NCBI GenBank assembly: GCA_023920165.1
Contig: CP089279.1
Coordinates: forward strand, 310,001-374,000
From: Curvularia clavata
Lineage: Eukaryota
Direction of reading: 5' to 3'
Length of the DNA stretch: 64,000 nt
Made by a program: the position numbers and the translations under genes
Shown here: positions 1 through 64,000 of the stretch, piece by piece
How the letters are laid out: every line of letters begins with the position of its first letter
How positions within the stretch are numbered: position 1 is the stretch's first letter
Notes under the pieces: generated by a model
The model's database searches: none
What the model saw: the letters and a program-made list of their open reading frames with translations, nothing else
What the model was told of the DNA's origin: nothing

Positions 1-2355
1 GCCCCAAGCAACGAACTTGAGCAGGAAGCACAGCTTTTTGAGGCCAACAAGGACCGACAGGCATTGAAGGTGCAAGTTGCGAAGCTCAGCGAGGAGCTCA
101 AGGCTTCGCGAGAGCGCATAGCCAAGCTCGAGGAGGAAGTTGCCGAAGCAAGCGCCTACCTCGATGTCCGCGCTGGTCAAGCACAGCGAGCAGAGTCGGA
201 TGATGTCGAAAACCTACGCAATGACTTGCTGCGCGACCGCCAGTACATTGATCAGCTTGAGCAGGACCTGGCTAGTGCGAGGGAGATTATGGACAGCCAG
301 AAGCGCCGCCTCGATCGGTTACAGGCCGAGGAGGGATCAAAACAAGAGCTGCGTGACCAGCTACAAGTAATCAAGGCGGAGCGCGACGAGCTGAGCCAAA
401 AGGCGAAAGCAAACGAAAATCTCAAGAAGAAAATCGAGTCACTGACCAAGGAGACGAAGCAATTAGAGGCCCTGCGGGAAGACCACCAACAAGCACGTGA
501 GCGGCTGGCACAACTGGAGAATGTCGAGGAGAGAATTGAGGTTCTGCAAAATATCATCAAGGAGAACGGCCAAACACTGGCTAATGGCGAGCAAGCCATC
601 TTCGAAGAGAAGGGTAAGCGGACACGAGTCGAGCACGAAAACCTGATGCTCATGAAGCAACTGGAGCAAACACGCGAGCTGCAATACAAGGCCGAGGATG
701 CTAAACAAGAGCTCGAGGAGCGAATTCGTGAGCTGGAGTCGGCAAACCATGCGGACCGTGGCGACACCCTGGAAGACGAGCTCTCACAAGACGACAACGC
801 AAACCAAGAATCAGAAGTAAAGCACACAGAAGGACGCATCAGCGCAGACGCCATTGCTTTGCAACAAAGAGTCGACATTCTCACTGCCCGGTTAAAGTCC
901 CTGGAAACCGAGACGCTCAAGCAGATGCAGGAAAACCTGGGTCTGCGATCTGATATGATGGCGGAGAAGGATGAGAACAGTCAAAAGTAAGACAATGGTT
1001 GTAAATGCTTTGTTACAACGCTGACATAGTCTCGAACAGGCCCTTCCTTGAGCAGAACGAGAAACTCCAGACAGCTCAGGCAGAACTCGAGGAACTTCGC
1101 CGACGGTTACGAGAGCAGGACCTTCAGATGGCTGAGCTTCGTAACGAATTGAACAGGAGTATGTGACTTGACTTTTTTACAGTAAAACAAACAAGCCAAG
1201 CTAACTTCTCGGTAGAAGCTGATATTGATGACGATGTCCGCGCGGCCAGTATGCAGAAGGAGCATGAACGTCTGCTAGTACTGCAAGAGAGAACCAACGA
1301 CCGACTGCGGGAATTGGAACTTGCAAATGCAGAAAAGGCAGGCCTTTTGCGAGCAGCGTTGCTCGACCGCGAGAACCTCCCGCCAGAACTCCTCGAGCTC
1401 AAGCGGGCAGAGACAATACAGCAAATGCGTGAACGGATAGAGTCAGTTATTAAGGCACCTCCAGAAACACAACCCAAAGTTCTGGACGCGACCAGCTCAG
1501 AGATCGCCGAGACTGTACTCTCGTCGGAAGCGGCCCTGGACAAAGCGAAGAAGGTAAGCAATGAACAGGTCTCTCATGCCAAATCGCCTTCCTCAGCCTT
1601 TGACGCTGCTGTCACTACCATGAAACGATATCGACTTGAGTCTTCGTTTACTCTTGGTACTCCGGTGTTTTCAGCTTCGGCGCAGAGAAGCCACCCTGGG
1701 AAGAAGAAATCGCCCTCCGAGGAGTCTACTTGGACGACGGTCACGGGACAAACTGCACTGGATCGTATGGCGCGGGCAGCCTTGCTGGAGATGAGCAAGC
1801 CGTCAGCAACGTACGATACCGAGTACTACATGGAAGATCCACTTAGTGACTATGTGGCAAGTTTGTCCCTGGCTTGGCTGCCTGAGTATACTTGTCTTGG
1901 CGACATTCATTTTCTTCTCCATCCTCGCACTGCGTTCAAGAGCCTAGGCTGACTGGCATAAACAGGACCTTCAAGAACAGCTCGACATGAACGAATCACT
2001 GCGCGTACAACTTGCACAGGTTAAAGCAGAAACGGCAGAAAAGGGCTCGGTATGCATTCAGCCACCGGATCACACACAACGTCGCATACTAACAGAAAAC
2101 AGGCCGAGCTTCAACAAGAAGTTGACAACCTCCGCCGCGAAAACGCACTAGTCAAATCCATGTGGTACGACATGAACCAACGACTACTGAGCAACACTGT
2201 TATCCTGCAAAGACGCAGCGAAGCACCCAAAGGCTGGCTCGGGAAACAGCGAGCCGCTGTTGGAGGAGGCGCAAGCGTCTTAGTACGTCAGCTCTTCCCT
2301 CCAAATATACTCGATTCAAGTCTTTGCTAACACACCCCTGCAGGGCCGGAGGTAG
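1..2355 (+). CDS. Hook-family microtubule/cargo adaptor (HookA-like), 5'-partial
   Basis: Long coiled coil plus C-terminal 'LVKSMWYDMNQRLLSNTVILQRRSEAPKGWLGKQR', typical of Hook C-termini. Inferred introns 987-1039, 1159-1215, 1554-1965, 2050-2102 and 2283-2343. The last exon encodes GRR-stop. Confidence 0.75.
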
Positions 2356-2749
2356 TAGGAGCCACAGCAATGCCTCAAACGCAAGCGTCGTCGTCGCGAA
2401 CCGACGGACCGCTTGTGTCGTTCCTCTTTATTGTTCATCTTGTCGGGCCCCAGAACCACGTGTGGTTCAGCATAGCGCAGGTTTGGTGGCATTTATATTG
2501 CGTCAAGATGTATAGACGGATAGTCTTTTGTCACTTATACCCACTTTTATTCATTTGCATGTAGCGCAGGAGTTGTTGTTGTTGCTGTTGATGATGACGC
2601 ATACTTGAGTTGGTAGGTCGGCGCTGGTGATGATTGATAAAACAAAAGAGACGGATGCATGTATGTTTTTTTTTCCTCTCTCTCCTCTACTTTTCGCTTC
2701 TTCACTGTCTGTCGAGTTCGATGCATAAAAAAAAAGAATATTGTACATC

Positions 2750-2778
2750 TCAATCAATCAATCAATCAAACAATCAAT
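2750..2778. repeat. (TCAA)n microsatellite in AT-rich intergenic DNA
   Basis: Reads tcaatcaatcaatcaatcaaacaatcaat. Confidence 0.8.
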
Positions 2779-3424
2779 GAAAAAAAAAAGGATATTTGCC
2801 CACTTTACGTACTCATCTTTTTTTTTTTTTACAAACTTCCTGCGTGATACTGATACACGCAGGTCAATCTACCTGCCTCTCTCTCTCTGCAACACTGAAC
2901 AAGGTACATACCATGGTGTTATATAATACACACCTGCCTGTTCTGTTATCCCTACCCTCCCCAAGACCCGGCTATTCCCCATCAGGAAAGCGTCAAGAGC
3001 GACGTGCAATGACAAGACTGGCTTGGCACCTTACTTCGTACTCCCCATTGGGTACACCAAGTGCCTGACGGCATGTGTTACGCGTGATTGACCTCTTGGA
3101 AGCGTGCTGGGAGTGGTACGAGATACTGTTTTTGGTTTGTTTGCTGGGACGAGGGGACGCGGGCGGTTTAATATGTTCGGACCAAGATCCGAGGTGGGCA
3201 TGTACTTATGTGTAATGAAGCGAGTTTTTAGTAGATGGAGTGGAGAGGGAGGGGGTATATATATTTGATTGCTGGGGGACGTTTGATCAGTCTCTTCTTT
3301 GTGCTCTGCTGCTGCTGCTGCTATCTACTGACGCTTTTCTTTTGGCCGTCGTGGTGGTCGTACATTGGACCTCTGAGCTCATTCGTTTGAACACACCTAG
3401 GACAAGAAGAAGAGAAAAAAAAAG

Positions 3425-4708
3425 ATGAAGTCCCTCGCGCTTCTTGCAACCGTATGTGCGAGCACGGCGTTGGCGGGACGAGAGCCGCTGGCGAGAAAGG
3501 AAGTCCAGAATGCGGTGTTTACGATTGAAGTTGCGCCTGGGGAGACGAGGATGATTAGTGAGGATGAGAGGTGGGAGATTGCTACTGTAAGTCCTCGTCT
3601 GTCCTTCTTCCTGCTAGGTCTGGAGATTAACAGTTTTTGAAAAAAAGGGCGGCGGCTGCGGCAGCCACTTCTTCGACATCAGCGAGACACACGCTGAACC
3701 CCTCGCCGTCAAGCGCGGACCCGCCTACCCGCAACAATTCCTCTACTCGGAAAACGTCCGCCGTCTCTTCCCCAAACTCAGCTGGAACACCATCAAAGCT
3801 AATCTAGAGCGCTACTCTGCTTTCCCCACGCGCTTCTCGGAAACGCAATCTGGTGCCGACGCCGCCCAGTGGCTGGTAGGCCAAGTCCAAGATGTCATTA
3901 CCAAGTCTGGTAAAAGCGGTGTGACGGCGACCGCCTTCAAGCATGCCTCGTGGCCTCAGAACTCAGTCATTGCCCGTATCCAAGGAAAGTCGAACCGCAC
4001 GGTTGTAGTGGGTGCCCATCTCGACTCGATTAACAGTGGCGATCGGCTGCGTGGCCGCGCGCCAGGTGTCGATGATGATGGAAGTGGATCGATGCTTTTG
4101 ATTGAGGCGCTGCGTGTGCTGCTCACTGATGATGCGTTTGCGGGGAAGTCGTCTACGCTGCAGAATACGGTCGAGTTTCATTGGTATGCGGCCGAAGAGG
4201 GTGGATTGAGAGGGAGTCAGGATATATTCACGCAGTATCAGAGAGCTGGAAGGGATATCTGGGCTATGTTGCAGCAGGATATGGTGGGTTATACCAAGGG
4301 TACGCTGAATGCGGGTAAGGAGGAGAGTTTTGGATTGATTACGGATTTTACGGATGGTGTGTTGAATGAGTTTGTGGCGAGGGTCATTGGAGAGGTGAGT
4401 TTTTTTTTCCTTTTCTTTTTCTGTTCTTTATCCTTGGGCAGAATGTTTGCAGAGGCTGACCATGAACCATGTAGTACACCGATATCGCCTATGTCAACAG
4501 CACATGCGGCTATGCGTGCTCCGACCACGGATCCGCCATGCGGAGCGGATACCCCGCTTCGTTTGTGTTTGAATCCGCTTTTGAGTACCGCAATCCGTAT
4601 ATTCATACTGCCAACGATACCATGGACCATATAGACCCGGACCACGTTCTCCAACATGGACAGTTGGTGCTGGGTTATCTGTATGAGTTGGGATTCAGCA
4701 AGGCGTGA
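3425..4708 (+). CDS. Secreted leucine aminopeptidase, peptidase family M28
   Basis: Signal peptide MKSLALLATVCASTALA. Zinc-ligand motifs GAHLDS, APGVDDDGSG, AAEEGGLRGS, QQDM and CSDH. Introns about 3587-3647 and 4395-4473. Confidence 0.9.
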
Positions 4709-5020
4709 TAATGTATACAGAGACATTTACGCAACATCCGAGCATTTAGCATGGCGATTCTCATCCGTCAGTGCAGATAGCATACAATCAAGTATATATC
4801 GCTGAACTCAATACCCTCAAAAGCCAACCGCCTCAAACATTGCATCTTGCAGTATACACGAGGTCGGATACGTTCGAATATTATAATAATTATGTGCATT
4901 TGTTACTCTAGCGATATACAGGCTTGACATATACACACTCTCCCCGCAAATCCCTAACATAATCCCCGTCGCACCATTTCGAGGTACTGGCCCACGTTGC
5001 TCCCATCAAACCACAACGAT

Positions 5021-7982
5021 TCAATACTCTGCCAGCCTCAGTCTCCTTCCAATATTCCTGCGTATCACGTCGCGCTCGACGGGTTCGACCTGTGCTCGAT
5101 TGGCATTGAGTGCCTGACGGAGCATACCCGCGTCGAAGAAGCCATCTATGCAGAAAAAGGTCAAAAATCAGTAAAATGAAATCCCAAGAATGTCTAATTA
5201 TCTGGATGCGTTTGATTGTAGCAGGGTATAACAAGTGTAAAGTGATGAAGTCTCGAAAACTCTGGTCTTGCAAGCGATTCGACGATGCTAAAATGCGGGC
5301 TTTGAGAAAGAGAAAAGGAAAAAGAATCATGAAGTAAAGAAAATGGGCTTTTTCTTGGCGGCAGCCGTCCCCTGAGATCCCTGCCTCGCTCGCACCGTCT
5401 TGACGATAGCCATCGGCTTCCTCTGTGAGCTGGACAACACCGCCGTCATGGGCTTGAATGGTGGCGAGTGAGGTGGGGTCGGTGGAAGAACCATACATGG
5501 GGGAGTAGAAGGAGAAGAAGAACCAGCGCTCGAGACTTCATCAAGGGAGAGAAAGGAAGGGGGGGAAGGGGGAGTCCTACATCCACCAAGACCATCGTCT
5601 TCTTCGTCATCTGCTACGCTTTCCGATGGCGTTTGTTGTTTGGCTCCGTCGCCCAGGATAATTCGTCCCCTACTCTTCACACGAGTAGCGAGTGGTCTGT
5701 CTTCTGCTTCACGTGCACGCGTGGCCGTCTTGTCGGTAGAAGTGCCACGACGTTTTATCTGTCGTAGTAGTTTGCGGATTTCGAGAAAGTATGACTCGAG
5801 CGCGTCAATGTATCGGCTTGTTTGTCGGTGTTTGGAAGATGCGCAAATGGAAATGCTGCCGTCTTTGATAATGTAGCCAATACCAAAGCCCTCAGCAGAC
5901 GTAGGACCAAAGCCAAATTGACGAAGGGAAGGGTTTCCACAATTTGAAGTTGAGAGGATGGTTTGGTTAATCTTGTCCCAGCCGGCGTCTGCGAAAAGGG
6001 CGGGCATTGAGTGCTGTACAGGACCAGGCGGTGGTGAGCTGGAAATGGAGCCGTTCTCTGAAAGACCTGAATTACGGTTGGGTGATGCGACGCTCGAAGC
6101 ATCAGGGCTGGATGGCCGCGTGGAGTCCCAGCCATCACTACTGAGTACCTCTTGAGACTCATCGATGGCACGCTGCCAAATGCAATACAAGGCATAGAGG
6201 TGCCTATCCGGGCCTTGTGCCTTTGAGCAAATCTTCGTGTTCTCTGTGTGCTTTTGGCATGCTTTGCGGAGTGCGTCAATCTTTTGGGTAGCGGGATTCT
6301 CTCCCCAAAATATCTTAAGGAATTCCACTGACTCCTCGGTGACTGGGCGAATAGCTTCAGTTCGTCCATGGTAGTAAATCTTAGTCATGGCAGGTTCATA
6401 CACACACTCGACCCTTCCATACAAGCCATAGTAAGCGGCCTGGAAAGCCATTTGGACAAAAGCGTCTGGCGAGAAACCCATAGAGGTCATGAAATTCTTT
6501 CCGTAATGCGGGAATTCGAGGGTGGCAAACTCATTCTGCTGGATGAGGTCTGCTAGTCGTGTCTCGGCGAAACGCAGGGCTGTACCTAGTTCGGGGACCA
6601 TGTCCCACTCGAGCTTGTGCGGCGTAGTTTGAACGTCGCCAAAGCTGTCAGGGTCACGCTTCGCAGGGTCGGGACTTGAAGAAGCCCACAGACTGGGAGC
6701 GCTTCCGTTGATAGTCCGCGCAAAGCGAAGAATCGTGTCTGTGTATACGTCGGAAGCGAATCGAAGAACAGTGTGTCCATCGACGCCAGTGTGCTCAAAG
6801 TTGATACCTGCACTTCCGTTCTTGCAAACAATGATCTGAAGCTTGTCGTACCAGCGGTTCGTACATGTGCCAACCTGGACCCCGCGCTCAATCTTGCTCG
6901 TACCACAGAGCATGTTCATGCAAAGATCGGCGCCAGTTTGAGGTTCGGTGTAGTCAAGACACAGCACGAACAACGCCGAATCGACAATATTCAGACAATC
7001 AGAGTTGTTTGATCCTTCTTCCCTGTGTAACACGTCGCGCAGGCCAGCCCAGACCTTTCGGTTTTCTGTGCTCAGCACGCCTATTGCACCCTTGGCAGCT
7101 TCCTGAATTGGCACCTCTTGGGCATCATCGACAATTACTTGGAGATTGAGGGCAATATCCTTCTCTGTCATAATTAAGTCATGATTGTCGTCCATAACAT
7201 CAAACCAGTAGATTTGGCCATGGCACATGACGACAATGTGCTTCGAGGTAGGGTCCTGGCCAATTTGGCATCCGTGTTCTGTCGGGATCCTAGCGGTACC
7301 GAACAAGCGCGAGTACTGATACATGCACAGGGGCTGGCCGCGAACGGTGTCGGGGGGCAGTTCTTCTCGACGAACGGCCCTAACAAAGGCAAGTGCGGAG
7401 ACTACCAAGGATGCTGCGCGAGTGACTTGGTTGTTACGAGCCGGGGTGGGGTCATCCTCCAGTAAGAAGAATGGATTTAGATTGAGCACCACGGGGTTAT
7501 CGAAATTGAGATACGAGTCGTACCCTGATAAGGTCAGCGCAGGCACGAGGAGACTGAAAGCATGGCAACCGCTTACAAAACTGTTCAATGTAGTTTGCTT
7601 TTCCACTGGCATATTTTTTGAGTTTCTCCTGCAGTACCGGGCCATCAGACTTGAGAAAATCTTCCACGGCGTGCACCGTGTCACTGTGCTCTTTTGGAGT
7701 CTGCAGCGGCTTAAGAGCGGCTATGTACTTCTTGCATGAGCTATCAAGCTCGGGAATAGGAAGTTTTGGGAGATTGTCTTGATGGGCAAATGTGATGCCT
7801 GGCCTGGAGTCAGGATTGGTATGGTTTGCCAACGGAGCCTGTGCTTCGGCCGGGTATGATTGTGTGCTGTTTCTCGCGGATTCTTGGGAGCGAACAGCGG
7901 CTGGTTCATCACCAGACATTTTGGAAGCCTTTTGTAATGTATCCTCCAAAGACGAAGGTTGTGTGAATTTGCGGACTGCCAT
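5021..7982 (-). CDS. Carnitine O-acetyltransferase (FacC/Yat1-type)
   Basis: Motifs LPKLPIP, NRWYDK, FEHTGVDG, SPDAFVQMAFQ, GRTEAIR and LSTSN. Introns 7525-7576 and 5146-5580. The last exon encodes YGFFDAGMLRQAL...RLRLAEY. Start is the ATG at 7982, or at 7919 if a 5'UTR intron (~8324-7976) is spliced. Confidence 0.9.
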
Positions 7983-9104
7983 GGCAAGGAGTGTCAGTTA
8001 GGCATAGAGGGGAGAAATAGAGGTAGCGATGTTGAGATGCCGCAAGGCACTGCGATAAAAGTAGTGGCAGTCTTGAAAGCAGTAGGCCGGCATAGGTACT
8101 CAAAGGTTGCCAAGAGTGTGGAGGTACAAGATAATGGGGAGAGTGCTCTTATTCTAAAACCCAGGACGGACGGAGAAAAACTAGTGCCAAGAGGGGTATG
8201 AACCTGGCACCTGAGCATGTGAAAGACACGGCGGGCTTTGAAACCCAGGGCAAGAGGTCGACCGCTGACTCGGTACGTGACCCGTCGAGAGGCAGACAAG
8301 AGAGGTGAATGACCCGAGACTTACCTGATGGTTTGAAAAGGGCTTAGACCGCTGACAAGGAGGTAAGAATGGTTATCCGGGCGTGTAGGAACTTGTCGAG
8401 CTGGGGCAGTCAATGTGGTGTTCTGGTGCTACGACTTACTAGCTTGGCGTGAGGGTGCTGCTGCGGTGCCCAAGATGCAGCACGACGAGGGATAAAAGGC
8501 CGGAAAAGCTCAGCCGCGGGTCAAAAGAGCAAATGAAGTGAGAGGAAAAGAGATTCGGTCGTGAGGATACGGCCGGCGCGTAAGGCTGTTCTTCCGAGGA
8601 GAAGGGTCAGTGGGTCGGCGAGGGACCAGCTCATAGAGCTACGGACGAGTGGAAGTGTCAGCGGCAGCGCGTGAGCGAGCTTCTAGAATAGTACCAGCCG
8701 CATACGCAGCCCGGCTTGTCAGGAAGACCCGGTGTGTCTATGAGAGCAAGGTGGCACGACGACGGACCGCGAGATTTGGGATCAACATTGTAGTGGTCGC
8801 CTGATACAGCCTTTGTCTCTCTGTCTGCCTCTGTCATGGGAGCTCTGGCGGGGTGTGGCGTGGCGGGCGTGGCTGATGGATGCCAAGGCGTGGAGAGGCG
8901 GGGCTTCAAAGTGACGTAGCGTGTGCGCATGGAGAAACGGAAACGGAAGCGCCATCGGGACCGGAACAACTCGTTCGGGAACAGTCTCAACGCCCAACTA
9001 TTGTGTTGCCCATCTACTATCTCCATACAGGACACCAACCACCAAATAATCACGCGCCGAGCCTTGTCCGCCCGCCTGCCACCGATGCTGGGCGTCCTGG
9101 GCCC

Positions 9105-10489
9105 ATGACGGATCTGCTGCAGGTGCTGCCTGACTTGGACGCCAAACCCTTTTCCCATCTGCTGCCCTCGCTCGACAAGGCCCTCATCACCACTAATGAC
9201 TTGCTCACTTTGGATGCTGCGGCCGTTGCCAAACGCGCCCAGCTACCTGCTGGCGAACTGAGGAAGCTCGCAGATGCCGTGGTTGCTGCCCTACACCAAC
9301 AGCTTGGCTTCGGACCAGAGGAACCAGCCCCCACCCCCCAAGGCGACTGGGCCTGTATAAGCACCCTCGATGACGAGCTCGACGCGGCCCTAGGCGGAGG
9401 CATCCCGCGTGGGTACCTGGTCGAGGTTACTGGTGAGAGGTCCGTTTTGCCTGCTCATTATCCTATCTCCCGGTACGCCTGTGCTGACAGCTTCCATCCA
9501 GTGGCGCTGGCAAAACCCAGCTGTTGCTGACCCTTCTTCTCGCCTCACAGCTCAAGCCGCCCCACGGGTTTGCAAAGTCGGCTGTCTATATCTCCACCGA
9601 GGCTGTCCTGTCTACCACCCGTCTTGCCCAGCTGCTCTCCAACCACCCGGCCCTGGCTTCTCTCCCTGCTGCCGAAAAGCCTTCGCTATCGCGTATCCTC
9701 AGCATTAAAACGCCCGACCTTGAGTCGCAGGAGCACATTCTGCGCTACCAATTGCCTGTGGCCATTAAGAAGCACAATGTAGGCCTGGTGGTCCTCGATT
9801 CGGTTGCTGCAAATTATCGTGCCGAGTTTGACAAGGAAGGCGCTAGAAATGGCGCTGCTGCGTCTATGGCGCGCCGCGGTACACAGCTGGTGCAACTCGG
9901 TGCCTTACTGAGAGAGATTGCGCGTACAGAGGACATTGCCATTGTTGTTGCAAACCAGGTTGCCGATCGCTTCACCAGGGCCCCATTTTCTGCCTATTCC
10001 TCCTCTTCTTCAAACACTGCTTCACGGACCACTTCCACAAACAGCCAGGGTACTGCTCGCACTCTCTCTACTGACGGTCAAACCAACGATACCGCGCTCC
10101 ACCCACCAATGCAGCAAGACCAACCACTACTGCTCTCACCCGATCCACTATCTCTAGACCACCAACAGGCCTGGTTCACTGGTTGGGGTGACTCGCCATA
10201 TGAGCAGCTACATGTCCAAAAGACACCCTCGCTCGGCCTTGTCTGGACTAACCAAATTGCATGCCGCATCGCATTGAAGAAGCAGCCTGTCTTTGCCACC
10301 AGGCCTCTCATTCACACCGTCAACGGCCAAGACGAATGGGCCGATCAAGACAGCCACATATCAAAGTGGCGGCGCTGGTTCAAGCTTGTGTTTGCCCCCT
10401 GGGCCCCTCCATCGCCGGGCCGCGGCATCGAGTTTGAAATCCAGAAGAGTGGCATCAGACATGTCGGCAAGGAGAACATCAAGAAATAA
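9105..10489 (+). CDS. RAD57: Rad51 paralog DNA repair protein Rad57/XRCC3
   Basis: Motifs ISTLDDELDAALGGGIPRGYLVEVTGE|SGAGKTQ (Walker A across intron 9440-9500), VYISTE, LVVLDSVAANYRAE (Walker B), VVANQVADRF and PSLGLVWTNQI. Confidence 0.88.
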
Positions 10490-10656
10490 AGCGTCAAATA
10501 AATATACCAGGCTCGATATCATATCAGGAAATCTTTGCCACTGATGTCGTGAATCTGGGTGTGACATATTCGTGATTAACCTCTTGCTTTTTCAAGTCTA
10601 GTAAACGTCTGAATCAGATAATGTAAAAAATCTATATCACACTTGTTTTTGCGCAA

Positions 10657-10733
10657 TGGCCGCGAGAGGGATTCAAACCTTGCAACAAGGGAAACATACT
10701 TAGTCAATCTATAGCTATTCAACTAAATATAGC
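10657..10733 (-). pseudogene. Decayed tRNA-like sequence (tRNA pseudogene or SINE head)
   Basis: Minus strand reads gctatatttagttgaatagc...caaggtttgaatccctctcgcggcca: a T-loop/B-box-like GGTTtGAATCC followed by an acceptor-like 3' end. The 5' part is degraded. Confidence 0.35.
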
Positions 10734-11176
10734 AAAACCACGTGTATATGTGACCTAGGTGTGGGGAGAAACAGAAAATGGTCTAAGAGATCTAATTCAC
10801 GTTGGAACAACGTGCAGCTCATGTAAGCATAGACCTGTCCCGCGACACAGTGTGTCTCTGCACTTAGGAACGCCCCTTAGCCTTACAATATGAATGACAC
10901 ACTACTGTACTTACTTACTGTAAATTGCTTCGCCTTAACCTATAGGAGACATAGGTAGGCCTAATCGAGCATACGCTCGCTTCGAACTGTATAACATCGA
11001 CTTGACGATTCCATCACGTAAGAAAAGACACTAGATAGATTGAACTGAAAATCTAAACCATAGATAGTTTACAACGCAATAGAAGCGGCAACTGAACCAT
11101 ATCTAAAAAGACGAACAGGGCATAAAAAGCACAACAAGCAGGGCGGTACCTGGCCTTCTATAGCCCTAGAAACTGT

Positions 11177-14100
11177 TCAACTGACACCATGTTCCAATAA
11201 CAGCTTCATACTTCTATTCCAACGTCCACGATCGAAAAGGTCTGGGTGGTGATCTTTCTGTGCCATCTCTGCTGCATGCTGCAGCGCTGTTTTTCCAGAC
11301 GCGTCCTTTGCATCTATCTTAATGCCGACAACATGGAGAAGATAATGCAACGACTCTTTGGTAATAGATCCACTTATCGCAGAACAGTGCAATATCGTCT
11401 TGCCTTGCAAGTCTTTTTGTGTTAGATCGACACCGTGTTCCCTCAGGATCTCCAAAACTTGAACGCTGCATCGCCAAGGTAGAGTGCATAAGTGTCCTAG
11501 GTTTTGTCCGTTTTTGTCAATGAACAAAGAGCTTCCTTTGATAGAAAGCAATTGTTGACATATTTTGACATCTGGTTCACCCCGGGCTTGTTTGAAGTAG
11601 CCCGCCAACGGTGTGTTGCCAGATGCGTCCAACTCTGAACCATCCGCCCCATTGTCGAGCAGCAACCGGATTGTCTCCTGCCGTATTTCACTTTTCGCAG
11701 ATAGCAAGTGGTGGAGCAAGTTTCTACCCCGATTATCCTTCGACGCCACTAGGCTTGGTCTTGTTGTCACAGCCGTTTCTAGAAGAATGTTGATTGTTTC
11801 ATAGTTTCCACTTTGTGCAGCGTAGTGAAGAGCATTGAGCCCCTCATCGTCCGTCAAGGCAGGCTCAACTCCTAAGGAAATTAGAACAGCGACCGCGTCG
11901 TGGTCGCCAGCTCGACTGGCAAGGTGCAGTGCGTTTTGCTGCTTCAAGTTCCTTTCGAACGGATTTGCTCCTCTAGATACTAGCTTCTGGAGTATCGACA
12001 CACTTCCAGGTTGTCTATACTGAATGCAGTGCAAAGGATGCTCATATTGATAGTCTCTGATCGTCAGACTGATCCTAGCATCTGCGAGCAGAGCATCAAG
12101 CACACCTTCGCGATGCGTTGCTATTTTTGCAGAAACTGCATCGATTTCGTCTTCTTCTTCAAAGTCTATGAAGTCCCGAATGCTTTCTATCTTGCAGTCC
12201 GGGTCGGCCCAATCGTCTTGACATATTGGTCCATGCAGGGTTTGACGCAACGCAAGATGGATCGGGGACTCGTTGTATCTGGACAAAGCATTCGGATCAG
12301 CGCCACGCTCTAGGAGGAACTTGGTCATGGATAAATTGCCAGTCAAGGCTGCAAAGTGTAAGGGTGTCAGGCCAGCTGAAAGGCCCGAAATGTCGGACGC
12401 GGATTCCAAACCCGATGATCGGTGAAAGGTGTCGGTCTTTACTGTGTTCCGAGACCTCGACTTTCGATAGACACCGGCATCAATGGACATACCATTGTCA
12501 AGAAGCAATTCTATTATAGATTTGTGGCTGTGCTTGACGCAGTAAAGCAGTGGGGTCATGTTGTTGATATCGGTCGTGTCTGCTGGAGCGCCTCGTGAGA
12601 GCAGAAGGTCGATCAGACTCAGGGTGCAATGCATGCTGTTGATAGCATGATGCAAAACACTCTTTCCCTGGATATCGTGTCGCGAGACATCGGCGCCGTT
12701 CATGAGCAGGAGCTCGACAATAGCTGTATGGTTCTCAGCTGCAGCCGCATGGAGAGCGTTGCCGTATAATCCACCCTGCTTATTAATGTTGGCACCATTA
12801 TCAAGGAGCAGCTGCACTATTGCCTGGTGGCCTTTAGCTGAAGCTGTCTGGAGTGCGTTGTTGTATAATCCACCCTGTTTGTTGATATCGGCACCATTAT
12901 CAAGGAGCAGCTGCACTATTGCCTGGTGGCCTTTAGCTGAAGCTGTCTGGAGTGCGTTGCTGTGTGATCCACCCAGCGCATTGACGTCGGCGCCTGCATT
13001 GAGGAGCAGCTGTACTATTGCTTGGTGGTCTTCAGCTGAAGCTGCCTGCAGCGCGTTGCCGTGTGATCCACCCAGCGCGTTGACGTCGGCGCCTGCATCG
13101 AGCTGCAGCTTCACAATCCTTTTCAAGCCTAACAGGCTTGCATAATACAATGGTAATGGTATGTATTGCAGGCTCCTCTGGAAGTCGGAGTCCCCCCATG
13201 GATATTCGGGATCATGAATTCGAAGCCAGTTCAAATACGCGTCGTTCTTTTCTGAAAGCAGGATTGTCGCCTCTTGAGAGCACCATTCTGCCTGATCCTT
13301 CGTATTTTGAACATGCTGTATCCAGAACCTGGCTGAGTAATCTGCCAGCCTAGATTCTTTTGCATTGTCGTGGCTGAGCATCTTGACACCCTGGAACTGG
13401 AGAAGGTATCCAAGACAACTTCTCGCAATAGCGTCATGGCACACAGTATGTTGCATGCTGTAGCGAGCTGCGGAGCCTGTCTGTATTCTGTCTGAGATGA
13501 GATACTCTTTGACCGAGTAATGTGCAAGCGCCACAATCTGTTTTACTGGATCTTGTCCTCCGCTCTCTTCTGTAGTTATAGTAACCATGCTAGAACAGAT
13601 GCTCAACACATCCAGCGGATCTTCGAGAACCTCATCACAATCGAATCTGGCTTCACCATCCAAATTGACCGCAACGACTTCAGCGACTTCGTCTACTGAT
13701 AGCGGCCGAACTGCAAACGTTAGCCATCGTAGAATAGGAATGGCATATTTCGAATCATCCTCGCTGATTGCGGACAGAATGCGGTCATATGTGTTGTCCA
13801 GCGTTGGTGGAAGCGTTACAAGTGCTCTTCGTAGCGCTGCCCGAGTACGACATTTCCCCAACGTGTCCAGCTGGCAGACGGCCCATCGAAACCTGCAGGT
13901 ACCATCAGTCTTCGGTGTTTAAGCGAACATAAGGCGGTATACGTACATTCCTTGCGCTCCTTTCATAAGAGTAGTCTCGATATCCTGCCTAAGGGCAGGG
14001 TCTTTTTTCCACCTGCTCAGGTCTTTGTCATCATATAGTCGCTGCTGTACGTATTTCTGTATGTCTTTGTCTACTAGTTTACTCTGGAGGCAGATTTTAT

Positions 14101-15232
14101 CCTGTTTGTGTATAAACTTCTCTAAAGAACTCTGTATATCTCGTTCTTTGCGACTCGTTAGGAGCGTGTGTGAATTCTCAAGCTGCCAGGCTGACATCGT
14201 CTCCAGGATGTCCATCAGCTCCGCCCTCCCATAACACTCGTCAAGCGCATCAAATACTATGTAGACGAATGGGAACCCCCGCATCATATGTTGCAGCACT
14301 TCTAAGAGCGCGTGCAGTGAGGGCTGCCGCTGCCCATTGTCGCAAGAAGAAAACAACGTGTCGAGGCTCGCAGGGATTTCAACGCACTGTTGTGAAAGCT
14401 GGCAGATTACGGAGCGCACCATGAGCTCAGCATTTTGCTTCTGTTTATCGTTGAAATCAAAGAAGAAGTATGCGACGACCTTGGCAGGGTCACCTTCGCA
14501 GTGCTGAAGGATATTTTGGAGAATAGCTGAGCTGAGGATAGTTTTGCCACACCCTGGAATGCCATACAACCAAAGGAACGATACCATGCTTTTCTTCCAT
14601 TCGGCATACTGGTCGCTTTCCAGAAACCAAAGCCCAGTGTCGTCTTGGCGTTGCTTAAGCGCTTTTTGGTAGTTCGTAGAAGGATCTGGTGGGGCTAGCC
14701 ACTCGCGTATCTTGATGAGTTTCGCATCTGCGCATTACGATCAGTTGGAGTTACACAGGCCTCTTATCAGTCATTTACCTTTTAGTGGTTCTAAGGTAGA
14801 TGATATGGCAATGCGGTAAAATATTAGCATCTTAAGGTGGCTCCGCAAGATTTTTGTAATGTTTTCGACTTTGTCTTCCCGCAGCAGACTTCCTATGGCC
14901 TTCTTGCTCTTTGACAACCACTTGTCACCGGCACTCGGCAGCGTCTCCGCGATGATAGCTTTTAGTTTCGCTATCTGTTCGTGACAATCACTGACTATCG
15001 ATAGCAGAGCAGCTTCGACTTTGGAATCTGCTGGGTTTGCCTCCAGATTCTGGCAAATTCTCTCTAGTGTGGCGCATAGAACAGGCAGTGCATCGCTGAT
15101 AGGATGAAGAAATTTTGGCCGTTCTCCTACAAGAGAATGGAACTCATTAAGGCGAGAGATGACTTTGGCGGTGAAATCAACGAGCTGAACTATACTGGCG
15201 ACAGCCCCGACAGTAGCGAGACCTTCGGCCAT
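11177..15232 (-). CDS. Fungal NLR-like protein: SesA/HeLo-like N-terminus, NACHT, ankyrin repeats
   Basis: N-terminus MAEGLATVGAVASIVQLVDF. NACHT motifs WLAPPDPSTNY, TGLWFL, GIPGCGKT (Walker A), VFDALDEC (Walker B), LLTSR and GMFRWAVCQL. Many ankyrin repeats follow. Introns 14728-14778 and 13893-13946 join three ORFs in frame. Confidence 0.92.
12761..13110 (-). repeat. 99-bp tandem repeats (~3.5 units) encoding highly similar ankyrin repeats
   Basis: Units start at about 12761, 12860, 12959 and 13058. Units 1 and 2 share an identical stretch ggcaccattatcaaggagcagc...ggagtgcgtt. Confidence 0.9.
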
Positions 15233-15394
15233 TCTGCGTAGCCTGACCTATCCGCACGACCCTGGTGGGCCACAGGAGAGCGAAGCTAAGGTGCTTATAG
15301 ATGGAAATAATAATCCGAGGAAGTAATTTAACTCATAAGGTGCAATAGAAGTGCGCGTAGTGAGGTTTTGTCTGGTGAAGAAAGCGACGACGTT

Positions 15395-15433
15395 GAAGGC
15401 TGAAGCAAGGCTGAAGGCACAAGGCTGAAGCAA
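15395..15433. repeat. Short degenerate tandem repeat (aaggctgaagc) upstream of the NLR
   Basis: Reads gaaggctgaagcaaggctgaaggcacaaggctgaagcaa. Confidence 0.6.
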
Positions 15434-15539
15434 TGTTCAAGCGACTGCACTTCTCGGCACTCACGTGGCGGACTCAACTGTATAAGTGCACGTGACAAAA
15501 AATCACCATAATCCTCCTAATCAGTTCTGACGCTACGGA

Positions 15540-16640
15540 TATGCTTAGAAGCGTATCTGTAGTTGGGATAGCGTGCGTTGATACTATGTTATACAGCAGG
15601 TGCGCTAACACAAGCTCTACCCTAACAATAACTTCTCCACTCATCTCTAGTCTCTCTCATCACCTTACGGTATACAAGTCTCAATCCCTACACCTACCCT
15701 CTCGCGATCCATCTCATGACCAAAACAAACTAGTCACTACATATCTTTGCCTATCGCTCTCAAAATTTCCCTCTAATCCAACACCACACTCTTCACCCTC
15801 ACCTAGTTTCTCTTACATCTCACCCAACCAACTTGCAGCACACAAACCTTAGTCACTGCACTTCCTCACTAGCAATCCATCCCATAAATAAGGTAGACTA
15901 CTCCTTACATAGTCTCTATCTAGCATTTGTACAGCATCATATCCGAACACGTACTTTACCACAAGCTTGCAGATAACACTATTCCACCAAAACCAAGTGT
16001 CTACCACGTATGTGGATATATTCCCGAAGAAGCTGGTGAAATGTTACCGAGATGCAGGTGAGGAGGGTTGCATGTGTATTTCAACTTTCAGAACCCCTCT
16101 GACTACTTCTAGTATCTTTATATGATCATCCGAAATCCAGCAACAAGCGCCTGTTGTCAGGTTCTCATCAAGTACAATATAGTCTGAACTGTTTTTAGAT
16201 CCAACTTTTACTACCTCTTTCCCCTGCCTTGTTTTCGTGATTTCAAGTGTGAGTCTGATGTTACCCTTAAATTAGATAGGCTTATTAGTTCTATGCTGAG
16301 TATGCTGCAGTGTTGTGTCGATGGGTATGACTGGAAGAGACGAATGGAACTCGGGACTTGGGGGCCTGGCCATGTATGGCTGTAGGGCTGACTGTAGGGT
16401 ACAGATCGGGAGTTACGGGAAAAAGATAAAATAAGGTGGGTATAGAGCTAGACTGTTAAAAACAACTAAAGCCACAGCTACGCAGAGAAGAACTGTTTCA
16501 ACAGGTTAGTAACAACGCAGCTTTAGTGAAGACATGTAATGTAACAAGCTAATAGTTTAGCTTCTAGTATTTCTACTATCGTAGTTCGTTCTCTTATACA
16601 AGAGTTCATAAAAAAAGACTTAGTTATTCAAAAGAGAAAA
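15540..16640. other. AT/TpA-rich degenerate relic, possibly RIP-mutated repeat DNA
   Basis: Abundant TA/TAG/CTA, especially at 16440-16630, and no credible ORF. Judged by eye only. Confidence 0.4.
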
Positions 16641-16713
16641 AAAAGTGCTATGCATGCGCATACGTCAAAATCATCTACGCTACCAATCAATCATCTAGTT
16701 CAACAGGACCAAA

Positions 16714-17971
16714 TTAGGCCACTCTCTTGAACCCAACCGTCAAGGCGCCGGCAATGGCGAGCGTAGCCAAAGGCATCCACTCTTTTAGATGCTTTGAAAC
16801 CAGTCCTTGGTGACCCATGGACGACACTGCGATCATGATGACGAGTAGAAATTCTACTAGGACAAAGGTGCATAAATAGCGCAGACGAGAGGTCTTCTTG
16901 ATGGAGAATGTAGTAAAGGCAACAACTAAGAGCGCGGATAGACTCCAGAAGCCGTATACAAGCCAGTATAGGACGGGGTGGGCGCTTGTCTCGTCGTTGT
17001 TAAAGACTGAGATGGCCAGGCCTGTTCCTATGCCGAGTGTGTTGGAGATGGGTAGGCCCCATGTTGTCGATACGTGATGAGTAGCGGCTTGAGTAATTGG
17101 GAGCAGGGCAAATACGCCGAGGAAGGCGAGCGTTGCGGAGTTGAAGCGACGTAGTTGCATGCGGGGACCGTCATAATCTCTCAAGACTGGATTGGAGAAT
17201 GCTCTGTATCGCGCCGATGATGCTTTCTGGAAGTGGTTCATGAGGAACTTCTCATGGCCAGTGGGCTTCACAAGTCCGTCGTATAGCCGCTTAAATGCCG
17301 CTCGCGGACCCTTGTCGACCTGCAAGAACTGTATGCCCACCTGCCATGCGAGCCCTTCTACCTTGCCTGCTGCTGCCATGATAGAAGCCTCCGCATTGTC
17401 GGTTGGCTCGCCATCGATGATGGTGATGACATTGGGCGGCTTGGTGAAACCAGGAGTATTCATGTAGCGCTCGAGGTAGGAGGTGATCTTCTGGCCGGTC
17501 GAAGTTGCGCCGCTGGGGCGCACGTTCTTGAAGATTTCAGCTACAGTTTCGGTGGAAGCGATGTCCTTGTAGTGTGAGGAGGAGTCACGATGGTTCAGGA
17601 AGTAGACGTCAATGCCATCTTCGTCGTGCGTGGTGCAGATCGGAATAACATCTTCAAGGGCCTTTCCAACCTCTGCCCATGAGCGGCCGGCCATAGATCC
17701 GCCATCATCAACGATGAAGATGGTGTCGAAGGTCTTCAGGAAAGCATAAGGATCGTTGTCTGAAGATTCAAGACATGCGGGGGGAGTGGCACATGCGAGG
17801 GGAGTGGCTGGGTTCTCAGATTCGAGAGTCGAGACTTTGGCTCGTTTCTGAGCGAATGGATGGTACAGTTCGTACGCGATAAGGTCGGCATATTGGCTAG
17901 CTGTTTCTGGACACAGGAAACATTGTCAGCTCGTGTTGAGGCCAAAGGAAAACGGTGCTTCACTTACGCAT
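16714..17971 (-). CDS. Degenerate vWA domain fused to a C-terminal multi-TM domain
   Basis: ATG-C first exon (17971-17968) and intron 17967-17907 (GTAAGT...CTGAC...CCAG) put 'DPYAFLKTFDTIFIVDDGGSMAGRSW' in frame with the 326-aa ORF. vWA motifs DGIDVYFLN, IIDGEPTD and GIQFLQV are followed by about 5 hydrophobic segments. Confidence 0.75.
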
Positions 17972-18287
17972 GGCAGCGAGCTAATGACCCCAACTTGAGA
18001 GCCTTGCGGACGGGTTTTGCTGGGGCAAGGAGACCTTGAGGAGAGATTTGCTGCTGTCACGCACGGTGAAGGGTGTATTGGGTGTTGTTGATTGCGAACT
18101 GTACGTGGGGTGAAATTGATTTCGTGTACAGCGGAAGTTTGAAGGACCAAGGATGTTGAGGCGGTGCAGTCGATGTGTATAGCTTGGCGGCGACTAGGCC
18201 CCTCAGCTCAGCCTTAACCCTCCATCAACCATCTGATATACGATCACTCTCTTACCGACACAATATCAGCATCGAAGCAAGCACCGT

Positions 18288-18909
18288 ATGCCTTCATTAT
18301 TCTTCCCCAGAATCGACGAGATGTCGAAGAGGTCACTAGAGTTTGAACAACAGTCCGATATGTTGGCAGTGTACCTATGGGTCCGAAACAGTTTTGCGAT
18401 TGGTACAGCGACAGCGGCCAGCTTGGTCATAAACCGATACCAAGGTGCGGTGATATCACAAAGACCAAGGGCCGAGCAGCGCCCATCAAGGGCGGCATCT
18501 AGTTTTGGGTCATGGTTACTCTCCGATCACTTCTCGTGGTCTAGCGAGTCTGAACAATCAGTCAGTATGCTCCGAGGTAATCAGAACTAGGCTTACATAT
18601 GAATAGCAACTGGATCGCCTCCTAAAAACCATTCCAGACCCTGGCCCAGTCCATCTTGTGGTAGCTTGCTTAGCCTACAGCATCGCGATCAACGTCTTCT
18701 ATCACACCCACAAAAGGGACAGATATCAGCTCGGAATAGCCGCATGCGGGACACTCAGCACACTGGCTGTAGGATGGGCATCGAAAGAGGATACACAGAA
18801 TGTAGTCACAGGCCTGGGTCTGTGGGCGGTCGTAGCGTCGCTGCTGTTGAGCGCTGCCTTTCATAGGTTGCTGCGAGATTATGGCGGAGAGGCGAGGATT
18901 AGTTTGTGA
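18288..18909 (+). CDS. Hypothetical ~191-aa multi-pass membrane protein
   Basis: The two ORFs (18288 and 18658) join in frame via intron 18561-18606 (GTCAGT...ATAG). About 4 hydrophobic segments. Confidence 0.65.
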
Positions 18910-19683
18910 TGGAAGGAACTTTTCCCGTTCAATCGAGGGACGAGGCGAGCCATATTCCGGTCACTGTATGGTTGTGCGTTTGTTGTAGTTTTTTGAGGTG
19001 TTTTTAGACGAAGCATCCTTCGATCTAAATATCAACGGACTCTTGGCTGTGAGCTAGACGAGGTTTACCTTCCGTAATAGTCCCATCAGCAAATCCAGCA
19101 CCCCGGTCATGTATTCAAATTTACTCTTTAAATGTATACGATTGAACCTGCAATATTCACACCCGATCTTCCGGTGCGAGAGCGCTTCATAAGAATCGCT
19201 TATCCTTTATCTCACTATGCACCCTGTCTCCGTGCACCCTTTTCCTCTCAAATGCACAAATCGCATGGTCCTTCCACCTCAAATCTGTACTGCAATGATC
19301 TCAGGGTTCTAGACGAAGCGGATATCAGGCTGTACTTATCTTTCTGTAACTCTAGCTCTACATACCTAGCTCTATAGCTAAGCACTAGTCTATGTTCACT
19401 CGTATAATCATGCCCATTGATACAACACAGCAGGACAGACCCATCCAAGCCAAGGGCACATCAGACTCACACTGAGAATTGAAAAAAGAAAAGCGTTCAG
19501 CGACAAAGAAAGATTATTGTACATATTTGTCTAAAAAAAATCTCCGCCAGGTACACACATACCCCCACCCATACCCATTTCCCACCCTATCTTCCGTTTC
19601 CCTTTCCTTTGTGGGCAACAACAAAAAGGAAACGGAAGTGAAAAGAAAGCAAAGAGACGAATCTCAAGCCATCAGAACATCGT

Positions 19684-22118
19684 CTAATCCGTAATCCTCC
19701 AGCTATCCAACCACTTGAGATGTCTCCACTGGCTACTCGGACCCACCATACCGAACGAGATAGCCCTGAAGAGCCAGTAGAGGCCAATAATGGCCACATA
19801 CAGGATAGCAAAAATACCCCACTGCACGGTTCTCGGCAGCTTCCTTGTTCCAAAGTCCAGACAGAAGCCCATGACGAGAATGGCGAACCAGAGAGCAGGG
19901 TAGTAGTGGTGGACGTATGTGACACGGCCCATGGCTACAAAGGGGACGTAGTGCAGGAACCAGCCGATGATGGGGTACATGCCGGCGTAGTGGATTTGGT
20001 CGATTTCCCATTGGCTGAGGTCCTTGTAGCCACGTTGCCAGCGGATGAGGTAGAAGGCAACGATGAGGACGAAGACGCCGAGGGAGGCTGTGCTACCCCA
20101 GTAGATGAGGGGGTTACCGAGCAAGAAGTATTTGACGACTATGAGGATGTTAGAAAATGTTTTGAACAAAATAAGAAACAACGTGTAAAACTTACTGTCG
20201 TCGTTCCAGCCGCACATGCGAAGACCAACGTGGAGAATGGGCCACTGCCAGAAGCTGGATGCAAGATCATCCTGCTTGTCAGGATCAGGCACAAGCGCGT
20301 TGTTAGAAGTCATCATGGCAACGTTGAGGTGGATAAAGTCTTGGAGGAAAGGTGACTTGTAGTCGCCGGGGTTGCCTGGTGGCAGTCTCTCGTTGACGTG
20401 GCTCTCAATGTTCCAGTGTGTGTATACGTCACGTGGATTGTTTGCCTTAACACAGGTTGTTTCGATTTGCTTGAAACCCCACTGAGGCAAGTTGACGTTG
20501 CCAGCACGGAGGTAACAGCCAAGATCCTTGTGTCGGAGACGGAAGGCCGTTGTGAGCGTGCGGATCTTCGAGTAATCCCGAGAAGCAGCGTCACGGACAA
20601 CTTCAATTACCCAGTGATCCTTAGTGTCTCCAACAGTTGTGTTGCCATAGCAAGAAACTTCCCAGTCAGCCTTGGTAACAGGAGCCGCGACTGAGTGCGA
20701 GTGAAGGTTACGACCGGTCTGGGCGTGGATCAGACGAATGACATCGCCATTTCCGGGGTATCGAAGCGGCTCATCCACCTCGTATGGGACTTCGTGGCGG
20801 TTGGGATAGAAGAACCAGTCGTTATTGGCGTCCTTGTGGTGGTAGCAAGTAACCTGTTGCTGTGTAGAGCCCTCGGGGTACGTCTGAACGTGAGAGTGCA
20901 GCAGTCCACCTCCGTATCCCATGTTCTTCAAGGTCGCACGAGAGCCAAACGCAACCTCCAATGGACTATCTTTGCCAACTGCGGTTCCCCTCAAATTTGC
21001 TTGGAAGAGGGAGCTCATCTGGGCATCACCGGGTCCGCTGTTTTCAAGGATCAGGAAGTGCAGGTAGAAAGAGAACATGTAAACGGCGAGCGGAATGAGG
21101 ATAAGACTGAATACTCGGAACGCAAGGTGCATGGCGAGCTCGACCTAAGATTATTAGCCTGACTCAAAAGATAATGTTTCGCGTCACATACCTTGGGCAT
21201 CTTCAAGTCGCCAAACTTGTGCCAGAGGTCCTCGGCCGTGTAAAGTCCGACCAAGGCCGTGACGAAGAAACCAACCCACTTAACACTGCATACACATCCA
21301 ATCGAGACACCGGTCAACATCAGCCACAGACCCCACTCAGGAGAGAATGGGTCGTGTCGCTGGCGGTGGAACTTGGACCAACAGAAGACAGTGGTGAAGG
21401 TGAAGCATAGAAGCATGGAGTCGAGAAGAATGAAGCGACTGATGGTGGTGTATGAGTTCTCGCAAAGAACAGCCAACGTGATGAACCACACAGTAGGCCT
21501 GCGGAATTCCAATTCCTTTGCGGTAAAGTATGCCAGCGGAATGCAGACGGCTCCAAAAGCCGAGTTGAAGAGGCGCATGAAGGTGTAGTTCAACTCCGGT
21601 GGGTATGTCTCTCCTGACTTGAACTCGAACGAACCATTGTATCCTGCGAGGTATCCAGATAGACCGACGAGCATTTTACCGAGGGGTGGGTGGACATCGA
21701 AATAGAACTCGCGCTTGAGGTAGTGCGAACCGAACTTGCCAAAGCTGCTTGTAGTCAGTATCTGGTTCGCAAGCGGAGCAGCGGGTATGCGTACTGAGCC
21801 TCATCCCATGTCACAATTGGCGACAAGCCAATCTTGTACATGCGCGTGAAGAATGCGAAGAAGGTGAAGATCAGAGGGGCCCAAATAAACTCGTACTCGT
21901 CGAGCACCGAGATGACACTGAAAGGCTATTGAGGGGATTAGCAATCAGATCCTGCCAGATGCTGTATGCACAAGAGCGCGTACCTTCTCTTTCGACTTCT
22001 CCCTGACTGGCACCTTTAGGCTTGGTGGAGCCTGGGCATCTTGTTGCGATGCTACATTCCTCCTCCGTAGCTCGTCGGCATGCGCATCAGCGCCCGTTGC
22101 GTGGGCGGTTGACGCCAT
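19684..22118 (-). CDS. PMT2: Dolichyl-phosphate-mannose-protein O-mannosyltransferase, PMT2 subfamily
   Basis: Motifs [40 protein letters not shown] and SVKWVG. MIR domains ([22 protein letters not shown]) and YVHHYYPAL. Several introns. Confidence 0.93.
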
Positions 22119-22501
22119 TGTAGTGAGTGTCTACTCGGTATCCGGTCGATGGGAGATATCGTCGCGGCTTAGTCTAGGAGAATGAAAAGGGATTCGTGGC
22201 TTCAAGACGAATTTGGGGGGTAAACGAATAGTCGGTACCACAGGAGCTTGCGCGACCGCTCGGTGCAGCCGTACGCAACGCAGGTGGATGCGGGGAAAAG
22301 GCAATCAGATTAAAAGAGGCCTTTGGCCGTAGAAGAAAACCCCAAAGCCTCTGGGAAGAAAAGGGCATAAACTGCTCAAAGAAGAAAAGGTGGATGGACC
22401 AGACTGGCCGCTGCAGAATCGAGGAGGTGGGCTGTCCCGAATTAGATCTACGAGTAAGGGAGCTAGAGCCGGGCGCCGCGCGACACCTGTTCACTCAGCC
22501 C

Positions 22502-22509
22502 GTCACGTG
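22502..22509. promoter_or_regulatory. GTCACGTG E-box (CDEI-like bHLH site) upstream of PMT2
   Basis: Exact GTCACGTG about 390 nt upstream of the ATG. Function not shown. Confidence 0.3.
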
Positions 22510-23106
22510 AAAGCCACCATCCGAATCCTGCCAGGCGTCCCAGACTGGTAAACACCAATTGCTGTTACTATGTTACCAACACTGTTCTATGGAGTGAATG
22601 AGTGGTTCAGCGGCACTTTAGGGGTGGGACAAACATGGCACATGCGCACGTCACCAAACTCAATCCCAGTCGTGATCGAAGCTAGGGTCAGCCTGCAGAG
22701 GAGTTCGATTGAGGAGAATGCGTCTGATGTATCGCCTTGAACAACGTTTGTATTCTACCGGGCGTTGGTGCGATATAATATAGGGTGGAGAAAAGACGAC
22801 CAGCCTTCTGGAGCACAATTCTATAAAGAAGGCTTCATGCGAAGCATGTCTAATGAAACATGACATTGCGGAGAATCCTCTTGACGAGATTCTAATTGAC
22901 AAAATTTCTACCCTGATTGGGCCGTAGACGAGAGAAAGATGAACGCCCTGACAATGCTTTACACACTCTATCAACCCAAAACACTCATTTGTCGAGCCGC
23001 TTGCTCGAGGTATTGTAACAATGCCGTAGTCGGCGCCCGCTGCAACATGCAGATACATGCATGGAAAATGCGAAATGGGGTACATTTGCACCGGTGCAGG
23101 GGCCGT

Positions 23107-25434
23107 CTAGTCCTCGTCCTGTCCAATCTGCTTGTACTTTCCACCGCTCGAACTATCGCCTTCGCCGTTGCCCTTTGTCCTCTTGACCATGTTGCTGATC
23201 CAGCCACCGATACCATCGCCACCGTCTGTGTCGGCCTTGGCCATATCCTTGTTGCCGCTCTCGATATCAGGAGGATCGATGCTAAGTCCAGGGATGGCAT
23301 CATCTGCAGCGCGGCGTCCGCCTCGAATGTCAAGCGAGGGTACGGGTGAGCCACGGCCCTCACCGCTGAACAAAGATTCGGCCTGCGCAAGGGTCTCGGG
23401 AGTGGGCATAACAGAGGTGGCGTCTCCGAACAGAGAGTTCATGTCTTCAAGACGGACGTTTGCGGTTTCGGGGTAGATGAAGTAGACTGTAATCCATGTC
23501 AGCGTGTGATTCTTGCCTCGATGTTAGACGCCAAACTTACCAATGACAAAACTGACAGCACAGAAAAAGGCGTGGATGAGGTACAGACGCCACTGAATGT
23601 GTTCCTGGAGAATGGGAGTCATTTCTCCGACAAGCCAGTTGAAGGCCCAGTTGGTAGCGGTACTCAGACTGGCACCCTTGGCACGGATGCTCAGAGGCAG
23701 AATCTCGGGTGGGTATAGCCATGGGATAGGTCCCCACGAGTATCCAAATGCAGCGTTGTAGATCATGACAAAAATGACGACCAAGTTGGGGGTCCAAGAA
23801 GCCTGCAGGAAGATGAAGTAGGAGATGGCGGAAAGAGAAACCAACATCATGAGTGCTCCGGACAAGAGAATCTTACGGCGACCCAGCGTGTCTACGATGT
23901 ACCATGGTGGAATAGTAGACAACAGATAGGTGATGGCGTTGATACCGGTCATGAGGATAGCCTGGCGACCGTACCAACCGGCTTCCTCAAAAACGAGGGG
24001 AGCATAGTAGGAAATGACGTTAATACCGTTGAGTTGCGCAAGGGCTTGGGCGGACATGGCAATGAAGACGCGTTTGGAGTATCGCTTGAACATATCGGCA
24101 TAAGATCGTTCACCTTCTTGGCGCTGGAGCAGGACGTTCATCTTAATCTCTCGGTATTCATCTCGTGCTTTGGCGTTGTGGATGTCGCCCTTTCCGTACA
24201 AATTGGCGATGACTACGATACCCTCTTCGTCATGATCATTATCCAAGAGCCATCTGTCAGAGGGTTAGTCGAGTGCGGAAGCTGGAGTCGTATCATGACA
24301 AACCTTGGGGACTCGCAAATAAGCAGAGATCCAGCGGCCAGGAGAAGACCCATGATGCACTGCATAAACAGAGGGACTCTCCACGACCAGTCGCTCTGGA
24401 TGTAGGTGCAGAAGTAGTCAACCCATACACTAACGGCGTAGCCAGCAATGTTACCTGTGAATTCAATGCAGCCCATCTTTCCTCGGTTGTGTGGGGGCGA
24501 GATTTCGGACTGGTAGACGGGGACGATTGTAGAGAGCGAACCGACGCCGAGACCAGCAATGATTCTACCAAGCAGCATCATCGGGATACCGGTTGCAAAG
24601 GTCTGGAGAGCTCCGCCAACAACGAAGATGAGGGAGCCGTAGAGAATCGTCTTTCGTCTTCCCAGCACGTCACCAATGCGGCCAACCACGAGCGAGGAGA
24701 TGAAGGCGCCGACTTCGAGAATGGCCACCATGGTACCCAGCTCGGCCGACGTGGGCTGGTTGAAGTAGTCCTTGAAGTAGATGCCCCTGTAGAACAATCA
24801 GATATGCTCGAGTCGCAGCGGGAACGGGACCGGTGCGGCGTACGTTATGATTCCGGACATGACTCCCTGGTCATAGCCAAACAGGAACACACCTAATGAG
24901 ACAAAGACACTGGTGAAGTAGCTGGTGGGGTTAGCGAGGGGGTCCGTATATGGTGTGTTGGTGAGCTCACATTAGCTTCTTGCCGTGTAGCCCGTGGATA
25001 CGGGAGGGCCCATCGTTGGGAGCCATGATGGCAGCGAGGATGCGCTCAGCCTTTGAGATTGTGCGGGGGCCTGGATCGGGGATGGGGATGTCGTCCTTGC
25101 GGATGAGGGCGCCCTTTTCGTGTAAGTCGTGGGAAGCGAAGCGGGTGCGCTTTTGCTGGCGACGGGAGGTTGATGAGGAATGGTTCTCGTCGAGATGCAA
25201 GCGCAGCGGGTCTTCGCGGTCGGCTAGCTGATCGACAAGGTCGCCGGTGTCGCTCCAGACGGAGAGGTCTGACGGGGACGAGGGCGTGTCCAAGGAGGAG
25301 CGGAGGCTGTCCTTATCGTGGTCGTCGAGCAGATAAGCCGAGTCGTGGTGTCTGGGGCGGGCCGTGGACGAGGACGAGAGATTGTGGAGCGGGATGTTGG
25401 CAGGCCTCCGGGCGCTGTTGGAGTGTTGCGGAAT
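23107..25434 (-). CDS. MFS sugar porter family monosaccharide transporter (start uncertain)
   Basis: Motifs FLFGYDQGVMSGI, GDVLGRRK, VPVYQSEISPPHNRG, ESPR, QLNGINVISYY, WGPIPWLYPPEILP and YPET. Multiple introns. The first in-frame ATG is in ...IMAPND (~25028), but the frame is open up to ~25452. Confidence 0.88.
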
Positions 25435-27161
25435 GGTGAAGGTAGCGAGCTGTTAGGGAGCAGCCCGTCTCCAAAGTGCGGATTGGGGGAGGAGAAGCAA
25501 CGAAAAGATAGTAGCTGCGGGCGCACGTCACAGGGTCAGGCAGCCGAGCAGTGGATGGGGTTGGGGGTGGGTGCGTGTGTGCAGGGCAGGGCACGACAGG
25601 ACAGGGCTAGCGTGAGGCGGTGAACAAGGCAAGTCGGTCACATCTGAACAAACACTGTAATAGTAGAGGCAGTTTTGACTGGCACGATGGATCAGAGGTT
25701 GGGTGCATGCGAACGAAAGAAGCTGGGGGACGGACACGCTTGGCGCGACCGAGTGCTTGTACGGGAGAGCGGCATGGCGAGCCAGGGTGGTGTGGGCGGC
25801 TGAAGCTTGTGTGTGGTGCTGGCCGTGATTTGCTTTGTCTTGTCTGCCCGTCTGCCGTCCGTCTATGCTCCTGTTCGAACACACAGCAGCAGGGTGTGAA
25901 TACCAGCAGGCTCCGGTGTGTGTGTGTGTAGTCATGCAAGCTGACGCTGGTGGAGGTGGGCCACGATGGGAACATGCTAGTATGCTCCCATGCTAGTACT
26001 GTACGGCGCTGTTTGTAGGCTGGAGCCCCGCGTGGAGACGCTGGCAGGCATACGATGCGGAAAGAAAGCCGCCGACAGGCCATTTCTCCCGTTGCGCCGC
26101 ATGCGGCTGCTATGAAGAAGTCTATTCTGGTTGCTGGTGGGCGTGCTTGTCACATGTCATGGGGAGTCGTGTGCCGGCCCTGTGTGGCTTGATGAGGGCG
26201 AAGGAGGGCATCAAGATTAAGCAGGGCAGCAGGGGAGTAAAATGACGAGCCCAATGCAAAGCGCCTGCGCCGGCTCGCGCGCAAAAAAGGGCAAGGCGGT
26301 CGGGCGATCGATTCCCCAAGCACCCATCCACGGCCGCGTCTTGTACTTTTTTGCTCGCCCGACGTCATTTCACCTTTTTCACCGCCGCGACACCAGCGCT
26401 CCCTGACGTCTGCGCGCCTGCAGGCTTGAAACCCACACCGTCTGGTCGCAGAGGCCGCCGGCCAGCCATGGCGACGAGTGTGGCCTCGCCCACTCGACAG
26501 AAACAATGGCTGGGAACGCCACGGCCGTTGTTTTTGTTCGTGGGGCCGCCAAATCAAACCATGGCCATTGTTTATTATGCCATGGAACCAGGTTTTGGGC
26601 GGTGCCTCTGCCGCTGGGCCCGTGGCCAAAACACGCTGTAGCGCCAGCCCGCCCCGACGCCATTGGCTGCGCCCGAGATTAAACGTCTTTGCTCGGCATG
26701 CCATCGTGCAACTCGGCCCTGAGGCCTGCTGGCAAGAATAGAGGGCGCAATCATTCACTTTGATTTCATTCACTCTGTCGCGCTGCTGCTGCATCCTCCT
26801 CCTCCGCTCGCTGTCTCGCCCTAACCCGACACCACCGTCTCCTGCAGCCCCCGGTAGCGCCCTCCTCTCCCAGCCATACAACCCGCCCCGGCTCCCAGAC
26901 CTCCCAGCCTTGGCTTCGTGCATTGTTTCAACCAAGCTCCCCCAGCCACGCCCGCGCACTTTGCTGAGAACCATTCCTCAATCCTGTCCCTCACAACCCT
27001 CGCTGTCCTCACGCCTGCCGCCTGCTGCCATTGCGCACACTCTGTCTCTGCACCGGCCTCTGCCTCTGTCCACGGAGACAAGCACAGCTCCTCGCATCCA
27101 CTAAACTCGACGCGCCCGAGTCCCAGACTGCGCTCCGCTCCGCCCAAGCCACCCAGCAACC

Positions 27162-28428
27162 ATGGTCAACTCGTACGGAGAGTTTGCCGACTTTTGCAGA
27201 GATTCGGGCAACCAATGGAGCACTCTACCAGGTACGAAAATAGCCTTTGCACTTGCTCACACAAATGGCTGACTGACTGACCTCTTGCAGTGTGCTATGT
27301 ACGTTGCTGACACTCCGCCCCTTTGCCCGCTGCTGCTGCTGCCGCTGCTGTTTGTCCTCGCGCCGCTAACCGTTTTCTCCCACAGCTCTTCAACCCAGCG
27401 TCCACCAAGAACAACAATGGATGGCAAAATGGCTGCACCCTGCAAGGCTTTCCTGTCGGCGGAGGCCGCAATCTGCATAACCTAGGTATGCATCGCTGGC
27501 GCATTCGACCCAGGACGTATTGCTTACACCACTCTCAGGCTCCATATTACTGTGCGCAATTGCGCTTCTCGTCTCATTATTCCTACTATGGCGATCGCAA
27601 AGGAAAAAGGCTGCCGTTGGAAGGAGGTGCGTACTTTGCAGATGAGCGCTGTGATTTTGGCTAACCTCAGGCGCAGAGAAATGCAACTGTTCCTCATCGG
27701 CTACATGATTGTGTCCATCTGCGAGATCTTCACCATCGGCGGATTCCCTCTTAACAGCAAAGTGCGCATCGTACGTTGTTACTATCCATGTCTTTTTGGC
27801 GCAAATGTCTAATCCTGCAGGTCTTCGTCGCTATCCACATTGCTGCCATCACTGCCACATCCTGGATACTCATGCTCAACGGCGCCGTCGGCTACCAACT
27901 CCTTGACGATGGCACGCCTGTATCCATTGGTCTGCTCTTGATCTCATCCATCATCATCTTCATTGGCACCGGCTACATTGCCCTCGACACTGGACTTGGC
28001 TGGACGGGCTACTGGGACTCGACTCTGAATGCACCAAACAAGGCATATGCTCTCTACACGCTCTACCAGCTTGTGCCTTTGTTTTTTATCGTCGTCTTCT
28101 TCTTGCTCGAGGCCTTCCTCGTCCTGCGCGTCCTTGGCGAGCGAAAGCCCATGCGTAAGTGCTCTCAAAACACCAACAACTGTGCGCCTACTAACGTGCA
28201 TTCTTAGTATACCTAGCCGCTGCAGCCCTCCTGTTCGCCATCGCACAAATTTTCCAGTACGTCATCAGCGTTCACATCTGCAACGGAACCTCGGGCAAGA
28301 TCAACGGAGGATTGTTTGAAACCCTCTTCACCCTTTTGGCGGTTGTAATGGTCTGGGTCTTCTGGTCCAGCATCACCGAGGACGACTGGCCCATGCCCAC
28401 GGTAGCCGGCTCAGGCACCTATAATTAG
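27162..28428 (+). CDS. CHS7: Chitin synthase export chaperone (Chs7-like)
   Basis: N-terminus YGEFADFCRDS...TLPVC, then AAVGRREMQLFL, NGAVGYQLLDDGT and WSSITEDDW. About 7 TM segments and several introns, including an 8-nt micro-exon. Confidence 0.87.
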
Positions 28429-29065
28429 GAGGAACATCTCACGGTAATCTGGGAGCTGCAAAAGCAACGGAGTAATGTTTTTTATGAAGGCGGTCTTTGT
28501 TTGGGCATAGCGCATACCATTTTGGAGCTCTCTGGACGCATTCGATGCGTCATGCCAGCTACGATATATATAATGTTTGCTAAATGGATCTCATTATTAC
28601 GATAGTTCGGTCGGAGTTTGTAATCTTCACGTGCAAGAACAGACGCGAGTGCGCGTCGAGCTTATTACGTGTGCAACACGTTCCACCTCGAATGTGGGTC
28701 AAAGATCGCCCACCGTGAACCGTTGACGGCGAACCCTTCCCAAACCCGACGTGTTTGGAACCCTTCCGTCTGATGAAACCATAGTCCTTGACAAAAAAGG
28801 AAAACAACTCGGCCTACCCTTGCACATGCAGCCTTCGAGAAGCGAGATTGAATGATCGTCATCCACCGATCCTTTGCTCTACACCACACTACGTCTGCCA
28901 ACCTTTGCTCTGGCGCGGTGCCTTGCGAATGCGCATCCTAGCCCATCTGCGCCAGCTTGCCCTCAGCCACTCGCCAGTCTATCGCCGCCGCCACCTATGA
29001 TACCGGACGTCTCGCGACCGAGCTCCAAAAGCACTGTGCTCAGGCCATAAAGCGAAACGCAAGCC

Positions 29066-30547
29066 ATGGCGGATTCCGATTACGACTTCGAGGACGAGGT
29101 GTCCGACGACGAGTACGTAGGCTCCAAGAGCAGCTCTTCCAACACGCGCGCACAATCGACGGCAGCTAGCAAGAGGCGGAAGGTAGAGGTGCCGGTGAAG
29201 GAGGCGCCTCAAAGGAAAGCATGGGAGACGGAATACTCGCGGACCGTGGAGAAGACGATACAGCCAGCAGACGATGGCACCCTGGGGCAGAGTGTACAAG
29301 AACGAGAAGAGGAGCGCAAGCGTAAGCGGTTACGGAAAGACACAAAACCTTTTCAGAGAGGTATCATACGGCACGTTGTGCTAGTCCTGGATCTCTCAGA
29401 GGCCATGCTGGAAAAGGACATGCGGCCCAACCGCTTCATCACCATGGTCAATTACACGCAAGACTACATTCGCGAGTTCTTTGAGCAGAACCCCATATCA
29501 CAAATGAGCGTTCTTGGCATGCACGACGGCGTCTGCATACGAATATCAGAGCTATCAGGAAACCCGGCAGAGCACGTTGCGGCGATACAAGGGCTGAGGA
29601 GCAAGGACGACGGCAAGGAGCCCAAGGGCTCGCCCAGTTTGCAGAATGCATTGGAGCTCGCGAGGGCAACGCTGTACCACACGCCCAGCCACGGCACACG
29701 AGAGGTCATTGTGGTTTTTGGCAGCTTGCTGAGTTTGGACCCGGGCGATATTCATCAGTCGGTCAAGGCTTGCGTGAGGGACCGGATACGGGTCAGTATC
29801 ATTGGTATGGGCGCACGTCTCAAGATATGCACAGAGATTGTCAAACGTACCAACGCAGGGGATGAGTCCGAATATACAATCGCCACAGATCAGGAGATGC
29901 TCAAGGAGCTGCTTCTAGCCACCACAACGCCGCCCGTCATTCGACAACCCATGTCCACTGCGCCAGCAGCCCAACCTGCAGACTCGGCTGCTGCATTAAT
30001 GATGATGGGCTTCCCATCGCGCGTAGTAGAAGACAAGTTGACCATGTGCGCATGTCACGGAAACTTGACCATGGGCGGATATACATGCTCCAGGTGCAGC
30101 GCAAAAGTGTGCTCTCTGCCCATTACCTGTCCGTCGTGCCAACTCACTCTTCTTCTATCTACCCACCTGGCACGCTCGTACCATCATCTCTTCCCTCTCC
30201 GCAACTGGGCCACAGTATCTTGGTCGCGCGCCCGCGAGATGGGCAGCAAGCAGTGTGTAGGCTGTCTAGCCGCCTTTAGCGATCCACCAAGCAAACCAAA
30301 AGAAAAAAGCGACGCCCAGAAAGAGCATGAGACCAACGGCACAAGAAAAGACGATGACGACAGCGAGGACCAAAAGGCGAGTGAGAGTGGCAGGTATGAA
30401 TGCAGGGCGTGTCAGAGCCATTTTTGCATCGACTGCGACATGTTTGCACACATGGTGCTGCACAATTGCCCGGGTTGCTTGGGACGGCTGGATCCTGAGG
30501 AGGCTGCTGTGGCAACGAGCAATGGAGATGTCGAGATGAGTGGGTGA
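29066..30547 (+). CDS. SSL1: TFIIH subunit Ssl1/p44
   Basis: Motifs RGIIRHVVLVLDLSEAM, FFEQNPISQM and PSLQNALE. Zinc fingers CACH...CSRC...CPSC, HLARSYHHLFPL and a C-terminal C4C4 (CIDCD...HNCPGC). Single exon. Confidence 0.95.
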   Translation: MADSDYDFEDEVSDDEYVGSKSSSSNTRAQSTAASKRRKVEVPVKEAPQRKAWETEYSRTVEKTIQPADDGTLGQSVQEREEERKRKRLRKDTKPFQRGIIRHVVLVLDLSEAMLEKDMRPNRFITMVNYTQDYIREFFEQNPISQMSVLGMHDGVCIRISELSGNPAEHVAAIQGLRSKDDGKEPKGSPSLQNALELARATLYHTPSHGTREVIVVFGSLLSLDPGDIHQSVKACVRDRIRVSIIGMGARLKICTEIVKRTNAGDESEYTIATDQEMLKELLLATTTPPVIRQPMSTAPAAQPADSAAALMMMGFPSRVVEDKLTMCACHGNLTMGGYTCSRCSAKVCSLPITCPSCQLTLLLSTHLARSYHHLFPLRNWATVSWSRAREMGSKQCVGCLAAFSDPPSKPKEKSDAQKEHETNGTRKDDDDSEDQKASESGRYECRACQSHFCIDCDMFAHMVLHNCPGCLGRLDPEEAAVATSNGDVEMSG

Positions 30548-31156
30548 GGTAGTATATACTGCAGTTTTAGAGGGACCGCTAGAGGCAATTGACGATAGAC
30601 AACAAAATACCCGCGCAGAGAGTTGAAAGTTTGTTCGGAATTGGATTCATCTTCCTATACAGTTTCATGTCAAACGGTGCTCACTGGTGCATCTCTCTCT
30701 GTGTCTCTCTGTGTGTGTGTCTCTCTCTCCCCCAGCATTACCACCCGGAAAAACGTTCATCCCAAGCCTGACGCGTAGTCCCGTGAGTATGTACATAGTA
30801 GCTACGACGATCCAGTGTTTCGGGCCCCTCCACCGCGAATTGCCGAATAAGCAGCCCCGCGTACGTGGGGCATTTCTCCCTCTCAGCGCGCATAACTCCA
30901 CATTCCGCAGCGGGCAAGCCGTTGGTGAAGCCGCAAATCGGTGCAAAACGACTCCATTTGTAATCCACATCTCACTCCCTTTTTCCTTTTCCTTTTCCTT
31001 CTTCTCATGTTCGCTTCTCCCACGAGAGCTCTGCTTCACTGCACTCGCATTGTTTCTAGATCGGGACTTACATCTCGCTACGCAGGTACTTGCTTCAGGG
31101 TGTCATCGTCGACAAGTCCACGACAACAGGTATATTTCAGCACCAGTAGAGCAGCT

Positions 31157-32126
31157 ATGGCGGCATTTGAGCGGTTGATCCGGTTCCAAGATGCAGAGGG
31201 CAAGACAGTGTATGGGAATTTGGAAGAGGAGGTGCCGACGAGGGAGATTGAGGGGAGGAGTGTAGAGGTTGTGGAGGGGGATGTAGAGAGTGGGTTTAAG
31301 AAGACAGAGAAGAAAGCCAAGGTTGCAAAGGTAATGTGATTCGGAAGGGAGATTTGAGAGGACAAGGGAATGGCTGACAAAACGGTATTGGTAGTTGCTA
31401 TGTCCGCTCCCAACGACAAACATTATCCTCTGCGTAGGCCTCAATTACCGGAAGCACGCTGAGGAATGCAACGTACGTATCCTGCCCCTTCTCTTCTCTT
31501 GATTCATTTAAATATATATACTGACGATCAAACAGCTCCAAATCCCCACCAACCCCGCCATCTTCACCAAACCCCGCGACGCCCTCGCCGGCCCCCTCGA
31601 CGACATCCCCATCCCACCCTCCTGCCAATCCATGCTCGACTACGAAGGCGAACTCGGCGTCATCATCTCTCGCGACTGCAAAAACGTCTCTGCCTCTGAC
31701 GCTTCGTCCGTTATCCTCGGCTACACCATTGGCAACGACGTCTCAGCCCGAAACTACCAACTGCCGGCCTCGGTCTCGGGCGGCCAATTCGGCTACGCCA
31801 AATCTTTTGACAAATTCGCGCCCATTGGCCCCTGTATTGCGAGTCCGAGTGTCATTCCTGACCCGCATAAGGTGACGTATTGGACAAAGGTGAATGGCGA
31901 GAAGAGGCAGGAGACGTGTACGGATGATATGATTTATAGTATAGGACAGGTGGTGGAGCATTTGAGTAGGGGCACGACGTTGAGGGCGGGTACGGTTATC
32001 CTCACGGGCACGCCGAGTGGAGTGGGGTTGTTTATGGAGCCCAAGGGGTTTCTGAAGGATGGCGATGAGGTGGAGATTTATGTCGAGGGCGTGGGGAGTT
32101 TGGTGAATAAGATGAAGTTTGAGTAG
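31157..32126 (+). CDS. Fumarylacetoacetate hydrolase family protein
   Basis: Motifs CVGLNYRKHAEE, DYEGEL, GNDVSAR, KSFDKFAPIGP and GTVILTGTPSGVG. Introns about 31331-31394 and 31473-31533. Confidence 0.9.
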
Positions 32127-33525
32127 GGCCTCGTGGGAATGGGGATTTGAACGAGATCTTTTTTCTTAAGTGAAATAAAATGACATAGATGTAAGAAAGA
32201 AGTCTAGTTTTTCTGGTGTGTTTTCTTGCGTTTGATTCTGTTTCGAGTTTCACTACTTTTCCTGATTGCTGTTGGTATGTCAAGAAAACTGTGAGTGGAA
32301 TGAGGCTGGTGTATTGTAACAAAGTAGGGAACATCAGAAGTAGTGGCAAAAGCAACGACAAGCCACGGTATACAGACTACACCTGTCTACGCAAAACAAA
32401 ATAAAATGGAGACGCGCTCGCAAGGCAAGATTGATATGAGGTATTCTGTTTTGGATAATCAGGCAAACGGCACTTGGATTCACAGTATGATTTCGCCACC
32501 CAGCCCCTTACTTTTCAACCCAGCCTAGTCTCGTATATTGTGCCCCCTAGAATGTTTGACATGCAGAGTCGAGATGATCTACGACGAGTACGTCTGAGGG
32601 TGCATGTTAAATGCAGATACGACATGCATGCTTCTAGACGATGTAGTATGCACGAAAGGAGCGAAGGAAGAGTCATGTGCAGTGTCTACGCGTAAGCAGC
32701 TTCATCTGGGATTCTGGATTGTCTGCTTGTGCAGGAAGCACAGGATTTGAGTGAGGGGTCATGGAAGTGCAGCTGTATTCTTATAACGATATTTTTGTGC
32801 ATGGTATTCACTTGATATTGCTCTGCTGCTGGCGTCTACAGGCAGGCAATGCTGTGTCAGAAACACGCAAAGTCAACAGCGAGTAGATGATAACTCAGCT
32901 TGTCAGTACAACCCGAAAACTAGGACTGTAAAAACTGCAAGTCTTGTGACTTTGTTATGGCGGCTAGGATGCTTGCATCCAGAAACTGCAAGGCTGTGTG
33001 CAACGTGTGGACGAGGGATGGAGTCTGAGACAGATGACTTCCTGTCAATAGACGGGGGTTCAGATTTAGCACGTTTTGGGGACAGGTTGCTGGAGTTTGT
33101 TGCGTCTGTTCACGCCTCGGTGGATTACGTAGGCAGAACGGGGTGGGAACTTGTGGCGTGTCACTTGGCTGGGCACAAATAAGAGTGTCTGAGATATAGG
33201 GCCGGTGTCTGCTCTGTCAGTGTTGCCAACAAAGAGCCCCAGCGACGACGAGTGGAAGCGTCAAGGTATTGGAGGTCGGATTGCATGACCGTGGTATGTC
33301 CCAAAGGGGGCTAGCGTGCTCGTAGTAGCTCGAGAATGTGGGGGGCGCAGAGTGTCACATGCCACACGTCTGTTTCTGACTGAGCCATGTGAATGCTTGC
33401 TGGAGACGTCGGGTGAGCCAAGGTCGTCTAGGGGTGTCAGCCGTGCAATCAACAGGCTGGGCCTGGGAGCGTGAGACGGGCGTGGTGGGAGAGAGGGGAG
33501 GATGGATGGGTGGTGTTGATGGTAA

Positions 33526-33546
33526 GCAGCAGCAGCAGCAGCAGTA
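33526..33546. repeat. (CAG)n microsatellite in low-complexity DNA upstream of CBF1
   Basis: Reads gcagcagcagcagcagcagtag. Nearby (ggt)n and (agtagtcgt)n tracts at 33668-33716. Confidence 0.75.
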
Positions 33547-34998
33547 GCGGAGGCCGGGGCTGGTGGTTTCGGCTGTATAGATGAGCGATTTAGCGGAGCC
33601 CGAGGAGACGTGGTGCGGATACAGGCATGCACGAGTGGGTGGCGGCACAGCAATGTTGCTGTGCTCTGGTGGTGGTGGACGTGGTAGTGGTGGTAGTCGT
33701 AGTAGTCGTAGTCGTAGAGTGAGTGGGCTGGGGAGAGAAAGAGTGGAGCCAGGCTGCAGAGTGGTCGGGCCTGTGATTGGCTGGCGGCGGGCCTGGCGTG
33801 CGGGCTTAAGTGCGCCCCTTCGCGGTGGGCAGAATACTTTAGAAGAGATAGCGCCGCCGCCCTCCCCCGTGACCTTCTTCCTCCTCGTGATTCCGACCTG
33901 CTCCATTATCACGGCCCTCGTAGTCGCGCCCCCCAGCATCCCGCCGCGCTGCTGAAATACAAAGGTGAGTGCTCGCAAAGTTTCCTTGTTGTTTTTCTCG
34001 CCGCATCCACTCTGCGTGCAGCCGCCGTGTTGCCTCGCGCCTCTCTCCAGCATCCGAGGGCCGTTTGTCCTCGCGATTACGTTACCCGCGACCGTCGTAG
34101 GCCTTGGTGAGTGTGGACCGCCATGGTCGCTTTCCTGCTCGACTACCCACCTGCACCACCCCCGCCGTCCTCTGCAACGCCTCTCTCGCCCTTTGCCACG
34201 CCGCCTGCCATGCTGGCCTGCGCCTGCTCGAAGTCTCTGGTCAAAGAGAGGACTGAGTGCGAGTGACAAGGTTGACCAAGAGAGAGAGAGGGAGAGGGCT
34301 GAGGGCTGCCTCGCCGCCATGGTGCTCCGCATCCCGCGCATCGTCCCAGGCGCGCATCCACCACCAGCAACCGGCGCACGACGCTCCTTGTGCTCCTTAC
34401 GACGACGACCCACCGCTGCTGTCGCGTCATGAGACTGGAGCCCATGGCCTTCTGCTGCCCTCTTGACAGCCCCGTCTCGCAGCCACGGCACCGTCGATGC
34501 GCCCAATCGCCCGTTTCCCGTGCATTCACCTGCCTTGCGCCCGTGCTAATGTTTGTTCACTGCAGGCCTCTGTATGCCCCCATGCTAGGCGCATAGCTGC
34601 CCCTCTGTCTGCTGCTCAGTATCCTTGCGCGCGAACTGGCGGGCAAAGCGCCGCAATCTGCGAACTGCCATCGCCCAACTGCGAACTCCCCCCGCCTCGG
34701 CTGTCTTGCGCCTGCCGCTTCCCTTGTCCTCCAAGCGCGTCTCGTTCAACCTCACTCCACGTCCACCAACCCAACCCCTCAACTCCACCTACCTGTCGCT
34801 CCCCACCCAACGTCTCTTGCGCACAACTGCGTCACTGTTCTCTGTTGTGACACTATTGCCATCGCATCACTATCCTCCATCGCGCCCGCTCGCCATTGGC
34901 AGCCACGCGCGGACCCTCTTGCGCTGCTAGTTGCCAGCGCCTTTCAACGCTGCCCTGACCCGACCGTCTTTTGATACCCTTCTCCCTTCACTGACACC

Positions 34999-35932
34999 AT
35001 GGCCGACACTGCCGGCTACCCTACTGACGCCAAGCTGGATGCTCACAACAGCGTCCACACAAACAAGCGAAAGCGCGACACGCGCGACCAAGGCATCAAC
35101 AGGCCTGCGCCCCACGCCTCCAACAACGACTTGACCGACCAGGCCACGGCTTCGTTCCTAGCCGCCCACAACGCTGCCGACGACGACATGCAGCAACAGT
35201 TTGACGTCCACCACAACGGTGGCACCAACACTGCCAGCGTTGGCGATACCGCAGCTGCCGCCCTCGCCTACCACCAGATGACGGTACCCCAAGCAACGGA
35301 GCTCCAATTCCAGCCTCAGAATTCTGGCGACGGTTCTTTTGGCATGGGCGACCATAATAACCAGCAAACAGGCATGCAGGACTTCAGTCTTGAGGCTCTC
35401 AAAGCTGCCACACAGACAGGCCGCCCGGGTCAGACAGCACCCAGCGACTCGCCACCACAAAATGCCGCCCACAAGCCTCAGGTTGGCACAGAAGAGTGGC
35501 ACAAGGTGCGGAGAGATAACCACAAAGAAGGTGCGCACACGTTATTTTTATACTTGTGTTTTTATGACTGACGCAAACACAGTGGAACGCCGCCGCCGTG
35601 AAACAATCAATGAGGGCATCAATGAACTCGCCAAGATCGTTCCAGGCTGCGAGAAGAACAAGGGTTCCATCCTTCAGCGTGCCGTCCAATTCATCACCCA
35701 GCTCAAGGAGAATGAACAACAAAACATCGAAAAGTGGACCCTCGAGAAGCTGCTGACCGAGCAGGCCATCACGGAGCTCAGCGCCAGCTGCGACAAGTTC
35801 AAGGCAGAGTGCCAGCGTGCATGGGACGAGTGCCAGATCTATAAGCGCGCATGCGAACAGAACGGCATCCTGCCCGACGAAATCAAGGAGCGTCAAGAAA
35901 ATGGCGAGCAAACAGGCTCAAATCCAATGTAG
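34999..35932 (+). CDS. CBF1: bHLH-zipper transcription factor, centromere-binding factor 1 homolog
   Basis: KPQVGTEEWHKVRRDNHKE|VERRRRETINEGINELAKIVPGCEKNKGSILQRAV and NIEKWTLEKLLTEQAI. Intron 35531-35582. Confidence 0.92.
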
Positions 35933-36648
35933 AGTTTGGATGCCGCCTTCATGGTCTCTTTGGTTGCGCATGTTCTTTCGACACGATGTTGACGAAATTT
36001 TTGTTACTCTGCGGGATATACATGCGTCTTTGTCTTCTATACGGGCTTCTCTTCGACCCGTCGTCTTTCATTCGCACCAACAGTGTTGATGAATGCTTGT
36101 TTTAAACTAGGCGTACGGGAGTCCAACTGCCACTGCGGTCACTCGGGCGGCCGTTTGTTGTTGCCTGCATTAGCCCGATAGTAATCGTGGTGCGGTCAGC
36201 TTTCGTATATTTGCAGGCCAGTGTGGGTTTGCTTTTTTTTCATGTCGTTAACTTACTTTTTTTCTTGGAATGGCAAGCGGTACATTTTCATGCCACATGA
36301 GCTGTCCTCCAGTAACATGGAGTTTTTGATAAACCTGCTTCATCCCAGCAATTGCACAGTAATGATGATAACCATGATGAACAACGTGATGTTAGCTAGC
36401 AGCTTGAGTCGCGCTAGACGGAACCCTGCCTACCTGCGCATTAGCGGACGGCTCCCGCCCACCCCACCTGCATCTGTACATCGACTCACCTTCTCCAACC
36501 ATATGACCACACACGTTCTCAAGGTGCACCTAAACAACCCACCAAATAGCCATGAGCTGCACGTGAACTGCCCCCGACAGATGGTGGGCACTAGACGTCT
36601 ATCACACGCCCCGCAAAATACAACCACTTGGTCGCAAACAGACAAAAC

Positions 36649-39600
36649 ATGGAGAACCACGACGTACCCGATGAACCAGCAGCGGCGCCACCGCTCGTGC
36701 CCCCAATGGTTGACCAGGCCGAGCTGATTGGAAACTCAAGCGGCGATTTTCCCGTCATCGAAGCTGAGCCCGAAGAGGAGCTTGACCTGCCCCTCGATAC
36801 CGCCGAACAGCAGCGATTGCTGGTCGACCAGGACGAAAACCAACCCCAGGCTGGACCTCCTCTCACATTGCCCGCGCGCCCAGGCCTACAACGAGGCAAT
36901 TCCGTTCCTACGCCTGCACCACACCTTCCACCCCCTGCACCGCCGGGACCGCCCCCAGATACCCCGCAGAACGACTCGCTTTCGCTGGCGCAGCTGCAGC
37001 ACCTCGTCCGAGGCATACCTAAAGTCGAGCCTGCTCCTTACGCATTCAACTACGACGATGCTTCGTCTTTTGAAGAGGAGCTGGAGGAGTGGTTCTCCTA
37101 TGCAGTGGAAGAGCAGGCCATGCTGCTCAAGACACAGGCATCGTATGCGTTGGAGTGGAGCGCATTCCATGGGCTGAGCGACGCAGCAGAGGGCGAGGAC
37201 GGCTTGGACTGGGCCTCTGCTGCGCCATCGCAACGCAAGGATTTCGTACAAAGCTTGCTTGCAGGATTGAAAGAGACGGAGCCCACATCAAGGCTCAAGA
37301 AGCTTGAGGCGTTGCTCTACGTTCTTCTTGGGTGCTGGTACGAGAATGCAGGCCTGTCTGAACCAGCTGCCGATAGCGAGACACCGCCAGGCCAAGAGCC
37401 GAGCGCGGCCCAAGCACGCAACGCCGCATACCTCAAGTCAGCGAGGCAAGTTGCGCTCATCAAGCGCAATGTGCGCCTATTGGTGGAGTGTGGTGGGGTG
37501 CAGAGCCTCGTAGACACCCTCGACGCTTCGTTCCGGAGAGCATGTGGGATTGACGTAGTACCTGACGTGCAGCGCGACTCAAAAGAAGCAGAGCGACGCG
37601 AGATTTGGTGTGCCATGACGTCCGTCTATGTTGTCCTGGAAGTTGCGCGCGACGAGGAAAAGACTGGAAAAGGCATTGCACTCCGAAGTGTTATTCTCAA
37701 TCTGAAGAAACCAAGCCTGCTTGTCCTGTTTGTTGATATCATCGCAAAACTGAGGTGGGATGAATCAATCAATCTGCCACTTTGCAAGATCTCTCTGTTG
37801 CTATGGAAGACGATGCTTGTGACCTTCGGCGGCTTAGCAGAGGTCGAAAAGGTCAAGGAAACATTTCGCGACACCAGTCTTGGATCAGAGGATTCCAGAG
37901 GGCAACCGCTCATCACCGCCTCACCTCTCGACTATCACCTCTTCCGACAAGAGATAAGCTCAAAGTATCCAGCATACAATCCTCCGCCGCCGCTCTTTCC
38001 CCTTGAACCAGAAAACAACTCGATATTGCCACCACTCAAGAACCATCCCAACAAAGTTGCTGGCAATCACGTTTTTGGGTCTGGGCTTGGTGATACAACC
38101 GGCAATACCACTTCTATCCTGCATCAGCCAGTTCATATCGCGACCCCCGCGCCTTCGCCCCCTCCTTCTCCTGCCGGTCCTGGTGGCAAAGGCGGCAAAA
38201 AGCAGAATTACCAGACCAACCAGATGTTTCCTTTTCTATACCCACCGCTTGACGAGTCGAGCAACAAGCTGGGTGGAAAAGGTTCAACTGACCTGCAGGA
38301 CCTCCTTGTTGGCCGGAAATGGGAAGGCTCAGACATCCCTACGTCAATTATGGAGGCTGCAGAGCTCTTTGCAAAGCGCATGAAAGCTACTCGTGCCATG
38401 AAGCAGTTGTGGGAGGAACGCGTCGCTTTCATGAAGTATGAGCGGGGTTGGACAGGCCCTGATGACCATCCTGATGTTGAAGAACTATCGCTCGAACCAA
38501 AGGAAAACCAACCCAAGAAGCAACCGCCTGCTCCTGGTAGTGTCGAGGAGAGATTGCAGCTCGTCGAGGACTTTTACGTAAGTATCACCCAAAACTGTTC
38601 ACAGTGCTCGAGCTGACTATTTCGTAGCGTGTCGCATTGCCCAATCTTCAGTCGTTGATCATTGTCCTCATCAAAGCAATTCTCGCTCACGTAACAGCAC
38701 TAGTCACGCAGGCAAGCGGAGCCAACGGACTTCAGAGTGGATTTCAGTTTCAAGACAACCAGAACGGTACGACGGCTGGGCGACCCGACATGAATGGTAT
38801 GAACGGCCATGGCGGCACGCTAGCCACAAACGAGGAACTAGATGCCATGCGAACTCAGGAGGTGCTAGACAAGGCAGTCACCGGTACACTAATTCTCATC
38901 CTCAAGTGGTTCAAAGTCTCGCACATCTTGAAGTTTGAGTACATTACTCAGCTGCTTGTTGATTCAAGCTACGTTCCTCTGATCCTGAAGCTGCTGCAGC
39001 TTCAAGAGGTGGAAAAGATTGTCAACTTCAGGAGCGAGCAAGAGGAGCTCAACTTTTTCAACTTTTGCCGCTCCCACTCCAGAAATGCGACTGAAGACGA
39101 GGCCAATGCACACCACCAAGGAGATATGCACGCAGCAGAGTCGGATGAGGACGATGCCATCCCACCTCCGATCCGACGTTCCAGACAAGACTCGAATGGG
39201 TCGGGCGTCGAGCCATCTACTCAGATACAGCCTCCAGAGGTGGACGAGCTGGGCTTTCCGACCAATGAGTTGCCAAAAGAGCCCATTACCAATTTCTCCT
39301 GGCGCGCATTCTTCACATCGATCAACTACTTGCGCATCATGCAGAAGATCTGCAAAAACAAAGCGCATCGCAACCTCATGCTTGTATCATACAAGTCATC
39401 AACATATCTCCGCAAGAGCCTCAAAGTGCCGCAGCCAGAGTTGCGCCTGTACACGCTCAAACTCTTCAAAAATCAAGTTCCATACTGCGGTCGTAAATGG
39501 CGGCAATCCAACATGCGCGTCATCACCGCTGTGTATCTGCATTGCAGACCGGAACTCCGTGACGACTGGTTGGCGGGAAGCGACGTAGATGCCGAAGTCG

Positions 39601-39815
39601 ACGAGAGTGTACCGCTTGAGCAAGCCCTGCGATCGCTGACGCACTGGCACAATCTTAAGCGGTATTCAGAAAGCTTAGGCGCTAAGCCTGGCGTCCTGGA
39701 AGAAGAACAAGACTTTTTCCGCAACGAGCTCGAGAAGATGGATTGGGGCGACGAAGGCGTCAATGAAGGCGAGATGGAGCAGAGCTGGCAGGATCTTCAG
39801 ATGGAGGGTTGGTGA
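36649..39815 (+). CDS. FAR11: STRIPAK subunit Far11/STRIP (HAM-2/PRO22 homolog)
   Basis: Motifs FEEELEEWFSY, PTSIMEAAELF, LKWFKVSHILKFEY, KNKAHRNL, YCGRKWRQSNMRVITAVYLHCRPELRDDWL and EQALRSL. Intron 38578-38627. Confidence 0.93.
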
Positions 39816-40780
39816 GCATCCTGCACGCCGGACCCTGCGTCGTCATCCTAAAGCGCATATATCTTAATCCTCTGATATCCAACAGGACAGCATATTGATG
39901 TTTCGTACAGGCGATGCCAACCAGAAACAACTTCTCAGGCGTTCCATGCATCAGCTGCATCCCCGCGGGGGAGCCGTTCGTAGTGAGAAGACGGCGAGGT
40001 CGAATTCTGCGCCCACAAGTTCATCATCAAAGATAAGAACGCGGTCTGGATCCAGCGCATCAAGACATGTGCCTTCACAAGATATCCACATAGCACTCCA
40101 GGAACTCGTCAAGGCGTCGACGGAAGAGGCTAGCGACGAGGATGGTCGTGAAGCAGCCAGAAGTGAAGCAAGGAAAAATAGCTACAGGCGGAGGTATTAT
40201 TCCTTTACTTCTGGGTTAGTGGACACAGAGGCGACGAGTAGGGTCAGGCGTGAGCGGAGGACGAAAAGTAGTGGAAATGCCTGTACTTTGAAGCAAGCAT
40301 AAAGGGCTGTGATCCCATATTCGCTAGCCATGGATTCAAGGATACCCGTAAAGCATTTAGCAGCAATAGACTTGAGCGAATCTAGACATGTACATTTTCA
40401 ATGTTGCGATGATTCATGAATAGACTGGGAAGCAGGTGGACGATGGACGATTAGTAGATATTCTATGTAGATGCCGCGGCGTTTGTAAAGTCGAGGCCAG
40501 GACAGTCGTTCCGCCAATCAACCGGCCGAGTATCCGGCTTACCTGGCGAATGAAGAAGGGCGGGCCGCATTTCCTGACTCGGTGTGGCACTACCCCGAGC
40601 TTCGTTCCCCACGGCTGCGGGTTAGTTCGAGGTCATCGGCATCTGCTCCATCTCCGGCTTTAACCTTTCGATTCCCTCTCGTCTTTCTGCATTGCTTGTG
40701 TGCAGCTTCATTGCGCTTGTTGCTTCGTTTTCTTTGGATTAATATAGAGAAATCTGCACAGACAAGAGCATAACAACACC

Positions 40781-42452
40781 ATGGCGAAGGTTTTCGATTA
40801 CGCCGAAGGTCCGTCGCAATGATGTTCAACACACCGGTTCCTGAGAGCTAACTTTCAAAACTAGTCGCAAAGCACAATACGGCTGAAAGCTGCTGGGTGA
40901 TCCTCTACGGCAATGTCTACGACGTAACGCGCTTTCTGCCCGAGCACCCTGGCGGCTCCAAAGTTATCCTTCAACTTGCGGGCAAGGACGCGACAGAAGA
41001 GTACGATCCCATCCACCCGCCAGGCATCCTCGAAGAAAACCTCCAGCCTTCCGACAAGCTGGGAACAATCAACCCAGACACTCTGCCAAAGGAGGAGAAA
41101 TCACCACAACAAACAGGCGAAGCTCAGGCAGAAGGACCGGTGGATCTGGACAGTCTTCTGAACCTGGACGAGATAGAAGAGGTGGCGACGAAGCAGATTC
41201 CGTACAAGGCGTGGGCTTATTATTTTTCCGCGAGCGACGATCTACAGAGCAAGTCCTTCAACAACACCGTATACAGAAGCATACTCCTCCGACCACGGGT
41301 TTTCGTCGACTGCACACGTTGTGATACCTCGACATCCTTGATTGGCAACAATGTCAAGCTCCCGATATATGTTTCGCCCGCTGCCATGGCGCGGCTGGCG
41401 CATCCAGACGGCGAGTGGGGAATAGCCCAAGCCTGCGAAAAGTACGGCGCCATGCACCTCATTTCTCAAAACGCGTCCATGACACCCGAGCAAATTGTCG
41501 CCGACGCAAAGCCCGGGCAGGTCTTTGGCTGGCAACTCTATGTTCAAAACGAGCGGCAGAAGAGCGAAGCCATGCTCGCACGCATGAACAAGCTCGACTG
41601 CATCAAGTTCATCTGCCTCACACTCGACGCCCCCGTGCCAGGGAAACGCGAACACGACGAGCGCAGCAAGAACATTGGATCAAATCTCCCTGTACGAGCT
41701 GCAGTGCAGGAATCCTCGAGCGTTAGCAAGACATCGTCCGAGGCGAAAACCCCAACTCAAGCCGCCGAAAAGGAGAAGCCCAAGTCAATGGGTGTAGGCC
41801 AATCCCTCTTCTGGGGCACAGCCGCAGATCTAACATGGCGCTCTACTCTCCCCTGGCTCGCAAAACACACCTCCAAACCCATTGTACTAAAGGGCATTCA
41901 AACGCACGAGGACGCGTACCTAGCTTCCCTCCATGCTCCGCACGTCAAGGCCATCATCCTGTCGAATCATGGTGGCAGAGCGCTAGATACAGCACCGCCG
42001 GCTGTCCACACGCTACTCGAGATTCGCAAGTACTGCCCTGAAGTCTTTGACCGCATCGAGGTCTGGGTCGACGGCGGTATCAAGCGCGGGACCGACGTGG
42101 TCAAAGCGCTGTGTTTGGGCGCAAAGGGCGTGGGGATTGGGCGCGCGGCGTTGTTTGGGCTTGGAGCTGGGGGCAAAGAGGGGGTGGAGAGGGTGCTTGA
42201 GAGTAAGTTTTTTTTTTTCTTTCCATTTGCTTCTTCCCCCGTTCGCTGGGGGGTTTTTTTTTTCTAGAATGAATTTGTTTTGCTAACGCCAGGGTTGTAG
42301 TTCTCAAAGCCGAAACGGAAACTTGTATGCGGCTCTTGGGCGTGGAGAAAATTGAGCAGTTGGGCATGCAGCATATTAATACGAGGGCGGTGGAGAGGGA
42401 TATTTGGGATGGCCCGGTGTTGCAGAGGGGGGACGTGAGGGCGAAATTGTAG
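40781..42452 (+). CDS. Cytochrome b2-like FMN-dependent alpha-hydroxy acid dehydrogenase with C-terminal PTS1
   Basis: Cytochrome b5 domain ([14 protein letters not shown]) plus FMN domain ([23 protein letters not shown]). Introns 40809-40864 and 42203-42300. Ends ...DVRAKL-stop. Confidence 0.9.
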
Positions 42453-44740
42453 GTTTGTGGAAGAAAAGGGCTTTGTGCCAAAAAAAATTCTTGTGTCGAT
42501 GAAAAGGATGAAGTCACGGCTTGGTGTGTAGTTTAATTGTCCATATATTCCTATCTGCGTGACTGACTAGCGAGTGAATGTTCGATATGCGTTGTGCAGT
42601 CTGACTCGATTGGGAAAAGAGGGAGGCGGAAAGTCAACTATTGGCTACTTTTGCTACGTACTGACGAATGAGAGGCACGTGCCGGCGTGATTTCTGAATA
42701 GAAAGCGGCTTTTCTGTTCCTAGGATGTGGATCTACTGTCTTTCTTTGCTTTTCATCTCGCTGGCCTGTGAGACTTTACGAGTAGAGTTGAACTGTTTCA
42801 CGTGGCGGATGTTTTTTCGCGGCCGTTACTGTTGCGATTTGAGTTGTGAATGGGTACTACGGAGAGTGCGCAGATATCCTAGTTGGTTTTTGGTTTTCAT
42901 TTCTCCATCATACATCTTTCGGTGACGAACGCTAATTCATTGTCCTTTTTCATGCGTTTCCTACTTGATGCTATGGATGCGTGTGTCACGTGGGGTTGGC
43001 ACATGAATTAGCTGCCTTTTGACTTCATTCCTCTGTCACACGTCCTTCGGTGACGAAGGCCAATCAATCCGTGGATCTCTTCACGCGTTCGTTCTCTTTG
43101 AACCATTCGACATACTTGAGCTGCAGATGCTGTATCGCGTGCACTTCATTTATCTGGCCCGCAATGCTTCATGGCTGGAGCCAAACTGCTGGTCCGTATA
43201 CGCGTGATGTCTTTCCTAGACCGTTGCTGTTGCCGCCGCTACGTGATGCCGCGGATGAGTGCGGCAGAGAGTTTGCAAATGAACTGGACACCTCCCAATC
43301 CCTCTTCCACACGTACTTATGCATACGCACATGGAAGCCTACTTGTCAATTTGATACGCGTACCCACTACATACTCGTCTGAGAATCCTGCATACAGTTT
43401 CTGTGGGCGAGGTAGGTGCGGAGTTTAGGTTCTGTGTTGCACAAACTACGTGCAACAAAGTCATTTTTTTTTTGGCCCTTACTCGTAATTTGCTCCATGT
43501 GCAGTGGGGTGAGGTGTGACGAAATCTTACGGTAACCTTCAATTAAAGCTTGTTTGCGGCTTACGGTTGATCGTTCGCTTCCAGGGTGGTGTGTTTCATG
43601 ATCAATTGATGATGTGCAGCAGGCTTACATACACAGAGCCAGACGGTTGGGTAGTCCCACAGCGGGACAATGATTTGCATGTGAAATTGCGGGCACGGGT
43701 TGAGTGCAGTGGATACTACTTGGGTCGTGGTTTACGTATGTACATACGTTGCCCGGAAGTTGGAATACGTACATGTGTCTGCGAGTTTCAGAACAATTGG
43801 TCCTTTTTGAACAAAGAAAAACTGTATACTTCTATATGGTATCTTAACAAAAGAAAGAAAGCCCTCTCCGAATAATTCTATGTATAATGCCCACTTGGAG
43901 AACCGCCCGCTGGGCGTTGCCACGAGGCAGAAGGAACAAGTAAACGACGGAGATGAAATGCGCAACCAACCGTCGCACTAATCTCCACCATTCCTTTGCG
44001 AGAACCTCAAACGTACCAACCGCCCTTGCCCCCTTTGTCCTCGCGATTTCACAAATTCCAGCCCGTTGGGCCAAACGGTTCCCAATCAGCCTTGATGGAA
44101 ATTTAACGCCCCAACCAATCAAAATGTGCGCAACACCCACACGCTATGAGGGAGATTCGAAACCGCGGGACAAGCGGGCTCGTTGTTGGCCTCGTTTGAA
44201 TGTATGCAATTCCATGACAACGCGTGCGGCGGTAGCTTTGCATATGCACTCTCTATCTCCTTCCTGCTTGGGGTTTTGCCGCGATCCTGCCGCTGCGCTG
44301 TTGCGTAGAATAGCTCTAACTCCTTGGCGCTTTTCCCATCTCTTACACGCTTGAAAGTCTATAGCGTGGGGTGATTGTTCCTTTTATTTATTTTTCTAAT
44401 TTTTTTGCTGATGGTGCGTCCCGCGCGACGATGATGGATAAGGTTGTTGTGATGAAAAAAACTTTAGCCCTGAAATGAAGCGAAATAAAAGGGGGTGAGT
44501 TTGATGATGATGGTGACCTGTCCTAAGGTCAGTTCATGGTCCGGAGGTAGCCGGGTAACGCCGAGATGATCGGAAAGCACACGCTTCGTATAAAGCGGGG
44601 GAGTGTGACACAGTGTGGCTGTGCTGAAGGATCCTTTGCTTGTTGCTCGAACAATTTGATGCTGCGTACCTTTGATGGAGTTTGACATGGCTCGGCTCGT
44701 CTGAACAGCGCATTCCACCTCTTTTTCGGTCTTGCTGGAT

Positions 44741-44884
44741 TTAATGCTCTGAGTGGATAGCACCTGTGCCCTCACAAATGGTACATTGTTTTGTGCCTGT
44801 TCGTTTGCAGCATGGTCCGCCTTTGCCGTGACATGTGTCGCACTTGACGGTGCCGTTTCCTCTGCACTCGGGGCAGTCCTTCAT
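44741..44884 (-). CDS. 47-aa stand-alone DnaJ-type (CxxCxGxG) zinc-finger microprotein
   Basis: My translation: MKDCPECRGNGTVKCDTCHGKGGPCCKRTGTKQCTICEGTGAIHSEH*. The ATG has A at -3. TATA-like elements lie at 44998-45003 and 45205-45211 on the minus strand. Confidence 0.75.
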   Translation of the reverse strand: MKDCPECRGNGTVKCDTCHGKGGPCCKRTGTKQCTICEGTGAIHSEH

Positions 44885-47800
44885 CTTGGCGTATTTGACC
44901 GGATCGGACGGGCGGGACTGGATAGCCGGAATGGCACAGGAGCGTACGAGGCGACTTTTGAGGGTTGAAAAATACGGAATTCGAGTCCTGGGAGAGGCTT
45001 ATAGACGGTAGATCTGGGAGCTGAATGGAATGAAATGAGCGACAGGAGAGAGTAAGGGGCGCGAGAGAGTTATCAAGATGTCGTTGTTGATCCTGATTTA
45101 GGAAGCAGTGGTCATCATACGAGCAGAACGATGAAGGCGCGCTTTCTGCCTCAAAACAATGCCAGCCTGATTCGCAGCGCTCCCTGTCCAGCGCCGCCCA
45201 AGCCTTTTATACAATTTTGCATGGATTTTTTTTCAGGCCCCGCGCCCACGCGTTGCCCTCTTAGCCAGCACCGTAATCTCACATAGTAAAGCAAGCTCCC
45301 ACGCGCAGCCCCCCCGCGTGCGTGCGCGCCAGCACCGGCGACTATCCGGGCGTCGTCACGATAACCAACCGCCCCCGAGCGTCGCGTGGGCGGGGGTGCG
45401 AGTTACATCGCTGACAAGGGTTATTTGGTTTGACATACAGAGGCACCCAGTTGTAGCGTTTCTGAGTCCCATGTTACCATGTTGGACGTGTGTAGAAGGT
45501 GTGATGTCAATGTGCATGTGTAAGAGAAAAGCAAGTTCAACGAGCCAATTCGCCTTACATACTTCTTAAGCGCCTGTTCTCATTATCGTTCCATAGGTCA
45601 TGTTTCGAATCTTTCACGTGTATCTTTCTCTTTCCCCTCTCCCCTTCTCTGCGTCTGCTTCACGCGCGCGGGGTTGCGAGACAGGGGCTTCCATGATTTT
45701 CCTTGGCTACTAGACAGCCGCTGCTATCGTGACCGACTGCAACGTTGCCGACTAACAAACGTTGCTGGCTGAGCCGCCACACCCGGACTGCCTTTCCCTG
45801 TCCAATTGCAGTCAACTCTCTAGCCCAGAACGTCAGAATTGCGGTTACATGGCCGCTCGTAACGCACGCAGCAAACTCCAAGGAACTCGGGTCCAGCCGT
45901 TGCGGATAGCTTCTAGCGCGTTCGATGTCAAGAGTGCGCTGCTACAGACAACACACCATGCGCTCTTCGCACCCTACACCCGACGTCATCTGAAACACTG
46001 AAGAAAACATCCGACAAGGCTCCAAGGCAGACTGATCTGACTTAATTTTGGGGGGCAACTCGGCTCTTACTTGTCCAGAAAGGGGAATGCTTGTTCTTGA
46101 ACGCTGACTGGTCTAAATAGAAGCATGGGCCTACGTATGCCTGGCTTACTACAAGGCACAGCATGTCACAAGCACGTGGCAGCGGTCTTGCGAGTAAGAT
46201 GAGGCGATGTGGTGTAAGTACATATATGTAGGGCTGAGAGATTGGCTGGCGCGCCTTGTTTCATTGCTGGGTGGGGTCCAAGTACGTAAGCCGATCATGC
46301 CGCTGGACCAAAACATGTACATCTACATAGTACCACTCACTGCTTTGTCCTTGGCCGTCAAACCCAAATCCTAGGATCAGTCGAAGTATAACAATGAGCC
46401 ACGACTGAGCACCTTCCAAGACTCACGACCGTGCATACGAATTGTATTCATACGTGGCTACGAGGGGTTCCCTTGCTCTCGCTCGTCTCACCTTGGCCGA
46501 CCGCGACCGTTGGAGAGCCTGGTGGCTAGTTCCGTGCGCCACTTTTTTTGTTTTCACTGGAAATAAGTCCTCTTTTTTGCTCATCAACATACGACTTTGA
46601 CATTTACGTAGTCTGCCTTACTCGGGTGTGCGCTTGCTTCGCCCCTTGATCATATCTAATTTAATGCGAAGCAGACCATGCCCACAGCATGGGTATGAGA
46701 GCATCGTCGGAGTCGACTGTTCTCAACAACTCATTGGAAACTCTACAGTGAGTCGAGAACTTATCTAGTGCTGACATGAGTAGAAGAAAACAAGCAAGAG
46801 ATTGAATTGCTGAGGTATGACAAGGCGTCTAGAACCACAATGAGTCATGGATAGTGATGAGGATGCCATGCTTTGAAGAAGTTACTTTAGGGCAATCAAC
46901 GTTGTAAGACAATAATTCCACCGAGAATACCTTGCTGAGTGAACCTGTTGAGCGAGATCAAGTATAAAAGCCTCCATGACTCCACATTTGTTACCTCATG
47001 GAATAGGAGAAGAAAGGTGAAGATGGCTGGAACAGTTCAAAGTCTGGGGAGGCAGAAGGCATCTACAGTCGTACTTTGATCTATGAGGGTACTACTTCTA
47101 CTCTTTGAACTTGGTAGAAACGACTGCAAGGCATTTTTTCTCGCACTCGTCCTGGCGTGATGACGAAAGAGTGCATGAGACTTTCCCTTTGTCCTTGAGG
47201 GTGTACAATGGAGCTTTTTACTCACCTCTAGTGTTAGAAAGACTGATGCAGGTCTTTATTTGGACTGAATCAGATACTTTAGTCGCATATAGCCTTCGAG
47301 GTGCAGTTCCAAGTGTTAGACTGTCAGTCTGATTTAGATAGCGCAAGAATAGACTAGAGTGGACCACTTGTAAACAGTCATATATTCACGGGGCGAATTG
47401 CAAGCAAGCCTCTCTAGCGATTACCGAGTTTTATTGCCCTATTCTCTCTCTTGCTTACTGACGAGAGCAAGACTAGGGTGAACAGGGCTGGATTGGCCTA
47501 AACTGGGCTAGACTCTGATACCGAGCGGCTGCAAAATTCTCTCTTCAATTGTCAAAATAGCGTACGGTGTTTGAGAAAATTTATAGTTTAAAGCATGTGA
47601 CACTTGTCTGCACTTAAGAAGATCCGCAACCGAAAAACAAATATTGGATTATCTTATTGCACTAATACAGACATGCAGGGATACAAAACGTGTAGGTGTC
47701 ACCCATATTGGGATCTATAGATGCTTATAAAGCAGAACAATACTTTTCTCCTTTCTAATCTTCTATCTCCGGTTCGCCTACAGCAACTAAAAATTTGGAT

Positions 47801-50800
47801 TACTTTGAAGAACGGCAAGCCGACCCGAAGTCTAATAAATATAAAAAAAGAGATGAACAGAACACACTGCCTTGAATAGGAAAAGCCCAAAGACAACTAA
47901 CCGATCCTCTGTTGGTTCAACCAATTCAGCTATATACAACTTACTTCTCAACACATCTATTGTCACATAGAGTATTCGATAAATGCAATCCAGCAACCGG
48001 CATAACAAACCAGAACTTCTGTTGATTGCAAAAGTGAAGTGCATAACCTTGATAAAGGTGTCTAATTTTGTTTATGCGCACATGCCCGGCATTCAACGCT
48101 TGACTGATCCTAACTGGCCATGTCTGACATTCGAGATACACAGAGTTGCCTGACTAATTAACTAAAGTTGTCTTTCTGAGTGAGTTGGGCGACAGGGCTT
48201 ATATCATAGCAACCCGACCACATGGTCGACTCCATTCTGTACCTTTCATATCCGTCAACCAAATTAGAATGATGAAATGAAATAATGCAGTGCAGAACGC
48301 CCGATAACCTCCTCGAGTCAATTTCAAATCGCAAAGCATCTAAAGAGTTTTCAGTTCTATCAGCACCGTAAAATGTCATTGAACCAAGGATGAAACGTCA
48401 GATTCTTGCCACACATTAGTTTAATGAAAAGGTTATAGGAAACATCGAGTGATGCGTAGCGGATCAATTTGGAGACTTGATTGGAAAACAATGTGGATAT
48501 TTCAAATTAAGAATCGATGGTCATGTAGATGAGCACCGTCTACATCGAAGTAAGATACGAACCTCAAATAGCTCGTCATTCAGGACCGAGAATCTGATAA
48601 GATGCATCAAATAATTCCTATGCACCGGATAACTACACTCCCTATGCTTGGGTTGCAAAGTCGCTCTCTTTTCGGAGTTCAATTTTTAGGAGTCTAAGAG
48701 GGCGACCTACCGTTTCTCTTAAGATGTTTCTAGAGTGTTGATCGCCCCCAGTGAACCAGAAGTAGAAAAATAGAGAGATAAATACTTCTTATGTATGTTT
48801 GACATTAGGGTGGTGGTCTGCGGCCTAAGGGGCTGCTGCCGAGGTTACATGTGTAAAGAGAAGTGTCAGCTCAGAAGGGGATCGAAACGCATAGCGCAAT
48901 GCTCCTGAGTTTACTTCATTGTAGCTGCCTGAGCTTGTATCAAAACCTCCTGCAAACTAGGGCGATTTCCCATTTCGCCTTGTATCTCGTCAACAAAACG
49001 CCTTATCGCACACAAAATTCAGCACATGAACATAGCAGGAGCACTCCTGATAACGATTGCATGTGAACCACACGGGATAAAGATACCGCCCCCTCAAGGC
49101 TGGAGACGATGGTCTGGTAAGAATACGAGATATTGATGACACATATTGTTCTAGAAGCCCAGCCAAAAAGAAAAATTCCCTTCACAAAGCGAACCCTAGC
49201 CGCGACCCGGCTGTGACACGGGACGCTGAAAGTTACTTTGCAAAAAGAAATCTATTGATCGACCCATCAGAGTCCTCGGATTCTTTACCGTGTTCCACGG
49301 CCACTATGGCTCATATAGAGGATAGCCACTCTCGTGGCAGGGCTTGCGCTACTATCAAGGGTCATGTTAGTGCCTTGACGGAACGAAACCCTACCGAGAA
49401 CGGGCATGTACTTCTAAAATGTTAGTCTTGAAGCCGGTGTATTCTCCCGTCTGACATTCTTCTGGTTGCAAAGACCTTTTGTAGACTACTGAACTTTACA
49501 AGCTATCCATGTCTTTGGTGCAGCGGATGAAAACGTCATTCCCCCTATTCATGCAGGGTCTTGGGAGAGAGATATACTTTCAGTGAGGGGATTTATGCCT
49601 TATCCGCCATGGAGAGAACAGCGCAACAAAATACTCCTTTTAAATCCAAGCCAACTGCGTCAGAGATAGGAAAAGTTAAAGGCTTGTCTTGCTTTTCCGC
49701 AGTAATGATTCTTCCACACAAGACTAAGATATTCACCCCAGAATCTGTATAACCACAAGCATGTATATTAAATGATTTCTGCCAGCCATGATTGTACAGC
49801 TGAAGAAGAGTTTTGTCGAGTAGAAATGCTCTGTGCCAAGGCAGACCCAGCTCCCCTGATACGGGGATCAATATAGCGAAGCTTGTACAGTATTTAGCGA
49901 AGAATCAGTCTCGTATGCATCTATGCAAAAGAGCGAAGCGACAATACTAGAATGATGATGGAAGCTGTTGGGAGATTGAAGAGCGGCTTGTCCCTGGATG
50001 GGAATAGGAGTTGCTGAAGTTTCTTGTGGGGTGTTTGTGGGGTGTTGAGAACAGGGCCCAGAGCCTAGTTTCTCACTAAAAACAAACTCCTCCACACACA
50101 CACGCGCACGTTGAAACTGCATGGCAAAGTCGCATGCGGCCGGGGATGCTCGTCCATCTCATAAGGGTTTAGCTAGGCGGAGCGTGAACTTTGAGTTAGC
50201 CACGCTTGCTGACGAAGCTCTCCTACCTACTTGTAGTGTGATTCGCTTCCTTAGGCTCCAGACCGAGCGGTCTGTCAGATGTGTGTGATACTGTTGCCCA
50301 TTCGCTGGTTCAGAGCTGTACATGTAGGCGTATCGCTAGTAAGTATGTAGAGCGCTTGGTGGCTTTAGGAGCACGGAGTACAGTAGAAAATCCGATGCAC
50401 GGACAGCAGTGTCTTGCAGATGTGTTATTCCATTTTGGCGAGATCGGCGCCATGTTGCCGCTCCGCTGGTACTGGAGAACCGTGGTAGTCGTTGCGCAAT
50501 GCACGTGCATACGATTCCGGTCCCATGCTCGTTTTCTCCTGCATCATAGCTGAAACTGCCAGTGGATGCGAGTGTTGGTGTTGGCACAGGTGGAGTAACA
50601 CCTTGCTTCTGCAACGCGCGATAGGTGGTAGTTAACGTGGAAAGCATTTTCATCCAGTATCTCAAGGTTTCCGATTAAACTCTTTACAGCCAGGCACGCG
50701 AGGCTATTGTTTGCAAAAACCACCTTCGTCGGAGCCGTGTCCCCGACGACCATTGTCCTACAAGTATTCCCATGGGGCAAGGCTTGCCGCGCGACGGATG

Positions 50801-51531
50801 GACTGGACACTTTGGATCCCGGGCGGAAGTAAGGGCGATTGGCTCCAGTTCGTAGATCCGGGCGCTAGAAAGCAAGCTGTCCATCGGTTCTCCATGAACG
50901 AAAACTTTGTTTGGCCCAACGCAGAACGCGCCACATCCCAGAATGTGCCTTGCATCATTGTCAACCAGTGGCGGAGCAGCCGACGCATTATCTGATCTCC
51001 GCAAGCTACTAGGATATCCTCGGCGCCCCCTACAGGGCATCAAAGCTCACCGTGGCACCCATGCCCGGCTCTCTGGATATGGACTTCTTGACTAACACAA
51101 GCTACGCTGGACAGATCACTGGTTTGAGCACTGGCATGGCGTACATGCACTTTGAAGGATTCGTTGCCACTAGCGCTCTAGAAGTGGAGTACGACATGAT
51201 TGGTCTTCTTGGGATCATGACATGCGCTAATTCTGGCTCGTCCGTCAGGCATCCCTCCATCAGATCGGGTCCTCGCAATTAGCAAGGGTTTCATTCGCCT
51301 GGCTGCACTAAGTTTCGCGTATTTGCGGCAACTCGGGTTGTGGGCGTGCGAGCTCTCCTACTTGTACATACATGAGCTACTTCGGCCGCACCCATCGTTC
51401 GTTCCGCCACATAATCGAAGGAGAACGCCTTTCAATATGACGAGTCGTGGTTAAGAGTCACTCCTTTTCGACACCTGTGTATTAATACCTTTTGAAGATC
51501 CACCCCACTGGATCCATTCTCCACTCTCGCC

Positions 51532-52960
51532 ATGGACAATCTCACCCCTGAGCAGTTGGCTGTACTGGCCAAGGAGGATCAAGGCCCTCTCACCAAGTCG
51601 ATTGTAATTGCGTTTACGACACTAGCTGTTGTTGCTGTAGTATTACGGGTCTTCACTCGTCTTCGATACGTAGGGGTGCGGTTAGGATGGGAGGTAATTG
51701 TCTATCGAAACCTACTTGTCACTGCTAGAGACTGACATTTGTTAGGACTACACAATCATTGTCTCGTTGGTGAGATATCTCGAGACTCGTACACATGAGA
51801 ATTGGGCTGATATTGTCTAGATGATGACGATCGTTTCAGCAGTCTTTCAAATCCTCCGTAAGAAAACACACAAACTATGTCAAAGACAATTCCATTAACA
51901 CAGAACAGAGGCAAACGCCGGAAATGGCAAGCATATTATGTTTGTCGATGTTGCTCAGATGAAAAACATTCTCCATGTATGGATAGGGCGGCGTTATCAT
52001 GTAAATGTACCTACTGACCACAACAGTACTTATTCTGGAGTATCGTATTCTACAACATCAGCCTTACCTGCACAAAGATGTCTATCTTGCTTCAATATCG
52101 TCGAATTTTCAATGTACAGACAATGCGCATTCCGCTGTACGTTACTATGGCTTTGTGCATGGCTTGGGGCATTTCATCAATTATCCTCGGAGGCTTCACA
52201 TGCGCACCCGGGCCCCCTGATCAACAGATAGAGGCGGAACAACAAAAAAAGTGCCTCCCTACCTACAAGTCAGTACCGCATTTCCTATTCTCTGTGAGCT
52301 GCAGCGCCTGTGCAGGATGATAAGCTCTTCACGACAAGAAGAAGCATATGCTAATGGCTAAGTAGCACATGGTACGCTGCCGCCTCGATGAACATCTTCA
52401 GCGATCTCCTGGTAGCCTTCCTTCCCGTAAGAGTCATCTGGAATCTACAGATTGCGAAACGTCCGAAGATAGCACTGATCGGAATTATGACCATTGGATG
52501 GTTTGTGTGTGTGGTATCCATCCTTCGTCTACACTCTCTTACCGTCCTTGTGGCACACCCATTCGACTCTACATATTACAGTGCGGCGGCTGCATACTGG
52601 TCATCCATCGAGATGAATCTCGCTATCGTATGTGCATCGCTACCGGCACTCAAGCCACTGGTTGTCAAGATCATACCCGGCTTCTCGTCTCGCGGTGGCA
52701 GCGACGGATACGGATTGGGGACTGATGGCCATACCAAAGTGAAGATCACGTCACATGGGGTTAGGAGCACAGCGAGGCGCGCCGATATGGACGACATTGA
52801 ACTGGGTGTTTCGGGCAGCACTGTGTACCCTAACAAGCCCAGCGACGACGGCGTCTTGAGCAAAAACATCTACGTTTCACGGCAATTCTCGCAGCACTAC
52901 GACGACAACTCGCGCAACAGCGATAGTGAGAGTCAGAAGGACCTCGTCGAACGATACTGA
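51532..52960 (+). CDS. PTH11-like integral membrane protein (fungal rhodopsin domain, no CFEM)
   Basis: Motifs VVLRVFTR, LGWE|DY, GNGKH, KMSILLQYRRIF, NIFSDLLVAFLP, VSILRL and WSSIEMNLAIVCASLPALKP. About 5 introns. Confidence 0.88.
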
Positions 52961-54554
52961 AACGTCTGTGCATTAGATAATACTATCACCTTATCACGAC
53001 CTTAATTAATTCGCACCGTATATTCTCACATTCCATTCACTCCACATCCCTAAGTATCGCTCCACATTCCCATTGCCCCACATGTATGTGGGTCTGCATC
53101 CTTTCCGCTCAGCACTCCCTGCAACCCCTGCTCCGCGTTAAACAATCGCCTGTCGATAGCGACCCTTGCAAAATTCGGCAATCTAGATTCCCATGCTGGT
53201 ATGTGTGTAATACGTATGCATGCCCAAGCACTGGAAAAGACATCCGCTGTCTGTGCAGCCTCGGTTGCCTGCAGCACCTGTTCTGGTCTGGATGTTCTGG
53301 CCTCTATTTCCAACCTCCCACCCTTCCCTTGCCTTCCCGTTCCCCCCGGCCTACCCCCGGCCCGTCTAATTGGCGCGGCAAGCTTGCGCCATCCGCGAAA
53401 AGGCCCGATTCGGTTCAACCCACCGGCGGGTTACTTTTCGCTTAAGCATTCCCAGTGTCATGGGCAGACAGGCACCTGCCAGATCGGCTACTAGATTCTA
53501 CAACGCATCAGCCTTGCTCAAAGTTTAAACTCGCCTCATTCAACTTTTCGGCTGCCAGCTGACCAGCCGCTCGCCTGGAATTACAATTTTTTTCTTCTGT
53601 TTCCTTGTGACTTATGACCGTCACGGACATGCAGCTTGCAGCGTCACTTAATCCGTATTCATAACGTTAACATGATGCCACATATATCCACCAAAGGCCC
53701 GATAGCTTACGACCAAGCGGCGCGTGGGTCACGGAAATCCCGTCACTCTTCCCCGTATTCCCAAATGATGCCCAAGCGTATTCCCTGACATCGGTCCGGT
53801 TGCTTCGCCCAGCGATCCAGACATGTTGCGATCGTTATCTTTTTTATTTTAGATCTGTCAATGCCCTGCTTCCTTGTAAAATTTCAACGGTGTTTTAGTA
53901 CGATTCGCAATTTATATGCGATGTACATTATGATCGACACCTAAGGTTTCGGCTTGGAGCGACTTGAGAAGCCACGGAAAGCGACCCGATCTCGACATGA
54001 AGGCTACAGAGTGGATAAGACCCTTGAACGCATAACGTCAACGCTCCGACATCTAGTGTTTCCGTTGGAAATGGTGGAGATAATTGACTGTGTAGAACAT
54101 ATTTGGTAGTGGAGCATTGTATACTTCGTACATATTGTATGTTCTACCTGTACTAACCAAATTCGTTGCGACAGCCTCCATGTGAAGCTATACCTTCTCT
54201 GCAAATGTACAAGGGTTGTTATCTCGTTTACTGCTAGAATCTGAACATGTGCATTTTTTGATTGGTTATCATTTTCCAAGAACAGCTGAGATGCTCAGCT
54301 TTCGCCCCTAGCGCATCCTGCATTGCTTTTTGATGCTCATCGAGTCATACCACAGCGCATGTCAGATGCTTAATGGGTAGGTTCGGGCACCGCCACAAAA
54401 GCCATGTGGTCTGTCATCAGCCCCAATCTCTTGTGACGGCAATGTAGGCATGAATCGTTTTAGATGTAATCCTTCTTTATTTCCCCTACGTAGTATCTCT
54501 CGCTATCGCTTTCGCATGGTGGCAACAGCTGGTATTAGCCGGAAAACGCTGCGA

Positions 54555-56228
54555 TTATCGAAACTGAGCATATGCGAAATGTGCTGGAGCCAAAACAGGT
54601 TGCATCACCCCGAACGAGTACAGCCCCATCATCATGCCTGTGAAAGGTTGGCCAACCTCAGGGGGTCGAGTCATGACGTGGGTATCAACTTCTCCCAGCC
54701 AGGTCCAATCCTGAGGCGCCTGTTGCGTCTCATGCTTTATCTCTCGGAACCCCAGTCGATAGCTGGTAGGGGTGCTTTCGATTATGAGCTTCACTGCGCC
54801 TTGCTCCGAAACGATTACATCTTTGACCTCCATATCTGGATTAGTCATTCGAACAACTCGCTGTAGTTGCCCATTATAATCTACGAGTGTGATTCCTATA
54901 CTCGCATAGCAAGTATGGTTCCACCAAACTACAGTCCCAGCCTCAACACGTGGAATGTCTGGTTGGAAATCCAGCTGTGTCTCCCAAGTAACAGGCCAGT
55001 GCCTTTGCTTTCGTAGAAAGAGTGTTGGACAAGCAGACATTGATAGAGTGTAAGGGCCACCGTATAGGGTAAGCTCGTCTGGGCGTGCGGTCAAGGAGAA
55101 ATCCTGTCTGACCGGAGTATCTGTTCACGTTTAGCAAGACCGTGTCAGACATAGTAGTGGCAGCTGAGCTAACGTACTCTTTCTGTACCATCCAAGACCT
55201 AACTTGATACCTGTAAAGTCATCCTTCCACCTTTTGTCATCTTCCAATAAGTAAGTATTTGGTGCTTCCATTTTTAATGAGATTGGTTTGCCCTCGTTGA
55301 ATATTGGCCAGTCATCTTCCCAGCGAACTGGGAGCAGCATTGACTCGCGTCCGAAGACCGAAGTCCGCCACTCGCTACCTTCCTTCCTGGGCCGCACACC
55401 CAGGCACATGGCCCACCACTGTCCGTGAGAATCTTCAACAACATCGCAATGGCCAGTATTTTGTATGTCATCATCAGTTGTATTGCGCCAAAGTGGGTTG
55501 TGTGGGGCTGACTCCCATGGGCCGAGAGGACTTTCTCGGCTTCGAATCACATATTCGCAGTGCCCAGACTCCGTCCCTCCTTCGGCAGTGAACAAGTAGT
55601 AATAACCATTGCGTTTGAAGAGATGAGATCCTTCGGCAATGCCTGACACCGACTCGCGTACCATCTTTGGCCTCGATGCCAAAGTCCCAGACTTAAGATC
55701 CACAGTAGATATGTGTACTGCGAAATCTTTCATCTTGGGGTCCGGAGAGCGATCGACCTTGCGATAGGTGGATGACAGGTACACGAGACCGTCGTCATCC
55801 CAGAAAAGGTCAAAATCGAACCCGACTTGGTCGAAGTATACAGGGTCTGACCAACTACTATCATTCCAAATGTTGTGAGTCTTTACGTAGAAGCCTCGAG
55901 GCCATACTCGGTCATCAGTTTGCGGCCGATACCGGTCGAAAGAATTGGTGATGATGTAAAATTCACCGTCATGATACCGAATAGTTGTTGCCCAAATGCC
56001 GGCACCTGGTTCGGGCGTTTTGATGTCTAGTTGCGACTTCCGGGTGAGGGCATGCCCAATCAGCACCCATTTGATCAGATCTTTGCTATGGTAGATTGGT
56101 ACTCCCGGGAAGTATTCGAAAGATGACGTGACGCAGAAAAAGTCATCCCCGACGCGGACGATTGACGGATCTGGATTGAATCCCGGAAGAACAGGATTGG
56201 CAAAAGTGCCTGTCGCCGGGTGCGCCAT
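54555..56228 (-). CDS. Glycoside hydrolase family 43 (beta-xylosidase/arabinofuranosidase-like), no signal peptide
   Basis: Motifs NPVLPGFNPDPSIVRVG, SSFEYFPGVP, EGSHLFK, AEGGT and GHCD. C-terminal concanavalin-like domain ending FTGMMMGLY. Intron 55121-55177. Confidence 0.9.
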
Positions 56229-57400
56229 GTTCTCACTGTTGCGCTACTTCGTACAAGGGGGTAAGGGATGTTGTTGACCGGAAAAGAAAGCAATCGCAAG
56301 CTACAGCTCGACCTAGTATGCGGTTTCGAGTTCTACATGTGGTGCTTGGCATGGGTCGTTGCGCGCCGAGGCATACTGGGCGCTACCACGTATACTGTGT
56401 ATGGCCATGTTGCCGCGAGCGGAGTCCTGCTTTGAGTAAGCCGATGGGAGTTCGGTAAAGAGATTTCCCTCAAATCATGAGCTTCATCACGGTAACGGGT
56501 GACGGCTCGGGACCTCGGGACCGTTGTGGGTCAGAGGAGAGGGATACATGGCGGGGTGCAGCTTGGCGGCGCGAGCCGCGCTAGTACTGCTTCTTTTACC
56601 TGCCATCCTGCTGAAATAATAATGGCGATGCAGCATGGGCCCAAGCCTCACCAAACTTACCAAAGTGCTCCAAGCTTCCTTACCTTGCAGGCGGTGACCA
56701 GGTACCAAGGTAGTCACGTGGACCACTGGATCTCCCATGACAACCGATTGTGCAGCAGTAGTAGCGACGTCACTATACATCTACTGCCTGGCTACATAAC
56801 CGCGACGGTGCCGGGGGCCCACATTATATCTGAGAGGAGTGTCTTTTGACTCTGGCTAGCCCAACGACTATGGCGGATGATATTTGCGCCTACTATTCGG
56901 GCATGCCTCGAGGGAGACGACAACAATCTGTGGCTGTTTGCCTTTTGATGGCGTCTGGGAAACAAGACAGAGCCGACTGCTTCTGCATTACGCACATGGT
57001 TGCTAATCTAAGTGCCAGCAATGCTCGTGGTTTTAGCAGAGCTAATCGTATCGAGCTATTGAGAAGAGCCGGAACGCCGCCGAAGAGATTGGTTCAATAA
57101 CATTCAACCCTGCGTCAGCAACCGTCGTTCCTATGAAGCCGAAATTGGCATATGAGTTGTGCCCTGGTCTGGCTATAAACTACCTTGGCGCCCATTATAA
57201 ACATTTATCTCCGGACCAACCGCGCGGGGCTTAGATCTCGGCAGATGCGAAATAAGATTTCAAATCCAAAGAGTGTTCGTTATAGACCCTGTCACCCTAC
57301 AAAATTCTATGTGTATGAAATCCGCGCACACCATGACAAGAATATTGCCAATTTGATCAAACATCTCACCATATTCCATTCCCCACATTCCATTTATAGT

Positions 57401-58529
57401 TCAGTAAGTCACGGACATGCCTCCAGGAAGCTGCTTCAGCCAATTGCCGCCCATACCCACGTCTTCCACTGCTTGTTGTGCCTTCTTACATTTCATCGAG
57501 TCCTGCGCGGACTGAATCTTCAAAACTTGACAGTTGGCATTTGCGCATTTGCCAGTAGGTAGAGCATCCATAGCCCTTTGCAACGAGTCGTCTTTCCAAC
57601 CGAAGAGATAGTCGCCGTGCTGGCCATAGCCGACCCTGGATTGAGTTAGCGAATGTGAGAAGACGGCAGTCAGTATCTAAGACTCACCCATCACCAAAAC
57701 TATACACAAATGGTTGCTTGCCATTTCCGTACCAAGCATTGTTCTTGTACCGACCAGTATCCCACATAATTTCATACATGACCTGGGGGATAGCAACTGG
57801 GTGCGTACTGGGGCAGTTTGGTGATCCAAGACCACCGCTGTTTGAGTATGCTACATGGCTCTTATGGTCTGGCGAGTCAAGATTCTTACCATCCCAGCAT
57901 GAAGGGAAGATGACGGTTGCTCGTATGCCGCCAGGGCAGTATTTGGTTGGCAGCTCTGCAGTATCCTTCGCATCGCAGGGGGCAAAGCCTTCACCGTTGC
58001 CCAAACATCGATGACAGATGCTCGCACGATTAGGTTTCTTAGCCATGGGATCGCCAGCAATCATGCGAAAACCGGGCCTGAAGGCTGTCATCTTGTTGTT
58101 CTTGGCGGAGTACGGCATATAATACACGGTCATTCCGCCATCTTGCTGGAGGCCAACGTTCGCGAACTGAGGTACGCGTTGAAAGGTGCCATTATCAGGC
58201 GATCGGAAGTAAAGAGATGCTGTCCAGTAGTTGCTGAAGTCTTCGCTGTAAGTGCAAGATGTGCATGTGGAACGGCTAGGTGGGTCAAAGACGCCGGGCT
58301 CCATCTGGGAGTGTCAGCCTGAAATAGAGATTGAAGTTGAGATGCTTACGGTGATATTGAACGAGTTCCCTCCAATTATCTGGTGTGTGTGTGGTGAGGG
58401 CCGCTCTCCAGGAGTCACGAGTGGATCGGCTCGCTCGACAGTTAGCTGAGAGCATGCGAATCGAAGCATGTTTTGAGCCGAGACACATTGAGTCAACAAT
58501 GGGCTTAGAGCAAGCGTATACCAGAACAT
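57401..58529 (-). CDS. Secreted DUF1996 domain protein
   Basis: Signal peptide. Motifs LRFACSQLTVERADPLV.PG, HTHQIIGGNSF, CTSCTYSEDFSNYWT, FPSCWDGKNLDSPDHKSH and GYGQHGDYLFGW. Two introns. Confidence 0.88.
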
Positions 58530-59263
58530 TGTGAATTAATCTCTCAGAGGAAGTTGGTGAGAAAAAGGCAGCATAACCAAGTCGAATCAGGGTGGCCTTT
58601 TAATTATATCGCAAATGCCTACATTCAGTCGAGCATGACACCGCGAGTTTCCTCAATTGCCGGCCAAGGACCCGAATGCAATCAATAGCTTTACCAATGA
58701 CAATCCCCTAAAGTATGAATTATGTTAGGTCGTGATAGCCAGTGACCAGTAACTGGACTGAGTTCTCTTCATGTTGTTTTCTGGATGAAATCCTTAATAT
58801 ATACAACGAATCGGCAATTAGTGAGGGTCACGAGAGGGAAGGTTGATCAAATGTTCACTGCGTGTGTTGCCCCATACAGCTCCACATCCCTCTGAGCCCC
58901 ACAATCCAACATGTGGCAACTGGAGGTGTTTCTTCTGCAGGATAATGGTTGAATCGAGTGGTTACTACAGGAGATCAAAGGGAGGATAGAAGCAAGAGTT
59001 AAAGAGTAGAGACCTTTCTCATTGTAACTGTCTATCGGCACAATCAAAAACCATTCTTCATAGAAAGCTTCTCCCCAGAGCTTCTTTTAAGCCCCCAATT
59101 TATATAGGTTAAGAGTATTGGGATATAGTGTCCGTTGCACAAGGTTATTCGTAGCCGCAGGCTAAAATATAGCCTCTCCAAGAAGACCCTAAGCATGATG
59201 GTTAGCGCGACGACCAAAACCCTGTACGAAGGGGTTTGGAAGCAGTATATGGAAAAAAACTTA

Positions 59264-59524
59264 CTAAGCACAATACAGCTGTCCATAGAAGGCGCAATCC
59301 TCGTTGGGGCACGTGAGGTCTTCGTCCGCCGCAGTGTTGCATTGGATGCATGTCGGCCATGTCGCTAACTCAGGGCCTTTGCCGTTGGACTGCGACTTGC
59401 CAGTTTCTTGGCTAGTCTTGCTCTTGGACTGCGACTTGCCGGATGCTTGGCTCCTCTTGTTGTTGGATTGTGACTTGCCAGAGGCCTGGCTTGTCTTGTT
59501 GAATTGCGACTTTTCAGCTGTCAT
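59264..59524 (-). CDS. Hypothetical 86-aa protein: 13-aa S/K/Q repeats plus C-terminal Cys cluster
   Basis: Repeats KTSQASGKSQSNN / KRSQASGKSQSKS / KTSQETGKSQSNG, then CIQC-x9-CPNEDC. The ATG is preceded by AAAA. Confidence 0.5.
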   Translation of the reverse strand: MTAEKSQFNKTSQASGKSQSNNKRSQASGKSQSKSKTSQETGKSQSNGKGPELATWPTCIQCNTAADEDLTCPNEDCAFYGQLYCA

Positions 59525-60294
59525 TTTTGATAGTATACGATATAGTAAGGTTGAAATCAAGTTGTGGTGATGTTATACTAAAGAAGTGTAACTCAAATAT
59601 CCAAGAAAAATATAGGAAAATATACCTGCCTTCACCGACTAACTGTCAGTGCACTCCTCTTCCTACAGGCGTTTGCTCTTTCTCTTAATCTATGAGTGTT
59701 TGCTGCCTTAGGCGGCAACTATTGGTTTTGTCATTTTATCGTCGTTTGCCCCCACATTCTACACTCTTTTACTTCTCCATGCTACGACTATTGGTTTACT
59801 TATCTTGTGATCGTTTGCCTCGTCACTCTATAACCGTCTACCCTCTCATTCTACAGCCGTTTGTTTCTTTATTCAGTAACCATTTGCTCCTTCACCCTGT
59901 AACAGCTTGTTTGCCCAAGGCACGGGCTAAGCATATGACTAGGACTCTATCTTCATACGCATATGATTGACGGTCAGTGAATAATCCACGTCGATCACAC
60001 TCATAATTACCTCCCCAAAAAGCGCTTTTTAGAAGACGCCCTAACCCATATCCACTCTGCATAAGAATCACTTGTATTTTTGATATGTATCTCTTGAGAA
60101 TTATAGGACTTGGAAGGGCGTAGAGCTGTATGGGGTAACACGCGAAGCAAAAGATTAGGAAATTTCATACTGCTTTAAAGTGATTAATCTTCATTTCAAG
60201 TGAGGTCTCCAGTGAACAGCTAGCTAGGCTTAGGTACTGAGTAGAAATTGAACAACGAGAGACCGATATGAAGAACAGGACATTAAGATCGACA

Positions 60295-61551
60295 CTAGTA
60301 AAGTGGCAAGTAGCCATATACCTTCTTGAGCTGTTCCCAGGTAATGTACTCTCCATACATGAGCTTTGACACCCTCTTAGCAGCCCAAAGGCTTCCCTTC
60401 GGCGAAGCGATGGACTGGTGGAACATAATTTCGGGGCTCTCAGAAGCCATGTAGGCGGAAAGTGAAGTGAAACCAAGCGTTTGCTCCACAATTTCCTGCT
60501 TTTGACCCCCGGACTGCGTTTCTAGATGCTCCTTCTCTTCTTCTTTCTCCTTCTCCTTCTCCCTGATGAAGTTTATGACAAGCTTCTTGAACTCGACGAT
60601 CTGCCGACTTCTCTCGTCAGACCGCCCAGAGATATTGACCAAATTTGGGCAGAACGACAATTGCTCAAGAGGAGCCGCCTGAGCTCTGCTCCAGTCAATG
60701 ACTCCAGTAAGATTATATTCGTCGTCGAAGAGAAGGTTCCTGTGATGAAAATCGAGATGACAAAGTGGAAATGGGCCACGAACTCTATCTTCAACGATAG
60801 TGCGAGTTAGAGCTGATTTCAAGACCCAGCATGCTGTCAGCTGATCCGCGTCATCCGGATACAAATCCATGATCAGTCGATTCTGCCCCTGACGTTGGTT
60901 GTAAAAGTATTCCAGCGAGGTTTCCAAAGGACCCGGCGAATGATGCCACACCGCCATGGGAATGATCGTGACTGGCTGGTCTAGTGTATCCCCACACCAA
61001 ATCCGCCCGATACGGCTGAAAGTGAGGTTTTGGAGCTCTGCGAAGACGTTTGCCAATTGTTTGGCTACCTTGGCTTGGTATTGCGGAAGTGTTCTTGCCA
61101 GCCCATTGTTGAGCTTGTGACCGCTCATGTACTCCATCAAAACGTATGGGTACCCAAATGGATCATCTGTCTTGACCTCAAATCCATATATACGAGGTAC
61201 TGGAATGGTTGTGCGTTGGCGGACAAGGTTCATCGTAGCTATTTCGCTGAGCAAGGAGGTCTTGGTATGACTGTTGACAGTGCGATACGGGATCCTGGCG
61301 ATCCAACGGATTCCGTCGGAGAACGCGACTTCAAAAACAAGGTTCTCATAGCCAGTTGCAAATCGATCGAGATCGATACTGCAGTTGATATCGGGAGGCA
61401 AATCAGTCTGATCTTTGTACCGCGCGTCTACCGCACACTTCTTGAGGTGCTGGAAATTTGCTGAATCCAGAACAGTCTTGACTAGCCCGTACTTTTCAGA
61501 CTTTGGAGGTATGTCAGTGAAGCCTGACCAATCCTCACTGGGAGCTGTCAT
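60295..61551 (-). CDS. APH/choline-kinase-like phosphotransferase family protein
   Basis: Motifs FSDGIRWIARIP, SEIATM..V...TTIPVPRIY, YVLMEYMSG, LCHLDFHHRNLLFD and GVIDW. Intronless. Confidence 0.88.
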   Translation of the reverse strand: MTAPSEDWSGFTDIPPKSEKYGLVKTVLDSANFQHLKKCAVDARYKDQTDLPPDINCSIDLDRFATGYENLVFEVAFSDGIRWIARIPYRTVNSHTKTSLLSEIATMNLVRQRTTIPVPRIYGFEVKTDDPFGYPYVLMEYMSGHKLNNGLARTLPQYQAKVAKQLANVFAELQNLTFSRIGRIWCGDTLDQPVTIIPMAVWHHSPGPLETSLEYFYNQRQGQNRLIMDLYPDDADQLTACWVLKSALTRTIVEDRVRGPFPLCHLDFHHRNLLFDDEYNLTGVIDWSRAQAAPLEQLSFCPNLVNISGRSDERSRQIVEFKKLVINFIREKEKEKEEEKEHLETQSGGQKQEIVEQTLGFTSLSAYMASESPEIMFHQSIASPKGSLWAAKRVSKLMYGEYITWEQLKKVYGYLPLY

Positions 61552-61967
61552 TGTTCTCGGTGCTGGAGTGACTCGAATGTTTGTTTCAATGTGAAACCCA
61601 AGGTTTGGACACCCCGAACAGATACGAGAGTGGTGAGGGAAGCTGACGAGCGGTGGTGGAGGAGAAGAATATAAAGGGCTGTGACAAGTAATTGTTTACA
61701 GCGAGCAACCAGGCCGAAGGTGATTGGATCTGGGTAGATGGCGGTAGCCTGGGTCGTTTGCGCGCTAGGCTAATAGCGGTATAACTGGGCTAACAAAGAC
61801 GCTGGGGTTGGTGTCATTTCTTACACGCAAACACAATCACAAACGCGCATCTGGCAAGATTCATATCACGCGCGCAACTCGTCAAAAAGATCTGCTGCCT
61901 TCACCTTTTTGAGCCACGGTAGACCACGGAATCCGCGATTCATACGCCATCATCTGCTACACGCCTC

Positions 61968-63029
61968 ATGTCGCTCCTCGAACTTCCTCCCGAGATCCTC
62001 ATTACGATCTTTGAATATGTCGGTTCACAATCTTTTCGCTCCGAATTGACCCGCCTCATGGTCTGTAAGCAGTGGTATGCGTTTGCTCGTACCGCATACT
62101 TCCATGACCTCCGGATTACTACAAAGATACTACGACGGTTACTGGCTTCTCCATATGCGGAAACGAACCTGGCTCGAATTCAAAAGAACGCGGTCAGAAT
62201 GGAGTTGGAATTTCAAGGATTTGAAGACTGGGACTCGTTTCACGCCTCTAGTTATGATTTACCTGAGGTCAGCTGGCATGTCACTTACGGTCGCGTAGAG
62301 CGGTTAGCCTGGACACCTGAATTCAACAATGATCTGCTCCGTCTTGCTAAAACGGTCAAAAAGTCACAAAAGCTGCGCTGCCTGCGTATACAAGCCATCA
62401 CCGAACTGCACGAAAACACACTGCTTGAAGAACGCCGCCACTACCTTTTCACATGGGCAATACGCCCATTCCTGTCAAAAAATGCCCTGACTACTTTAGA
62501 CCTGGATCTAGTCGGTACTGAGCTTGTGCAAGGCGGGAAAGATGGCCAAGAATTCCATGCGTGCGTGAGTATAGCCGCGCTTCTTACAACACTACTACGT
62601 TTGAGACTACGCATGCGCCGTATCTGCGCCAATGTTTTGAATACTGGAGGACCTGACAAGAAGCTTCGTTTGAACGAGGTAATTATCAACCTCAGTCTCG
62701 CCAACGAGTCACCTCTAGTGAGCAGCTTCTCGCATGCTAAGTGCTGTAATACTTCTTCATCTGGGCTCCCTCAATTGCAACATGCCTTAGAAGAGCAGGC
62801 GGGAGTTCTTGTGACACAGATGGAGAACCCTATGATGGTGAGAATACTGCGCCAGGAAGGACGTATGGGTCGAAAAATGCAGGCATTCGATGTCTTGACT
62901 GGAAAGACAATTGTTTTCGAGGATGGTACGGAGTGGGATGGTGAGGGCAAAATCATCGAAGAAAAGGTGTCAGATGGAGAGTCGGGGGAGTCAGAGATTT
63001 CAGAACTTTCCTCGGATAGCGATGTATAG
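61968..63029 (+). CDS. F-box-like domain protein
   Basis: N-terminal LLELPPEILITIFEYV...LMVCKQW, followed by LRR-like segments and an acidic tail. Intronless 353-aa ORF. Confidence 0.75.
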   Translation: MSLLELPPEILITIFEYVGSQSFRSELTRLMVCKQWYAFARTAYFHDLRITTKILRRLLASPYAETNLARIQKNAVRMELEFQGFEDWDSFHASSYDLPEVSWHVTYGRVERLAWTPEFNNDLLRLAKTVKKSQKLRCLRIQAITELHENTLLEERRHYLFTWAIRPFLSKNALTTLDLDLVGTELVQGGKDGQEFHACVSIAALLTTLLRLRLRMRRICANVLNTGGPDKKLRLNEVIINLSLANESPLVSSFSHAKCCNTSSSGLPQLQHALEEQAGVLVTQMENPMMVRILRQEGRMGRKMQAFDVLTGKTIVFEDGTEWDGEGKIIEEKVSDGESGESEISELSSDSDV

Positions 63030-64000
63030 GCACTAGTGGACCTGAGGGGTTCAATTCTCTCTTGAAGACCGGGCTCAACAAATCAGTATGCAGATTACCT
63101 CGGAATTAGCCAAGTAAGCTACCAGAAAGGTTAATATAAACGCTGCTCACCTATCAAGAGCACGTGAGACGTATTCAGCCAACCAATGATTTCATGTGAA
63201 GATGTTCCGAGCTTACTCTAGTTTCGAGTTTCAACTTTACCCAGAGGTTCAAAATAACTTGATGTCTTTTATTTCCTTGACAACTGGTCTTTGATGTTGT
63301 AACCCGTTTCCGACTAAAATCTGAGCCAGAAAGCATAAGCTCATCAGCAAGTCTGGTTATTTATGGTTAGTACCTGCAGCTTAGATACCGGTAATCTTGC
63401 GCTAGCAGAATGAAAGTATACGCGCGGGGTCATCCATGACTACGGTAACACTTCTGCGGCCCCCAACAAATGCGCTGAAAACACACTGTGGTTCATCCAG
63501 GTTCAATATCCACTCTTTCGGTTGCCCAGTAGCTTGATGATTGATATGCGTGAAGGCAAATGCAGCAACCCGAGTAGAGCGGTCAACACGTGGTCTAATG
63601 TCGATCTTGACACTCAACAGACCATGCATCAACTCAACAAGACACTGGCGGTGGGATGCACGGCTAAAGACTATACAAGATAAGAGTGCCGGTTGCCATA
63701 AGGTACATTGTATCTCGGCCACTCCAGCTTTCACAGAACCTTGGTTTGGCGAGGCACTCTTTTGACCAACGTTATCGGCCAACCCTCCATCTCAACATCC
63801 ATCTCCACGTGGGTTCTCTTTGCGTATTTCTTCTTTCAAAAGTCACCCAGTGTTCATCAGAAAAAGTGACTTTGTTGCCAGAAAAAAAGCTAGTGCTTTG
63901 CGACACGGGACATGACATCCAATCGCAAGTTGCTCATTTATCGCAGTGCCTATCAACGCGCCCTTATTTGAGATGCTAACTTCTTGCATGGAAAATGACG

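Follow-up and report, generated by a model that had tools for sequence, protein, structure and literature searches.

The Neurospora loci doc-1/doc-2 and cwr-1/cwr-2 are allorecognition loci, and they offer one natural comparison for the locus that we describe here, a divergent gene pair within a 64,000-nucleotide window of the Curvularia clavata genome (contig CP089279.1; all coordinates below are those of the window). As at those loci, adjacent genes include one for a multi-pass membrane protein, and a segment of one of them, gene B (18295-18401), differs between RNA runs. The locus departs from them in that paralogy of its two genes, A and B, is not supported, and in that the runs may represent different species rather than alleles of one.

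Two further kinds of system are relevant. Clusters of NLR and effector genes joined by amyloid motifs, of the HET-S/NWD2 type, resemble this locus in that an NLR gene adjoins small genes that encode membrane-associated proteins. Co-localisation of effectors in genomes is reported, in the available portion of PMC9815663, for NLRs with short N-terminal amyloid motifs; there the short N-terminal motif of the NLR is matched by a C-terminal motif of its neighbour, whereas the NLR here carries a full SesA domain. Also in contrast to such clusters, the neighbourhood of the NLR is not kept in a related locus. Fungal gene pairs at bidirectional promoters are mostly co-expressed, with independent transcription occurring as well, according to the part of PMC7012866 available. 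The likeness to these pairs is closer: the start codons of A and B lie 318 bp apart, transcripts occur on both sides, and the layout of the pair and blocks of its spacer are kept in a relative.

An initial annotation of this DNA had proposed that A and B share a cryptic ~4-TM domain and act, together with a nearby NLR, as an immune or allorecognition module. On balance we lean towards a different account, in which the divergent pair encodes two membrane proteins of different unnamed families that are coupled to each other, the NLR being an unrelated neighbour.

Gene models and transcription

Gene A lies on the minus strand and encodes a product of 398 aa. Its first coding exon (17966-17969) comprises only the 4 nt ATGC and is followed by an intron of 59 nt (17907..17965, GTAAGT..CAG), so that the annotated protein starts MQTAS. 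The second exon with the stop codon (16714..17906; stop codon at 16714-16716) supplies residues 3-398 and is defined by an open frame, by a match to a protein record and by RNA contigs, which cover parts of it in all four runs. The C. clavata record yc1106_07751 (P0008, 398 aa) is 100% identical over the queried residues 240-396, and the rest of the product is identical by eye. The intron is real, since a contig of run X3 carries letters of exon 2 joined to exon 1: contig 17 joins 10 letters of exon 2 to position 17968 onward, with the donor side of the joint 2 nt off the annotated one. This start is not confined to C. clavata; a related locus from a metagenome (L001, described below) shares both the 4-nt first coding exon and its ATGN|GT layout.

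Gene B runs on the plus strand and encodes 191 aa. Exon 1 (18288..18560; 91 aa, ATG at 18288) is an open frame covered by X3 contig 18, which spans 18236-18560 with 1 difference, and it encodes an N-terminal motif, a weakly hydrophobic Ala/Gly/Thr helix and a polar loop. The intron of 46 nt (18561..18606, GT..AG) is skipped exactly by contigs of X3, X22 and X24, three of the four runs and from three studies, and the model of the B. maydis homolog (P0007) is spliced at the same position. The fourth run, X1, has another, odd joint (18540>18597) with CT..AC ends. Exon 2 with the stop codon (18607..18909) is supported by an open frame, profile search, hydropathy and an AF2 model. Both gene models are thus real as given in the initial annotation: RNA contigs support the introns and the transcription of both genes.

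The start codons are separated by a spacer of 318 bp (17970..18287), slightly longer than the ~316 bp first given for it, while the divergent arrangement of two spliced genes stands. RNA contigs enter the spacer from both sides, to 18091 from the A side and to 18236 from the B side, and it aligns with the spacer of the related locus. It is likely that these 318 bp comprise a bidirectional promoter together with both 5' UTRs. The GC profile from 8000 to 26000 varies between 43% and 61% without a distinct island.

For the segment 18295-18401, within exon 1 of gene B, the contigs of two of the four runs have diverged too far for an alignment at 90%, while those of the other two show 0-1 differences. 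This could be high polymorphism. Alternatively, as the runs (X1, X3, X22 and X24) may come from different species, it may simply be species divergence in a fast-evolving N-terminus.

Domains of the two proteins

The C-terminal membrane domain of gene A (16717..17145, minus strand) contains, in a hydropathy scan, four strongly hydrophobic stretches and one weakly hydrophobic Gly/Thr-rich helix; a low-confidence AF2 model (mean pLDDT 51.3) has five helices. No other part of the A family is as well conserved, and it is the sole part common to the homolog at the related locus. Searches with this domain recovered little: a metagenome scan with its alignment gave 104 pattern matches and 0 relatives, a word-based search among longer proteins returned the same 6 proteins only, a PDB sequence search with the profile gave a single match at E 0.81, and the ESM Atlas held no usable feature match for the membrane part. 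To judge from these searches, the domain may constitute a separate, narrow family found in a handful of fungi, narrowness being a tentative reading because the A-family searches, the metagenome scan excepted, were word-limited.

Ahead of the membrane domain lies a weak vWA-like domain (17341..17724, minus strand; residues 61-188), detected by Pfam and by a PDB profile search. Gene A resembles vWA proteins in that these residues align to both the VWA model PF00092 (E 0.0019, 18.9 bits) and the vWA-TerF-like model PF10138 (E 0.0017, 19.0 bits), and it differs from them in that both scores fall under the curated cut-offs, 23.8 and 29.4 respectively. The MIDAS motif of vWA domains is DxSxS. Relatives of gene A have a stretch of this type: the columns read D-D-S-G-S in P0010, P0011 and P0012, and P0009 and P0013 also fit. 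In C. clavata they read D-D-G-G-S, glycine replacing the first serine. A further difference from vWA proteins is that the membrane domain of gene A is unrelated to any named family. The vWA of ITIH4 was matched weakly in the PDB profile search (E 0.0049), and with this match the term vWA-like stays plausible for gene A; one source labels the record 'VWFA domain-containing protein'.

Gene B is a member of a larger group. An exhaustive hmmsearch of 1.84 billion representatives with a B profile seeded from 4 rows gave 63 proteins at E<=1e-3, each standing for a cluster at 50% identity, and most of the matches fall on profile positions ~117-207. This region corresponds to the conserved three-helix membrane domain in exon 2 (18631-18885, plus strand), with the signature P.P .. 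YH.H+.D+YQ .. PW .. SL.LSAA.H. Against the 63-row family HMM, a model with the gene B sequence itself among its rows, exon 2 reaches 141.7 bits; matches of independent members to the 4-row seed profile extend to E 1e-3, and the motif columns are seen in the domain alignments. Identity to the B. maydis homolog is 45% in the exon 1 half and 73% in exon 2. The AF2 model of that homolog places helices at 104-126, 131-148 and 153-189 (mean pLDDT 65.9). Two matches were set aside: P0066 (1783 aa, with PD40 and RTX repeats), which matches profile positions 23-59 only, was excluded from the B alignment, and P0024, which matches in the N-terminal part only, from later ones.

Judged by these profile matches, gene B belongs to a fungal family without a Pfam name that is defined by its C-terminal three-helix membrane domain, and this domain appears widespread in fungi, joined to many different N-termini. 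The idea of an unnamed TM family survives for B, and finds no support as a family common to A and B. No Pfam family was matched by more than 2 of 27 B-family members at E<=0.1, and no vWA, HET or HeLo domain was found among 26 B-family matches at E<=0.01 or among 16 long matches at E<=10. A PDB sequence search with the B profile gave 0 matches, as did a Foldseek comparison of the B model with the PDB at E<=0.001. In the ESM Atlas the best feature score for gene B was 0.83, within the range of shuffled proteins, and the structure rows reached a TM of 0.51 or lower.

Conservation of the pair in relatives

The pairing of A and B is kept in a few relatives. In Bipolaris victoriae the homologs of A and B carry the consecutive ids COCVIDRAFT_24175 and 24176, each on a single contig with a listed size of 341,040 for both; from the ids and the equal contig size we infer that the two genes are adjacent there, a comparison that covers adjacency alone. 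The locus L001, found by a locus scan with an 11-row B alignment, has counterparts of both genes in head-to-head orientation: a homolog of B at 66% identity and, for A, a membrane domain of its type at 50%. L002 is near-identical to L001, and the two count as one independent comparator, the only one whose DNA was read.

What surrounds this conserved core at L001 is different. The head of its A homolog has no vWA domain and contains instead a different sequence with a zinc-finger-like stretch. Its flanking open frames differ by eye from those of the window, and the PMT, Rad51-like and MFS pieces of the window had no tblastn match there. The spacer, 331 bp at L001, retains two exact and collinear blocks: the 11-nt TGAGAGCCTTG at 17996..18006 and the 12-nt GCCCCTCAGCTC at 18198..18209. 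The latter is the longest word common to both spacers, a length reached by 0 of 500 shuffles. The pair, its short spacer and the two blocks are thus kept in a relative with a different A head and different flanks.

Plain inherited synteny could account for such an arrangement: two unrelated genes, separated by a short spacer, with too little time or rearrangement to part them and no functional coupling. We regard this as unlikely, though by no means far-fetched. The pair is known from a single tight clade of B (7 of the family's 63 rows), for most of the 63 clusters an A-type partner is not known, and A seems to be by far the smaller family. Genes at bidirectional promoters can moreover be transcribed independently (PMC7012866, in the part available). 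Against mere inheritance stand the changed flanks at L001, the unrelated A head and the A membrane domain down to 50% identity; despite this divergence the head-to-head layout, the spacer length and the two exact blocks persist. The same few cases, drawn from a single clade with one independent DNA comparator, also limit the account of a coupled pair that we prefer, as does the fact that inherited synteny alone could explain the pairing.

Full-text searches of the literature with five locus tags, and with vWA, transmembrane and Bipolaris combined, found nothing.

Comparison of the two membrane domains

The claim that A and B share a domain was based on residue counts, and these proved exact on recounting: 6 identities of 13 positions, 11 of 49, and an RY-to-W interval of 32 residues in each protein. 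Such counts, collinear and with identical RY-to-W spacing, speak for paralogy, but they are at chance level. With B shuffled (1000 trials), the best 13-residue window at any position has at least 6 identities in 64% of trials under global shuffling and in 74% when shuffling is confined to 12-aa windows, and the best 49-residue window has at least 11 in 49-56%. The Smith-Waterman score of A against B is 33, compared with shuffle means of 29.3 and 31.6 and with 36 for reversed B, and the best BLASTP E value is 0.75.

Profiles fared no better at finding each other. When the A membrane domain was compared with B by hhalign, a shallow B profile gave a score of 13.5 and the 63-row one a score of 15.0, which was also obtained with 7 A rows; reversed controls gave 11.8-16.9 and column-shuffled ones a mean of 13.0, 24% of 150 reaching 15.0. 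With filters off, the B HMM scored at best 0.7 bits against 7 A-family sequences, and the A membrane-domain HMM at best 4.6 bits against 64 B-family sequences. The 63 matches of the exhaustive B-profile search (E<=1e-3) included no A-family protein. The top hhalign alignment, non-significant, does fall in the RLRY/RDRY register of the initial annotation, a point in favour of paralogy; in that register, however, A fits by eye only 1 of the 5 invariant B-family columns in range, the W, and the W-W pairing is lost in the deep-profile alignment. By these sequence and profile comparisons, paralogy of the two membrane domains is not detectable, and they would be assigned to different families. PDB look-ups with the AF2 models, low in confidence for both proteins, gave generic helical rows only.

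The helix layouts of the two proteins are alike: in each, three TM helices come after a weakly hydrophobic helix of small residues, and a basic loop follows the first TM helix. Three by-eye matches between A and B are collinear.

A very remote homology is conceivable because the profile for A has little depth (7 sequences, Neff about 1.4). It would correspond to an ancient inverted duplication from which the domain of B and the three final helices of A both derive, with no immune role. We consider such an origin improbable. The order of helices is the same, the basic loop behind the first of these helices carries [RK]-[YF] in both, a Trp opens the last helix, and the genes are placed head-to-head; yet no test lends statistical support, the D, Q, two Gly, S and H that define the B family are by eye unmatched in A, and the membrane region of A has no intron comparable to the conserved one of B.

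The neighbouring NLR gene

Pfam confirms the SesA-NACHT-ANK NLR gene reported beside the pair (11177..15232, minus strand), which is included here as context; its start lies ~1.5 kb from the stop codon of A, as described. The matches are to SesA (E 1.6e-19, residues 12-137 of the N-terminal piece), NPHP3_N (6.6e-41), NACHT (1.2e-9) and Ank_2 (3.2e-64).

Of the linkage that the initial annotation put up for checking, the head-to-head pair is found in relatives, whereas an NLR beside it is absent from L001, the single independent comparator: tblastn with pieces of the NLR found none in L001 or L002, where the sequence available past the pair is 3.5 kb on one side and 6.1 kb on the other. Nor does the upstream region of the NLR (15233-16713) contain a copy of GCCCCTCAGCTC at <=2 mismatches or of TGAGAGCCTTG at <=1 mismatch. 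The NLR has an effector-type domain of its own in SesA, effector co-localisation is reported for NLRs with short amyloid motifs (PMC9815663, in the available text), and fungi have on average 46 NLRs per genome (PMC4986451, in the portion available). For these reasons the NLR is probably an unrelated neighbour and its adjacency incidental.

That the membrane regions of A and B are diverged paralogs from a single unnamed ~4-TM family, acting with the NLR as a heteromeric sensor, effector or pore in immunity or allorecognition, is accordingly very improbable: the similar helix layouts, the conserved pair, an NLR 1.5 kb away and a segment (18295-18401) whose divergence in two of four runs could be high polymorphism speak for it, but every similarity test is at control level, the NLR evidence runs against it, and that segment may reflect species divergence in the half of the protein, exon 1, that is less conserved family-wide. 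The module does not hold as proposed, and the claim should therefore be dropped in that form.

Discussion

Our preferred reading, a coupled pair of membrane proteins from different families, leaves a usable core: B as a fungal membrane-domain family without a Pfam name, counted at 63 clusters at 50% identity; a second, seemingly narrow membrane domain in A; and a conserved head-to-head pairing with two exact spacer blocks. The hypothesis that results is one of two orphan membrane proteins with co-regulation and co-function, and it comes with a pair of HMMs for fungal surveys.

Mechanistically, the spacer may serve as a shared bidirectional promoter through which A and B would be co-regulated, and their membrane parts may cooperate within a single membrane. 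The A membrane domain and B would then form the conserved core. The vWA-type head of gene A, carried on a four-to-five-helix membrane domain, is probably cytosolic, and it might serve as an interchangeable adaptor recruiting a partner to the core. The vWA assignment, under the Pfam cut-offs as it is, tells against this part of the account.

It is tempting to go further and to speculate that the A membrane domain and the B domain are obligate partners in an undescribed two-gene fungal membrane module with an exchangeable head, vWA-like in Curvularia and Bipolaris and of another kind in L001. Such a module might be a regulated pore or an executor of membrane damage, possibly feeding cell-death or nonself pathways. 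We think this extension a long shot. A predicted complex of the window's A membrane domain with the B. maydis B protein scored 0.00 against a mark of 0.34, in a prediction that used no alignments and in which the fold of the partner was uncertain, so that the score bears on binding in neither direction.

Some side observations are in line with a module of this kind. The pair, the spacer and the blocks are kept while heads and flanks change, and the N-terminal segment of gene B varies sharply between runs. The best fold rows of the low-confidence A model, moreover, are helical pore-forming toxin domains. Domain I of the three-domain Cry toxins and PirB are what is concerned: chains of Cry or PirB make up 7 of the 50 listed rows for the model of the A membrane domain, with Cry11Aa ranking first among them (Z 9.8, rmsd 4.3, 136 residues aligned). 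The likeness is to be read against a model with a mean pLDDT of 51, no sequence relation and no such rows for the B model. In the wide VIA-align comparison the best Z was 7.3 for B and 9.8 for the A membrane domain, and helical bundles commonly give Z values below about 13.

Conservation of a divergent gene pair

The data best support a reading of genes A and B as a conserved, divergently transcribed pair drawn from two different membrane-protein families that have no Pfam name. The pair and blocks of its spacer persist in a relative. Scanning metagenomes with an 11-row B alignment recovered a 12.2-kb contig, L001, and an 8.5-kb one, L002; across the 2 kb over which they were compared the two are close to identical, and they are therefore counted as one case. 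The initial annotation had asked whether the head-to-head arrangement recurs in other genomes, and in L001 it does. On its plus strand is a homolog of B whose exon 2 is 66% identical and whose intron position is as in the window; on its minus strand, an open frame closes with a membrane domain of the A type, 50% identical across residues 250-397. The A-like gene begins, like gene A, with an ATG plus one base and then an intron. Two exact words, one of 11 nt and one of 12 nt, occur in the same order in the ATG-to-ATG spacers of the window (318 bp) and L001 (331 bp), and the 12-nt length was attained in 0 of 500 shuffles. In B. victoriae the A and B homologs have consecutive identifiers and each is on a single contig with a listed length of 341,040, which suggests that they are adjacent there too.

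The short spacer probably co-regulates A and B. The two proteins may act together in one membrane, and the cytosolic head of A would serve as an exchangeable adaptor; co-regulation, physical partnership and any function are things we infer. For the 363 aa that form the head of the L001 A-like protein, Pfam gave nothing at E<=0.1 and hhalign showed no resemblance to the vWA heads (P 0.25); the sole lead is a faint C2H2-finger PDB match (E 0.067).

Plain inherited synteny of A and B is the strongest rival. When 63 rows of the B domain are placed on a tree, a starred clade of seven rows unites the window B protein, the Bipolaris proteins, P0016 (one residue apart from the L001 translation by eye) and two others, so that A-B pairing is known only within one tight clade. 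Against this rival, the flanking open frames of L001 are, by eye, unlike those of the window, and tblastn with the window NLR, PMT, Rad51-like and MFS pieces gave no match in L001 or L002. By eye, the open frames of L001 (1-12215) include L7Ae/NHP2-like, V-ATPase proteolipid, luciferase-like monooxygenase, cytochrome P450 and fungal transcription-factor-like frames, whereas the window neighbourhood holds Rad51-like, NLR, PMT and sugar-transporter genes.

Gene models and transcription

Both genes are transcribed, and their models are borne out by a protein record, a splice in B. maydis and transcript contigs. In a word-based protein search, the C. clavata NCBI record yc1106_07751 (398 aa, called a VWFA domain-containing protein by one source) is 100% identical to the window frame over the queried residues 240-396, and outside these the sequence is the same by eye. 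This match settles gene A on the minus strand with a first coding exon of 4 nt (17966-17969, ATGC), a 59-nt intron (17907-17965, GTAAGT..CAG) and an exon 2 that runs from the intron to the stop at 16714. Gene B occupies 18288-18909 on the plus strand with a 46-nt GT..AG intron (18561-18606), and P0007, the homolog in B. maydis, has an identical splice in its annotation.

We aligned contigs of four public runs (X1, X3, X22 and X24) to 16600-19000. In three of the four (X3, X22 and X24, each from a separate study and two of them metatranscriptomes), a contig skips exactly 18561-18606. One X3 contig carries ten letters of gene A exon 2 followed by exon 1 and 5' UTR up to 18091, which indicates that the gene A intron is real; it restarts at 17968 rather than 17966, placing the donor side 2 nt off the annotation. 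An X3 contig of gene B starts at 18236, so that transcribed sequence extends from both sides to within about 145 bp, in contig data that carry neither true transcript starts nor expression levels.

Several features of these contigs merit mention. The X3 joint at 17968, taken literally, would delete the G of the gene A ATG; its only source is one contig, from a diverged relative, and adapter letters lie beside it. In place of the 46-nt gene B intron, one X1 contig joins 18540 to 18597 (56 nt, with CT..AC ends that read GT..AG on the opposite strand), which could be antisense spliced RNA, a different intron of a relative or an alignment effect. At 18295-18401 (gene B codons 3-38, 107 nt) the X1 and X22 contigs have same-length sequence too diverged for 90% alignment, and they differ by 12-13% over the remaining exon 1; the X3 and X24 contigs have 0-1 differences from the window there. 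The X3 gene B contig differs by 0.3% in exon 1 versus 4.7% in exon 2 and the 3' UTR. Mosaic haplotypes, mixed species or chimeric contigs could each account for this pattern.

Within gene A, TRF reports an 18-nt tandem duplication (17773-17808, two copies, 94% identity) in the linker ahead of the vWA-like domain. In that domain, at about 17686-17700, C. clavata has D-D-G-G-S versus D-D-S-G-S in three relatives (P0010-P0012); if this stretch is the MIDAS motif, its first Ser is lost in C. clavata.

Two probably distinct membrane-protein families

Gene B belongs to a family of which a 4-row profile, run in an exhaustive hmmsearch against 1.84 billion representatives, recovered 63 proteins at E<=1e-3, 14 at 1e-10 and five at 1e-30. 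Most matches are confined to profile positions ~117-207, which correspond to exon 2. The domain is C-terminal in proteins that range from 73 to 427 aa and whose N-termini are unrelated, and its alignment signature comprises P.P, an aromatic-His stretch, D-[RK]-Y-Q, two Gly, P-W and S-L.LSAA.H. Pfam found no vWA in 26 matches (E<=0.01), nothing consistent in 16 long matches (E<=10) and no family common to more than two of 27 members. Two word-based searches for the A membrane domain arrived at one and the same set of six proteins (Curvularia, three Bipolaris-type records, Pyrenochaeta and one Logan contig).

A similar short N-terminal motif, M-(A)-P-S/L-..-F-x-I-D-E-M/I, occurs in B-family proteins of the window (18288-18320), B. 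victoriae (P0006), L001 (about 5405-5450) and the 372-aa P0028. Among long B-family proteins (P0070 also in this set), YEALSYGWG in P0069 and MDPIAVLGLV.. in P0032, seen by eye, recall fungal incompatibility or STAND N-termini, and P0028 and the L001 A-like protein (3485-5020) each appear to have a single C2H2-like finger; Pfam at E<=10 backs neither.

The initial annotation proposed that A and B share a cryptic four-TM domain. Its counts (6/13 and 11/49 identities, with an RY-to-W interval of 32 residues in both proteins) are exact, but are no more than chance: against shuffled B, the best 13-residue window anywhere reached at least 6 identities in 64-74% of 1000 trials, and the best 49-residue window at least 11 in 49-56% of 1000. 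The Smith-Waterman score was 33; shuffles averaged 29.3 and 31.6, reversed B scored 36, and the best BLASTP E was 0.75. Reciprocal profiles, the check that had been suggested, stayed at control level. The A membrane profile scored 13.5 in hhalign against a shallow B profile (P 0.24), 15.0 against a 63-row one (P 0.08) and 15.0 with a seventh A sequence (47-50% identical) added (P 0.096); reversed-profile controls gave 11.8-16.9, and 24% of 150 column-shuffled B profiles attained 15.0. When every HMMER filter was disabled, the top score of the B HMM against seven sequences of the A family was 0.7 bits, and that of the A HMM against 64 sequences of the B family was 4.6 bits; no A-family protein was among the 63 matches of the exhaustive B-profile search. 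We thus detect no A-B similarity.

Very remote homology, beyond the reach of the shallow A profile, is the next rival. BLASTP adds a third collinear by-eye match (LVVAFTTFSI / LVVACLAYSI), and hhalign picks the same RLRY/RDRY register as the initial annotation; the deep B profile adds gaps and the Trp-Trp pairing is gone. By eye, of the 15 B columns in range that are invariant or nearly so, A in that register agrees with 5, and of the five fully invariant ones only with the W. A simple hydropathy scan found strong stretches in both proteins, four in A and three in B, plus one weakly hydrophobic small-residue helix in each; the layouts are alike, but generically so.

AF2 models of B (27-row alignment, mean pLDDT 65.9, pTM 0.37, four helices) and of the A membrane domain (7 rows, pLDDT 51.3, pTM 0.33, five helices) are too poor for fold comparison, and PDB look-ups with both gave generic helical rows only. 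Among the 50 VIA-align rows listed for the low-confidence A model (m3b9267c392a7, pLDDT 51), seven are Cry/PirB insecticidal helical pore-forming domains, the best at Z 9.8, a value common among helical bundles.

The neighbouring NLR

Pfam confirms the SesA-NACHT-ANK architecture of the nearby NLR (11177..15232, minus strand). The immune module that the initial annotation built on this proximity has the least support of the rivals. Four observations weigh against a functional tie between the NLR and the pair: tblastn detected no NLR at the single comparator locus (L001/L002), the region upstream of the NLR holds no further copy of either conserved spacer block, the NLR already carries an effector-type domain (SesA), and the co-localisation of effectors described in the portion of PMC9815663 consulted concerns NLRs whose N-termini bear short amyloid motifs that are matched at the C-terminus of the neighbour. 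The part of PMC4986451 drawn on here gives an average of 46 NLRs in genomes that have them, and describes overlapping sesA and HeLo-like annotations. Within the ankyrin region lies a 99-nt tandem array (12735-13114) of 3.3-3.8 copies with 84-85% identity by TRF, and internally conserved repeats of this kind are noted for fungal NLRs in the same part of that source (PMC4986451).

Follow-up and report, generated by a model that had tools for sequence, protein, structure and literature searches.

A stand-alone gene for a putative DnaJ-type zinc-finger microprotein in Curvularia clavata and related fungi

Results

The ORF and its neighbours

The window analysed here is a 64,000-nucleotide stretch of the Curvularia clavata genome (GCA_023920165.1, contig CP089279.1, positions 310,001 to 374,000). 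An earlier note on this DNA had described a 47-codon open reading frame (ORF) with four cysteine-pair motifs, a good start context and neither a J domain nor a signal peptide. Our analysis bears this description out: the ORF has the position, strand, length and motifs reported (Table 1), translation gives eight cysteines (MKDCPECRGNGTVKCDTCHGKGGPCCKRTGTKQCTICEGTGAIHSEH), and A lies at -3. No J domain was found in the peptide by Pfam search, nor an HPD, and no upstream exon that could supply one was found. The peptide contains no hydrophobic leader or targeting signal (GRAVY -0.79), and nothing precedes its first motif. It is 17% cysteine, hydrophilic, net basic (pI 8.2-8.5) and without aromatic residues. 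Three of the four motifs are canonical CxxCxGxG and the third along the chain is a CC variant. In six frames the whole window (127,996 positions) holds only four CxxCxGxG matches, three of them inside this ORF. A genome search with the peptide showed that the gene is single-copy in the 32.4 Mb genome.

Genes around the ORF are of the fungal housekeeping kind. On one side of it lie a Far11-type gene (N1221/DUF3402) and a cytochrome b2-like gene, and on the other a fungal rhodopsin-domain gene about 7.5 kb off. The term gene desert, applied earlier to this interval, fits only in part: conserved non-coding DNA surrounds the gene (approximately 2 kb), and the interval also contains a second RNA contig and the remnant of a repeat. 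The latter is a dispersed short repeat (~47309-47518) that matches 10 further places in the genome (70-76% identity) and may derive from a small transposon. Elsewhere the window carries ordinary variable fungal genes, namely an ankyrin-repeat gene with a winged-helix part (11177-15247) and, near the window end, APH-like phosphotransferase and F-box genes (60295-63029).

The cytochrome b2-like gene was found 1.6-4.3 kb upstream on the same strand in 14 of 22 related loci, including all 12 with at least 3.2 kb of upstream sequence. Relative to the cytochrome b2-like gene, the C. clavata segment at ~43800-46000, which comprises the gene with its promoter and 3' flank, is inverted in comparison with these 14 loci; the breakpoints could not be located. 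Downstream neighbours vary among loci. Because the Far11-type gene shows linkage as well, this arrangement may reflect simple synteny and not shared function. A 50-nt opposite-strand cytochrome b2 match in one locus (L012) was discounted.

Table 1. Positions of features in the window (X1, X6, X9 and X12 are RNA runs; L002, L004 and L006 are orthologous loci)
Feature	Position	Strand	Evidence
Cytochrome b2-like gene (Cyt-b5 + FMN_dh); tandem in relatives, convergent here	40852..42452	plus	Pfam, locus comparison
Span under RNA contigs	X1 43816..45413; X6 43838-45394	minus	Strand inferred from GT..AG intron orientation
Conserved non-coding 3' region	44024..44626	minus	Profile of 11 orthologous flanks, built without the window (E 3e-13)
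152-nt GT..AG intron in 3' UTR, branch CTGAC	44518..44669	minus	Skip in contigs X1, X6, X9
CrzA/Crz1-type candidate site GCACAGCCAC, inside 3' UTR intron	44615..44624	minus	Motif identity from PMC3704241 and PMC2873923
Coding sequence, 47 aa, four Cys pairs	44741..44884	minus	ORF listing, translation, orthologues, omega 0.037
6-codon upstream ORF in leader, not conserved	45098..45118	minus	ORF listing, orthologue comparison
Conserved block ~50 nt below TATA box, likely main transcription start	45148..45160	minus	Orthologue flanks; X9/X12 contig ends a weak hint only
TATA box, positional match to GGAAATTATATAAAG of orthologues	45204..45213	minus	Flank alignment
GC-rich promoter block, common to L002, L004, L006	45283..45314	minus	Flank comparison
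Distal conserved blocks CCGGnTGTGGCGGC, TCTGACGT, ACGCGCTAGAAG	45773..45921	minus	Flank comparison

Transcript structure

Four of 24 listed RNA runs, from four studies, were compared with window positions 43000-46500. All four consist of contigs, one recorded as RNA and three presumed to be RNA, and contigs give neither expression levels nor true ends. Three of the four runs (X1, X6 and X9) contain a form spliced in the 3' UTR, where the intron starts 71 nt past the stop codon; X1 and X6 contain the unspliced form in addition. Because the 152-nt skip has GT..AG ends on the minus strand, the spliced RNA lies on the strand of the ORF. No splice joint between the ORF and anything upstream was present in the four runs. 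Contigs of X9 and X12 stop at 45150 and 45157, ~55 nt below the TATA box, which is a weak hint of the start. Those of X1 and X6 extend 200 nt beyond the TATA box, possibly because of an upstream start or antisense RNA. Run X9 also holds contigs of a second, related organism (window 44765-44991) with indels in the leader; of the four coding changes listed, two are synonymous and two fall in codon 17.

Of the 22 loci, 13 were examined along with the window (L002 was too short and eight near-duplicates were left out), and all 14 sequences have a donor, branch and acceptor after the stop codon, with read support for the window's intron only. A strict form of the pattern occurs in 12 of 15 sequences; its frequency was 1.1% in Markov controls, and four of 222 intergenic tiles contained it. 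The donor of L018 is GC, and L018:5116-5209 and 4560-4670 hold the candidate GC-AG 3' UTR intron and an apparent 5' UTR intron. In L023 (189-390) a 65-nt intron, absent from the other 21 loci, lies within the coding sequence, and its removal restores the full eight-cysteine peptide. This is further evidence for a real eukaryotic gene.

We considered whether the ORF could itself be an upstream ORF of some other main ORF and rejected this reading: the longest other ORF in the spliced RNA has 57 aa and none is common to other loci. Rfam searches for a structured RNA or riboswitch returned three tRNAs only in 15 loci and nothing in window 43000-47000. Folding z-scores for the UTRs and intron scatter round zero, and the consensus fold reaches -6 kcal/mol over 540 columns. 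A second RNA contig (X1, X6) covers 45602-46500 and beyond (to ~47090 if unspliced), over the distal conserved upstream blocks; it has no ORF common to other loci and is possibly a divergent or enhancer-type non-coding RNA.

Conserved flanks and a Crz1-type site

The TATA-like box and GC-rich block mentioned in the earlier note are both present and are common to orthologues. A profile of 12 upstream flanks, built without the window, matches window 44906-45804 (E 5e-19). Conserved blocks span from about -1300 to +850, beyond which shared words of at least 12 letters vanish. Since no RNA structure explains this conservation, the blocks are more likely protein-binding sites. By k-mer enrichment alone, the best 7-mer occurred in 13 of 14 upstream regions (control maxima 8-10) and 9 of 14 downstream regions (6-8), not clearly above Markov controls. 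Patterns for PacC, CreA, STRE, MRE and the yeast CDRE had no uniform position in the flanks. TGACGT words, which we take to be CRE-like, occur in the upstream region of 12 of 15 sequences.

Within the 3' UTR intron, a site resembling published CrzA/Crz1 motifs was found. CACAGCCAC is a possible CrzA element of Aspergillus fumigatus (PMC3704241), and CAC[AT]GCC is the most enriched MoCRZ1 motif (PMC2873923). The latter pattern lies inside 10 of 14 introns and is missing in four, including the GC-AG intron of L018; background tiles carry it in 95 of 1402 cases. The 10-mer occurs 248 times in the genome versus 143 times for its reversed control. The intronic enrichment is a lead only, as the counts come from related sequences and the motif was picked with the alignment already in view. 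The site also lies downstream of the ORF. The pattern suggests that calcium/calcineurin-Crz1 may be one input to expression, for which we judge the odds to be even.

A further 3' block, followed by a TCATTGG word, is strongly retained in L004 (6480-6700, CATGAGATTATACCCAAGGAGGCAATTTCC) and in the matching parts of L006, L008, L010, L011, L012, L014 and L023. On the opposite strand it reads like a CCAAT box plus a TATA-like site; in the window it is eroded.

An orthologous family under purifying selection

The ORF had been called unannotated. This is true of its function; as a gene model, however, its Pyrenophora tritici-repentis orthologue is in NCBI as a 49-aa hypothetical protein (73%), the one protein among one candidate in a search for proteins of near length. 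An HMMER search of 1.84 billion representatives gave 38 matches, of which seven end in the compact finger; most of the other 31 are longer repeat proteins picked up through the motif. Alignment searches added models from Bipolaris maydis (94%) and Plenodomus tracheiphilus (61%). Among the named records, one model is exact and two have false N-termini. A metagenome scan yielded 25 loci from 78 candidates. Three were dropped as long repeat proteins (L024-L026) and 22 belong to the family, representing 16 distinct coding strings and 13 distinct peptides of 45-49 aa. Scans of prokaryotes (4 loci of 10 candidates) and viruses (1 of 35) gave no family member, and L033 and L037, when translated, proved to be long repeat proteins. 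ESM Atlas top scores of 0.85-0.86 are leads only, and one 59-aa cluster there is labelled Mucoromycota from a single record. All named family records are, presumably, Pleosporales. The unnamed loci are probably of the same order or class, because their cytochrome b2-like neighbours are 79-92% identical to that of the window. This range comes from scans needing close motif matches, and small ORFs are poorly annotated in fungi.

Selection on the peptide is strong. Mean pS and pN among 15 sequences are 0.69 and 0.17, and pairwise dN/dS has a median of 0.12 with all values below 1 (66 of 105 pairs correctable; 39 saturated pairs dropped). A codon model of 16 sequences gave omega 0.037 (lnL -1229.7 vs -1427.6 at omega 1), and identities at the three codon positions are 0.82, 0.86 and 0.50. 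The earlier note had proposed looking for homologues with dN/dS below 1 and had named a lack of homologues and transcription as grounds for rejection; such homologues and spliced RNA both exist, and an ORF lacking them is thus ruled out.

Seven cysteines never vary among the 16 coding sequences, and in the window the eighth is shifted, not lost. Its spacing is 3-8-3-7-1-8-3 compared to a family norm of 3-8-3-5/7-3-8-3. The third motif is a CxxC of the form CxxCxxxG in 15 of 16 sequences and G-P-C-C in the window, as it is in the Bipolaris record; motifs 1, 2 and 4 are canonical or nearly so. Judged from the alignment, the PCC motif is a lineage shift of the normal CxxC. The count stays at eight because one cysteine was lost and another gained two places on, from which we infer selection for the four ligands of a second metal site. 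Other positions are also held: T12, K27 and an acidic residue at 38 in all 16 sequences, and K14 in 15, with R in the remaining one. Many members have a His-x-x-His tail.

The same start Met (ATG) with a purine at -3 is present in all 22 loci. Acceptor-like sites are lacking from the 80 nt before the start in every locus, and an in-frame ATG further up occurs in L010 only, above its TATA-like box. Taken together with the lack of an upstream joint in the RNA runs, this indicates a gene in its own right and not an exon of a larger one, and the ORF is almost certainly a real stand-alone gene. The possibility that it is a fragment or an exon, raised earlier, accordingly fails. Eight database proteins of 118-243 aa, two of them NCBI models, do carry the finger at the chain end. 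Their N-terminal extensions are unlike one another beyond close kin, several read through the TATA box, and in related loci they are broken by stops and frameshifts. On this comparison the longer versions are best taken as translated leader DNA, not a domain.

Relationship to known zinc-finger proteins

The likeness to DnaJ and BSD2 proteins proposed in the earlier note stands at the level of the motif; all Pfam scores are under cut-off and no fold match was found. The window peptide gave only sub-threshold matches to BSD2_CRD, zf-AtTam37 and DnaJ_CXXCXGXG: PF25436 (BSD2) scored 21.7 bits against a cut-off of 27 (15.7 bits in the genome scan), and PF00684 scored 17.6 against 32.7, short of a class A J-protein. 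All nine members of a family alignment match BSD2_CRD and DnaJ_CXXCXGXG weakly (best BSD2 E 3e-5). The closest solved structure by sequence is the E. coli DnaJ cysteine-rich domain 1EXK (E 2e-6). AlphaFold2 models are of low confidence and disagree with each other (pLDDT 67.3 from the single sequence, 55.7 from nine rows), and the first had no match in Foldseek/PDB or among 48,161 chains at Z 2. A homodimer prediction with four zinc ions scored 0.01 and, as its controls did not fold, counts neither for nor against such an assembly. The DnaJ cysteine-rich domain is a hairpin in which motifs 1 and 4 and motifs 2 and 3 each bind one zinc. The 47-aa peptide has its motifs in the same order, with minimal loops, and by analogy probably folds as a two-zinc hairpin.

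Class A J-proteins (PF00684; 1EXK) share the motif pattern and the presumed two-zinc hairpin; however, they possess a J domain, a G/F region and C-terminal domains, none of which is present here. The four class A zinc-finger loci of this genome lie elsewhere, have cysteine gaps of 13-14 and 19-24 residues versus 8 and 5-7 in the family, and were not retrieved by the peptide at E 1. With plastid BSD2/ZnJ2 proteins (PF25436; PDB 6EKB) the peptide shares four CxxCxGxG-type motifs and the lack of a J domain, both features of a J-less DnaJ-like zinc finger, and its best Pfam likeness is to them. In contrast to them, the fungal family has nothing outside the finger, where BSD2/ZnJ2 carry extra sequence, lacks a transit peptide, and has a 5-7 residue turn between motifs 2 and 3. 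Plastid targeting and a Rubisco client, which mark BSD2 proper, do not apply to it, since neighbouring genes and named orthologues identify the genome as fungal.

Anti-TRAP of Bacillus (53 aa, PF15777) is likewise a stand-alone microprotein built on CXXCXGXG motifs (PMC2896485). It has two motifs and a C-terminal helix and forms trimers, whereas the fungal proteins have four motifs and at most seven residues after the last, too few for that helix; five of nine members match PF15777 weakly and the window peptide not at E 0.1. Cysimiditide precursors (bioRxiv 10.1101/2024.10.02.616296) and Haloferax C(P)XCG microproteins are also tiny stand-alone Cys4 zinc hairpins, both prokaryotic. Cysimiditides have two motifs flanking Asp-Gly and an adjacent PIMT-like methyltransferase, unlike the four motifs and conserved cytochrome b2-like neighbour seen here; a weak methyltransferase match was found near L004 only. 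Going by these comparisons, the 47-aa protein falls outside the J-proteins, BSD2 proper, anti-TRAP and the cysimiditides.

Discussion

Our best reading, to which we give a probability of roughly 45%, is that the peptide could serve as a stress-regulated binding module for a specific partner. The zinc hairpin would form a rigid module that docks on one partner protein and, independently of Hsp70, would hold, assemble or inhibit it, much like BSD2/ZnJ2 or anti-TRAP. Oxidation of the cysteines may modulate this binding. The conserved DNA suggests that expression would be tightly controlled, with calcium/calcineurin-Crz1 as one candidate input. As there is no targeting signal, the peptide presumably stays in the cytosol or nucleus. 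The fixed polar non-ligand positions are more than a metal sink needs; they could be purely structural. There are precedents for such a role: J-less ZnJ2 acts as a holdase (PMC5818400), and anti-TRAP, a J-less CXXCXGXG protein, inhibits its partner (PMC2896485). Other findings speak against it: ZnJ2 did not need its cysteines for holding (PMC5818400), BSD2/ZnJ2 carry additional sequence beside the finger, and five of 14 purified Haloferax C(P)XCG microproteins were without zinc (PMC11241148).

A more specific version can be formulated and is, in our view, speculative. In Pleosporales-type fungi, the gene would then encode an undescribed microprotein module under calcineurin/Crz1 control, and no smaller free DnaJ-type double zinc hairpin would be known from a eukaryote. 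An enhancer in the gene's own 3' UTR intron would account for part of this control. The module would connect calcium or redox stress with one particular partner, perhaps by inhibiting it in an anti-TRAP-like way or by acting as an Hsp70-independent holdase.

The peptide might instead be a metallothionein-like metal buffer or zinc donor that stores zinc, copper or cadmium and releases it on demand. We consider this unlikely. Its small size, cysteine content and hydrophilic, aromatic-free composition resemble those of fungal metallothioneins, the cysteine total is kept at eight despite one moving, and the His-x-x-His tail is common among members. Metallothioneins, however, have more cysteines, clustered in CxC/CC patterns, and differ in this from the fixed CxxCxGxG spacing and conserved non-ligand residues of the family. 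Strict glycine spacing and the low omega fit a folded finger, none of nine members matches a metallothionein Pfam family at E 0.1, and the metal-response-element pattern has no shared flank position.

A thiol redox protein, either a small disulfide reductase or a zinc-release switch for oxidative stress, is a somewhat weaker candidate. Disulfide reduction in vitro is documented for BSD2 and four further DnaJ-like zinc-finger proteins of plants (PMC7217058), and the upstream TGACGT words would suit such a role, but ZnJ2 had neither reductase nor oxidase activity (PMC5818400). We regard as doubtful, too, and slightly more so, a knuckle that binds nucleic acid or the ribosome, or a decoy in competition with the zinc-finger region in the cell's own class A J-proteins. 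The basic charge of the peptide and the four class A loci as possible targets would favor it; retroviral knuckles, however, are matched only at E >0.1, and the cysteine spacing is unlike that of all four J-protein fingers, none of which the peptide retrieved.

It is very improbable that the locus is mainly regulatory DNA or RNA (an enhancer block, an antisense promoter or a decay-controlled transcript) and the peptide secondary. The long conserved flanks, the retained intron, the promoter-like words on the opposite strand downstream and the X1 and X6 contigs reaching past the TATA box are what such a locus might show, but selection acts at the codon level, and neither a conserved second ORF nor an RNA structure was found. 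The exon-junction decay rule concerns the distance of an intron from the stop codon, with 50 nt as the limit. Here that distance is below 50 nt in 7 of 14 loci; the rule is therefore not observed, which is at odds with a decay-controlled transcript. That the ORF is a remnant or terminal exon of some larger or decayed gene, as the longer database proteins ending in the finger might suggest, is largely refuted by their dissimilar, broken extensions across the TATA box, the common start Met and the lack of an upstream joint.

No description of the family turned up in literature listings, which include few subscription papers, on the motif in fungi, filamentous-fungal microproteins, three locus tags, Dothideomycete small ORFs and Bipolaris Crz1 data, in keeping with the earlier remark that no fungal microprotein of this form was recognized. 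The available part of a review of fungal microproteins makes no mention of zinc, cysteine or DnaJ (PMC11413187). The present analysis adds to the earlier note a 3' UTR intron predicted in 14 of 14 sequences, a Crz1-type site in 10 of 14, the ~2 kb flank, the cytochrome b2-like linkage and the inversion in C. clavata. On present sequence evidence this appears to be an undescribed fungal microprotein family that belongs to a known protein type and whose gene layout is conserved and unusual.

In conclusion, most annotations of a large plant-associated fungal order either lack this gene or model it wrongly. J-less DnaJ-type zinc fingers have been described from plastids and prokaryotes. A bare 47-aa finger would be a minimal system for learning what the finger does alone, whether it holds, reduces, buffers or inhibits, and the kept 3' UTR intron with its Crz1-type site would make it possible to test directly whether a fungal stress gene is controlled from a downstream intron.
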